Notes under the pieces: model-generated | Seen by the model: only the letters and a program-made list of their open reading frames with translations | Database searches by the model: none | Told to the model about the DNA's origin: nothing | NCBI RefSeq assembly: GCF_001194135.2 | Contig: NC_068982.1 | Coordinates: 128,913,852 to 128,977,851, forward strand | Length of the DNA stretch: 64,000 nt | Direction of reading: 5' to 3' | Source: Octopus bimaculoides | Lineage: Eukaryota | Made by a program: the position numbers and the translations under genes | In this document: positions 1 to 64,000 of the stretch, piece after piece | Layout of the letters: the number at the start of each line of letters is the position of its first letter | Position numbering within the stretch: the stretch's first letter is position 1

Positions 1-35
<35 letters not shown>

Positions 36-994
36 GGATTATTCAGCACAACAAGAATATAATTTGTGAGAATAAATACATTTTAAATATCTTAAAATAT
101 CCATTGCAACAGAAAACAAACATAGTTTAAAATTCAAAAGAAAAATCACTTTAATAAAGCGTTACTTTTTGTCATAGCAGAAAATAAGAAAATATTTGTG
201 TAACAATATAATCAAAATTAGTAATCAAATGTGACATGAGCAGTTTACCAAAATAGTAGTTGACTGTTGTGTATAGAAAGTATCTATTCTAGATTTCATT
301 TCTACTTTTAAATATTGCACATTTAGAAACAATATATAAAATTCATCTATAGCTTTGTAGTTTTTCTCTCCACCAAATCTAAATAACTACACTTTTTCTT
401 TATGGGAATAAAATGTATTGATTCAGTAATACATCAGCATTAGCAAATTAAGAATTTTATTTTACTTTCTCTTTTCTCTCTTCATTTTAATGAAATATTT
501 TCATTAAAATATTTAATGAAAACTTTGGATAATTGTTTTTTTATAAACATCATTTTTAAAATGCTGTTCACAGGAAAATGTTTTAAGAAATCACATTTCA
601 GCAGCTACATTACATTAATTGTTACATGGTAAAAGCTAGGGTGAAACTGTATCTAATACAATTTCATACACACTATGCCATAATCACAAAATCAAAATCT
701 AACACCTGATCTCAAGATAAGTTAGGATTCTGTGTGATAAGCTTATCTGTGAACAATGAATAAAATCATTAGGGTGAAAATGTAACTAGCATAATAAAAT
801 ATATAAACAATTAAATATATATTGAAAATGTTGATCTTGAAATAAATGTAGGTTGGTGCTTTGTGGAAGAATATTAACATGCTTCTGATCTTGGAAATCT
901 AATGTTTTTAACAATTTAATTTGTTGAGGCTATACTTCTGTTTGGCTAAGTAGGACAAAATTTCAATGGAATCTCTTCTTTATTAAACTGGCAG

Positions 995-1077
995 GTCTTC
1001 ATTTCGTAATCCAAAATGACCCATTATTTCATTTACAATGGTGGAAAGGGGATTTATTGCCTTCTACAAACAAGAAG
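995..1077 (+). CDS. Probable penultimate exon of an unidentified plus-strand gene (GLHFVIQNDPLFHLQWWKGDLLPSTNKK)
   Basis: Pyrimidine tract plus ctggcag acceptor; open 83-nt frame (2+27 codons); donor AAG|gtagac (weak); ends in phase 0, matching the exon at 3076. Confidence 0.55.
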
Positions 1078-1509
1078 GTAGACTTGTGATTAACACTAAA
1101 ACATTAACGCCACTGACATTGTAGTGACAATCTCAAATCTACATTCCTTGTAGAGAAGGTAGCAAACCCCCACCTCCACTGCAAATGTCAAGAAAAGCAT
1201 GTCTTTAAAGTATAGTAAAGTAGGAGTATTGTGAAAGATACGGCACTGTAACATTATTCAGATCAATAATTAGTTGCATAATTTTCACTTTTCCAACCAG
1301 TTTGTTGAGGCTATTGTCAAATTTTTCGGACTACTATAACAAAATTGAATGAAAGACCATCAAAAGAACTTATAAAATCAATTTTGCAATAGGTAATCTT
1401 TATAATTATATAGAATTTCACACACTCACACAGACAGATAGACAGACAAATATACTTCTATGATTATAATTTACATATATATATGTATATATATATGTAT
1501 GTGTGTGTG

Positions 1510-2015
1510 TGTGCATATGGATGAGGATAGCTGCATAATGAAGTGCCAAACTCTAATCATGGAGGGTACTTGTGGAAGGGGTAGACCCAGGAAGACAGGA
1601 AAACATGGAACAAAGTGGTGAGAAAGGATCTTCAGATGGGCCTCACTGAGGAAATGACAAGGGACCAGGAGATGTGGTGATTTGTTACACTTGATAAAAT
1701 ATGTCAAGCTAAGTAAAATCTCTGTCTACAACACATACAGGCTTATCCTTTCAGGTGCCAGTGTCACATACAAAGCACTCGTGCTGGTATTGCATAAATG
1801 TGCCCACGCTGGTGCTGTGTAAATGCACCCATGCCAGTGGCTCATAAAAAGCACCCAGCACACCCAGTTAAATGATTGGTTGGCATTAGGAAGTGCATCC
1901 AGTCATAGAAACCATGCACAATAGACAATTAGAGTCTGGACAGTTCCATGTCAAACCATTCAACCCATGCTAGCATGGAAATTGGATGATGTTAAATGAT
2001 GGTGATGATGATGAT
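1510..2015 (+). mobile_element. Old 5'-truncated RTE-clade LINE 3' end
   Basis: Degenerate GRGRPRKT ORF end at about 1570; 3' end ...aacccatgctagcatggaa...taaatgatggtgatgatgatg. Confidence 0.7.
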
Positions 2016-2046
2016 ATATATACATATATTTATTTATTTATTTCCC

Positions 2047-2268
2047 ACAGGTGTGGGAGGCTAAACATAGGGAGGACAAACAAGGACAAACAAAGAGATT
2101 AAGTCGATTACATCAACCCCAGTGTGTAACTGGTACTTATTTAATTGACCCCAACAGGATGAGAGGCAAAGTCAACCTCGGCAGAATTTGAACTCAGAAC
2201 GTAACAGCAGACGAAATACAGCTAAGTATTTTGCCCGGCATGCTAACAATTCTGCCAGCTTGCTGCCC
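2047..2268 (-). mobile_element. tRNA-derived SINE
   Basis: Reverse complement has a tRNA-like head (ggcagcaagctggcagaattgttagc...gagttcaaattc); homologous to copies at 3675, 35068 and 58820. Confidence 0.75.
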
Positions 2269-2383
2269 TCATATATTATGAACAAGTACACAGTCCTTTG
2301 ACTTGTTGGATCCTGTCAAACCATCCAACCCATTCCAGCATGGAATATGGAGACTAAATGATGATGAAGATAGTATATATAAT

Positions 2384-2923
2384 TTATATGGAAAAATCCG
2401 TGGAAGAGGTAGGCCCAGGAAGACCTGGGCTGAGGTGGTGAGGCAAGACCTTCGTACATTGGGCCTCACCGAGGCGATGACTACGGACCGAGACCTTTGG
2501 AAATGGGCTGTGCGTGAGAAGACCCGGCAAGCCAAGTAAGATCGTTGCCAGTGCCCCTGGACTGGTTCTTGTGCGGGTGGCACATGAGATGCACCATTTT
2601 GAGCGTGGCCGTTGCCAGTACCGCCTGACTGGCTCCTGTAGGATTTTCGAGCGAGATCGTTGCCAGTGCCCCTGGACTGGCTTGTGCGGGTGGCACATAA
2701 AAGACACCATTTCGAGCGTGGCCGTTTTCGTGCGGGTGACACGTAAAAGCACCCACTACACTCTCTGAGTGGTTGGCGTTAGGAAGGGCATCCAGCTGTA
2801 GAAACTCTGCCAAATCAGACTGGAGCCTGGTGTTGCCATCCGGTTTCACCAGTCCTCAGTCAAATCGTCCAACCCATGCTAGCATGGAAAGCGGACGTTA
2901 AACGATGATGATGATGATGATGA
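2384..2923 (+). mobile_element. Young 5'-truncated RTE-clade LINE (ORF C-terminus, 3'UTR, (GAT)n tail)
   Basis: GKIRGRGRPRKTWAEVVRQDL...DRDLWKWAVREKTRQAK* resembles an RTE RT C-terminus; tail identical to the copies at 9001 and 32167. Confidence 0.85.
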
Positions 2924-3075
2924 TTCAGTGTTGAAATTTTGAAATCTATGACAGAATCTTTATAACTTTAACTGGTTTTGTATTATGGGCAGCAAGCATG
3001 CTGAAGCACTACTAGAGAATTAACTGGCTAATTTGGCTTATTAAACATTATTTTCTTTATATTTGTCTCTTCCAG

Positions 3076-3240
3076 ATGCAGTATAAAGTTACAACTTCAA
3101 TCTCCTTTTCAAAAGAATTAACTACTCAAGTGAAGAAATACTTTGCTGACAGCTTACAAACACAAAACAGCACTAAAAAACCTCACAGAAATTATATCTT
3201 TCAAACAATTAATTATTTTGATAAAACGATTATGAATTAG
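3076..3240 (+). CDS. Probable terminal coding exon of the same plus-strand gene (MQYKVTTSISFSKELTTQVKKYF...TIMN*)
   Basis: Strong acceptor ttttctttatatttgtctcttccag; phase-0 open frame of 54 codons plus TAG; AATAAA at 3566..3571. Confidence 0.55.
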   Translation: MQYKVTTSISFSKELTTQVKKYFADSLQTQNSTKKPHRNYIFQTINYFDKTIMN

Positions 3241-3674
3241 AAATTCTGAAAGTGTATTTAGAAGATTGCTTTCAATTGTATATCTAAATCATGTTTATTG
3301 CTCTGCTTCAAAAGAAAGATGAATTCATTTCTGAATACGCAGACAATAATATCTTCTTGGGCAATTTGTTGATTTACCAAATTATTGCATGCAATCAATA
3401 TTTTATAAGTAATTTTAATATTTGAAAAGATACATTACTTTTTTAACTACTGATATTACTAACTAACTTTTAAAAATGTACTGAAAGATTAAAAATTTAA
3501 CTGAGGTTGCGTTACTTTTTATTACCTGTGTGTTAATATCAGAAAGAATACATCTTTACTACAGTAATAAAACTACTGCTACTACTACTACTATTTATTA
3601 TTTATTTTTAATCTGCATGTTTGTTACAATCACTCGCATCCTAGGATAAGTGTATTATTATTTATAATTATTAA

Positions 3675-3885
3675 GGTGGTGAGCTGGCAGAATCATTAAC
3701 ATGCCAGAGAAAATACTTAGTAGTATTTCTTCTGGTGTTATTTTCTGAGTTCAAATTCTATCAAGGTCTGCTTTGCCTTTTAACCTTTGGGTTGATAATA
3801 TAAGTGGCAGTTGAGCACTTGGGTTGATGTAATTAACTTGCCTCTCCCCTCATAACTGCTGACCTTGTGCCAAAATTTAAAACAA
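3675..3885 (+). mobile_element. tRNA-derived SINE (same family as 2047)
   Basis: ggtgagctggcagaatc A-box-like and gagttcaaattc B-box-like sequences. Confidence 0.7.
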
Positions 3886-3889
3886 ATTT

Positions 3890-4570
3890 TGTGATGGGTG
3901 GTCAGCTAATGGATTGGTTTAAGTACATGAGGGTTTGAATGAAGGTTGCCTACTAGCCATTGCCCTTTGACATGAATGATGTGAAAGACTTAGATAAGAG
4001 GCTGGTACTTACTGACCCTCTCCATAGATACTAGGTTTGCTGATGACACAATCTTAATATCTGTGATCTTTGACAAATTGATAATATACTTTAACAGTTA
4101 GATGAAGCATGTGCAAAAAGTGGGTATAAAAATTAAGGGTACAAAATACGCAATCCTGCCACTTAGCAAAAAAATGATAGTTGTGAAATAAAATGTCACA
4201 GAGTTTGTTGGCAGTATGGAACTATGTGATCAGGAAACATGAAAAGAGAATGTGTTACTAACATCTCTGGCATTTGGAAGATTTAGAAAACTAATTTAGA
4301 ATAAGTTAAGATCACAGTTAGCAACTCAAGCAGTTCAATGCTCATATTTTCTCAGTCACAACCTACTCCTCAAAAACAAGGGCCCAAATATCTCAAGATA
4401 TATTAACAGAGAAGAGGTTTTCAAAATGCAGTCTTTACAGGGATATCATTTCAAGATACCCATAGAAAAACTTCCATGAATAAAGTCATTCATATGACAA
4501 TGCACTGTTACCAAGGGCTATAAAATGGAAGAGACTAAAATGATTTCACCAAGTAATAAGAAAGCCATGG
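3890..4570 (+). mobile_element. Degenerate LINE reverse transcriptase fragment (RTE-like)
   Basis: agg ttt gct gat gac aca atc tta = RFADDTIL at about 4033..4056; many stops. Confidence 0.6.
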
Positions 4571-4855
4571 AATAACTTTAAAAGCATAAGCATTCTACCC
4601 AGATTCCTCAAATCCCAAGCTATGTGGAAAACAGCTTAAGAGAAGGACCTGTAAAGTGAATAGATACACAAAATTACACATCACATTAGTGAAGAGCAAA
4701 GCATGCCCAAGAGGTAGGGTGGCAATGGTCCATGTGACACATGAATGTCTATATATATATATATATGGATCAAAACAGTTTGATTCAGATTCCATACATG
4801 TAACTCCCAATAAATGTAGTTGAGTGCCCTTTCTTTCATTCATCCACTCACTCGA

Positions 4856-4893
<38 letters not shown>

Positions 4894-5936
4894 ATATAAA
4901 CACACATGTATATGAATATATTCATAAACATGCACACACACACGTATATTATTTAACCTTATATGTATATCATGCAGACATATAGGGTTATATAAGTAGT
5001 CATATACTGGTTGATTTTAAGTACACTTATTTCAAGGAATTATTTGGATGACCATAGATTTCTATGTAGACCTGAATTAAATGTTTTATTATTGGTGAAA
5101 TTCATCTTGTATAAAACAAATTTGTCATTGTTGTTGTATTTTGAGAGGCTCATTTTACAAATAAGAAACACACACACACTTGTTCAGCAACAACATCTAA
5201 TTTCTAACTTCTGTACTAGTAAGAGTTGGATGGACTGATAGTGGAGTGAAACATGGAGGATTGTGACAAGTACCAATGTCTACTTTGGCTTAGTTTCCAT
5301 GGCTGGATGCCCCTCTCAATGCCAATGACTTAACAAAATCTACTGAGTGCCTTTCTTAATGTACCAGTACTAGTGATGACTGCCTTGTGACTTGCCACGC
5401 CTTAAAGTGGCTCTAACATCAGAGGGAGAAGAGAAAGAGAGTGTGTGCAATGAACCTAGGGAGAGAGATGAGAGAATGGTAAAAAAAAAAAAAAAAGCTG
5501 ATGTAAAACCAATTGGCCAATTGACTACTTGATTAACTGACTACTTAATTGTTCAATTAATCGGTTAATCATTTAATTTATCAATCCTTTCATCCGCATT
5601 GTGTACCTCATCAATGACATGCACTCATTCTTCAAGACCTGCATAGTTCTAATTGTCTCCAAGTCTCAGTTATACATAATTGTATCATATGAGCTATGTG
5701 TGAGTGTGTGGGTAAATGAGTGAGTATATATGTATGCATGATGGTGTGTGTGTGTGTGTGTGTGTGCGTGTATGCATCAATGCATACAACATTTTTTCTG
5801 CCCTTTTTTTGACAGACTACATTTCACTTTTCTTTATTTGTATCAATAAAGGTGAACACAGTGAAACATTAGAAAGATCTCTAAGTTTTACAATTACCAT
5901 GTGGTGTGTCAAGACAAACGGACAGAAACCATGCAT

Positions 5937-6041
<105 letters not shown>

Positions 6042-6059
6042 GAGTGTTGAGCCTCACGT

Positions 6060-6270
6060 AAACGCATCCCAGTGTCACACAAATGGCACTTGTGCTAGTG
6101 GCACATAAAAGCACCCATTACACTCTCGGAGTGGTTGGCATTAGGAAGGGCATCGAGCCATAGAAAACTATGCCAAATCAGACTGGAGTCTGGTGCAGGC
6201 TCTTAATGTGCCAGCCCAGTCAAACAGTCCAACAGCATGGACAATGGATGTTAAATGGTGATGATGATGA
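6060..6270 (+). mobile_element. Diverged RTE 3' tail
   Basis: aaaagcaccc...gagtggttggcattaggaaggg...gatgatgatga. Confidence 0.75.
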
Positions 6271-7589
6271 TATATATAAATATATACACATACACACAAA
6301 TATATATATATGAGAGAGAGAGACTAACAAACACATACACACACCCACATGCTCACAGTCATAGCTTGGATGTTTGATCATACATTTGATCAATCCAAGC
6401 TAACGCATGGCTAAATAACAATACATATCAAACTCACAACATGCGAGTGTGCATATATGTGTAAATATATATGTATGTATGTATGTATGTACATACATAT
6501 GTATGTATATCCAAATATATATTTTTGTATGTATGCAAATATCTATGTATGCACACACACATAAATATGATATATATATATACATATATATATATGTTAT
6601 TTTTAGTTATATGTCAAAGAAATATGATTAAGCTGCTATCTAATTAAATTTTCATATCTATTTCAATCATACAAAACTGCAAGGAAAATTTCATGCAGTT
6701 GTAATCAATCTGCAAGATACACTTGTGAAAGTTCCTTGGGATCACACCCTATCATCTTAAAAAAAGGAAGTGTGCTCAAGACAATGTACACTTAGATGGC
6801 CATGGCTGGAATATCTTTAATCATATGTGTTCTCAGTCAGAATTGAAATAGAAATAAACACTAGCAACATACTAAACCACAAAGAGAATAAAAAAAATTC
6901 CAAATAAAATTATCTTGGTCTGTTCATAGACAAGGGCATAATGAAATGTACACATTTTCTTTTCTAAAAGAATATTAGGGTGTTTTGTAATATACTAAAT
7001 TACTTAATTTGAAGGAACAAAATATTTGTCACTATACTAGATATAGTTTTCATTCGTCATTGTTTCATTATTTTTATGCCACTTTTTCTACGGTGGCATA
7101 TATTGGACAAGATTTATCGAGACAACATTTTATGATTGGCTACTCTGCCTAATGCCAATCCTTGTTTTCACATAAAGAATTTTATTTCATGTCTCAGCAC
7201 ATGAAAGCTGCATATGCTGAGTTGCAGGAGAATTTGTTAATACAGAACATAAACAATGTCACCTCAGCCTGAATAGTGTCAAGCAATGAGACAAAAATGT
7301 ATATGCATATATAAATACATTTTTGTATGTATGTCATTATTCAGTTTATTTCAAGATTTCTTGCGAATAGAGAAAGATCCGGTTTCTAACCTAGATTCAA
7401 GGTTCCTTCATTGGAATTTCAACATCAGCGACAGAGTGAGTGGGTGGGTATGTATGTATGCCTGTATAAGCTTTTTATTTTAAAATATGTTTAGAAATAA
7501 TAATGGAACATTTGCTGATGCTGTTACTCTATACTGAGAGCAGACTTAAATTTATTGTGAAGATCACGTTGAATTGGACTTCATATTTT

Positions 7590-7775
7590 ACCTATCAGCT
7601 TGTTCAAACAAACTGGTCTAATAAGCTGACATACAAACATCTCCGTCACTAAATTTCATTCACAAGGCATTGGCCAACTCTAGGCTATGGGAGAAGACAC
7701 TTGTCCAAAGTGTCACACAGTAGAATTCAACCTAAAATTCATATGGTTGCAAAGGGAATTTCTTAACCCATGTCT
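7590..7775 (-). mobile_element. Second tRNA-derived SINE family copy (similar copies at about 8320..8420 -, 26770..26925 + and 28285..28420 -)
   Basis: Shared core ...ggttaagaa...caagtgtcttct.c.tatagcc...gg.caa...ccttgtga. Confidence 0.6.
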
Positions 7776-9000
7776 GCATCTAACTATTGTCAATAGCATA
7801 AAATTTTTGGTAGCTTCAAAAAACAATTTTTTAATGGTAAAAGTTTGTTATTTCATAGCACATGAAGACAAAGACAGGGAAGAAAAATTATAACCATTTA
7901 TCAATAATATAATTACTGAGTTGTCAAATGTATATTCAGCTTTTCATTATTTTTGTTGCATCATTACGAATGCAATTATAGAGATGCATATATCACATAG
8001 ATTAGCATGCACACACACACACACACATTATCATCAATTTCATTTCAACACCTACTTTTCCATGCTTGCACAGGTTAGAGAGATTTTTTTGATGCAGATT
8101 TTCGTCACCAACTCTCATCTGTTTCCAAGCAAGGAAATATTTCCCTGTGGCTGGACTTGCTTTTGGTTAAGATTGGAAACAAAGGATATCATATATGTGA
8201 CAGTGATGCTCATTTTACAAGTATTACAGAATGTCAAGCCAAAGTACACAAACATACACTCATGTACACACAGGCATATGGACAGACACATATTATGGGC
8301 TTCTTTCAATTTCTATTAACCAAATCAACTTTGGTTAGCCTGGGGCTATAGGAGAAGACATTTGCCCTAGGTGGCTTGCAGAGGGACTGAACCCAAAACC
8401 ATGTAGTTAAGAAGCCACACCAACGACTGTACTTATGTGTGCGTGTGTATAAAACACACATTCACAAACGATAGAAAAATATATGATAATGTATGTGACC
8501 CACTCTCTCATCAATTTCAACCAAGAGAATTATCTGCTCATTGAATAACTGTGCAAGTGATTAAGTAGTCCACATGCATTTGTACTTTTTAGATAAAACC
8601 AGCATAGCACAATGGCAAAACTTTATCTATTAATCACAAGTAAAGTCTTCTACCTGTGACTTCTCCATATTTTCCATGTACCCGACTTCCTTCACATGAT
8701 TTGGGTTGTACAGAAAGATGTTCATGATTGAAAGCCAAGCTTATTTGGCCGTATGCTCATGCACAAATACACACATTTTGTATTTTTAGCTATAATGACA
8801 CAAAGATTATTTGCTAACTTAAGAAAGGATAGAAAAAAAAAAACAGTGTGTGTGCATATGGGCATATGGCCAAATAAGTTTGGCTCTCAGTCATAATGGC
8901 TCACTGCACAACACCTTGAGTAAGTATCTTGACTGTTTGCCTCTTTCTCTCTCATACATATATATGTGTGAGTGCATGTGAATGTGTGTGTGTGTGTGTG

Positions 9001-9158
9001 TGAGTGGTTGGCGTTAGGAAGGGCATCCAGCTGTAGAAACTCTGCCAAATCAGACTGGAGCCTGGTGTTGCCATCCGGTTTCACCAGTCCTCAGTCAAAT
9101 CGTCCAACCCATGCTAGCATGGAAAGCGGACGTTAAACGATGATGATGATGATGATGA
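9001..9158 (+). mobile_element. Young RTE 3' tail inserted at a (TG)n microsatellite
   Basis: Identical to the tail at 2766 onward. Confidence 0.88.
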
Positions 9159-11589
9159 TATATATATACACACACATCTGTGATTGTTCATACATCAGTT
9201 TGCGTTTGTGTATGCATGTGCTTGTGTATGTGTGTGTATCTGCATGTGTTGTCTGTGTGTATATACACACACACATACATACCCATGCACACACTTGAGT
9301 ATTTATATATGTGTGTATACACACATATGCATGTACAGATACACATGTATGTATCAGTGTATGTATGTATATATGCATATATACTTTATCCCAGTAGAAG
9401 CATTGTAGAAAATACAAGACAGGAGTAAGTAGGAGCTTAGATATTGTACACCCATTTCAAGCAATACTCAAACATTATGTAATGCATACAGAAAAGTAAG
9501 AGTGATGTCCCTGACTGACTGACAGAGAAATATACATCTTATTTTACAGAAGAACAATTAAAGGAATGTTAAAAAGACTTGTAGTGATTTGCCACCTGAG
9601 TGATATGACTTGTGCAAGGGGAGTATCTAGCAAAAGAACAGTAATTAGGATGAGAACAAAATGGATAGATCTCTCTAAAATCTGATGTAATCTGTAATAA
9701 AGTGTATTTATCACCACTTAGAAGCAGATGTTGTGTTAGAACCCAGGATATTGCAATAGTTCCCATGAGTGAACTTCCCATATGGTTTTGTGGAGCATAT
9801 AAGCACTCTTGTTTACATCATTGGTGGGAGACAATCACCACCATCACCACCACTGTGTAAAAACAACCTGTATGAGTTACTCATAAGGATGGTTATTGTG
9901 GTTCTTTAGCTCCAAGTTGAGCCTGATTAAGCAAATTATGACCAAAAATATGGACAATGAGTATAAGATGTCTGCAGTAGCTAGACAGATAAGTTGAATG
10001 AATGTACAATGTCCTTTCACAAGAAAAACTGAACCCAAGAGATTCGGAAAGAAGTTTTGTATTAGAAATACTCACAGGTGTGTGCAAAAGTGTGGGCTAT
10101 ATTAAAATGGGCATTTAATGCAAATGGCAGATATATGATTAGCATGAAAATGTTGTCAAGTGGTACTGAAGGATACCTGAGGTGGTTTTCAGAACACAGG
10201 GTTTCACAGAAAATAGTATGCAAGATTATGCAACTATTAACTATACACTTTAGTGCAAAGCCATTTAAGCTATGTTAGCATGGGAAAATCTAACATGTGA
10301 TATTATAATACCTTCTTGCATATATATGTACATATATACACAAGCATAATTTTGTATGTTTTCCCCCTGCTGAAATAGTTTGACTTGTTTGCGTTAATAA
10401 TATGAAATGCTTGAAATGATATTGAATAAGATTTAGCCTGAGTGAGATATATAAATATATAAGTGATAAACACATTTCTTGACAAACAACTGTTGTGACA
10501 GCTAAATCATTCATATTAAACACTATTTAGAACCTAACTTGTGGAAGAAAGTAAATGCTTATAAAAACACTATAATCAGTTGAAGTTTAATGATGGATTT
10601 GATAGCTATAATCTACCAGCACGATAAATAACAAACTCACAGTACTACCCTTCCATACAGTCTTTAATACAATCTTCCAATAAAACACCCTCAAATATTC
10701 ACTAATGATAATGTGTTATTGGTATATGTGAGTGAAATAGAGAAAAGTAAAGTTAAATACAACAGAAAGATACCACTAAATATGAAACAAAATTTAATCC
10801 AGATTTATATCCTAAAGATATAACATTCTACAACTGTAAATTAAAGTTTCTAAACTGTTAGTCAACTAATACAGAGCCAATCTAGTGAATATATAAATGC
10901 AACTTCAAATAAAAGAAAATGTTACTAAATTTCCATTTTCAATATGGTAATATACTAAATAGTATATGCTATAAAATATAATAGATAGATGGGAGAGAAC
11001 CATGGCAAGAGAGAAATAGAAACAAGCAAAGCTTTCTTTCAAAATATCAAACAAACAGACACACTTAGAAATATTTCAGCATTTATGACTGATACTGGCT
11101 GAAGCTATTTCATATCAATTATGCTTTGTTTTCCTGAATACAGCTGTTGAAGAACAAATATATGGCTTAGATGATAGACAAACACTTCTTGGCACTCTCA
11201 AAGTTTCAAATGAGTTATTGCTCATTTACATTTCTACACACACATACATACAACCAGGTGTTCAAAATGATTGCAGAGGTGATATAAGCACATATTTGGT
11301 CCAGGAAAGAGGCCATAACTTTTCTAAAAACCAGAAAGAAATCCAGTTCACTAAAACTTCCACAACCATTATGTGCCTACTTTCCACAGCCCCACACTGA
11401 CACCTAAGAGTAGATTTCATGGAATTGTTACATTCCCTGATCACATTGTAACAATAACAGACAACCCAGTCATTGGACTCTCAAATTCCACCTAACAGAT
11501 TAACATGTGGGAACTGATTTCACCCTGGGAAAAATAAACTAAGTGGGGGCTCATGAGAGGAAGCTTGCCAAATACCAGTGCAGGAACCA

Positions 11590-11850
11590 ACTCTGGCAGG
11601 CATATTGTGAGACAACTGAAGTGAGGTATCAGTGCTTTATGGGACGTTTCTTACTGAAGTTGCAGAGAAAGCCACTAAGTGGTTTTGGATAAGGAGAGCA
11701 GACCAGTAGTTTGCTGCAACTGGGATGCAAACTAAGATGTGATCAACCCTGGCAGGGACAAAAATGGGCCCGAGATCTGATGATGCTAGAAGAATGAAAT
11801 GTCCTCAGACTCCAAGAACATCACAAATGACACAGCCCAGAGTAACCATG
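11590..11850 (+). mobile_element. Remnant of an RLE-type non-LTR element, HERO-like 3' end
   Basis: 11650..11709 translates LTEVAEKATKWFWIRRADQ*, resembling the AEKASxWLWIKR C-terminus I recall for HERO elements; upstream EVRYQCF resembles a degenerate EVGCRGF. Confidence 0.6.
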
Positions 11851-11919
11851 TAATATATCTCAAAACTATATATAGTTCTAAGATATTATATCTCTCCCTC
11901 CATGCACCCACCACATATA

Positions 11920-12200
11920 TATGACGGTAGTCTCTCATAGTCCAATTTTTTGCTAAACAATCTGCTCAGATGATTTGTTTATAGTAATCAAATGTATCTG
12001 CTGGACATTAGCTCAGACTCTGCATCAACTCTACTTTGCCTGAACGAGTGCACAATGTACCACGTGTCAGGTGTCAAGGTGATCACAGGGTGATGTGAGG
12101 GGAAGTATTTTTGCTAAGGAACATAATGCACCACCCAGTTTAGGAATTGTAACCATGATCTTATGATTGTAAGTGCAACACGTTAACCACTAGGCCATGT
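11920..12200 (-). mobile_element. Third tRNA-headed SINE
   Basis: Reverse complement begins atggcctagtggttaacgtgttgcact...gatcatggttacaattcc (A/B-box-like). Confidence 0.6.
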
Positions 12201-12212
12201 GTCCTCATACAT

Positions 12213-12245
<33 letters not shown>

Positions 12246-12292
12246 TATATATATATATACATATATATACATATATATATATACATATATAT

Positions 12293-12980
12293 NNNNNNNN
12301 NNNNNNNNNNNNNNNNNNNNNNNNNNNNNNNNNNNNNNNNNNNNNNNNNNNNNNNNNNNNNNNNNNNNNNNNNNNNNNNNNNNNNNNNNNNNNNNNNNNN
12401 NNNNNNNNNNNNNNNNNNNNNNNNNNNNNNNNNNNNNNNNNNNNNNNNNNNNNNNNNNNNNNNNNNNNNNNNNNNNNNNNNNNNNNNNNNNNNNNNNNNN
12501 NNNNNNNNNNNNNNNNNNNNNNNNNNNNNNNNNNNNNNNNNNNNNNNNNNNNNNNNNNNNNNNNNNNNNNNNNNNNNNNNNNNNNNNNNNNNNNNNNNNN
12601 NNNNNNNNNNNNNNNNNNNNNNNNNNNNNNNNNNNNNNNNNNNNNNNNNNNNNNNNNNNNNNNNNNNNNNNNNNNNNNNNNNNNNNNNNNNNNNNNNNNN
12701 NNNNNNNNNNNNNNNNNNNNNNNNNNNNNNNNNNNNNNNNNNNNNNNNNNNNNNNNNNNNNNNNNNNNNNNNNNNNNNNNNNNNNNNNNNNNNNNNNNNN
12801 NNNNNNNNNNNNNNNNNNNNNNNNNNNNNNNNNNNNNNNNNNNNNNNNNNNNNNNNNNNNNNNNNNNNNNNNNNNNNNNNNNNNNNNNNNNNNNNNNNNN
12901 NNNNNNNNNNNNNNNNNNNNNNNNNNNNNNNNNNNNNNNNNNNNNNNNNNNNNNNNNNNNNNNNNNNNNNNNNNNNNNNN
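12293..12980. other. Assembly gap; others at 13829..14156, 18561..18793, 20408..20417, 31765..32166, 40906..40915 and 50948..51048
   Basis: Runs of N, nearly all flanked by microsatellites or tandem repeats. Confidence 0.99.
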
Positions 12981-13522
12981 TATATATATATATATATATA
13001 TATATTATAGATATATATTATAGATAGATAGATAGATACATACATACATACATACATACATACATACATACATACATACACAGGTGTATATATGTATATT
13101 CACGCTTGTTTTATGTTACAGTAAAAGTGTTAACAAACAAGATGAGGACAAATATCCATCAAATGTAAATAATATAAATAATGTACATAATTCCTCATCT
13201 CTTAAATATAGAACTGTAAAAGCAATTTTACAATAAACTAATGCATTACTAATATGTTTGGTAGAGTACCAATTTATTATTCTTTAAAGAGAATATTATT
13301 GACAGTAACTTTGAAGTTTTGGCCAACTAAGCCATCATCATAGATTGTCTGGATGGACAAAACTTCAAAGTTAATTTCAATACTATTCTTTTTAAAGATA
13401 TATGTATATATTAAAGAAGTTACAGGCCAGCAGGGTTTGAGGTCTGAAGATACGCCATAAGGCTAAACCCCTTACGAGTGAGAAACCCAGGGTAACCCCA
13501 TAAACTGGCCAACCCCACTATA

Positions 13523-13574
<52 letters not shown>

Positions 13575-13667
13575 ATGTGTGTGTGTATATATACATACAT
13601 ATATATATATAATATATATATATATGTATATGTATATATAATATATATATGTATGTATATATATATC

Positions 13668-13716
<49 letters not shown>

Positions 13717-14182
13717 GTATATATATATGTATATTATATATGTATGTATATATATATATGCATCTATATATGTATATATATATATATATATATATGCATA
13801 CATGCATACATACATATATATATATATANNNNNNNNNNNNNNNNNNNNNNNNNNNNNNNNNNNNNNNNNNNNNNNNNNNNNNNNNNNNNNNNNNNNNNNN
13901 NNNNNNNNNNNNNNNNNNNNNNNNNNNNNNNNNNNNNNNNNNNNNNNNNNNNNNNNNNNNNNNNNNNNNNNNNNNNNNNNNNNNNNNNNNNNNNNNNNNN
14001 NNNNNNNNNNNNNNNNNNNNNNNNNNNNNNNNNNNNNNNNNNNNNNNNNNNNNNNNNNNNNNNNNNNNNNNNNNNNNNNNNNNNNNNNNNNNNNNNNNNN
14101 NNNNNNNNNNNNNNNNNNNNNNNNNNNNNNNNNNNNNNNNNNNNNNNNNNNNNNNNTATATATATATGTATGTATGTATATA

Positions 14183-14229
<47 letters not shown>

Positions 14230-14289
14230 GTACGTATGTGTGTGTGTGTGTATGTGTATGTATATAAAATAAATGTATGTATCTACCAT

Positions 14290-15460
14290 CAGGTAGATTT
14301 GTAGGAAGAGGCAATGGCCAATGTAGTAGATGTAGAAAAGAAGGTGATATCTGTTTCTGAGTCAATAATTGTAGTTTGCTTGACAAGTGATTTTCTTTAA
14401 ACTAAATAAGTATTGTTTTAGATGTTATTTAGATGTTATTATGGTTCTGTGTATATCAGAGAACCGCTGTCCCATATATACAAGAACAGTTCTATAATAC
14501 AGGATTTGTTTGTCTGTTGTAAATCATCTTGAAATGCTCGTCTGAAATATTTTCTGGCTATGAAGAAGCAGCTTAGTTTTATGTAAGTAGATTTGGCCAT
14601 ATTAGGTATGTTAATTCACTATAAATCATGATATTAGAGAATGTAGAACCTAGAATTTTTAATGATTTAGTTGATTTAGCTGTATTGTTTATAAATATAA
14701 CGATTGTGTGTTACAAATCTTTATCTTTGATATGTATAGTGATCAAGTCACAGGTTGTTGAAAGAATCCTGTTTTTGAAATCATTGTTGATGGAAGCAAT
14801 GAACGTCTTGGATGAGCTTTCTAAATTAATTATGGATGAAATGTTTAGGAAAAGTGAAATGTAGTATCACCTGCAGAAAACTGTGATTCGTTATAAATAG
14901 CAAGTCATTAATGCACAGAAGGAAGAGTGTGGGAAAGAATCATAAACAAACCTTAGAGAACACCATTGTTAAAATTAATAGAATATGATCTGGACAGAGC
15001 TGGGTTAGCTTGAAATTTATGTGCATAGAAGATAACAATAGAAGGAAGTGAGTTGGGACAGATGGCAATAATAAAAGAAATGAGAGAGCAATAGAAATAA
15101 AAGAGTGATTTAGAGCAACAAGGAACAGAAACTTTGAGCAAGAGTGATCAGAAATAACCGACAATTGAAAGTGAAAGTGGATTTTATGTAAGAATGGACA
15201 TAACCTTTCAGAAGAAAATTTAAATATAAGGTGTAGCCTGGACAGCAAAGAGATGGGTTAAAAACATATTTGTTTCCAGAAAATAAATTTGATTTGCATG
15301 TTGATAGATTGTAGTGGGCTGGATAAAAGATAGGTGGAAGTTTGCCAGCTTAGGTGGTGAAGAGTAAATAGACAGTAGATACATTCTTGTAACTATAATA
15401 GACTTCATCATTGTTTTTGTTTTGTATTGAGTGTTTTGGTGAAGAAATAAAGTAAAACGT
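14290..15460 (-). mobile_element. Degenerate CR1/L2-like LINE RT fragment
   Basis: Minus strand gives NGVL*G...PTLFLLCINDL...F(A)GDTT around 14865..14975. Confidence 0.65.
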
Positions 15461-15593
15461 AGCATATTAGTTACTAATCACTGCACTCATCCTCTTTACA
15501 CACTCACAGTGGTGGTATAAAATACCTTCACAAGTTCCTAGCGTAGGAGTATGTACCTTGCAAAAAGACTCCCTGAATCATTAGAAATATAGT

Positions 15594-15912
15594 ACATATA
15601 TACTATATAGTACATATATATTATATAGTACATATATACTATATAATACATATATACTATATAGCACATATATAAACCTATATAGTACATATTTATTATA
15701 TAGTACATATATATTTTATAGTACATATATATACTATGTAATACATATATACTATATAATACATATATACTATATAGTACATATATAAACCTATATAGTA
15801 CAGATATAAACCTAGATAATACATATATAAACCTATATAGTACAGATATAAACCTAGATAGTACATATATAAACCTATATAGTACATATATACTATATAG
15901 TACATATATAAA
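15594..15912. repeat. About 18-bp AT-rich minisatellite (tatagtacatatatac/aaacc)
   Basis: Visible tandem units; translates as YYIVYM repeats. Confidence 0.85.
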
Positions 15913-18900
15913 CAGAGCTAATTTAGCTGTTTCTTTGGAGATTGAAAAAGTTATGAACAACCTTAATCGATTTTTGAAATCTGATTGGAGTCACATCAGA
16001 GGCTTCTACATCAATTTGACAAATATGTATATCATCATCATCATCGTCGATATATATGTACATACATTTTAAGTATACAAACAGATGTACAACTGCCACA
16101 GCTATTTTTTAGAATACCATATAGATTATTATATTCTAGTCTGCTTCCAATATAGTGTTTAAGTAACTGCTACATTTAGTAGCATTACTAGTTATGGAAT
16201 ACAGAACAAAAGTAGAATAAATTAAGACAAACACTCATAAACACAAATTTACATTATGAGTTCCATTGAACATTTCACCATCATGGCAAACCATGAGAAT
16301 TAGAATTGAAATCAAAAGCATAAGCCCTAAGCTGCTATTTTTGCACATGTCATTCACAAAGGTTTTTAAACAAAACATAAGGATAAGCATTTTCTTCAAA
16401 CTCTCATTTCATATTTCAAGCAATATTCAGAGTGGCTATTTTAAAAGGAAAGCAGGCTTGGTTTACCAGCTGATGATTAGAAACAAGCTACTCTGAGTAC
16501 TTTCAATTAAATGGTATTAAAGAATACTCTGCATTAGTACTGAGTCCTGTTATTTATCACTTCTGGTGAATCAACAGAGACTTATAAGTTTGTGTGTATG
16601 TTTAAGTGCATGTGCATGTGTGTGTATATATATAGGAATGAGATGGTGTACTGAACAACCAACTGAGAATTTAGTGGTTTGTGTTCTTTCACCAGTACTA
16701 TATGTCCATGATTAAAACATAATGAAAGAGGTGATTATGATGGATAACAATGAAATCAATGATAAATGAAGATAAATATAAATGAGAATGATATTTTAAA
16801 ACAATTACACAATATCAGCAAACCCCAGCTGTTGTGATCTGCTGCAATTTTGTAATTCTTAAATGAAATTGATTCAGCACTGAAATGTTGTGAGTTGAGT
16901 CATATGAATTAAATGAACTGTAAGTAATTTTAGTAAAATACTAGTAAGGGAAAGATTTAGTATATTCCGTTTTATGTTTTGAAATCTTAGAGGAAAATGA
17001 GGAAGAAATGTGTTAATTTGTTTATTACATTGATAAAATTTGTGTTTAATTTACTTACATTCTGTAAATCATACCATATGCAGTTTACCTACCTTACGTT
17101 GTTTTTTAGCTATATTTCAGCAATTTCATCCATAGAAATTTTCTCCAGTTACAAAAACAATTCTTAAAACCACCACATTATACAGTAATTTACATTATGC
17201 TTATAAACAGCATTTGATTCTAATAGTTTTCAAATAAAATGTACAATTATTTTGATAGGGAATTTAGTCAATATTTATAACCTTAGTTTATCTAAAAATT
17301 TAAGAATATTTGGCTGATATACTTAATAACTAACTAATATTCTTTTAACTTATTTCATAATCATGATATAAATTTTATAGTCATTGATTATTTTTGCTAT
17401 TTTATCCAGTAACTAGCTTAACTCCATGCTTTGTGCATGTTTTAATAGAAAATGTAAATTAGATGTATATATTTAAAGTATACAGATGCTTACAAGTATA
17501 CTTAGATAATGATGAAACATTTACGTTTCATATAGTGTGAATTATTTTCAATACAAGAATAATAGCAACATATTCATTTTAACATAATGTTTAAAAAAGA
17601 TGAATCTTTAAGCTTAATCAATTAAAATTCTGGATCCGTAAAGATAAAATTATTTTCTTCTAAAGGAAAGCTACTTATTCTTTCAAATGACACTTAAACT
17701 TCCAAACAGCTCAAGAAGTAGCACATAAATAAATAAATAAATAATGTCTACGAGAAATGTATGATCCACACATTTAGAGATGAACATTTTTCTATATATA
17801 TCCAAAAACAATTACAAATAATATATACAAACAGAAGAATATTTCATTGCATGTTTGGAAAAAGTGCAATACTTCACAAGTATTATCATATCTAGGTAAA
17901 GTAAATGTGATCGATTCTACAGAATAGCTGTTGCAGAAAGGAGAGCAATAGTGATATAAAAATATTTCATATGAAAAATTTTACATCATCATCATTATTT
18001 TGATGTCCATTTTTCCATTCTTGCATGGGTCAGATGGTATTTGCTGGGGAAGAATTTCTACAGCCCTTCCTGCTGTTAACCCTTAACTTTTTCCCAAACA
18101 AGGTAATATTTCTCTAAGGTCAAACATCTTCATGGAAGATTGCAAATGAAGGACATTACTTGTATCACAGTGACACAACTATCACACAATGTCAATAAAA
18201 GGAGACATTGCGAAAATTCCACATAATATTCTTGTAGTGTAGACAACATGTGCAGTTTAAGGTCCATACAATGCTTGTTTGTGTTAGAACTAAGGCAGCT
18301 CAAAAGATTTTATCGTTCATTTTAATATAAAATAAATTTCTGTAAATTTAATGCATCTAAATATCGATAAGAAATAGCCTCGGATCATAGATCATATTCT
18401 TTTTTTTTTTATTTCATAATTCTTTTGTATCATAAATCAAAGCGTAGAGATTATTTTAATTGAATCATTAAAATTGATAGATTGTTCAATCAGAAATAAA
18501 TAAAATTAAATGTGGTGATTTTAAAGAACTGTAATCAATATATATATATATGTGTGTATANNNNNNNNNNNNNNNNNNNNNNNNNNNNNNNNNNNNNNNN
18601 NNNNNNNNNNNNNNNNNNNNNNNNNNNNNNNNNNNNNNNNNNNNNNNNNNNNNNNNNNNNNNNNNNNNNNNNNNNNNNNNNNNNNNNNNNNNNNNNNNNN
18701 NNNNNNNNNNNNNNNNNNNNNNNNNNNNNNNNNNNNNNNNNNNNNNNNNNNNNNNNNNNNNNNNNNNNNNNNNNNNNNNNNNNNNNNNNNNNNTTTTTTT
18801 TTTCTTTCTTTTTTGTATTTTTCATGTTGAGAAACAAAATATCATTCATTCAATTGAAACCTAAAACAGTTGTGTAAAGAATAACCATTTTTAAAAAGTA

Positions 18901-19453
18901 AAAATAGCATAGCTGTCTATAACCTAAATAATATCAAATAAACAGGTCATCACATACATTTCTTTTATTGGAGCAAAATAAAGTAATCTTCCACACTCTC
19001 ACAGAAAACATGACAGAAACTAGTAAAAATATTCCCCACCCCTGGGTAGTGTTCCATCAGCTAATATAATAAGCCATTCAGAAGTTGTTTTGCATCTTCC
19101 TGCAAAGGCACTTTCCTCAATTTACAAAACTGATTGATACTATATATATCATCATCCTCATCATCATTGTCATTATTGTTTAACATGTGCACATGTATGT
19201 ATGTATGTATGTAATCTTGTCTGCTGGCATGTATGAAATTACATTTTCTTTCTCTAGTTAAATATGGTGTTATAATCTAAAGAAAACTTGGCTATTATAT
19301 CTAACAGGCTGTGCACCCACATATAAGTTTTCCTCATTGACTTGAGACAAGCTTTGTTGTTGCTGCATATATCCTGATCCGTCATAGTCAAGCAAAACCG
19401 TTAGAAAGATGAAAGACGTCCAAGTTTTGAAATTCCCAGCATTTGTGTGTGTG

Positions 19454-19503
<50 letters not shown>

Positions 19504-20369
19504 ATATAGCCTATAAGATTGTATGATTGATCTGTGAGGCTTCTGGCAGCTCTCTTCAGCAGATTAAGTCACCACGAATCAGCTACTTGTTCAACAAACT
19601 TGCAACTAATGGTGTTATTCTCACCCACTTCCTCTTCCATCTTCCTGGTTCATCTTTTTCTACCTTATTCTTCTACTTTTTCTCCTTCCCTTTGTCATAC
19701 ACTGTTCATTTCATATCCTCAAAACAGGTGAATGAACTTATAGGTTAGTTATTTATTCTCTTTTGCTCTAAAGGTGATGAGTTTTGTCTGACTTAGAAAC
19801 AATGGTAGACGGGAAGACAATTCAAGTCATTCACAGACACAATCACACATACACACATATATATAATCTGAGAAATAATAATCTTGTTTTAATAAGAGAT
19901 ATAAATGTGTGTGTGTGTGTGTTCACCTTCTCTAAAAACAAGGGAAGTTTAACAAACACCTGGTGACAAATGAAACAATTTTGATTGACAAGGGGAAATA
20001 ATAAAGAAATCTCCAGAAATGATATGACACTCAAGAAAAAAACAGCATTTATTCTGGAGACAAGTGGACAAATATGGTCATATGTTGCTGCTTCAATAAC
20101 ATGTGTCCACAGTTATCCACTTGTCTCAAGAAAGTAATCAAACACTACTTTCCTTTATGGCATGTCAAGTGCAGTGAATCCTTGATATTATCTCCCCTTA
20201 TCATTCATATTTGGTAGCATATGCCATGAGGTACATGATTAGCTTCCCTTAAGAAGAAGAAAATTTCAATGAATGAAGAAAATTCATCTTGAATGATATT
20301 TCTAGTGAAAATTCATGACACTGCCCCTGCATGTATATACGTATGTGTTTGCATATATGTGAGTATGTA

Positions 20370-20407
<38 letters not shown>

Positions 20408-21559
20408 NNNNNNNNNNTGTATATATATATTATCATAGTGGGGTAGGCTGGTTTTTACACAAACACACACAATGCAAACATGTTTTTTTCTTGAATACAA
20501 GTTGTAAAACTTCCAATGCAGTATGACTTGGTAGCATAATTTTTTGAACTATCTGTACATACATATTTATAAATACATACACATACACACACTCATATTC
20601 ACATACATAATTCCCATTTATGCATGTATACACATACACATACATATATACATACTTATAGATATATAAACAGATACACATATACATACACACACATACA
20701 ATCACACACAATGGAATGACCTGTTATGTAAAAGTATCTTGATATATTTAAACATACCTTTAAGTAAGTTTAAAATATCTGAAGAATCTATAGATGACAA
20801 CAATTATTCAATACAAAACTGTTTTGGTTTTCCATTTCATTCTTTAAAGAAGTGCAGCTTCTCTAACTACAATTCTTGTCATTCTTTTTTTTTCTTTCTT
20901 TTTTTTTTCTTTTCAAATCAGACCATTTCACATTTTATGAAGGCAATATTGAGAAAGAAAAAAAATAATTAAAGTGGCATAGCAATATCTATAACATTAA
21001 TGTTAATATATGGCAGTCAACTATATTTGAGGTGAGTTAATGTAAATTCCATTTTATAGACTTATGTTTAAAATAGGAAGTATTAATATTAATTTTTTGC
21101 AGTGTTTTGTTTCCTTTCCTCTTTTGTTGGTATTAAAACTAAAGTCTTCAATTGTTTTCATATAACAATTCTCTATTTATTATATTGGAATGTCAAGAGA
21201 TTGTAGATAAATTACTGAAATTTCAATATATTGTAGATAAAATAAACAATTTGTGTATACAAAATAAAATCTTTGAAATATGTCTATTCTCATAGCAGTA
21301 TGTTCCTTTTAGTATCACTAAAATTAGCAGAGTAGTGGCGACGTTACAAAATGTTATGCCATGAACTGGAGTTTTATAAGGTTTAACTCCTTCTCGGTCC
21401 TGATTGAGCAGACTTATAATGAAGGATATTATTTAATGTCTTCTTTTTCTAAGACAGTCAAGTATGACTGAAAGAAGATTTGGTTGCTATTTCATTGGAT
21501 TGTGAAAAGGTTCAATGTGATGGATATTAAGAAGGAGGGCTAATAGATCAAAGAGGGTT

Positions 21560-22560
21560 TTCTTTTCTGCAGAGAATGAAAATTTGTTCAAGGTTATAAA
21601 ATTTATCAACCTACCCACTGTAAAAATTCGAGTTTTCTTGATATGATGGAAATATCTTTAATGCAAGATATTTTTCTGGATAAGCATCTTGATTGAGATA
21701 CTTTAAATTATAAGATCTCAAAGTTGGGACAATTACTTGTGCTTGCAATCACTAACAATTACTAGTCCTTGCATTTTGTTTCGTTGAAAAGTAGTCAGGT
21801 CTCATTTGGAAAATAAAAAGGATCTCATTAATAGACAAATGGGATATTTGCAGATATCAGTAGTGGGAAAGGAATGGAACAGATAGAATAAGGAAAGTTC
21901 TGTGGATGTGATTTGCAAAATTATGCAAGGAGCTCTGATCACCAGGAAAAACTAACAATAATGGAAATGACAGTCTGGTGCAATGAGGAGAGGAAACAAA
22001 GCACTCTCATAATATCAGAAGCAACAAGAATGCTTCACATCCAATCCAGCAACTGAAATCTAGATAATACTCATATGAGAAAAGTCTTGGCCAACACATA
22101 TACATTACTTTATTCAGTCAAAAGGTCTAGTAATACCGAATGCTACAATATTGAAAGCAATGGTTTAATAAGTCCAATGCTGCTGGTAGATTTACTAATG
22201 GCTGCTATGGGAAGGAAGTGACAAACTATAATTACTCCCATAATTAAAAATATTTTCCAAATTTATAGTTTTATTAATATCTCATAAATTTGCAAATGTT
22301 TGAGACAAAGACCATAGTGTGGTCAGAATATCTGTACTTTTCTCCGAGATGTCATGTAAATTACTCATAAAGCTGGTAATCGAATGTTATACCAACTCAG
22401 CAATTCCAAAAGGAATAATCTTTGGATAAACTCTGGCATTTAAATAGGGATTAAGGATCTGGCATTTACAAAGAGATTGAAGATTTGTTCCCAGAAGAGA
22501 TAGGTCTAATGTGGCAGAGGAAAAATGCATTGGAAATTATTTCTTTTAATTTTTACTTGT
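21560..22560 (-). mobile_element. Highly degenerate CR1-like RT remnant
   Basis: Minus strand AFGITRPFD* at about 22110..22145 resembles ALDISKAFD. Confidence 0.4.
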
Positions 22561-25500
22561 TTCACAGGATTTCAGTCATGCTGGAGCACTTCCTTGAAGG
22601 GTTTAGTTGAACAAATTGACCTTACTACTTATTCTATTTAAGTCTGATACTTATTTCATTAGCCTCTTTTGTCGATTGATTCTTTAACAATAAAGTTGAA
22701 GGCAAAATAAGCAGAAAGAGAAAAGGAAGATTGGATAAAGTAGTTTGTTTTTGAAAAGAAAGTAGGGGAAAATAAAAAATGTTTACTCTCAGGAGTATCC
22801 TGAGATATACTGTAACTAATCTTCAAATATTTAAAAGTTATTTCCATTTTTGAGGATAAAATTGATATCTAAAACATACAGAGAAAGAAATTAGGATATG
22901 TGAAGATACAATGAGACTAATAATTATAATAATTGCTATAAGTAATTAAATAGAAGATTGCCATAATTCTACATATCTACAAAGGCAAGCAGGCGATTTT
23001 CTCAGGTGAATTGTCAAGCAAATGCAATGCAGTGCAAACAGCCAGCAATTGTGCAAACATAAAGCACTACTATGAGAGATATACATTGCTAATATAAAAT
23101 CTACAGAAGTGAATGTCATGTTAAATTAGTGTGTGCCATGTTAATTTGCAAAACTATTATTAATTAACATGATGTAAGATATTAAATACATAAATACTAA
23201 TCGAATGATAATGATCATTAGTTTATGGTAATGTTAAACTAAAAAGAAATCTATACATAGACATGCATAGAGTGTTGATAGTAGGTGAAAGAACACAATA
23301 TGACTTTAGAAGTACACTGACATTGACAAATATACAAAAACAACAGCTGATACAGAACAACTCATCTCATAAGAAATAGGAAAGTGTAAGAAAAAGGTAA
23401 TGAAATAGCCGTAAAATATGTTAAATATATAGAGAAGTAAAAAACATTTTTACCTGAACGGTTTTAGAAGTAGGGTTATAAATACATCAAATAGACTTCT
23501 TTCTACTTGAAAGGAAGCACTGAAATAGTTTTCTTTTGTTATAAATCTATGAGTAATTGTATGTTTTCCTTCATTTATGAAATAACTATAGTATGCTCAT
23601 GTCACATTTGTCACATTTCTTGATAAACTATCAATAGAAATCAAGTCTATTTAAGCAACTTGTTTTCTTTTAAAAAGATATTGATATTATCCTGAATAGT
23701 TAACAGAGACAAATTCACAATATGAAGAATACAAAAGGCAAAGTGACAATCACTGAAAGCTGGGCTGAAGAAAGAAATATTACATCATTTTCAGCCACAA
23801 ATAAAAATAAATGTGATTATAACTTTGTATAGTAGATACTTATAATAAACACAAAGCATAGTCAACAGTAGGAATTATCAAAACAATAGAAGCAGGTACA
23901 GGACTAAATTCTAGTGTTTACAAAAATGCATGCACTAATCACATGCAATTATATATGTAATCAATATGATTAAGAGGACTATAGGGAGATGAAAACACAC
24001 AATGGACATTTTTAAGTGCTCATGCATGCAAAGTAAATTAAAAAGCAGGTGAACTAAAGAATGACAGTGTAATCCAATTATGACATGCCAGGTCATATTT
24101 GAAACTATGAAAAATATTGATCAAAAATTAACTTGTTTCTTAAAATTAACCCTATATTTGAAAGGCAGCTAAAAATTAAAGAGGCAATCCTTCCTTTATT
24201 AAAGTTTCTTATATATATACATATATATTGCACAAGAGAAGAATTGTTATTATTATAATTTCCTATAAGCTATTAGAGTTATTGAATCGATCATTAGAGT
24301 GCTATGGTTATATTATGGTTATAATACTGTTGAATTGAACATAACACTAACAATCAGAAAAATACATTTGTTTTTGAATATCCTTTGTTTTTTCCTGTTC
24401 ATTGCTTAATAGAGAACAGAATAATAAAGTGATGTCTGAAATATATTTGATAAACTCAACAAATTGACATAATTACTTCAGAAAAACTAAGTGCAAAAAA
24501 GTTTAAGGAAACTAATATTGCAGTTTGGTTTTAATAAGCAACATTCAAGAAAAAAAATATTAACAAAAAAAGCTTTTAAACTAGCATATTCTACTGCTTC
24601 AAGAAAACCATGCCCTTTGCCTTCCAATCATTGGTTACTGCACCACTCAATTACTTCAATACAGAAAAAAAGCAGAAGTTATAAATCCAATTCATTTATT
24701 CCAATTTTCTCTAACGAACTGTACAATTGCTACTGCATGTTTCTGATTATATTTACAAAATCTGACTTACATACAGAGCACCAATTAAGACAGAATGAAA
24801 CTAAGAATCAAAAATTTCATTATGTTATGTTTTACTGTCATTGTAATCAGATCACCTGCTTTTAATTACCTCAGTTATAACCCCAGTAGTTTAATTAAAA
24901 AATACATTTCATTTGACTGATGTAAGCAAAAATAAAAAAAAAAAACAATTATTACAATTAGCATTTGCTACATTTAAAAACAGTAACATTAAATATTTAC
25001 TGTGTTTCTTGAAAGAAATAATTTTAAAATAAAATATAATAAACAGAAATTTTGATAAAAAAAAAAATTAAATTTAAGCATAATCTAAAATACTACAAAG
25101 TTGTAATATATAATATTAAACTTTACATCAGCATTTGAATAATAAGTCCAACAATAAGGTAAAAGTACCACTATGGTTATATGCACAATTACCAGGCCAG
25201 CCTGTAACCTCTGATAAATATAGGCAAAGAATAAGTAATGCAAATAAAAATAAGAAGCTTCCTTTTTTTTTTTTCCCCAAACAAAAAATATAGACAAGGA
25301 AAATAAGATTTAGAATAAGTGTAAGAATGTTTTCTTAAGAAAAGAAATATTAAATATAAAGGCAATCCCATTGATAATGTATGTGTTAAACTTCTGACTA
25401 CTTCCGAAAATCCTTGTAACTTAGTAATAGGAATCATCAATTAACCAAATCTTTTGGAGATAGATTTAATGTCAGGGTTAATAAACTATCATTGTTTTCA

Positions 25501-25699
25501 ACTGAAGCAAAGTAGCCATCAGTGTCCGAAAGATAGAGGGTCTAATGCATTTGTTGTTGCAAACAATGTAAATGTAATTTATGTAAAAGCTGAATTTTAA
25601 CTTTAGGCAGTCACTGAAATATATATTTAATAAAATGATTTAAACATAAAATATATTTTAAGCAAAACATCACACTAATATATGCCCTGATATTATACA

Positions 25700-25707
25700 C
25701 AACATAT

Positions 25708-25744
<37 letters not shown>

Positions 25745-25804
25745 TGTATATATGTGATTATGCACATGCATATGTATGCAGATATATGTGTTTGTGTGTG
25801 TGTG

Positions 25805-25841
<37 letters not shown>

Positions 25842-25890
25842 TCACATATATGGTATGCCTGTTTGTAATATGTATGAGATAACTTGTAAT

Positions 25891-25959
<69 letters not shown>

Positions 25960-26140
25960 TTACACATGTGTATATATATGCCTATATGTATTACACGTAC
26001 ATATATATACTATATATTGTATATAAATATTATATATAATATATATATAGTTTATATATATACATATACACACATAAATATATACACACATATACACACC
26101 CACACAAACACACATGCACACGCACACACACACACACACA
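25700..26140. repeat. Compound (TA)n/(CA)n microsatellite block; similar blocks at about 5930..6040, 12200..14270, 27770..27890 and 40830..40940 (ATT/ACT)
   Basis: Directly visible simple repeats. Confidence 0.95.
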
Positions 26141-26391
26141 CACCACCCTTCCACAATATCCTCATTTGTTTAAAATTTGTTTTCTACCTAGTAATTATTT
26201 TACTGACTGGGGTGATAACTGCTCACAATCTATTTTGAAAATAAAAAAAAATAAAAAATTGCAAATAAAAATAAAAATATTGTTAGCCCAATTATATTTT
26301 AACATTATTCCATGCATATCATTTTGGGAGTTTAGGCGGCAATCAGCACAGCATGTAACCAGTAGACTTTGAGAGTTTCTTTGCACTTTCA

Positions 26392-26678
26392 TTATGACTG
26401 CCATAGACAACAGAAAAAACAGCACCAAAAACAGCAACCAAAACTTAAGAGCCACGCCATGAATCGTATGAACATCATAACCATAATCATGGCCAAGAGG
26501 AAGGTCTGCATGCTGGCATCCCCAACATTTGTGGGTTCCCCACCTTCTGATGGAGCTGCTTCAGTTGTTTCTTTCTTGGTTGTTGACTCAGTTACTGTTT
26601 CTACTTTCTGTTCCGTGATTATTGTAGTTGTTTCAGTTCTTTCAAGCAATGGCTTCACTTCTGCCACGGGGAGTGGTT
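26392..26678 (-). CDS. Titin-like terminal exon O: T/E-rich linker, hydrophobic segment and Cys cluster, stop TAA
   Basis: Long pyrimidine tract plus tacag|AA CCA CTC; phase 1; 2+95 codons to TAA at 26394..26392; no further Ig-like exon seen downstream. Confidence 0.8.
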
Positions 26679-26935
26679 CTGTAAAGGAAAGAAAAGCAAA
26701 AAAAAAAAATGCAAAGAAATTATTTTGTGAAAAATAGTGTTAAAAAACCTAAAACTATATATTTGTTTTAGGCACAGGTATGACTGTGTGATTAAGAAGC
26801 TTGCTTCCCCAATCTTGTATACTTGAATTCAGTCTCATTGTGCAGCACTTAGGACAAGTGTCTTCTGCTATAACCTTGGGCCCATCAAAGCCTTGTAAAT
26901 GGAAATGGAAAAGAAGCCTGTCATGCATGTGTGTG

Positions 26936-26979
<44 letters not shown>

Positions 26980-26983
<4 letters not shown>

Positions 26984-27400
26984 TGATCATCCTGAGAAAC
27001 TCCATTTTAATTCCTTCCAACATCACAATAAGTGCTTTATCATTTGTATGATGTGGAAAATATTCCAACAACACTGCCCAAATGATGTTAGCATCCATTT
27101 TAAAATTCACCCAAGGCTTGGTCCCCATGTTATTCGTTCTCTACAAAAGTCATGCTCATGTCACATCACAACACTAAGACAGAATTATTTCACCTCAGTG
27201 GGCCCTGCTCTCTTTAACATCATCCCAAAACACATAAGAAAAGAAAAGCATCCCCTAATATTTAAACAGTTCCTGGACAAATATTGCCAATGAATTCCAG
27301 ATAAACCACCAACTCTTGGATATATCTCTGCAAACAATAACTCTCTAACTGAATGGGCTATGGTTCCAAAAGAATGACTGATATGAAACATCTTTAAATT
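26980..27400 (+). mobile_element. CR1/L2-group LINE ORF2 C-terminus
   Basis: MWKIFQQHCPND...PRLGP...VGPALFNIIPKHIR...FKQFLDK pattern. Confidence 0.65.
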
Positions 27401-27768
27401 TTTCAAGGTTAGACATAGCCTGGGCCAATGCTGGCCAAAACTTATCTATGTATAAATATTTGTGTATATGTGTGTGCATGATGTGTTATGCATATACTTG
27501 TCTAAACACCACATGATGTTTTAAATGGGCATAATCAGTTTCCAGTCTTCTGTGTAAAACTTGTCAAGCTATGGGAAAATAACATCTTGCCTGGAAACAG
27601 TGAAGATTGGCAACAGAAAGGGTATCTTGCCATAGAAAATTTGCCTCAACAAATTCCATCTGTGTCATACAAGCATGGAAAAGTGGATGTTAACTGATGA
27701 TATATATATAAGATTTTGTCTCTAAAAAATTTATGATGTCCTACATATATAGAACACATCTACATTTT

Positions 27769-27852
<84 letters not shown>

Positions 27853-41720: not shown

Positions 41721-42053
41721 AATTGAATTTATTATAACTAAAATGACAACCACATTTCTTGTATACTAGAGTGATTTTAATCTGATAGATAAGTGAAAGT
41801 CTGAATTTCTCAACTCTTTTTTTTAATGACCTTGTAGTCACTTGGTACTGCTATAGCAATTATTAACATACAATATTTTCTACAAGGCAGTTTTGTTGTA
41901 TATAGAAAAGGCATTATTTTCTGAATTGTAACATATTTGTACTATAATGTCATTTCCAAAGACATGAATATATAAAGCTTTATCTCTAAGAAAATGAAGT
42001 TGTTCTGTTATGTGTGTGTATGCATATATAATATAATATATACATGCAAATAT

Positions 42054-42109
<56 letters not shown>

Positions 42110-43070
42110 GCGTAAATATGTATGTATACATGTGCATATATGTAAGTACATGTGTGTATACACACACTTTGGTACTTCGTGTTTCTAAATATAATTTGTG
42201 GGGCAGGTATAAGATATCTAGTACATATACAGTATACTGTTTGAAGAAACTTATCACTTATATCAATATGATCATTGCTATGTTCTGTTTTATTACCACT
42301 ATTATTATTAGTCATTATACACAAATGTTATGAAGCAAGAGATAAGCTTCTGATAAGTCAGATGTATAATGTGGATTCAATTCCAGATTAAGGCCATTTT
42401 CTTTTATAAAGGACAATAGTGTCAAGAAGAAGAAACCAATACATGAGGTTCAATTTCTCCCCAGGATTGATTTAAACATTTCACCTCTCAAGAATTTGAT
42501 AAACTAAATAATGGGCTTGTGTTGAGATTGATTCAATCCATTGAACCTCTTCCTTAAAAATTTGTGCCATTGTGTCCATGTAATGAATTGCCATTGCTGG
42601 TGTGTATTGACAAGCAAGGGATAAAACAAGTAAGGATCTACTATATGGGGGTGAGTTTCAGGTGAAGTCATTTCATTAATACTGCTAAAGCCGTATCATA
42701 ACCTTTTCCATTTCTATGATATAGTGTTTGAATTTCAAGTTATAAAAATATCATAATTACATTTAGGGAGGGGGTGATGTTATTAAGATATAATTATTGT
42801 TATTATTATTACTATCATTGTTATTATTTTCAGCTAATTGCATGACAATTATAAAATATATTCTTAAAATTTATGAAGTAGTTTTTGATTATTCAATGTT
42901 CTTATGTATTCCCTGATCAGAGAATGTTCTGCAAGTGAAAATATTTTGAGACACCAGATGAGACTTTATAACTATTTTATGTGATTACCTATAAAGAATT
43001 ACAAGAAATTATTTTGGCAAATATGGTTCATTCACAAAGAATAGAAATAATATAAAGCATTGGTACTTAC

Positions 43071-46000
43071 ACAATACAGTAATGTAAGCTGATGAAGTCA
43101 CTGTGCCAAATTCATTAGTTGCAATAACAGAATATAAACCTTGATCTTCAGGAAACACTTCTTCAACGATGTATTCAGAACGATAACCTTCTTGTCTGAT
43201 ATGAACGCCTGGTGAAGGAGCAAGTTCGACTTGATTCAAATACCATTTCACTTCTGGCATAGGTGTTCCACTGACAAATACTTCCATATGGAGAACATGA
43301 TTTTCAACAACGGTAATATCTTTTAAGCTGACTTCAAATGAAGGCATCTTACTTTCTTCCACAGTTTCTGAAATTACTTCAGTTACAAGGTTTTCAACAA
43401 ATGTTTCCAAAATCTCAGGTACCTCTTCATATTGAGCTTGCAAAGTTTCAATTGGCATATCTTTAGCTATAGCTGTTTCAGTCGATGGAAGTGTGACTTC
43501 AGTCAAATTTGGTTGTTCAAAAGCTTCTACAACAGAGCGAGTAGTGGTTTCAGTGATTGGTTGTGTTTTCACGGATTGAGTATCCAACTCAACACCAATA
43601 ACACTCAAGTTCATTGTATCTTGTTGTTTCACATTATCAATTACAGATGGTTCAAGTAATTCTTCAGTGACATCTGCCTTACTTTCAGAAGGAGCTAAGG
43701 GAGCACAGACATTACTTAGAGGTGATACCTCTCTTTCATCTGTTTGCTTTTCAACTTCACGTGTTAACTCATATGTTTTAAGTTCCTCAACAACTTCTTC
43801 AAGTGGCACTGTTTGAGTAAGGAAGGCATCAGATGGTTTATATTTCACATCTAAATCTTGTACACTAGAAGGTTTTTCCATACTTTCAGTTTTATTTTCC
43901 TCCAGTTGCTTGACTTCAGGAATTTCAAATATCTCTTCAAGAACAACACTCTTTGCTGTTTTAGGAGAAATATGACCAGTAGTCTCTTCAGGAGCTGTCA
44001 CTTCCTCAACAACTGGTTGAGATGAAGTTTCTTCATCCAATGATATTATTGAAGATGATTCAGTAAATTCTTCTAGTGTAACAGATTTGCTCATGATTGG
44101 CATTGATTTTTCAGCCATTTCTTTTACTACTTTCATTTCAGCACTACTAAGTTTTTGCTCCACTTTTTCAGCAACATTTACAACTTCTGGCACTTCAATT
44201 ATAGATTCATCAGGTGCAGCTTGAGTTTCCCTTTCTACTCTCTGTTCATACTGTATTTGGAAGCTGGTTACACCTTCACTCTTCAAAGTCTCTACAGGAG
44301 CTTCTTCAAGATCCATTGTAGTTGCATGTTCTGTCATTTCCTCTAAAGCAAAAGCTTTTGCTGAAGTAGGATATGTTTTCTCAGGTTTGGTTGTAACTTG
44401 CTTAATTTCTTGAGTACTAGGCTTATATTCTGTTTTTTCTGGAAGATTCAATATCTCTGGGTGTTCTATCAATTCTATTTCTACAGCTGCTTTACTTTCA
44501 ACAGGGAGATTTTGCATGTATTGTTCACGTATGGATGAAACTTCATCAGGAACAGTTTTTTCTTCTACTTCTTCTTGAACATCACTTGCAGTTGCCTCGT
44601 CAATAAGTTCTTGCATAGCAACAGTTTTAGCAGCAGTTGGTAAGTGTTTCTCAATAGTTTCAGTAATAACCTTATCAATTTCTTGAACAGTTGTCTTTTC
44701 TTCAACACTTTCACTGATACTAAATACATCTGGATGCTCAATAGCAACAGTTTCAATATCAACTTTAGTTTCTTTCGGTAAAAGTTGATCTGTTTCATGA
44801 ACAATAGAAACAATTTCCTGTCCTAAGGTTGTTTCCTGATCTAGTTCCTTAACATGTGTTACAACATTTTCAGGAACATCTTCTGAAAGGAGTGTTGATT
44901 TAGAAATAACAGGCGAATCAATTGCAGATGTTTCAGCAATTACTTGTACTTCAGAAGAAGTTGTTTGTTCTTGAACTTTACTATCAATATCAAATACCTC
45001 TGGCTGCTCAACTCTTTCCAGTCCAACAGCTACTATACTTTCTTTGGCATGTTTCTCTTCAACTGTACGAACATCCAAAGTTATTTCTTCCATTTCAGTT
45101 GTTTCTTCGGGAAGTTCATGTAATTGTGTCACTACAGATTCTTCTGTTAGTTCTTTCATAACAACAGACTTAGCAACTGTTGGTTGTTGTTTCTCAACTT
45201 CAAAAGTAACACCAGGAATACTTGCAACATTTGTTTGTTCTTCAACTTTGCCATCAATAGCAAAAACTTCAGGTTGTTCAAAACTTTCCATTTCCACAGA
45301 TACTTTAGTTTCTTTGGCATATTTCTCTTCAACCTTATGGATATCCAAAGTGATTTCTTGTACATCAGTTGTTTCTTCAGGAAATTCTTGCAACTCTGTC
45401 ACAACTGATCCTTCAGTGACCTCCTTGATAACAGCAGACTTAGCGACTGTTGGTTGTTGTTTTTCAGCCTCTTTGGTAACAGATACTATTTTCTGAATAT
45501 GTGTTTGTTCTTGAACTTTACCATCAATACTTACAACTTCTGGTTGCTCTAGACTTTCCATTTCAACAAGTACTTTACTTTCCTTGGCATGTTTCTCTTC
45601 AACTTTATGGATATCCAGAGTGATTTCTTCTATGTCAGTTGTTGCTTCTGGAAGTTCATGTAACTCAGTAACTATAGATTCTTCAGTGACTTCTTTCATA
45701 GTGACAGATTTTGCAACTGTTGGTTGTCGTTTTTCAGCTTCTTTGGTAACTCCAGGTACACTTTCAATGGTTGTTTGTTCTTCGGTACTGCTAACAATAT
45801 GAAATACTTGTGGTTGATCAACACTCACCGTTTCAAGAGATACTTTGCTTTCTTCTGCAAGCAGTTGTTCAACTTTCTCTTCAACTTGAACAATATCCCT
45901 TGTTACAGGTGTCTCTATTTTCTGTTCAAAGTCAAATATTTGAGGTTGCTCCAAGTCTTCAACCTTTTCAACAACTTTCGTTTCAGTGGCAAATCCTGCT

Positions 46001-46451
46001 TCATGTTGCTGTGAAACAGAAATGACTGATTCAGATTTGACTTGTTCTTCTGAAACTGACTGCAATTCACTCAACTGACTTTGATCTGGGATTTGTATCT
46101 GGGAAGCTGCTCTAGCACTGATTGGTGATTCTATGTCAGCTTTTTGAATACTATCTTTAATTATTTGTGATGTGACCTGGAACTCAGCAATTTGCTTCTG
46201 ACTAATATCAGTAGTTGATTCTGCTTCACCAGTCAGAACCATCTCCACGGTTTTAGCAGTGTGATATTGCTTTTCAACTACACTAGTTCCTGGCAATTCA
46301 GTAGAAACTTCAGCAACTGAAGTCTCTTCTTGAATCAATTTCTTAACTTCTTCATAAGACAATTGCTTCAATTCAGTTTCTTCCAACACTGGTCTTGGAG
46401 ATGGAGCTTCCTGTGATGAAGCTTCTTCACTATCAGGAATATATTCATATG
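43071..46451 (-). CDS. Titin-like giant exon L (3381 nt): E/V/T-rich 90-aa modules plus terminal Ig9
   Basis: tgcag|CA TAT GAA...GTA TTG T|gtaagt; phase 1 to 1; 1126 uninterrupted codons; EEVFPEDQGLYSVIATNEFG. Confidence 0.95.
44000..45760 (-). repeat. Coding 270-bp (90-aa) module, 3 conserved plus several degenerate copies
   Basis: Anchor 'actgttggttgt' at 45176, 45446 and 45716; diverged P...(A/S)K...E copies continue toward 44000. Confidence 0.85.
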
Positions 46452-48559
46452 CTGCAATATTGAAAATAAAGAGATTAGACTTATGAACTCATTTTTACCT
46501 ACATATACTGAAACTATGAAGTTTGTAATTTTTCACCAGCTAATGATTAATCAATCAATTATTTGTACAGCTAATTAAGAAAATTTCTGTAAAATTACAA
46601 CTTTAAAATACAAAATATATAAATAGATAAATAAATAAATAATTAAATTATTCATTTTCAGTTACACATTTTTGTTGTTGTTTCATATTGAAATAAAATT
46701 CATAAGACATTCCAAAAGCTTACTAATCAACATAGAGATAAAATTTACAATGCAAGTTAATAGATGAGAAGCTGTTCATTTTGTCATGCAAAAAAAAAAA
46801 ATTATGATTAAACATCAAGGATGAATAATGAATGAGCAAAAAACAAAAATAGTAGCTGAGTGATTAAATCACAAATGAAAACTATACAATGAAAGCTCAA
46901 AGAAATATTAAAAGAAATTTGATAAAATTTATATGTATAGTAATGTATTCTATACCACTTTATTTCTTTTTTTTAATAAGTTTATAAACTCAGTTATTTA
47001 AGAAATTTGTAAGCAGTTCATAAACATAATTTACCATTAAAATGAAATTATTCTATCACTTGTAAGCATTAACAGTAGTTTTCATTAAATTTTTACAGTT
47101 ACATAATTTGTAAAATCAATAAATTTTGTTTTGCTTATGTTTTCTTTTCCATGAAAGCTTCTTTTTAATTAATAATTTCTAAGTTTCTATTTCTATTCAC
47201 TACATTCTCTTCAGATGTAGATTTTCATGAGATTTCATGTTGAGATTCTCTTTGAAGTAATTACAAAACCAGACACAGAAGCTTGGTGCAGGCTCCTGCT
47301 GGCTAACTCCTATCAAACCGTCCAACCCATGCCAGAATGGAAGAAGGATATTAAACGATAATGATGATAAGGATGATTATGAAATATCAACTGCATTGGC
47401 TTAAAGTTTAACATGACAGATTAAACTTTATTTTCAATTAATACATCCATGTATGCATACTCAATACACAATATACATTTCATATTTATTCTAAAATATT
47501 TATGTTATCTACTTTGCTTTAACCATTCTAATTATTCAATTTTATTTGTAAACTACATGGGGAAGAAAAACAATGACAAAGTCACCACTAAACATTTCAT
47601 TGTTGATTTGTGGTATATGAGTGTGTACCATATTGTGAATGTGTGTGTGTGTTTATGCATGCATGTGCACATTCATGCAAATATCTACATATGTACTAAG
47701 TCACCAAGATATATAGATCAGAAAGAGAACAATTTTGTTTCACTGACATTCACAAAAGAAAAGGACTGAAAATATGTGAGATGAGGAATTTGTCTACTAT
47801 AATAATGGGCATTGAAACTCAGTGTCATTACAAATTATGATTTAACATTGTTTTCATCATGTTATAAATGTTGTAAGCAAGAATGATTGACTATTGATGA
47901 AAAAGATAAATATTTCTTAGAATTAATAGTAACACAGATACTTTGTTTCACACCTCAAGATAATAAATATTTAAAAAGTAGACGGCTTCAAATATTTAAA
48001 GGAAAGATTAGATGAGAAGCTCAGTGTTTCAGAGTGATAAAAGAGATACTTTTAAAATTTTATCATCGTATCATTTGCATTATTTCTTAACACAAGCATT
48101 TAATTTATCTTTCAGGTATTCATTTCACTGATTAGACATATTTGCACTTGAAAGTAAATCTAACATTTTGCAGATATGGTATAGCTTGTTGTGGCTGAAG
48201 ATTAAAATTAAAGTTTAAATGCAAGATCTTAAATGTAATTTATTTTTTGGGGGGAGGAGGGGATAACAACAAGACTTTGAGATCACTATTGCAAGTAGAA
48301 CCACATATTACAAGAATTATCACAAGTTCCTTGATACCATAACCCTGAAGTATGAAGACAAGTAAACTAGAAGAGATGCAAGGCACCATCTAAAAATGAA
48401 TGTCCATCTAGTTTTAAGAATAGCAAAGAGGAGGACCCAGTAAAGTGGAAGATATGCTTTATGTGGAATTAGAATGTATAAATGAAATTAGGGGAAGTTA
48501 AACATTAGAGATTAGAAGGCCATATTTCATAGAAATTGGGAGATGTGTATGAAAGACAT

Positions 48560-48930
48560 GTCTTCTCATTTGCTGAATCTGGAGGAAGGACTAGTGCCCA
48601 TGGTCCTTGTAGACCCTTAATGTTCCTCTAGGTCAGTGGGAAAGATATGAACAGGGAAGAAATTCCAGAAAGCTGATGCCTTGGAAAGGAATGACAGAGC
48701 ATAATAATTAGAGGAGACCCTGGAGGCACAAGGATGGGGAGGGGTGTTATCACAAGGGTGATGGAAAGAGGAAAGGCGAGCGGGTTGGGAATATCTGAGT
48801 AGAAATGGTATAAACACAGTCAGCTCCAAAGAACAGAAGCCGTTATAGTAGAAACTGAAAAAGCAGAAAGAGGATACCGTACACCAATTGGTCAGGGCTA
48901 GAGCACATCTGTGAAAGCCTGCTTTTTATT
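48560..48930 (-). mobile_element. CR1/L2-group LINE C-terminal remnant
   Basis: ORF 48617..48829: ELTVFIP...HP...YALSFLSKASAFWNFFPVHIFP. Confidence 0.65.
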
Positions 48931-50164
48931 TTTAGTGGGATATTTTCTCCAGACACTTATTGGCTAAAAAATATCTTTGTTTTTAAAGAATAACCAATAT
49001 TCTAGTGAGCCATTAGAAGAAGGAGACTAATGTGAAGAATAATTTCAGTAAGAAGGAGAGTAAATGTCCTCAAGACATAAAAACAAGTGTAAAAAAACAC
49101 ATGATGATATTTTAGCTGAGTAGAAAAATGATAGGATAGTAGGATACTTAACTAGATTTGAGAGGTAAGATTTGAAGTAAGTAATGAGTACTATTAATGG
49201 AATACTTTGCAGCTTGCACCTACTTCCAAACTAAATTCTAAGAAATATTTGCACTCAGTACTCTAGAAGGAAAGATAGTGATTAAATCTGAACGAGTGCA
49301 TATGCCAGCCTTGAAGTAAATGCAACTGAGCTATGTTAACTAGTTTCTTTTTGTTCACTATCATAACTCATCTGATCGCTTAATAAGATTACAAAATTAA
49401 ATATACATATAAACTTTATTTGTATTCTTTGTTGTGTAAGATCAGTTACACAATTCTTCATTAGTTTTCATTGCAGCAAGTGAAACTAAGGTAAAAGTAT
49501 CAGTTTTCTATGATTGATTTTGTGAACCAAAAACTCTTAGCAGTACAACATTCAAAAGAGCTATAAACTGTTAAACATGACTACGACCTGAATTTAAATT
49601 AAATCCCTAAATAAATGAAAGCTTGTAATATTAAGAAAAACTTTTAGTTTGAGGAGTTTTTAAGAGCATTCCATTTAATTAATTTTTTTAAGCATGAGAT
49701 TTAATTTATTTTACATTATTTCATGCACAGACATAGAAATTAACAAAGCTTCAATATTTAATTACATAATGACAATGAAATAAAAATGCCTGTAAAGAAA
49801 TAAATGTTAGTAAAAATGAATGCAACAGAATTGTTTACTTACACTGACGAATAATTGTGGTTAATAGATGACAGATGATAAATGATGCTAATAAGAGATG
49901 CGAAACTTTTGAAAATCCTTTTAAATGTAATAAATAAAAAGATTTCAAATCTAAATATTTATACTAAGAACATGTAACTTTTCGAGGCAAATACTCAAGC
50001 AAATACTCAACATGATCATGGCTGTCAATAGCAGAAGCATAATAATATGTTGTAGTTTCATTAGCAGTTTTATGCATTATGCTTCTAACGATTAGAACAA
50101 GACAAGTAACGAAGGCAGAAACTAAATCTATGATGCTTCTAAACCTGCAACAATTATCACTTAC

Positions 50165-51929
50165 ATTCTATTTCCAAATACGCTCTACTAACAGCAGTAC
50201 CTAGAGCATTGGTTGCTTCACATTTATATTCACCAGCATCTTGTGGGAATACTTCAGAAATCAGTAAAGAACAACTTCCAGTTTCCTTATTGTATATAGA
50301 TTTGAAATCTTGGTTTTCGGAAATAGGTACTTCCTCGTGGTACCACACTATTTCTGGCATTGGCTGACCATCGATTTCACAGTAAAATTTTACTTCTTCA
50401 CCATCCATAACTTTCAATGATGTCAAATGCCAAGTAAATATTGGTGCTTTACCAGCTTTCTCAACAACTTCTTTTTCAACTGGTTTCTCTTTCTCTGTTA
50501 TTTCTTCCTTTATGACCTCTTCAACTACTGGCTGTTCCTCTTTTTTCAAAACAATTGTTTCACGAGAAACTGAAACCATATCTACTGTTTGCGCAGGTAT
50601 TTCAGCTACTTCTACAACTACTGGTTTATCAATTTGTGCATGTATTTCGACTACTTCTACAACTGGTGCATCAGTTTGAGCAGGTATTTCGACAATTTCT
50701 ACAACTGGTACATCAGTTTGTGCAGGCATTTCAACAACTTCAACTGGTACATCAGTTTGTGTAGGTATTTCAACTGCTTCTACAGCTGGTACATCAGTTT
50801 GTGTAGGTATTTCGACTGCTTCTCCAACTAGCACATCAGCTTGTGCAAGTATTTCAACTGCTTTTACAACTGGTACATCAGTTTGTGCAGGTATTTCTAC
50901 AACTTCAAGTGGTACATCAGTTTGTGCAGGTATTTCAACTGCTTCTGNNNNNNNNNNNNNNNNNNNNNNNNNNNNNNNNNNNNNNNNNNNNNNNNNNNNN
51001 NNNNNNNNNNNNNNNNNNNNNNNNNNNNNNNNNNNNNNNNNNNNNNNNTACAACTGGTACATCAGTTTGTGCAGGTATTTCTACAACTTCAAGTGGTACA
51101 TCAGTTTGTGCAGGTATTTCAACTGCTTCTACAGCTGGTACATCAGTTTGTGTAGGTATTTCAACTGCTTCTCCAACTAGCACATCAGCTTGTGCAAGTA
51201 TTTCAACTGCTTTTACAACTGGTACATCAGTTTGTGCAGGTATTTCTACAACTTCAAGTGGTACATCAGTTTGTGCAGGTATTTCAACTGCTTCTGAAAC
51301 TGGTGCATCAACTGTATCAGGGAGCAGAACTACTTGAACCTCAGGTGACTTCATTTTCATAACATGCTCCTTAACTTCAACTTCAATTCTTTGAGGTTGA
51401 AGAACTGGCTGTATTTCTTTCTGTGAAAGAACTGCAGGTTCACTTTCAGGTTGTTCTTTATGAAGTATTTCAATTGTTTCTTTATGGATGTTTTCACGTT
51501 CAATAACTACATCGTCCTTAGCAGGAATTTCTTCGGAAGTTATGTGAGTTGATTCATGAATTTCAGTTCTAGTTTCAGTCACGGGTTCACTAACTTGGAA
51601 TCGTAACTCTACAGGTGTAGATTTTTCTTTTTGATCTACTGTTAAAGTAGTAGTATGTTTTTCAGTAGCTTTTACATCAGCTGGAACTTCTTCAGTCTGT
51701 TCAAAATAAGAAGTTGTTGTAGATATTGTTCTAATTTCCTCTGTCTGAGTAACTTCCTCAGGTGCATCATAAAATAGGTCAGTTTCAGATTCTCTTCGAT
51801 CATCACATTGAAACTCTACATGTTCTTGATAGACAGTTTCATCAGGTAATTCTACTATTTGCGGCTGATCAACTATAATGGTTTGTTTATGTGTTTCATC
51901 AGATTCAATAGCTTCACTACCAGATGAAG
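50165..51929 (-). CDS. Titin-like exon K: acidic linker, 13-14-aa repeats, terminal Ig8; interrupted by an N gap at 50948..51048
   Basis: tcag|CT TCA TCT GGT...ATA GAA T|gtaagt; phase 1 to 1; open frames on both sides of the gap; the 1-nt frame offset is attributable to the gap estimate. Confidence 0.9.
50590..51300 (-). repeat. Coding 39-42-bp repeat (EAVEIPAQTDVPVV-like) with a 165-bp higher-order unit
   Basis: Repeated acatcagtttgtgcaggtatttc; higher-order anchors 'gcttct' ending at 51130 and 51295. Confidence 0.9.
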
Positions 51930-53326
51930 CTGAAATGAATTAAAACGCAAAAATATTTAAATGTATGTAAATTAATGTTTGACCACCACAAGAAACTAAC
52001 AGTGATTATCTTTCGCAGATAAATGGATATGATTAGCAAATGACGAAATATGAAATAAATGATTAGTAAATATAAACACAGATGGAAAGTAATTTGAAAA
52101 TATTCACACAAGAGAATTCGTGAAAAAATGGAATGTTATTTAACGTATTTATTGATTTGATTGTGTCATTATCAAGTTATCTTAAATAGAGGTATGTTAG
52201 TATAAATTGCAATTCTTGCAATTTAAAAAAATATTTTTGGTCAATCCAATTAAAATATATCATTTGATTATTTATCTTCTTGACATAGACGTTTTTTTCA
52301 CATAAACCTCATGGATTAGAGATTTCACTTACAGTAAGTTTACTAACATAAGCAAAGCAGCTATTTTAACTCAGTTTTGAAAATCTAAGTCTTCCACTCA
52401 TTCTGTTGATAAATTCAGTACAAAGTCAGTGGGATACAAATGATACACTTCAGGCTATTAAAACACTTATATCCAATAGCTTTTTCAGTATCCTTTATCT
52501 ATTTCCCATTTGTAAATAGTAAAAATTCCAAGAGAGCCTAAAACAGATTATTAAAATTCAAAGATTGCTGCAGTCTAATGACTAAAACAAGTAAAAGATT
52601 AAAGATTTAAAAAAGCATAATATTATGGAAACACACGCACTGTCTAATCATATATTTCCTTGATTATAAGAACATTTATATAAAACATTTTTCTAAACAT
52701 TTTCAAAGTATATTTTCTGTCTTTTCATAATTTTAACTTACTTGTATTCTATCTTTATATTTATGAATGAAGCATTACTAAGTCACAGAAATAGTTGAGC
52801 AAACAGATTAACCCTTTTGCATTTAAACTGGCCCTTTATCCAGCCCTAATATTATAACTGTTTTATGTTCAAACTAGTTGGATCCAACCTCTCACACCTA
52901 TCTTACAACATCATTTTAAAAATAAACTATCACATCATTGAAATCTTGAAGCTACAAGATAACACACTATTACTACAAAATGATGTGAATAAATTAAGCA
53001 TTACATTTGGCAGAGTAATCTGAAGGCTAAAGGGTTAAATGCTTCACTGTTTTCTTTGTGTTCTAAATTCAGCTCTCAACAGAATCAACTTTACCTTTCA
53101 TCCCAGATGACAATAAAATAAATCCTGGTAATACGGAAGTCAATTGGATCAACTACACCTCTAATCCAATGAAAAGTGGGTTTATATCTAATGAAATAAT
53201 TCAATAATGATAATGGGAATTCAATAATGATAATGAATTAATAAAATTTGTTAGTATATTAAATAAAATAAATGGAAAATGACACCAAAACAATTTTATA
53301 AAGATCTTTGTAAAAAGTAAACTTAC

Positions 53327-53638
53327 ATGTGACTGTCAGTTTGCATGTTGTTATTGTCTCACCATACTCATTTGATGCAGAACAAGTGTATTCTCCTTCA
53401 TCTTCAGGGAATACTTCCACAATAATGAGAATACTTTCTTTTCGTTCATAATCTACAGTAATTTGTATATCATTGGTGGATGTTATAACTTTACCATCAT
53501 AAAACCATGTTATTTTTGGCAAAGGTTGGCCAGTGAAACGCACTCTAAATTCTGCTCTATCGCCATCATGAACAGTATATGGCTGAAGTAATTCTGTGAA
53601 TTCAGGAGCTGCTGGCTCAGTAAGTGGTGCTTCAATTT
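53327..53638 (-). CDS. Titin-like exon J: Ig7 (APEFTELLQPYTVHDGDRAEFRVRFTGQP...EVFPEDEGEYTCSASNEYG)
   Basis: ag|AA ATT...ACA T|gtaagt; 312 nt, phase 1 to 1. Confidence 0.94.
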
Positions 53639-53984
53639 CTAAATTAAATACATATAAATTGAAACTCAGTAAAATCTTATTTAAAAAGATGTACTTTAAT
53701 CAAAATATTTTCATAACTTTTATGGTTTCCTGTGTAAATATTACTCTATTATTATGCTTCATTATTAACTCATATAACATCATAGTGAGTTTATATTGAA
53801 ATTATAATTATAAACTATACTTACAAAGCAAAGGAATTTTATATGATGTCAATTCTAAAATGCTGCAACTGGGAACTATTATGTTATCATTAAATTTATC
53901 AGATAACCAGTAGAATTTAAAGATTTAATCTCAAACATTTGCAACTTTTAACTTTATGTGCTAAAAAATATACATCATACTTAC

Positions 53985-54199
53985 GTTTCATCACATTGAT
54001 AGATGCTCTACTTATTGATACACCTTCTTTATTTTCCATACGGCAAATGTATTCTCCAGTATCTTCATATGTTGCATTTACAATCAATAATATTGATGTA
54101 TTATGTTCAATAAACATTTTCCTGTTAGGTGTCGGTCGAACCTCAACCTCATTGATATACCAGGAGACATTGGGTTCTCCAGTCAACTGGCATATTAGT
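53985..54199 (-). CDS. Titin-like exon I: core of Ig6 (LICQLTGEPNVSWYIN...DTGEYICRMENKEG)
   Basis: tcag|A CTA...AAA C|gtaagt; 215 nt, phase 2 to 1. Confidence 0.92.
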
Positions 54200-54963
54200 C
54201 TGAGATAAAAATAGAAAGAATCATATTGAAATTAAATTAAATAGATTTAAAGGTGTATAAAAAGACAAAGATAGTTACTTTATTAACAAAATTTGTAAAA
54301 AGATTAGCTCTTTAATGCTTAGTTCTATAAATAAAACTTAGCTCTATAAATAGAATTAAATCTACAATGAAATGAAATTTAAAATATCTATTTATTTATT
54401 AAATTGAGACTTTTCAAAGAATACATTTCTATATATTAAATATAAATATAAACAAATATGATACTATATGTGATATATAAAGAAAGAAAAAAAAGCAACT
54501 GCCTAACCTATAGAAGTCTAATCTTAATCCACCTCATCATCATCATTTTAGTGTATTTCTATTAACTCAGCTATATATTTGCTCAGAAATTTAATATATA
54601 TGTGTGATCTTTGTAAGCAAAAGAGGGATGCAAATAGTGCTGTTTGTTTCCAGTTAGTCATGAAAATGTGTCCAGTCTGTTCATTTTTCAGTAAACTAGA
54701 AAACTATTATCTTGTTTATAAACAGGTGAAGATTGGAGCCAGAAAGGACATCCAGCCATAGAAAACTCTGCCCTAATGTAGTCTCATCTGACCAATGATG
54801 ATTATGATGATGATTTCAACATTTCTAAACAACTTTCATTTTACAATTACTTAAGAAAAAATGGTTCCTTATTATTTATTGAAACTTTTCTGGTTCACAA
54901 TTCTAATAACCAAAATTAGAATAAAATGATGAACATTTTCTATGTATAATTTAGGATAATTAC

Positions 54964-55117
54964 CTGACAGGTTTTCCATGATAAACCTCAGTTGGTTCAA
55001 TATAATGAGGTGACATCTGAATAGAAGTAATGTAATGTTCATCGACTAATTTGATGCTTTCATCAAGAGGAATGGTTGTCATAGATTTTGTTGTGGTCTC
55101 AGTTGTTGTTATTGAAG
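54964..55117 (-). CDS. Titin-like exon H: Thr-rich linker plus start of Ig6 (...PHYIEPTEVYHGKPVR)
   Basis: tcag|CT TCA...GTC AG|gtaatt; 154 nt, phase 1 to 2. Confidence 0.85.
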
Positions 55118-56454
55118 CTGAAAAATATTTAAAGGTAAATATATAGCAATGCAAACGGGCTGGTTTTTGCATATTTGTGTATAAACAAATTAAATGCAAA
55201 TATTTACTTGATCAGTTTATTCAAAGGCTGACTGAGCAAAGATACTAAGTGAAGAGTACAGTAATTTATCTGGGATTATTTCATCTAATTAAAAAAATGC
55301 ATTATTAATTTAATATCAGTTTATTTCACTGTGATAAAGCTGCTAACTTATGGGATAGGGGAGGATTCAGTTAGATCAGACCAAGTAAGTCTGGTACTAA
55401 ACAATCTCAGATGTACTGAAGGTAGTCAACCCTTACAAGATTTCAAATCAAATCATAGAAGATGAACTTAAATACAGACAAATTATTTAATCTATTGCTC
55501 AACCATTTCTGCTAACTGACCTATTTTGTTATTTACTTGATACTAAAGTCACTAGAATTCATTTATAGTGAAAAGTCAAAAACCAAATGTTGTTGGTCGT
55601 AGTAACTGTTATGATATATCAGCTTAAGAGTCATGATAAGAGTACCAGACTAAACATCTTCCAGAAATTAGTTTGGTCTCAATTTCTGGGTTTCAATTTG
55701 ATTGGGCTAAACTTAACTTGTTGTTTTTCTCGAGTTGATATAACAGGGTACTAATCAAACACAGGTGACTAAAAACTATACAATTCCCCTTTAAATTTCT
55801 GGCCTTGTACCACTGAGAAAAATTATAATAGTATATTGTCAACAAATTTCTAAACATCTCATGTGATTAAAACTATACAACTTCCCTTCAAATTTGTGGC
55901 CTTGTACCAAGATGAAAATTCATAATAAGATATTAACTACCAATTTCTAAAAATCCTTTTAAATTAATTCATTTTATAAAATATTTCTATTTTTTAAAAA
56001 AATAGAAAGATACTGATTAAAGCCAAAATCTCAGTTTTGTTGAATTTTAGATTTAAAAATTTATCAAATTAATAGATGCCCTAGAAACAGTATTAGATTA
56101 AAATAATGACATGTATAATGTTCATAACATATATATACAACTGTGGAAGGGTGCCAGTTGTAATATTTTGTCTCAGAGAAACTTCTCTCTCAGAGATGAT
56201 TCTCTGAACAAAACATTAATGCTGTTGCTTTACCAGGTGTGTACATACACTATGAATATTTACACACAGCATTATGAAAAGAAATCTGTTGAAATTATCA
56301 ACTAAATTTAACTCAGTTCTTGTTTCATGAAAATAATCTTATTATTCTTATTCTTTTAGCATTATTGATATCATCCTAATATGATCAAAATAATATTAAA
56401 TGAAGGTGAGAATTTAAAATGTATCCTATAAAACAAAATAACTATATTACTCAC

Positions 56455-57153
56455 TTTCAACAATAACAGTTGTGGAAGTAACAGATTCTCCATAAATGTT
56501 TCTGGCATGGCAAGTATATTCTCCTGCATCTTCTGGATAGACTTCAGTAATAATCAACTTACATCTACCAGTTTCTATTTCAAATGTTATCTGGAAATCA
56601 TTATTTGGTACAATCTCAATTGAGTCTTTATACCAAGTAATTTTGGGTTCAGGATAAGCATTCATTCTGCAAGTCAATACAACTTGAGAACCATCTTGAA
56701 CAGTTTGTGGTTGCAAAGGTTCCACAAATTCAGGAGGAATAGCAGCTGGTTTGGCTTTCTGATCTTTCTTCTGAACAGGAATAATGACTTCTTCTTTCTT
56801 TGGTTCATGAACTGTCAGTCGAGCAGATGTAGCTGCTTGTCCATATTGATTGATAGCCATGCAAACATAATCTCCTCGATCTTCTGGAAGAGCTTCCACG
56901 ATATGGAGACAAATATCTCCTGTCTCTGGGTTGTATGAAATGACATATTCATCATTGTTATCAATATTAGTCCCATTATGGAACCAAGAAACATGAGGAA
57001 CTGGTTTTCCAACAACTTTGCATATCATTTTTATTTCTTGGCCATCGACCACATCCATTGTTTCTAAGTCTTTTATAAAGTTTGGTGGCATAAAGTCCTC
57101 TACAGGAGGTTCCTCTTCTGTTTCAGGAGGTGGTGACATTTCTGCAGCAGGTT
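56455..57153 (-). CDS. Titin-like exon G: two I-set domains, Ig4 and Ig5
   Basis: tacag|AA CCT...GAA A|gtgagt; 699 nt, phase 1 to 1; two PP.F...W...(V/L)(Y)PED.G.Y.C.A.N.YG motifs. Confidence 0.95.
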
Positions 57154-57824
57154 CTGTAAGATAAGCAACATAACATTAGTTATAGCTAAACATTTTTCTC
57201 TTTTATTTCTATGTAATTGGTAATGATTGCATTAAATAAGGCATTTTGAATATTTATTCAAGTATAAAAGTAGATCACTTTCCAATGTCTTATTTACAAT
57301 AGTAAAGTCAGATTTTTAATAGTAAATGTCAATGGTTTAGCATGAGATGTGTGGGGTATGTGGACCACGCATAGCAGCCACTTTGGATGGAGGAGGCAAA
57401 ACATACATTGAAGGTATGTTACATTTAAAGAAGAGCATAACCAATGTGGCTACCACACTGGGCATGCACTAGGTAGCATGCTATGCTACAGTTGAATATT
57501 AAACAAGTGTTGACAAGTACAAGCATGACTGCCAGAAATTTGATTTGCAATCAAATGGTTTCAAGTTCAGTCCCACTTTAGGAAATTGGGTATTGGTGTT
57601 TCTAACAACAATCCCAGTCAACAAATCATCCACAAGCTCTGTGCTTTCAAAGATGATTGGCATGAAAATTCCCTTACTTTGAAACCAGGTAAGAGTTAAT
57701 GACACAAAGGTCATCGATCTATGGAAACAGTTATATGTATTCCACTAAAACCCATGCTAGCATTCAAAAATGAATGTAAAATATACAATTAAAACCATTG
57801 ATGATATGAAAAGACAAATATTAC

Positions 57825-58042
57825 CTTGGACATATAAGGTAGTACTGCACACAGCTTCACCTAATTCTGAAACTGCTCTGCATGTATATTCACCAGTATC
57901 TTCTGGTCCAACATCAATAATGATCAGCAAACTTTTACCAGATTCGTAAAAGATTTCATAATGTGGAGAAGGCTTGATTTCCATTCCATTGATATACCAA
58001 GTAATCAAAGGAGGGGGATGAGCATCTACTGAACATTCAAGT
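57825..58042 (-). CDS. Titin-like exon F: core of Ig3 (LECSVDAHPPPLITWYING...DTGEYTCRAVSELG)
   Basis: tgcag|A CTT...CAA G|gtaata; 218 nt, phase 2 to 1. Confidence 0.93.
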
Positions 58043-58819
58043 CTGCAAGATAAAATAATGAAAACATATACATATACATTTATATAAATATAAATAAATA
58101 TATATACATATATATTATATATATACACATACCAATACCTACACACACAATTGGAAAGAACTGAGGCTAATTCAGGAAAAGCTTAATACAAGTATTAACA
58201 TGGAATATAAATCTATCTATAATAATAAAATATTATTTTATGATTTTACAAAATAAAAGAAACTAGATTTGAATATTTTTCCTTTTGAGTCTAAACATCA
58301 AGGGCTTACAGTTAATAAGCATAACATGAAATCAGAGCCTTCTAATAGTTAACATCTAATTTAGATATTAGCTTCACATTTTAATTTAAAAGCAAACGTA
58401 AAGAGGGTTATTAGAAAATAAGAAAATGAATGAAAATTATGCTCAGATAGATATGAGTCTATGATGCTTTCAGTTAAAATAAGCAAATCATTTAGGAGGA
58501 AATAATTTGTTTGATTTATTTATCTCATTTTTTTTTTTAATGTTGACAATTTCTAATAGAAATGAAATGGTGTTATACATAACTACCTAAGACTAGAAAT
58601 TTTATTATCTTCATAACGAATAAGTAAAAAAAAATTAACTATACATATATTCTATGCATCTTCTAATCCTTCCAAATACTATGTAGAAATTATTATCTCC
58701 CTTACTCTAAGTGGCCACCAGGAAATGCAATGTGTTCAAGATTAAGATGAAATATCTGCTTATATGTTCAAACTGTAGACTGTTATAAGGAATTAGGTTG
58801 CAGACTAGACCAGTCAATT

Positions 58820-58978
58820 AGATGGACCCCAGTACGCAACTGGTATTTAATTTATCAACCCCAAAAGGATGAAAAGCAAAGTCGACTTCGGCAGAATTTG
58901 AAGTCAGAACATAAAGGCAAACGAAATACTGCTAAGCATTTCGCCTGGCCTACTAATGTTTCTGCCAGCTCCCTGCCT
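58820..58978 (-). mobile_element. tRNA-derived SINE (family of 35068)
   Basis: Reverse-complement match to the 35068 copy. Confidence 0.78.
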
Positions 58979-59036
58979 TTAGACCAGTATAATATTATTA
59001 TTTAAAACAACAGTAAAGGTTTTAGTAAAACTTTAC

Positions 59037-59199
59037 CTTGCAATTCCTCTTTCTCGGACGAACACCTCAGGTTGAATAGGCTCAACAAAAATAGGCCTTA
59101 TTTCCCTGATTTCAGTTGTAATAGTCTTTTCTTCTTTCTCAATCATTTTAATGGTAACGGAATCAGGTTCATCTGGTATTTGCACAACCTTTTGCTTTT
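59037..59199 (-). CDS. Titin-like exon E: linker plus start of Ig3 (...RPIFVEPIQPEVFVRERGIAR)
   Basis: tcag|AA AAG...GCA AG|gtaaag; 163 nt, phase 1 to 2. Confidence 0.9.
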
Positions 59200-59431
59200 C
59201 TGAAAAAAATAAGAAATAACAGTTGCACTTTGTTAGATTCATTGTTGTGAAGTTTTAATTGAGCGTAACAAAAATAAAATACCAACAGCTATTTCAAAGA
59301 AGTGGTAGGCCTCAAGAAAATGACTAAGTATTGTGGCAAAGCATTAAACAGAAGAAAACTCATTTAATCCATACAAACATGGAGAAACAGATGTAATATG
59401 CTACGTATATATATATATATATATATATATG

Positions 59432-59462
<31 letters not shown>

Positions 59463-59849
59463 GTTGTTGTTGCTGTTGTTTTTATCTCTCAGTCGTTGGG
59501 GTTATGCCAGTTCATTCTGTTGGATAGCAAGTCATATCCTGCACTTTTCTGAAGATTCTTGATCCTAACAAACAGGCTGTTCTGAATTCTTACATGTTAG
59601 GAATTTTAAATCATGTTCCACTGCAACTTATAGCATTGTAGTATTTATAGAATAGAATTAGAAATTTATAAATATAAAACAAAAAAAAGTTAACAGTATT
59701 TATGGAGTTGAAAATACTTATTGTCAGTTGTATACTTTTTTTTATTGTTTTATTCTGTAAGATGTATTTTAAGTTTGAAAATATTCCATGTTTTATTATT
59801 ATTATTATTATTATTATGTTTTTGCTTTGTACTTGTACAAGTTGACTCC

Positions 59850-60400
59850 AAGTCTCACCCAGAGACCTCAAGAGACAACAAGTTAGAAGTTCAAGTTGGT
59901 GTTATGACTAGGGTGCCATATTTTGAAAACATAAGAAAATTAGAAGTTTCTTTTAAAATTAATCGTCGTTATTATTATTAGTAAGTTAGTACATGCTAAT
60001 TTAATTAGCAGGAATAATGACTGTTCTCCTCAAATCTCAAGAATCTTTCTTAGAATTCTTGCAGAATATAGGCTGGTTGATAATGTGAGCTGCAATTCCA
60101 ATTTCATTCAGTTTTTTAGGTACCATTTTGGATGTTGTATCAAGTGCACAAATTACCACAGGAATAACTGTTGTCTTAGTTCTCCATAGAATCTTAAGCT
60201 CTCTGGCTCACAAAATGTTAGACTAACTATTAGTTATCAAATGTTTTTACTCTTCTAGCACTTCCTGTATAAAAACTGCCACTCCAGGTTTCCCTCTTCA
60301 ATGGACAGAAATGTCAAGACTGTTGTAGACATCATGATATGAAGGCAAGTGATTTTTGCTACCAATACAATCTAATGTCTTTTACCACAGATACTTGCCA
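59850..60400 (-). mobile_element. R4/Dong-like RLE non-LTR 3' end remnant
   Basis: Minus strand ELKILWRTKTTVIPVVICAL...ARILRKILEI*. Confidence 0.6.
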
Positions 60401-60443
60401 CTAATTTTAATGACATTATTACTGAAGTAAAACCAATACTAAC

Positions 60444-60661
60444 CATCAAAAGTAATGGTTGTCCTGCATGTGATTTCACCAAGCTCATTTCCAACTCTCA
60501 GGACATACTCTCCAATATCCTTTTCATCAACATGAATGATGATCAAGACAACAGTATCTCCTTCTTGGAACATCTGGTAATGATCTGATGGTAGGATTTC
60601 AACACCATTGACATACCATTTCACCAATGGTGGTGGATAAGCCTCAACCTGAGCTTCAAGT
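60444..60661 (-). CDS. Titin-like exon D: core of Ig2 (LEAQVEAYPPPLVKWYVNG...DIGEYVLRVGNELG)
   Basis: ag|A CTT...GAT G|gttagt; 218 nt, phase 2 to 1. Confidence 0.93.
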
Positions 60662-61008
60662 CTGAAATTATTTTTAAAATTATAGTTTAAGTTTTTTTAT
60701 GCATTTCACACCAAATCACATACTATGGAGCAACAAAAAAAAAGCATAAATAAGAGTAACTGATACTCAAAATAAAACAATAATAAAATTCCAAGTGAAT
60801 AATAATAGTAATGGTATCTTTTAAATAATTTAGATTATATATTAACAAATATGACTAAATACTATTTCATCACAATATATAATTACAATTGTTAATATAT
60901 AATCTATATTATATATTAGCAAATCAATTACTACACACCAAAATTATCATAAGTTATGAATAAGTTGATGGAAAAGTGTTGCCAGTATAAACATATATAG
61001 AACTTTAC

Positions 61009-61132
61009 CTTGCAATTTGTCCTCGTTTCACTTTGTAGGTTTGAGAAAGAGATCTCTTAAATACAGGTATCTTTGGTTGAACTAATTTCATTCCTGCACG
61101 AGAAACTTTGTCTTCTGGCAGTTCTTGCTCCT
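61009..61132 (-). CDS. Titin-like exon C: linker plus start of Ig2 (...PKIPVFKRSLSQTYKVKRGQIAR)
   Basis: tacag|AG GAG...GCA AG|gtaaag; 124 nt, phase 1 to 2; absent from the ORF track. Confidence 0.88.
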
Positions 61133-62039
61133 CTGTAAATAAATATGTGACAACAAATTTCAGTTAAAAGAATAAGAGAATTTGTTTATTTATGACAACT
61201 TGCTTCCTTGCTTTATGTAAGCAGTTAAGAAAAGTTGTATAATTACTGTTATATTAGATGTTCTTTTCAAATACTTCATTGTTTTATTTTGCTAGCTAAG
61301 ATTTAGGAAGGAGAGACTGATTAGCATACTGCTGAGATTCATCATATCTATGGGAGATGAATGTGAAAGAAAACTCAAAGATGTGAGTGAAGAACAGTCC
61401 TCAGCTTGTAGTAAAGCAATATTGTTGTTGCTTGTTGGCATGGTTGCACCTCAGTTTTGTAAAGTGACTATATGAATGTAAAAGAGATAACCTAACCAAA
61501 GCATGCTAAGATGTGGTACAAGAGAACCAAGATATTCCCCAATAGCATTAATATTGCTTGGCATTGCTGGAGGAAATGATATTATTATGATCACCAGTCA
61601 ACAGCTGATGAAGAAAATGTCCCCTCCTCATCAGTGCAATCTATATGTCTCAATATAGAATGGAGTTTCACTTGGAAAACTCTTCTCAATGATGCAAGGT
61701 TTTCTTTATGGAAAGACAAGCAATCGCCATGCATGCAAATCTCTACCTCTTCACATAACTGATTTTAATCAAGCCAAAGGCCAATACAGTTTGTTACTAT
61801 TGTTATCGCAGACAATGATCTCAGAATCAAAAGAGTCAGAACAAACACCACACAATATTTCATCCAATGCTCTAACCATTCTACTAATCCACTAACTTGG
61901 ATTGGCTCTATTTATCAAACCCTAAAAGGGATGAAAATCAAAGTTGATATCTCCAAGATCTAAATTCAGAATGCAGAGAGCAGAAATAAATACTGCAAGT
62001 CTCTAGGAATTCAACCAATGCACAACCTCAAGCTATATC

Positions 62040-62137
62040 ATCATCATCATCATTATCGTCGTTTAACGTCCGCTTTCCATGCTGGCATGGGTTGGACGGT
62101 TTGACTGAGGACTGGCAAGCCAGAAGGCTGTACCAGG
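62040..62137 (-). mobile_element. RTE 3' tail, related subfamily
   Basis: catcatcat...tttaacgtccgctttccatgctggcatgggttggacg. Confidence 0.8.
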
Positions 62138-62331
62138 TAGAATAAAATATATTACTTTAAGAAATTTTGCCTCAAAATTAAGTTTTTAGGCTCGTGATAA
62201 ACATACTAATTAAGTTTTAATTATTGATACCAAAATATTAAAAGTGTAAACCAACAGTTTAAATTTAGAAATCACGTTTTATACAATCACACATCCTGAT
62301 CTGAATGTAATATAGATTAAGAATTCACTTT

Positions 62332-63183
62332 CATGCTAAATATTTCAACATGCAAAATATTTTCTACTGAAAATGATTGCAAAGCAGTTTTAAAATTAAT
62401 AAAGTATAAATCCTTTTAGTATACTGAATAATCAACATTTAAATTCTTTAAACTACATAAATGCAATACTTACATTATTAGATGGTACATGCATATGGAA
62501 TTCTTAGTATATAGCAGTGATAATCAAACTGTTTAGTGGTGTGTTCAAAGAGAAGAGCTAAATCAAAACTTATGAAATATTACATGCAACTTTTCTAAAA
62601 TTAATAAGTAATGGTAAATTTTTTCTTTATTTCAATATATAAACATTGAATAAAAATCATGCATTAAAATGTAAATATAAAATTTTTCCTTGGATTTTAT
62701 TCAGATTACAATCAAACCAATTCATAAAAAACAAAATGACCATGCAGTTTATAAATCTCACAAAATTTGTTACACACTCAATTATTAAATAATTATATAC
62801 TGTATAAAATTAATAATACAAAAATGTTAAAAAAATATGAAAAAATATTAATATTTTTTAATTTGTTTACACCATTAAAAAAATTCAGTGACAGTTTTTT
62901 TGCCTTTTTCAAGACCATAGAAGTATATAAAGTGTGAAAACATCAAGGATCAATGTAATAATATAAATATAATACTAAACACCATTACTAAATCAGAATT
63001 GAAAAAGAAAAAGACCATGCAATATATATATATATTATGGTTTATATAATTTATGGTATAATATTTATAGTGCATAAAATATATAAAAGCATATAATTTT
63101 AAAAATACAAAAATAATGCAAATTTCCCATGCAGTTAAAATTTTAATCCTAAAATATAATATTATACAATGAATACTTCATGC
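62332..63183 (-). promoter_or_regulatory. Cluster of Rbfox-type (U)GCAUG splicing elements in the intron downstream of exon B
   Basis: Plus-strand CATGCA at 62349, 62488, 62583, 62658, 62741, 63016 and 63128; CATGC at 62332 and 63179. Confidence 0.65.
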
Positions 63184-63233
63184 TCTGTTTCTAATAAAGT
63201 TATTTTTAAAAGAATTGAAGATATTGTACATAC

Positions 63234-63363
63234 CTTGAACGTAGAATTCAGCAGAACATTCAGCAACACCAGCACTGTTCCTTGCACGACAAGTAATAAG
63301 ACCACTATCTTCAGGAAATGCTTCCCTGATAGACAGTATTGTTGTCTGACCAACTCTCTCAAT
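63234..63363 (-). CDS. Titin-like exon B: C-half of Ig1 (IERVGQTTILSIREAFPEDSGLITCRARNSAGVAECSAEFYVQ)
   Basis: ag|ATT...CAA G|gtatgt; 130 nt, phase 0 to 1; absent from the ORF track. Confidence 0.93.
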
Positions 63364-63637
63364 CTAAAATATAAGGGAAAAGATTATAATAATATAAAAA
63401 CATGTTCAGTGAGAAATGAGATGTGACTCTTCAAATGATGAAGAAATGAGATAAGCCATTAAATTATATATTCATTTACAATGCAACAAACTCTTTTAAT
63501 GGTTCTAACATTTATTCTTCTGTTCCTGATATGTGGTATGTTAGTTTATACACATGCTTTGTGGCAATAGCAAAATAGTTTGTTTTTTTTAATTTTCAGT
63601 ATGAGATTTTCCCATCCATTAATGTAACTTTTATTAC

Positions 63638-63831
63638 CTTAAAGTCTCTGGTGTTCTTAATCTTTTTACCATTGCGAAGCCAAGTAATTTCTGGATCAGG
63701 TTCTCCTGTAAATACTGCTTCAAAGTATGTTGGATAACCTTCTTCAATAACAATGTTAGAAATTGGTTTAATAAAACTGGGTGGTGAAACTGGAACTTCA
63801 GGAGTCTCTGGTTCTGTTTCACTTTCAAGAC
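63638..63831 (-). CDS. Titin/kettin-like exon A: linker plus N-half of I-set Ig1
   Basis: tttag|GT CTT...TTT AAG|gtaata; 194 nt, phase 1 to 0; PPSFIKPI...FTGEPDPEITWLRNG Ig motif. Confidence 0.93.
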
Positions 63832-64000
63832 CTAAATACAAAACAATCATTAAATTAATTCATTTTATATTTATTTATATTTACATAGAAAAATACTCTT
63901 CTTTCAGAAATATATTTTTTTAAGAATAACATAGGTAAACTTACAAATAAGATGACTCACATTAAAATATTATAATTACATTAAATACTAAATAAAATTT

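What the first reader, a model, noticed from the sequence alone, without database searches (positions are those of the whole stretch)
26392..51929. Candidate system: length-tunable titin-like membrane-contact tether
Inference combining three sequence observations: (i) a C-terminal membrane anchor, (ii) FFAT-type VAP-binding sites roughly 600-3000 aa upstream, and (iii) extensible acidic repeat linkers in individually skippable exons. The molecule could bridge SR/ER to another membrane such as the sarcolemma, or link the myofibril to membranes, with spacing set by splicing. It would merge titin-like elasticity with a junctophilin/obscurin-like role. This is a hypothesis, not a demonstrated function.
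Basis: inference. Interest (0 to 1): 0.8.

Follow-up and report, generated by a model that had tools for sequence, protein, structure and literature searches.

The report
Titin-like muscle gene with membrane-anchor tail
The interval is the 3' end of a giant titin-like muscle gene whose last exon encodes a conserved membrane anchor, so at least one form of this elastic filament protein is probably fastened to an internal membrane, which has not been described for titin-type proteins.

Summary
All three sequence observations hold. On the minus strand lie three giant phase-1/phase-1 exons (A 51929-50165, B 46451-43071, C 40060-36215). Each encodes 460-1190 residues of acidic, internally repeated, probably disordered sequence followed by one titin-type I-set Ig domain. 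After them come a probable 138-nt exon (30580-30443) and a terminal exon (26678-26392) ending in a ~35-residue hydrophobic, Cys/Trp-rich C-terminus.

The gap at 50948-51048 sits inside a 42-nt coding tandem repeat. The repeat register predicts an in-frame join. The other two gaps are intronic.

The tail exon is a real, conserved part of this gene family. Nine related tails were found, with the same phase-1 acceptor. Wherever enough flank is held, the tail lies 4-6 kb downstream of Ig exons on the same strand.

Five FFAT-like motifs occur against 0.2 expected. Similar motifs occur in two distant relatives. VAP binding is untested.

My reading is a tail-anchored elastic titin/sallimus-like isoform linking ER/SR membrane to the myofibril. 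A classical membrane-contact tether is less likely. In other taxa more exons follow the tail and one taxon lacks it, so it may be an alternative 3' end. This is a new variant of a known kind.

The parts
50165..51929 (-). Exon A. Phase 1 in (CAG|CT) and phase 1 out (GAAT|GTAAGT). Encodes an acidic linker with 14-aa tandem repeats, then one I-set Ig domain. Contains the assembly gap 50948-51048.
51757..51777 (-). FFAT-like core LFYDAPE, preceded by the acidic tract RESETD. This is the closest of the five to canonical EFFDAxE.
   Evidence: (strict [FY][FY]D[AC]: 1 seen, 0.007 expected)
50587..51310 (-). 42-nt (14-aa AVEIPAQTDVPxxE) coding tandem array that spans the gap.
43071..46451 (-). Exon B, 3381 nt, phase 1/1. 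Starts YEYIPDSEE. Contains 270-nt (90-aa) acidic repeats at 44961-45854 and ends with one I-set Ig domain (about 43075-43353).
   Evidence: AF2 mean pLDDT 37.5 on the repeats
36215..40060 (-). Exon C, 3846 nt, phase 1/1. Contains 141-nt (47-aa) repeats at 38179-39066 and 168-nt (56-aa) repeats at 36744-37264. Ends with a conserved 'C-type' Ig (EDEGEYKV..EN.AGS..STAYVTVL, about 36219-36494). The donor TTAC|GTAAGT joins in frame to exon D or to the tail.
39813..39887 (-). Pair of FFAT-like cores, TFEECIE (39887-39867) and HFEECYQ (39833-39813), in a unique acidic segment.
37614..37685 (-). Pair of FFAT-like cores, SFEDAAE (37685-37665) and DFKECID (37634-37614), between the two repeat arrays of exon C.
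30443..30580 (-). Probable exon D, 138 nt, phase 1/1 (ctaatttcag|CA ... CCAG|GTAATG). Encodes LSISDTEFETQRAVVSEQEKMEIKQEFHKFEINIDVSSRGAPPKP. Its final G plus AA of the tail exon gives Glu.
   Evidence: similar small acidic exons after the C-type Ig in L002, L007 and L012
26392..26678 (-). Terminal exon. Acceptor is a long pyrimidine tract followed by ttacAG|AACCACTC (phase 1). Encodes an acidic T/E-rich linker, the conserved DASMQ motif, the hydrophobic anchor, and the stop codon TAA at 26394-26392.
26401..26502 (-). Hydrophobic C-terminal anchor FLLAMIMVMMFIRFMAWLLSFGCCFWCCFFCCLW. It reads as a ~21-residue membrane span with one conserved R/K, followed by a Cys/Trp/Phe-rich end.
53262..63859 (-). 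Upstream exons of the same gene, outside the finding. About seven I-set Ig domains are separated by short linkers, which is a kettin/I-band-like arrangement. The gene runs off the window.
   Evidence: colinear with L012

Best explanation
The interval is the 3' part of a giant titin/sallimus-type muscle gene on the minus strand.

After a chain of Ig-linker exons come three giant exons. Each encodes a long acidic, repeat-built, probably disordered spring segment capped by one Ig domain. A small acidic exon follows. A terminal exon then adds a conserved hydrophobic, Cys/Trp-rich C-terminus, making the product a tail-anchored protein.

Inferred mechanism:
- The Ig-linker part binds the myofibril, as in kettin/sallimus and I-band titin.
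- The C-terminus inserts post-translationally into ER/SR membrane. It is a very hydrophobic span with no basic flank.
- The roughly 2700 acidic residues in between act as an entropic spring. The spring keeps the sarcoplasmic reticulum, or another endomembrane, attached to the contractile lattice during large length changes.
- This would be functionally analogous to the obscurin-small ankyrin 1 link of vertebrates.

The five FFAT-like motifs may add VAP-mediated attachment points on the same ER/SR membrane.

What is shown: the gene structure, the reading-frame compatibility, and the conservation and synteny of the tail. What is inferred: the target membrane, elasticity, myofibril binding and VAP binding.
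For: - Exon anatomy and phases.
- Reading frames: C to tail gives CAA (Gln), C to D gives CCA, and D to tail gives GAA (Glu). All are in frame.
- The tail ORF has no Met before SMQ, so it cannot stand alone.
- A profile search of 1.84 billion representative proteins finds nine related tails. They share GW..(D/E)D.SMQ.F, a hydrophobic span, R.LAW and C.W.C.
- The phase-1 acceptor AG|AACCAC is shared by the window, L001 and L003/L005. L007 and the scallop contig L010 are also phase 1.
- In L002, L003-L006 and L007 the tail lies 4.1-5.7 kb downstream of Ig exons on the same strand, with no Ig on the other strand.
- The giant exon upstream in L002 and L007 ends in the same Ig as exon C, and L007 is its best match.
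- L012 is colinear with the window from the Ig-linker-Ig exon through the A-, B-, C- and D-type exons.
- The Ig domains match titin best: 5e-59, 6e-52 and 8e-22, against 1e-35 or weaker for cell-surface Ig proteins.
- Linker composition, charge-hydropathy position and AF2 pLDDT of 37.5 are consistent with disorder.
- The tail region occurs in an assembly of a scallop gill metatranscriptome.
Against: - There is no spliced transcript evidence. The one RNA-derived contig is unspliced.
- In L002 and L007 further Ig and giant repeat exons follow the tail on the same strand.
- L012 has no tail exon in the corresponding 8 kb and runs on into a 2196-residue ORF. The anchored form may therefore be one alternative, possibly minor, isoform.
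- The window lacks the split Ig and the 'EEYYEIEIE' exon that sit before the tail in other taxa, so the cephalopod-type locus is rearranged or incompletely assembled.
- The target membrane is inferred only from general tail-anchor rules (my knowledge).
- The AF2 run used a single sequence, which is weak evidence for disorder.
- The organism was not identified.
Confidence: 0.55

Rival explanations
1. The protein is a two-membrane contact tether. The tail anchor sits in one membrane (sarcolemma, T-tubule, mitochondrion). The FFAT motifs bind VAP on the ER/SR. Alternative splicing of the giant exons sets the gap width.
For: - An anchor plus FFAT-like motifs is the architecture of known VAP tethers such as ACBD5 (my knowledge).
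- Five FFAT-like motifs occur against 0.22 expected.
- ESEEYADAPEVE in L007 has P about 0.01 in shuffles, and EEDIFEDVPEA occurs in L012.
- All giant exons are phase 1/1.
Against: - The anchor looks ER-type: hydropathy above 2 and no basic tail (plus general tail-anchor rules from my knowledge). Anchor and VAP would then be on the same membrane.
- About 1 um of contour length is far beyond contact-site dimensions (inference).
- The exon A ortholog in L012 has no FFAT.
- The L012 motif has Val at position 5.
- The motif pattern was defined post hoc.
- There are no splicing data.
Confidence: 0.15
2. The tail exon is an alternative 3' terminal exon lying in an intron of a still longer gene, like titin Novex-3 or the kettin isoform of Drosophila sallimus. 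The main product skips it, continues into downstream exons beyond the window, and is purely myofibrillar. The anchored form is then a short, possibly tissue-specific isoform. This is compatible with the best explanation but changes its weight.
For: - L002 has an Ig exon 4.3 kb after the tail and a 3676-residue ORF 6.8 kb after it, on the same strand.
- L007 has a linker plus Ig exon 5.7 kb after the tail. It starts DIPDSEE, like exon B.
- L012 has the same upstream exon order but no tail, and runs into a 2196-residue ORF.
- All exons are phase 1, so skipping the tail stays in frame.
Against: - In the window no Ig or other convincing exon lies in the 26 kb downstream of the stop.
- L003 and L004 show none within 10 kb.
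- The downstream exons in L002 and L007 could belong to a tandem paralogous gene.
Confidence: 0.45
3. The FFAT-like motifs are not VAP-binding sites. They are either by-products of acidic, low-complexity sequence or a different short linear motif (acidic-F-x-D/E-A/C-x-E) with another partner.
For: - Four of the five have Glu or Lys instead of an aromatic residue at core position 3, and none has Glu or Asp at position 1 except DFKECID.
- They are not found in the other parts of the giant ORFs of L002 and L007 that are held.
- They are absent from the exon A ortholog of L012.
- The published scoring matrix could not be retrieved, so no standard FFAT score was computed.
Against: - Enrichment is about 20-fold over shuffles.
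- All five keep the positions that matter most in FFAT: aromatic at 2, acidic at 4, Ala or Cys at 5, and an acidic upstream tract.
- One published conventional FFAT matrix scores D and E equally at position 4 (PMC10948934).
- Near-canonical EYADAPE occurs in a distant ortholog.
Confidence: 0.5
4. The tail exon belongs to a separate small gene nested downstream of the titin-like gene, or the protein is an extracellular type I Ig adhesion molecule with a C-terminal transmembrane segment.
For: - No transcript evidence links the exons.
- Automatic gene callers list the tails as small stand-alone ORFs.
Against: - There is no start codon upstream of the anchor in the window ORF.
- The phase-1 acceptor matches the phase-1 donors of all upstream exons and is conserved.
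- Position after Ig exons is constant across taxa.
- The Ig domains are closest to titin.
- There is no cytoplasmic tail after the span.
- Huge acidic PEVK-like linkers are typical of intracellular elastic proteins (my knowledge).
Confidence: 0.05

Closest known systems
Invertebrate titins: Drosophila sallimus/kettin, crayfish I-connectin, C. elegans TTN-1
   Same: - Tandem I-set Ig domains separated by short linkers.
- These are followed by very large exons encoding acidic PEVK-like repeat springs.
- Exons are symmetric in phase.
- Alternative 3' ends are known, such as the kettin isoform.
   Different: - No membrane anchor or FFAT motif is described for any of them, to my knowledge, and none appeared in two literature searches.
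- Here P+E+V+K content is lower (43-48%) and T, I and Q are abundant.
Vertebrate titin Novex-3 isoform
   Same: An alternative terminal exon within the I-band part of the gene gives a short isoform with a special C-terminus that docks to another system (obscurin).
   Different: - Novex-3 has no transmembrane segment.
- Whether the tail exon here is alternative is not shown for the window.
Obscurin-small ankyrin 1 (sAnk1.5) link, and junctophilins
   Same: The proposed function is the same: tying SR membrane to the sarcomere or to another structure through a tail-anchored element.
   Different: - In vertebrates the anchor (sAnk1.5) and the giant Ig protein (obscurin) are separate polypeptides. 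Here they would be one chain.
- There is no sequence similarity of the tail to either. Pfam shows no match at E up to 0.1 apart from one weak, below-cutoff hit to the unrelated family IgaA (E 0.084).
VAP-FFAT tethers with a membrane anchor (ACBD5, PTPIP51, protrudin)
   Same: - FFAT-like motif in an acidic disordered region, plus a membrane anchor in the same protein.
- DFKECID resembles protrudin EFKDAIE, and LFYDAPE resembles OSBP/VPS13-type EFFDAPE (my knowledge).
   Different: - Those proteins are small (300-600 aa) and place the motif within tens of nm of the anchor.
- Here the motifs lie 600-3000 residues away, in a giant elastic protein.
Nesprins (KASH-domain giants)
   Same: Giant cytoskeleton-binding filament with a conserved C-terminal membrane span followed by a short conserved end.
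   Different: - Nesprins use spectrin repeats, not Ig.
- No KASH domain match was found.
- The peptide after the span is about 15 hydrophobic Cys/Trp residues, not a ~30-residue luminal peptide ending in PPPX.

Membership tests
Titin/sallimus-type intracellular giant Ig proteins | Tandem I-set Ig domains most similar to titin-family domains | tested here: met
   - Pfam I-set matches range from 6e-14 to 4e-44.
- The best PDB matches are titin I65-70 and Z1Z2 constructs (5e-59, 6e-52, 8e-22), well ahead of Robo and DSCAM.
- About 10 Ig domains lie on one strand.
Titin/sallimus-type intracellular giant Ig proteins | Long PEVK-like disordered spring segments | tested here: inconclusive
   - P+E+V+K is 43-48%, D+E is 21-23%, and the segments are built of tandem repeats.
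- The B and C linkers fall on the disordered side of the charge-hydropathy plot, and A is borderline.
- AF2 single-sequence pLDDT is 37.5.
- Elasticity itself is not testable here.
Titin/sallimus-type intracellular giant Ig proteins | Fn3 domains, kinase domain, Z-disc/thin-filament binding, sarcomeric location | not testable with these tools
   The window holds only the 3' part of the gene. No Fn3 or kinase domain is seen in it. No expression data are available.
Tail-anchored membrane proteins | Single hydrophobic span within about 40 residues of the C-terminus, with little or nothing after it | tested here: met
   The last 37 residues have GRAVY 1.8 and the best 21-mer scores 2.2. The protein ends in QS. 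The same holds in nine homologues.
Tail-anchored membrane proteins | No N-terminal signal peptide; post-translational insertion | not testable with these tools
   The N-terminus of the gene lies outside the window.
FFAT-motif VAP ligands | Core resembling EFFDAxE: aromatic at position 2, D/E at 4, A/C at 5, with an acidic tract upstream | tested here: met
   Five sites fit (LFYDAPE, TFEECIE, HFEECYQ, SFEDAAE, DFKECID), each with at least 2 acidic residues in the 6 upstream. Expected number is 0.22. Only LFYDAPE has an aromatic residue at position 3. No published FFAT score could be computed because the matrix is not held.
FFAT-motif VAP ligands | Motif conserved in orthologues | tested here: inconclusive
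   - L007 has EYADAPE in the exon C orthologue (P about 0.01).
- L012 has IFEDVPE, with Val at position 5.
- The exon A orthologue in L012 has none.
- No close relatives of the window species were available.
FFAT-motif VAP ligands | [quoted passage not shown] | not testable with these tools
   This needs a binding assay.
Novex-3/kettin-type alternative terminal exon | Terminal exon with stop codon lying upstream of further exons of the same gene | tested here: inconclusive
   - Further exons follow the tail in L002 and L007, and L012 has downstream exons without a tail.
- None is seen in 26 kb of the window or in 10 kb of L003/L004.
KASH-domain nesprins | KASH domain (Pfam PF10541): span plus a ~30-residue luminal peptide ending in PPPX | tested here: not met
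   No Pfam match at E up to 0.1 apart from one weak, below-cutoff hit to the unrelated family IgaA (E 0.084). The end is CLWQS, directly after a hydrophobic Cys/Trp stretch.

The most novel reading that the evidence does not exclude
A tail-anchored isoform of an invertebrate titin is conserved across distant (probably molluscan) lineages. It fuses in one polypeptide the sarcomere-binding Ig chain, a micrometre-scale acidic spring and an ER/SR membrane anchor, and it carries functional VAP-binding FFAT motifs. This would be a direct elastic coupler between the contractile lattice and the reticulum. It would replace the two-protein obscurin-ankyrin solution of vertebrates. It would also be the first case of VAP recruitment by a titin-type protein.
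Probability: 0.25. Interest if true: 0.8.

Novelty: new variant of a known kind. Interest (0 to 1): 0.6.

Why it matters
How the sarcoplasmic reticulum is kept in register with sarcomeres is understood in vertebrates through obscurin and small ankyrin 1. It is largely open in invertebrates, especially in soft-bodied animals whose muscles undergo very large length changes.

A titin-type spring that ends in its own membrane anchor would give a simple, testable answer. It would also add a new class of cargo to the tail-anchor insertion pathways, namely a multi-thousand-residue filament.

If the FFAT-like motifs bind VAP, the VAP interactome would extend to the myofibrillar cytoskeleton.

The conserved tail motif (GW..DD.SMQ.F-span-R.LAW..C.W.C) is a ready search handle. 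It can be used to annotate this exon, which automatic gene callers currently list only as small anonymous ORFs.

Tried and rejected
- A word-indexed protein search with the whole of exon C returned nothing at E<=1e-5. The threshold I set was too strict, and the disordered sequence evolves fast.
- A profile of the C-type Ig did not return the giant ORFs of L002 and L007. It returned only short Ig ORFs.
- I could not walk further along the foreign contigs. The full 1622-, 2181-, 3676- and 2196-residue ORFs were therefore never seen.
- The published FFAT position-weight matrix could not be obtained. It is in supplements that are not held, and the key papers are not in the library. I used an explicit, post hoc regular expression with shuffles instead.
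- I looked in the window for the split Ig and the 'EEYYEIEIE' exon that precede the tail in other taxa. Neither was found.
- I looked for a tail exon in L012. None was found.
- L008, a closer relative with 63% identity in the C-type Ig, has a retrotransposon upstream of that exon and no tail within 10 kb. It gave no help on FFAT conservation.
- Poly(A) signals downstream of the stop are uninformative in this AT-rich sequence. The first ATTAAA is at +763 and the first AATAAA at +1694.
- Two literature searches for a membrane-anchored titin-like protein found nothing relevant.
- I rejected the separate-small-gene reading and the extracellular Ig-CAM reading. The reasons are given under the rival explanations.


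Full report
**What the window is**

The sequence is AT-rich (about 31% G+C) and full of microsatellites. It has seven N runs. It is eukaryotic. I could not identify the organism.

All long stop-free stretches with protein-like content lie on the minus strand, from 63859 down to 26395. Pfam finds I-set immunoglobulin domains in them. An Ig profile built from the window's own domains finds about ten Ig domains, all on the minus strand. None lies below 36200.

**Gene anatomy inside the finding**

| Exon | Coordinates (minus strand) | Acceptor / donor | Content |
|---|---|---|---|
| A | 51929-50165 | TTTCAG\|CT ... GAAT\|GTAAGT | acidic linker, 14-aa repeats, one Ig; holds the gap |
| B | 46451-43071 | TTGCAG\|CA ... 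TTGT\|GTAAGT | acidic linker, 90-aa repeats, one Ig |
| C | 40060-36215 | TTTCAG\|CT ... TTAC\|GTAAGT | acidic linker, 47-aa and 56-aa repeats, one Ig |
| D (probable) | 30580-30443 | ctaatttcag\|CA ... CCAG\|GTAATG | 46 acidic codons |
| Tail | 26678-26392 | ttacAG\|AACCACTC after a 25-nt pyrimidine tract | acidic linker, hydrophobic anchor, stop |

- All of these exons begin and end in phase 1.
- Each giant exon encodes a long acidic linker followed by exactly one Ig domain.
- A codon-usage scan found exon D as an additional small exon.
- The joins A-B, B-C, A-C, C-D, D-tail and C-tail are all in frame.
- A-tail and B-tail give TAA at the junction.

**The gaps**

- The gap 50948-51048 is inside exon A. 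It lies within a 42-nt tandem array that TRF reports on both sides with the same unit.
- Both flanks are open and encode the same AVEIPAQTDVPxxE repeat.
- With 101 N the frames differ. Sliding the repeat unit across the gap gives its best match when the missing length is 1 mod 42, which restores the frame.
- The exon is therefore very probably continuous, with an unknown number of repeats.
- The gaps at 40906-40915 and 31765-32166 are in introns, with no coding signal next to them. The larger one could still hide a small exon.

**The linkers**

- The linkers are 21-23% D+E and 43-48% P+E+V+K. Net charge is about -150 per giant exon.
- They are built of tandem units of 14, 90, 47 and 56 residues.
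- The B and C linkers fall on the disordered side of the charge-hydropathy boundary. The A linker is borderline.
- An AlphaFold2 run on three 90-residue repeats gave mean pLDDT 37.5. It used a single sequence, so it is weak evidence.
- This is consistent with a PEVK-like entropic spring, but elasticity is inferred.
- The disordered part is about 2700 residues, or about 1 um of contour length. That is the scale of a sarcomere, not of a 10-30 nm membrane contact (inference).

**The anchor**

The terminal exon ends ...NVGDASMQTFLLAMIMVMMFIRFMAWLLSFGCCFWCCFFCCLWQS*.

Evidence that it is a conserved family:
- A word-indexed search found one homologue, P0001, with 52% identity overall and a nearly identical hydrophobic end. 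Its contig shows the same AG|AACCACTC acceptor. Similarity collapses right after the stop.
- A two-sequence profile searched against 1.84 billion representative proteins found eight further convincing tails, making nine with P0001.
- These tails share GW, (D/E)D.SMQ.F, a ~21-residue span with one conserved R/K (Pro in one lineage), LAW, and a C.W.C-rich end.
- All are anonymous short ORFs on unannotated contigs.

Evidence that it belongs to this gene:
- Wherever enough flank is held (L002, L003-L006, L007), a split I-set Ig lies 4.1-5.7 kb upstream on the same strand. No Ig lies on the opposite strand.
- In L002 and L007 a giant acidic ORF further upstream ends in the same Ig as exon C (EDEGEY..EN.AGS..STAY.TVLRK). 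L007's copy is the best match of exon C in the window.
- The tail acceptor is phase 1 in every taxon examined.
- The window ORF has no Met before SMQ.
- One tail-bearing contig comes from an assembly of a scallop gill metatranscriptome. It is unspliced.

I conclude that the tail exon belongs to the titin-like gene.

The span is very hydrophobic, is preceded by acidic residues, and has no basic residues after it. By the general rules for tail-anchored proteins (my knowledge) this points to ER/SR rather than to mitochondria or peroxisomes.

**The FFAT-like motifs**

| Core | Residues from the C-terminus |
|---|---|
| LFYDAPE | 3052 |
| TFEECIE | 1364 |
| HFEECYQ | 1346 |
| SFEDAAE | 630 |
| DFKECID | 613 |

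- All five lie in unique acidic segments, not in the repeats.
- A pattern requiring aromatic at position 2, D/E at 4, A/C at 5, a polar or acidic residue at 7, and at least two acidic residues upstream occurs five times. The expectation is 0.22, and none of 3000 shuffles reached five.
- The strict F/Y-F/Y-D-A/C core occurs once against 0.007 expected.
- The patterns were written after seeing the motifs, so these figures are optimistic.
- I could not obtain the published scoring matrix. One paper states that a conventional FFAT matrix scores D and E equally at position 4 (PMC10948934).

In other taxa:
- L007's exon C orthologue contains ESEEYADAPEVE, with P about 0.01 in shuffles.
- L012's B-type giant exon contains EREEDIFEDVPEA, with Val at position 5.
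- The exon A orthologue of L012 has no such motif.

An acidic-F/Y-x-D-A/V-A/P-E motif therefore recurs in this gene family, and FFAT is its best known match. VAP binding remains a hypothesis.

**Is the tail the only end of the gene?**

- In L002 an Ig exon and a 3676-residue repeat ORF follow the tail within 7 kb on the same strand.
- In L007 a linker plus Ig exon starting DIPDSEE follows.
- L012 is colinear with the window from the Ig-linker-Ig exon through the A-, B-, C- and D-type exons, the split Ig and a small 'EEYYEIEIE' exon. It has no tail in the next 8 kb and runs into a 2196-residue ORF.
- The window shows nothing convincing in the 26 kb after the stop. L003 and L004 show nothing in 10 kb.
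- The tail may therefore be an alternative terminal exon of Novex-3/kettin type. I put this at about even odds.
- The window also lacks the split Ig and the EEYYEIEIE exon seen before the tail elsewhere.

**Interpretation**

The best-supported reading is a tail-anchored isoform of a titin/sallimus-like protein that ties an endomembrane, most likely ER/SR, to the myofibril through a long acidic spring. FFAT-like motifs are possible extra VAP attachment points on the same membrane.

Three parts of the model are not supported by what can be computed: a bridge between two different membranes, contact-site dimensions, and splicing-tuned length.

I found no paper describing a membrane-anchored titin-type protein. 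The tail matches no Pfam family; the only hit at E up to 0.1 is a weak, below-cutoff one to the unrelated family IgaA. I rate it a new variant of a known kind.

Noticed in passing
window 53262-63859 (minus strand): Upstream exons of the same gene hold about seven I-set Ig domains, some split over two exons. They are separated by ~30-residue linkers, as in kettin or I-band titin. The gene continues beyond the right end of the window.
   Followed up: partly
window 2272-2867; also 9040-9102 and 32257-32319: Overlapping open frames on both strands occur at 2272-2855. One reads ...GRGRPRKTWAEVVRQDLRTLGLTEAMTTDRDLWKWAV, which looks like the C-terminal end of a LINE-type reverse-transcriptase ORF. 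A ~60-nt piece of it recurs at two other places, one of them just beside the gap at 31765-32166.
   Followed up: no
L002 4313-5517, L003 4339-5877, L007 4771-5924, L012 11798-12428: In other taxa an extra Ig domain, split over two exons (..TWYQ | DG..DDEAEY.C.A.NE.G...LFVES), sits between the D-type exon and the tail. It is not detectable in the window.
   Followed up: yes
L002 7889-8149, L010 709-981, L012 13654-13902: A small conserved exon-like ORF with the motif EE(Y/F)Y(E/Q)(I/V)EIE..W lies 1-2 kb upstream of the tail. In L012 it lies downstream of the split Ig. No counterpart exists in the window.
   Followed up: partly
L012 (ENA ERZ25084518 ctg235918), 12428-20330: This taxon has the same exon order as the window but no tail exon. 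A 2196-residue ORF of 47-residue acidic repeats follows instead.
   Followed up: yes
L002 17386-20550: A 3676-residue ORF downstream of the tail is made of ~95-residue repeats (..VSTADVKSKLVTQVREQLQLIKPEDIKPV..). They look helical rather than PEVK-like. It is unclear whether it belongs to the same gene or to a neighbour.
   Followed up: no
L010 (Logan assembly of SRR23580857): This tail-bearing contig comes from a scallop (Argopecten irradians) gill metatranscriptome (PMC10989825). The locus is therefore represented in RNA-derived data, but the contig carries intron-like flanks and is unspliced.
   Followed up: partly
L008 5400-9660: In a closer relative (63% identity in the C-type Ig) a retrotransposon with RT and integrase ORFs lies directly upstream of the Ig exon, where the window has the long acidic part of exon C.
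   Followed up: no
proteins P0023-P0034, P0046: The Ig that ends exon C (..EDEGEY.VKAVNEAG.C.STAYLTVLRK) is strikingly well conserved in many anonymous contigs from several sources, far more so than the neighbouring Ig domains. That suggests a specific binding role next to the anchor.
   Followed up: no
window 12293-12980, 13829-14156, 18561-18793, 20408-20417: Four further assembly gaps lie downstream of the gene's stop codon. If the gene continues past the tail exon, exons could be hidden there.
   Followed up: no

What the first reader, a model, noticed from the sequence alone, without database searches (positions are those of the whole stretch)
51757..51800. Near-canonical FFAT motif (ESETD-LFYDAPE) in exon K
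Seen: codons at 51777..51757 give L-F-Y-D-A-P-E, preceded by DDRRESETD. Established: the FFAT consensus EFFDAxE with an upstream acidic tract binds the MSP domain of the ER proteins VAP-A/B. Aromatic residues are scarce in this linker, so the match stands out. Inference: the protein docks on ER/SR via VAP.
Basis: partly seen in the sequence, partly recalled or inferred. Interest (0 to 1): 0.75.

Follow-up and report, generated by a model that had tools for sequence, protein, structure and literature searches.

The report
FFAT-type motif in titin-like linker
A giant titin-like muscle gene encodes, in a floppy acidic linker, a short peptide (LFYDAPE) that closely matches the tag many proteins use to dock onto the endoplasmic reticulum, so it may tie muscle filaments to the calcium-storing membranes, but binding has not been tested.

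Summary
Window 51804..51757 (- strand) encodes DDRRESETDLFYDAPE, inside a spliced coding exon (51929..50165) of a titin-like gene made of I-set Ig domains and long E/V/P/K-rich linkers.

For the VAP-docking reading:
- The motif scores 2.0 on the published Mikitova & Levine 2012 scale, which is that paper's cut-off for detectable targeting.
- It differs from the validated VAP binder WDR44 (EFYDAPE) only at position 1. SNX2, also validated, has L at position 1.
- Shuffled linkers produce such a motif with P of about 0.003-0.01.
- AlphaFold2 predicts coil at the motif.
- The core F-[FY]-D-A-P-E-E is kept in four related genomes, across dS of about 1, with low pN against high pS.
- Three more FFAT-like motifs (TFEECIE, SFEDAAE, DFKECID) lie in a neighbouring linker exon. 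Their counterparts are kept in the one distant relative available (TFEECIE exactly; the other two with one or two core substitutions).

Against it:
- The motif sits in a roughly 30-residue conserved block, so it is not an isolated island.
- Four more distant orthologous loci lack it at the equivalent site.
- VAP binding, cytosolic location and exon usage are untested.

Verdict: a plausible, lineage-restricted new member of the FFAT-motif class. The docking interpretation is partly supported.

The parts
51757..51777 (-). FFAT-type core L1-F2-Y3-D4-A5-P6-E7 (exon-K residues 52-58)
   Evidence: Translation. It scores 2.0 on the Mikitova & Levine 2012 scale. F, D, A, P and E are identical in L004, L001 and L003.
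51778..51795 (-). Upstream acidic, phosphorylatable flank R-E-S-E-T-D (flank charge value 3.0). It contains a conserved Ser at -4 in the context R-x-x-S-x-x-[DE].
   Evidence: The flank sequence diverges between clades (RESETD / KSSEAE / RSSEVE). It stays S/E-rich, and the Ser at -4 stays in place.
51691..51756 (-). Downstream conserved block EVTQTEEIRTISTTTSYFEQTE. It contains a second, weak aromatic motif (SYFEQTE, about 3.5 when scored by hand).
   Evidence: pN is 0.09-0.10 against pS 0.64-0.77. AlphaFold2 predicts a beta strand at residues 68-83, pLDDT about 69. The FFAT model does not explain this block.
50165..51929 (-). Exon K. It holds a linker of about 460 or more residues and one I-set Ig domain (about 50169-50441). 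It is interrupted by an assembly gap at 50948-51048.
   Evidence: Acceptor AG at 51931/51930. Donor GTAAGT at 50164-50159. Gap listed. Pfam I-set E=1.1e-21. Orthologous exons in L001, L003, L004.
39867..39887 (-). Second FFAT-like motif TFEECIE (flank SFESEE), score 2.0
   Evidence: It is identical in orthologue L009 (SFESED-TFEECIE), although a 37-residue indel lies just upstream.
39813..39833 (-). Weaker partner motif HFEECYQ, 18 residues after TFEECIE
   Evidence: The L009 orthologue has SFEECIH at the aligned place.
37665..37685 (-). Third FFAT-like motif SFEDAAE (flank VEVEEE), score 2.0. It is the same class as the validated FAF1 DFEDATE, ASNA1 EFEDAPD and TTC39B VFEDALE.
   Evidence: The L009 orthologue has APDEIE-TFEDAIE-PSDE. 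Validated examples are in PMC9213790 Table 1.
37614..37634 (-). Fourth FFAT-like motif DFKECID (flank EKESLE), score 2.5, 17 residues after SFEDAAE
   Evidence: L009 has EDYEEC at the aligned place. It resembles the repeat modules SFEETLDINVEKP in L010 and TFRETLEVEK in L016/L017.
36210..40076 (-). Open frame of the neighbouring linker-plus-Ig exon that carries motifs 2-4 (exon start about 40059)
   Evidence: I-set at residues 1199-1286.
56450..57139 (-). Upstream exon of the same gene with two I-set Ig domains. It was used to name the gene family.
   Evidence: Pfam I-set E=3.4e-44. The best solved-structure matches are titin I65-I70 (3b43, E=2.5e-59) and a titin fusion construct (6fwx, E=6e-57). 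The next non-titin hit scores 6e-36.

Best explanation
The peptide is a genuine FFAT-type short linear motif in a disordered, acidic spring segment of a titin-like muscle protein.

Proposed mechanism, all of it inferred:
- The S/E-rich tract upstream first contacts the basic face of the MSP domain of a VAP-family protein anchored in the ER/SR membrane. Phosphorylation of the conserved Ser at -4 may strengthen this contact.
- The core then locks in through F2, D4 and A5.
- This pins SR membrane to the elastic filament.
- At least three further FFAT-like motifs in the next-but-one linker exon would make the attachment multivalent.

The exon-K motif is specific to one lineage. It is present in the window's species, a close relative and a second clade at dS of about 1. 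It is absent from more distant orthologues.

Shown here: the sequence, the score, the excess over chance, conservation at the protein level, and predicted disorder. Inferred: cytosolic location, VAP binding and SR tethering.
For: 1. The sequence is as reported.

2. The score is 2.0 in the window and L004, 2.0 in L001 and 1.5 in L003. The scale is the published 2012 one. My version was re-tuned until it reproduced 28 of 30 published example scores. The paper's cut-off for detectable targeting is <=2.

3. The core equals validated binders apart from position 1:
- WDR44 has SESDTE-EFYDAPE and OSBP has DEDDEN-EFFDAPE.
- Validated SNX2 (LFAEATE) and TTC39B (VFEDALE) have a hydrophobic residue at position 1.
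- A or M at position 1 did not reduce targeting in yeast.

4. Chance:
- Exon K is expected to hold 0.003 such motifs (whole-linker shuffles) or 0.010 (local shuffles).
- Across the three linkers, 3 motifs at <=2.0 are observed against 0.04-0.07 expected, reached in 0 of 5000 shuffles.
- The motif blocks are not paralogous duplicates.

5. Selection: at dS 0.94-1.01, the block with the core has pN 0.09-0.18 against pS 0.64-0.78. The 20 residues upstream have pN 0.39-0.47 but stay S/E-rich.

6. The other motifs have conserved counterparts in L009 beside indels: TFEECIE exactly, SFEDAAE as TFEDAIE, and DFKECID as EDYEEC.

7. AlphaFold2 gives coil with pLDDT about 44 at the motif.

8. The Ig domains are closest to titin.
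Against: - No binding data exist, and no complex model could be run.
- The score sits exactly on the 2012 cut-off. Position 1 is not acidic, and the flank carries an Arg.
- The core is embedded in a roughly 30-residue conserved block. Its downstream part (TEEIRTISTTT[ST]YFEQT) is at least as constrained and is predicted to be a beta strand. The constraint may therefore belong to something larger.
- Four more distant orthologous loci keep the flanking blocks but have no FFAT at that place: IEFQIGKP in L010, TFEIQIGLP in L016/L017, IRVGVP in L012.
- The FEE[CT]-type motifs belong to a repeat module found in every super-repeat of distant relatives. That module could be structural.
- Cytosolic location, exon inclusion and the taxon are unverified.
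- I could not obtain the later position-weight matrices.
Confidence: 0.5

Rival explanations
1. The conserved unit is the whole block of about 30 residues, F[FY]DAPEE-x3-TEEIRTISTTT[ST]YFEQT. It is kept for a reason other than VAP. It could be a binding site for another sarcomeric partner, or a beta-strand element that pairs with the second conserved T-rich block (residues 118-133). The FFAT resemblance would then be a by-product of an aromatic residue sitting in an acidic sequence.
For: - The downstream 22 residues are as constrained as the core, or more so: pN 0.09-0.10.
- AlphaFold2 pairs residues 68-83 with 118-133 as strands, with the highest pLDDT of the model, about 67-69.
- The T-rich block and the other blocks persist in distant orthologues that lack the FFAT core.
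- The FEE[CT][IL][ED] motifs are part of longer repeat modules.
Against: - The core residues that are invariant are exactly the ones FFAT binding needs (F2, D4, A5, E7), and the variable one is the tolerant position 1.
- The core itself is predicted to be coil, not strand.
- Independent, non-paralogous FxDAxE motifs recur in another linker and are conserved. This is far above chance.
- The AlphaFold2 confidence is low (mean pLDDT 43.8).
Confidence: 0.33
2. The motif is a chance match with no function of its own. It is retained in four related genomes only because the whole exon is under moderate purifying selection and the sampled divergence is limited.
For: - There is effectively one deep comparison: two pairs of close relatives.
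- At the exon-wide amino-acid identity of roughly 64%, six conserved positions have a probability of about 0.07.
- The motif was noticed after the fact, in a 64-kb read.
- It is absent from deeper orthologues.
Against: - Shuffle probabilities are 0.003-0.01 for exon K alone, and below 1/5000 for the set of three motifs at <=2.0.
- Local pN is well below the exon mean, while pS is high.
- Linkers of comparable length in L012 give no motif at <=3.0. Those in L010 give none at <=2.5.
Confidence: 0.15

Closest known systems
WDR44 (rabphilin-11) FFAT motif SESDTE-EFYDAPE, and OSBP FFAT motif DEDDEN-EFFDAPE
   Same: Core positions 2-7 are identical: FYDAPE in the window and L004, FFDAPE in L001 and L003. 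An S/E/D-rich tract lies upstream, and the segment is disordered. Both are experimentally confirmed VAP binders (PMC9213790 Table 1).
   Different: Position 1 is L, I or T instead of E. The flank is less acidic (charge value 3.0 or 2.0 rather than 4.5-5) and contains Arg or Lys. The host is a giant Ig-repeat muscle protein, not a lipid-transfer or Rab-effector protein.
SNX2 (DDDRED-LFAEATE) and TTC39B (LEADED-VFEDALE) FFAT-like motifs
   Same: They have a hydrophobic residue at position 1. Their published score is 2.0, the same as here, and they are still confirmed VAP interactors.
   Different: Their flanks are more acidic. They have only one aromatic residue, whereas the window motif has two (F, Y).
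FAF1 (DFEDATE), ASNA1 (EFEDAPD) and protrudin (EFKDAIE) FFAT-like motifs
   Same: They are the same class as the neighbouring-exon motifs SFEDAAE/TFEDAIE and DFKECID. An acidic or basic residue at position 3 is tolerated.
   Different: These concern the additional motifs, not the one reported. None of the octopod-type motifs has been tested.
Obscurin - small ankyrin 1.5 link between sarcomere and sarcoplasmic reticulum
   Same: A giant Ig-repeat sarcomeric protein binds, through a non-domain segment, a small protein anchored in the SR membrane, and so positions the SR relative to the myofibrils (PMC2172649 abstract).
   Different: It uses a different motif, a different membrane receptor (ankyrin, not an MSP-domain protein) and a different giant protein. 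It is an analogy of function only, and for the window it is purely hypothetical.
Titin / invertebrate titin-like proteins with PEVK-like spring segments
   Same: I-set Ig domains closest to titin. E/V/P/K-rich linkers hundreds to more than 1000 residues long with internal repeats. Exon K starts and ends in phase 1, from its splice sites.
   Different: Only Ig domains and linkers lie in the window, with no Fn3 or kinase domain. Orthology to a particular named gene was not established. No paper in the held library links FFAT to titin.

Membership tests
FFAT / FFAT-like motif (VAP MSP-domain ligand) | Seven-residue core close to EFFDAxE with <=2 suboptimal elements (2012 scale). On the 2016 scale, <3 counts as strong. 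| tested here: met
   The window scores 2.0 (1.5 if Y3 is not penalised), L001 2.0, L003 1.5. I could not obtain the 2016/2019 matrices. My back-calculation from the published example scores gives about 1.5-2.0, and this is an inference.
FFAT / FFAT-like motif (VAP MSP-domain ligand) | Acidic tract in the six residues upstream | tested here: met
   RESETD has 3 acidic residues, S, T and one R. Its charge value is 3.0, which costs a penalty of 0.5. The orthologues have 2.0. This is weaker than in the classic motifs. E58-E59 add acidity downstream.
FFAT / FFAT-like motif (VAP MSP-domain ligand) | Lies in an unstructured, non-helical segment | tested here: met
   AlphaFold2 with a 4-sequence alignment gives no secondary structure at residues 52-58 and a block pLDDT of 44. 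The alignment is shallow, so this is moderate evidence.
FFAT / FFAT-like motif (VAP MSP-domain ligand) | Exposed to the cytosol | tested here: inconclusive
   The Ig domains match titin far better than extracellular Ig proteins: 2.5e-59 against 6e-36. The N-terminus of the protein lies outside the window, so a signal peptide cannot be excluded.
FFAT / FFAT-like motif (VAP MSP-domain ligand) | Critical residues conserved among orthologues more than neighbouring residues | tested here: inconclusive
   Across dS of about 1, the core is more conserved than the upstream 20 residues but not more than the downstream 22. It is absent at the orthologous place in L010, L012 and L016/L017.
FFAT / FFAT-like motif (VAP MSP-domain ligand) | [quoted passage not shown] | not testable with these tools
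   No multimer prediction or wet assay is available. Structure prediction accepts only sequences from the window or from earlier searches.
Titin-like giant muscle protein | Tandem I-set Ig domains most similar to titin | tested here: met
   Pfam I-set hits in all four exons scanned. The top PDB matches are titin.
Titin-like giant muscle protein | Long, repeat-rich PEVK-like spring segments rich in E, V, P and K | tested here: met
   E+V+P+K make up 43-48% of the three linkers. Aromatic residues make up 1.5-3.4%. Internal repeats are visible.
Titin-like giant muscle protein | Fn3 domains, a C-terminal kinase and sarcomeric localisation | not tested
   These would lie outside the 64-kb window. 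No expression or localisation data are available.

The most novel reading that the evidence does not exclude
In one molluscan (octopod-type) lineage, the titin-like elastic filament carries a conserved array of at least four FFAT-type motifs: LFYDAPE, TFEECIE, SFEDAAE and DFKECID. These would recruit VAP-bearing sarcoplasmic reticulum directly onto the myofilament lattice. That would be an independently evolved counterpart of the vertebrate obscurin-ankyrin link. Stretch of the spring and phosphorylation of the conserved Ser at -4 could regulate it. The [ST]F[EKR]E[TC][LI][ED] module, repeated every 104 residues in distant relatives, would be the ancestral low-affinity version.
Probability: 0.25. 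Interest if true: 0.7.

Novelty: new member of a known kind. Interest (0 to 1): 0.45.

Why it matters
How invertebrate muscle positions its sarcoplasmic reticulum relative to the contractile lattice is poorly understood. The vertebrate solution is obscurin binding small ankyrin 1.5.

A VAP-binding motif array on a titin-like spring would be a simple, testable tether. It would also extend the list of VAP clients from lipid-transfer and trafficking proteins to a sarcomeric filament. In addition, it would be an example of a short linear motif arising in a fast-evolving disordered linker and then being retained.

If binding fails, the result still matters. It would show that a conserved, high-scoring FFAT look-alike can be part of a larger unrelated element.

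Tried and rejected
**Later scoring matrices.** The Di Mattia 2020 Table EV4 is not held. Slee & Levine 2019 is not held by DOI or by PMC id. I used the 2012 table instead. My first reading of the garbled PDF table mis-scored several published examples. I re-tuned three entries (position 4 S/T/A/I/N, position 5 D/E/K/R, and the flank threshold at 0) until 28 of 30 published scores were reproduced.

**Searches for orthologues.**
That search was wasted.
- An HMM of the exon-K linker against 1.84 billion representative proteins found only P0003. Sequence search cannot follow this linker further out, so distant orthologues had to be reached through the Ig domain.

**Paralogy.** A local alignment of the exon-K motif block against the other two linkers was not significant: score 38-44 against a shuffle mean of 40-42. 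The motifs are therefore not copies of one duplicated module.

**Other motif readings, by inspection only.**
- Crk-type pY-D-x-P is rejected, because the Tyr is Phe in L001 and L003.
- The LC3-interacting [FWY]xx[LIV] motif does not fit.
- The PP2A-B56 LxxIxE motif does not fit.
- Clathrin and AP-2 ear motifs do not fit.

**Identifying the source.**
- A look-up of the window's own 230-residue Ig ORF found nothing.
- A text search for the run and assembly accessions found no paper.
- The taxa of the window and of all loci therefore remain unverified.

**Literature.** The two papers that hold both 'FFAT' and 'titin' are unrelated. Of the 43 papers with 'FFAT' and 'sarcoplasmic reticulum', none of the 15 listed concerns a sarcomeric FFAT protein, judging by title and abstract.

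Full report
**1. What is in the sequence**

The peptide lies 52 residues into a coding exon:
- The exon begins after a pyrimidine tract and an AG at 51931/51930.
- It ends at a GTAAGT donor at 50164-50159.
- It has a single open frame and ends in an I-set Ig domain.
- An assembly gap at 50948-51048 interrupts a run of roughly 11-13-residue AVEIPAQTDVP-type repeats.

The same strand carries a series of exons that encode I-set Ig domains and very long linkers rich in E, V, P and K. Two of these are open frames of 1159 and 1289 codons. The two-Ig exon at 57139-56450 matches titin far better than any other solved protein: 3b43 scores E=2.5e-59, and the first non-titin hit scores 6e-36. The gene is therefore a titin-like giant muscle protein. 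I could not verify the taxon or name the orthologue.

**2. Is it a good FFAT match?**

I took the published scoring table of Mikitova & Levine 2012 (PMC3261905, Table S2A). After re-tuning three ambiguous entries, my implementation reproduces 28 of the paper's 30 example scores.
- RESETD-LFYDAPE scores 2.0. The penalties are 0.5 for the flank, 1 for L at position 1 and 0.5 for Y at position 3.
- The orthologous KSSEAE-IFFDAPE scores 2.0, and RSSEVE-TFFDAPE scores 1.5.
- The authors found targeting barely detectable at 2 and lost at about 2.5-3. They counted 76 human motifs at <=2.

I could not obtain the later matrices. A VAP review tabulates 2016-algorithm scores for confirmed binders (PMC9213790, Table 1):

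| Protein | Flank and core | Score |
|---|---|---|
| WDR44 | SESDTE-EFYDAPE | 0.5 |
| OSBP | DEDDEN-EFFDAPE | 0 |
| SNX2 | DDDRED-LFAEATE | 2.0 |
| TTC39B | LEADED-VFEDALE | 2.0 |
| FAF1 | SDSDGD-DFEDATE | 1.0 |
| ASNA1 | WGVEAE-EFEDAPD | 2.0 |

The window motif is therefore identical to WDR44 at positions 2-7. Its one real deviation, a hydrophobic residue at position 1, also occurs in validated binders. A or M at position 1 did not reduce targeting in the yeast assay.

**3. Chance**

The linker is poor in aromatic residues: 4 F and 3 Y in 456 residues.

| Null model | Exon K linker, motifs at <=2.0 | Three linkers together, motifs at <=2.0 |
|---|---|---|
| Whole-linker shuffles | 0.0028 expected | 0.04 expected |
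| Shuffles within 20-residue blocks | 0.010 expected | 0.07 expected |
| Reversed sequences | none at <=2.5 | none at <=2.5 |
| Observed | 1 | 3, plus one at 2.5; reached in 0 of 5000 shuffles |

Scanning about 3600 coding positions of the gene turned up three more motifs, all in the exon at 40076-36210:
- SFESEE-TFEECIE, score 2.0.
- VEVEEE-SFEDAAE, score 2.0.
- EKESLE-DFKECID, score 2.5.

The exon-K block shows no significant similarity to the other linkers. The motifs are therefore not copies of one duplicated segment.

**4. Conservation**

Protein searches gave orthologous exons from two groups:
- A close relative: L004-L008, dS 0.12.
- A second clade: L001/L002 and L003/L009, dS 0.94-1.01, dN about 0.26, omega about 0.25.

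All four sequences keep F-[FY]-D-A-P-E-E. Position 1 varies (L, I, T). The flank sequence changes but stays S/E-rich, with a Ser at -4 in the context R-x-x-S-x-x-[DE].

Sliding windows along the exon show three regimes:
- The 20 residues upstream are the most divergent part of the exon (pN 0.39-0.47).
- The block from the core through TEEIRTISTTT[ST]YFEQT has pN 0.09-0.18 with pS 0.64-0.78. This is constraint on the protein, not on the DNA.
- The core is not an isolated island, because the downstream 22 residues are equally conserved.

In L009 the other motifs have conserved counterparts next to indels: SFESED-TFEECIE..EDSFEEC, and TFEDAIEPSDE..EDYEEC.

A profile of the linker found nothing further among 1.84 billion representative proteins. 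A search with the exon's Ig domain did reach more distant orthologous loci: L010, L011, L012/L013 and L016/L017. These keep several flanking blocks, including DEVHKETIEI, a T-rich block, EEVP, PVE[LM], H[KS]ETIEI and QRIE[VI]E. At the motif's place they have IEFQIGKP, TFEIQIGLP or IRVGVP. L011 does not cover that part of the exon.

The canonical motif is therefore restricted to one lineage. Either it was gained there or it was lost elsewhere.

In those distant species the downstream exon carries a recurring [ST]F[EKR]E[TC][LI][ED] module. In L016/L017 it recurs every 104 residues. This module resembles the window's DFKECID.

**5. Structure context**

AlphaFold2 on the four-sequence alignment is low-confidence overall (mean pLDDT 43.8).
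- The motif (residues 52-58) is coil with pLDDT about 44.
- Residues 68-83 and 118-133 are predicted as strands, with the best confidence of the model, about 67-69.

The motif thus meets the 'not helical' criterion. The downstream conserved block looks like a separate element.

**6. Interpretation**

I judged the motif against the four published criteria: cytoplasmic, not helical, conserved above its neighbours, and <=2 missing elements.
- It clearly meets two: not helical and <=2 missing elements.
- It probably meets one: cytoplasmic, by its titin-like nature.
- It half meets one: conservation.

The best-supported reading is a real, lineage-restricted FFAT-type motif that docks an MSP-domain protein of the ER/SR (confidence about 0.5). 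It would be one of several such motifs on the same protein.

There are two rivals. In the main one (about 0.33), the roughly 30-residue block is conserved for another partner or for a beta-strand interaction. The other (about 0.15) is chance plus the general constraint on the exon.

Nothing here tests binding. The held literature contains no report that links FFAT motifs to titin-like or sarcomeric proteins. The nearest functional analogy is the obscurin-small ankyrin 1.5 link between sarcomere and SR.

From my own knowledge, not tested here: cephalopod obliquely striated fibres have SR tubules aligned with the Z elements. If that holds for this species, a filament-SR tether would be anatomically sensible.

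**7. Verdict**

- This is a new member of a known kind of motif, in an unexpected host protein.
- It has moderate interest and a cheap, decisive experiment: peptide against MSP domain, with F-to-A and KD/MD controls.

Noticed in passing
window 50166-51330 (- strand); L004 1046-2275: The second half of the exon-K linker is a tandem array of roughly 11-13-residue units ([EA]AVEIPAQTDVPV-like). The assembly gap at 50948-51048 falls inside it, so the copy number in the window is unknown. The close relative L004 has a longer, ungapped array. The second clade (L001/L003) has no such array, so the expansion is recent.
   Followed up: partly
window 51870-51929 (- strand): The first 15-20 codons of exon K (ASSGSEAIESDETHK) have very low synonymous divergence, pS 0.10-0.21 against an exon mean of about 0.54 at the same distance. 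This suggests constraint on the nucleotides next to the acceptor, for example splicing enhancers.
   Followed up: no
window 46390-46452 (- strand); L009 13004-; L010 10553-; L011 1976-; L014 10331-; L016 9948-12596; L017 10433-14536: The next linker exon starts with a block AYEY[IVM][PA]D[ST]EEAS...SSPKP. It is conserved in every related locus, including the GC-rich and apparently much more distant L014 (FEYVPDSEEASQSQ). It is far more deeply conserved than the FFAT motif, and its function is unknown.
   Followed up: no
L016 16967-19151; L017 16896-18768; L010 17739, 18684, 19218: In distant orthologues the downstream giant exon is built of super-repeats. Each contains an acidic F-motif: EEVTME-TFRETLE every 312 nt (104 residues) in L016/L017, and ETTEVS-SFEETL[DE]-INVEKP in L010. 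They score 3.0 on the 2012 FFAT scale, and they resemble the window's DFKECIDITVEPE.
   Followed up: partly
window 51531-51728 (- strand), exon-K residues 68-83 and 118-133: AlphaFold2 predicts two conserved T-rich blocks (TISTTTSYFEQTEEVP and VTETRTEIHESTHITS) as long strands. They have the highest confidence of an otherwise disordered model (pLDDT about 67-69).
   Followed up: no
window 51787-51798 (- strand): A Ser four residues before the motif is kept in all four octopod-type sequences. Arg sits at -3 from it and an acid at +3 (R-x-x-S-x-x-[DE]). By eye this fits both basophilic-kinase and CK2-type consensus sites, so it is a possible phospho-switch for the acidic tract.
   Followed up: no
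window 38200-39100 (- strand), within ORF 36207-40076: There are six near-identical repeats of about 47 residues (PEVIESKGVEQH[VM][IV]TEKH[IV]QNVAVLPE[DV]LP.ENV.IFPREPSPVETT) in the 1289-codon linker exon.
   Followed up: no
window 2269-2855, 8890-9090, 31692-32301 (- strand ORFs): Three copies of a repetitive element share the ORF fragment GLVKPDGNTRLQSDLAEFLQLDALPNANHS. It is probably an interspersed repeat and is unrelated to the gene. The third copy is cut by an assembly gap.
   Followed up: no
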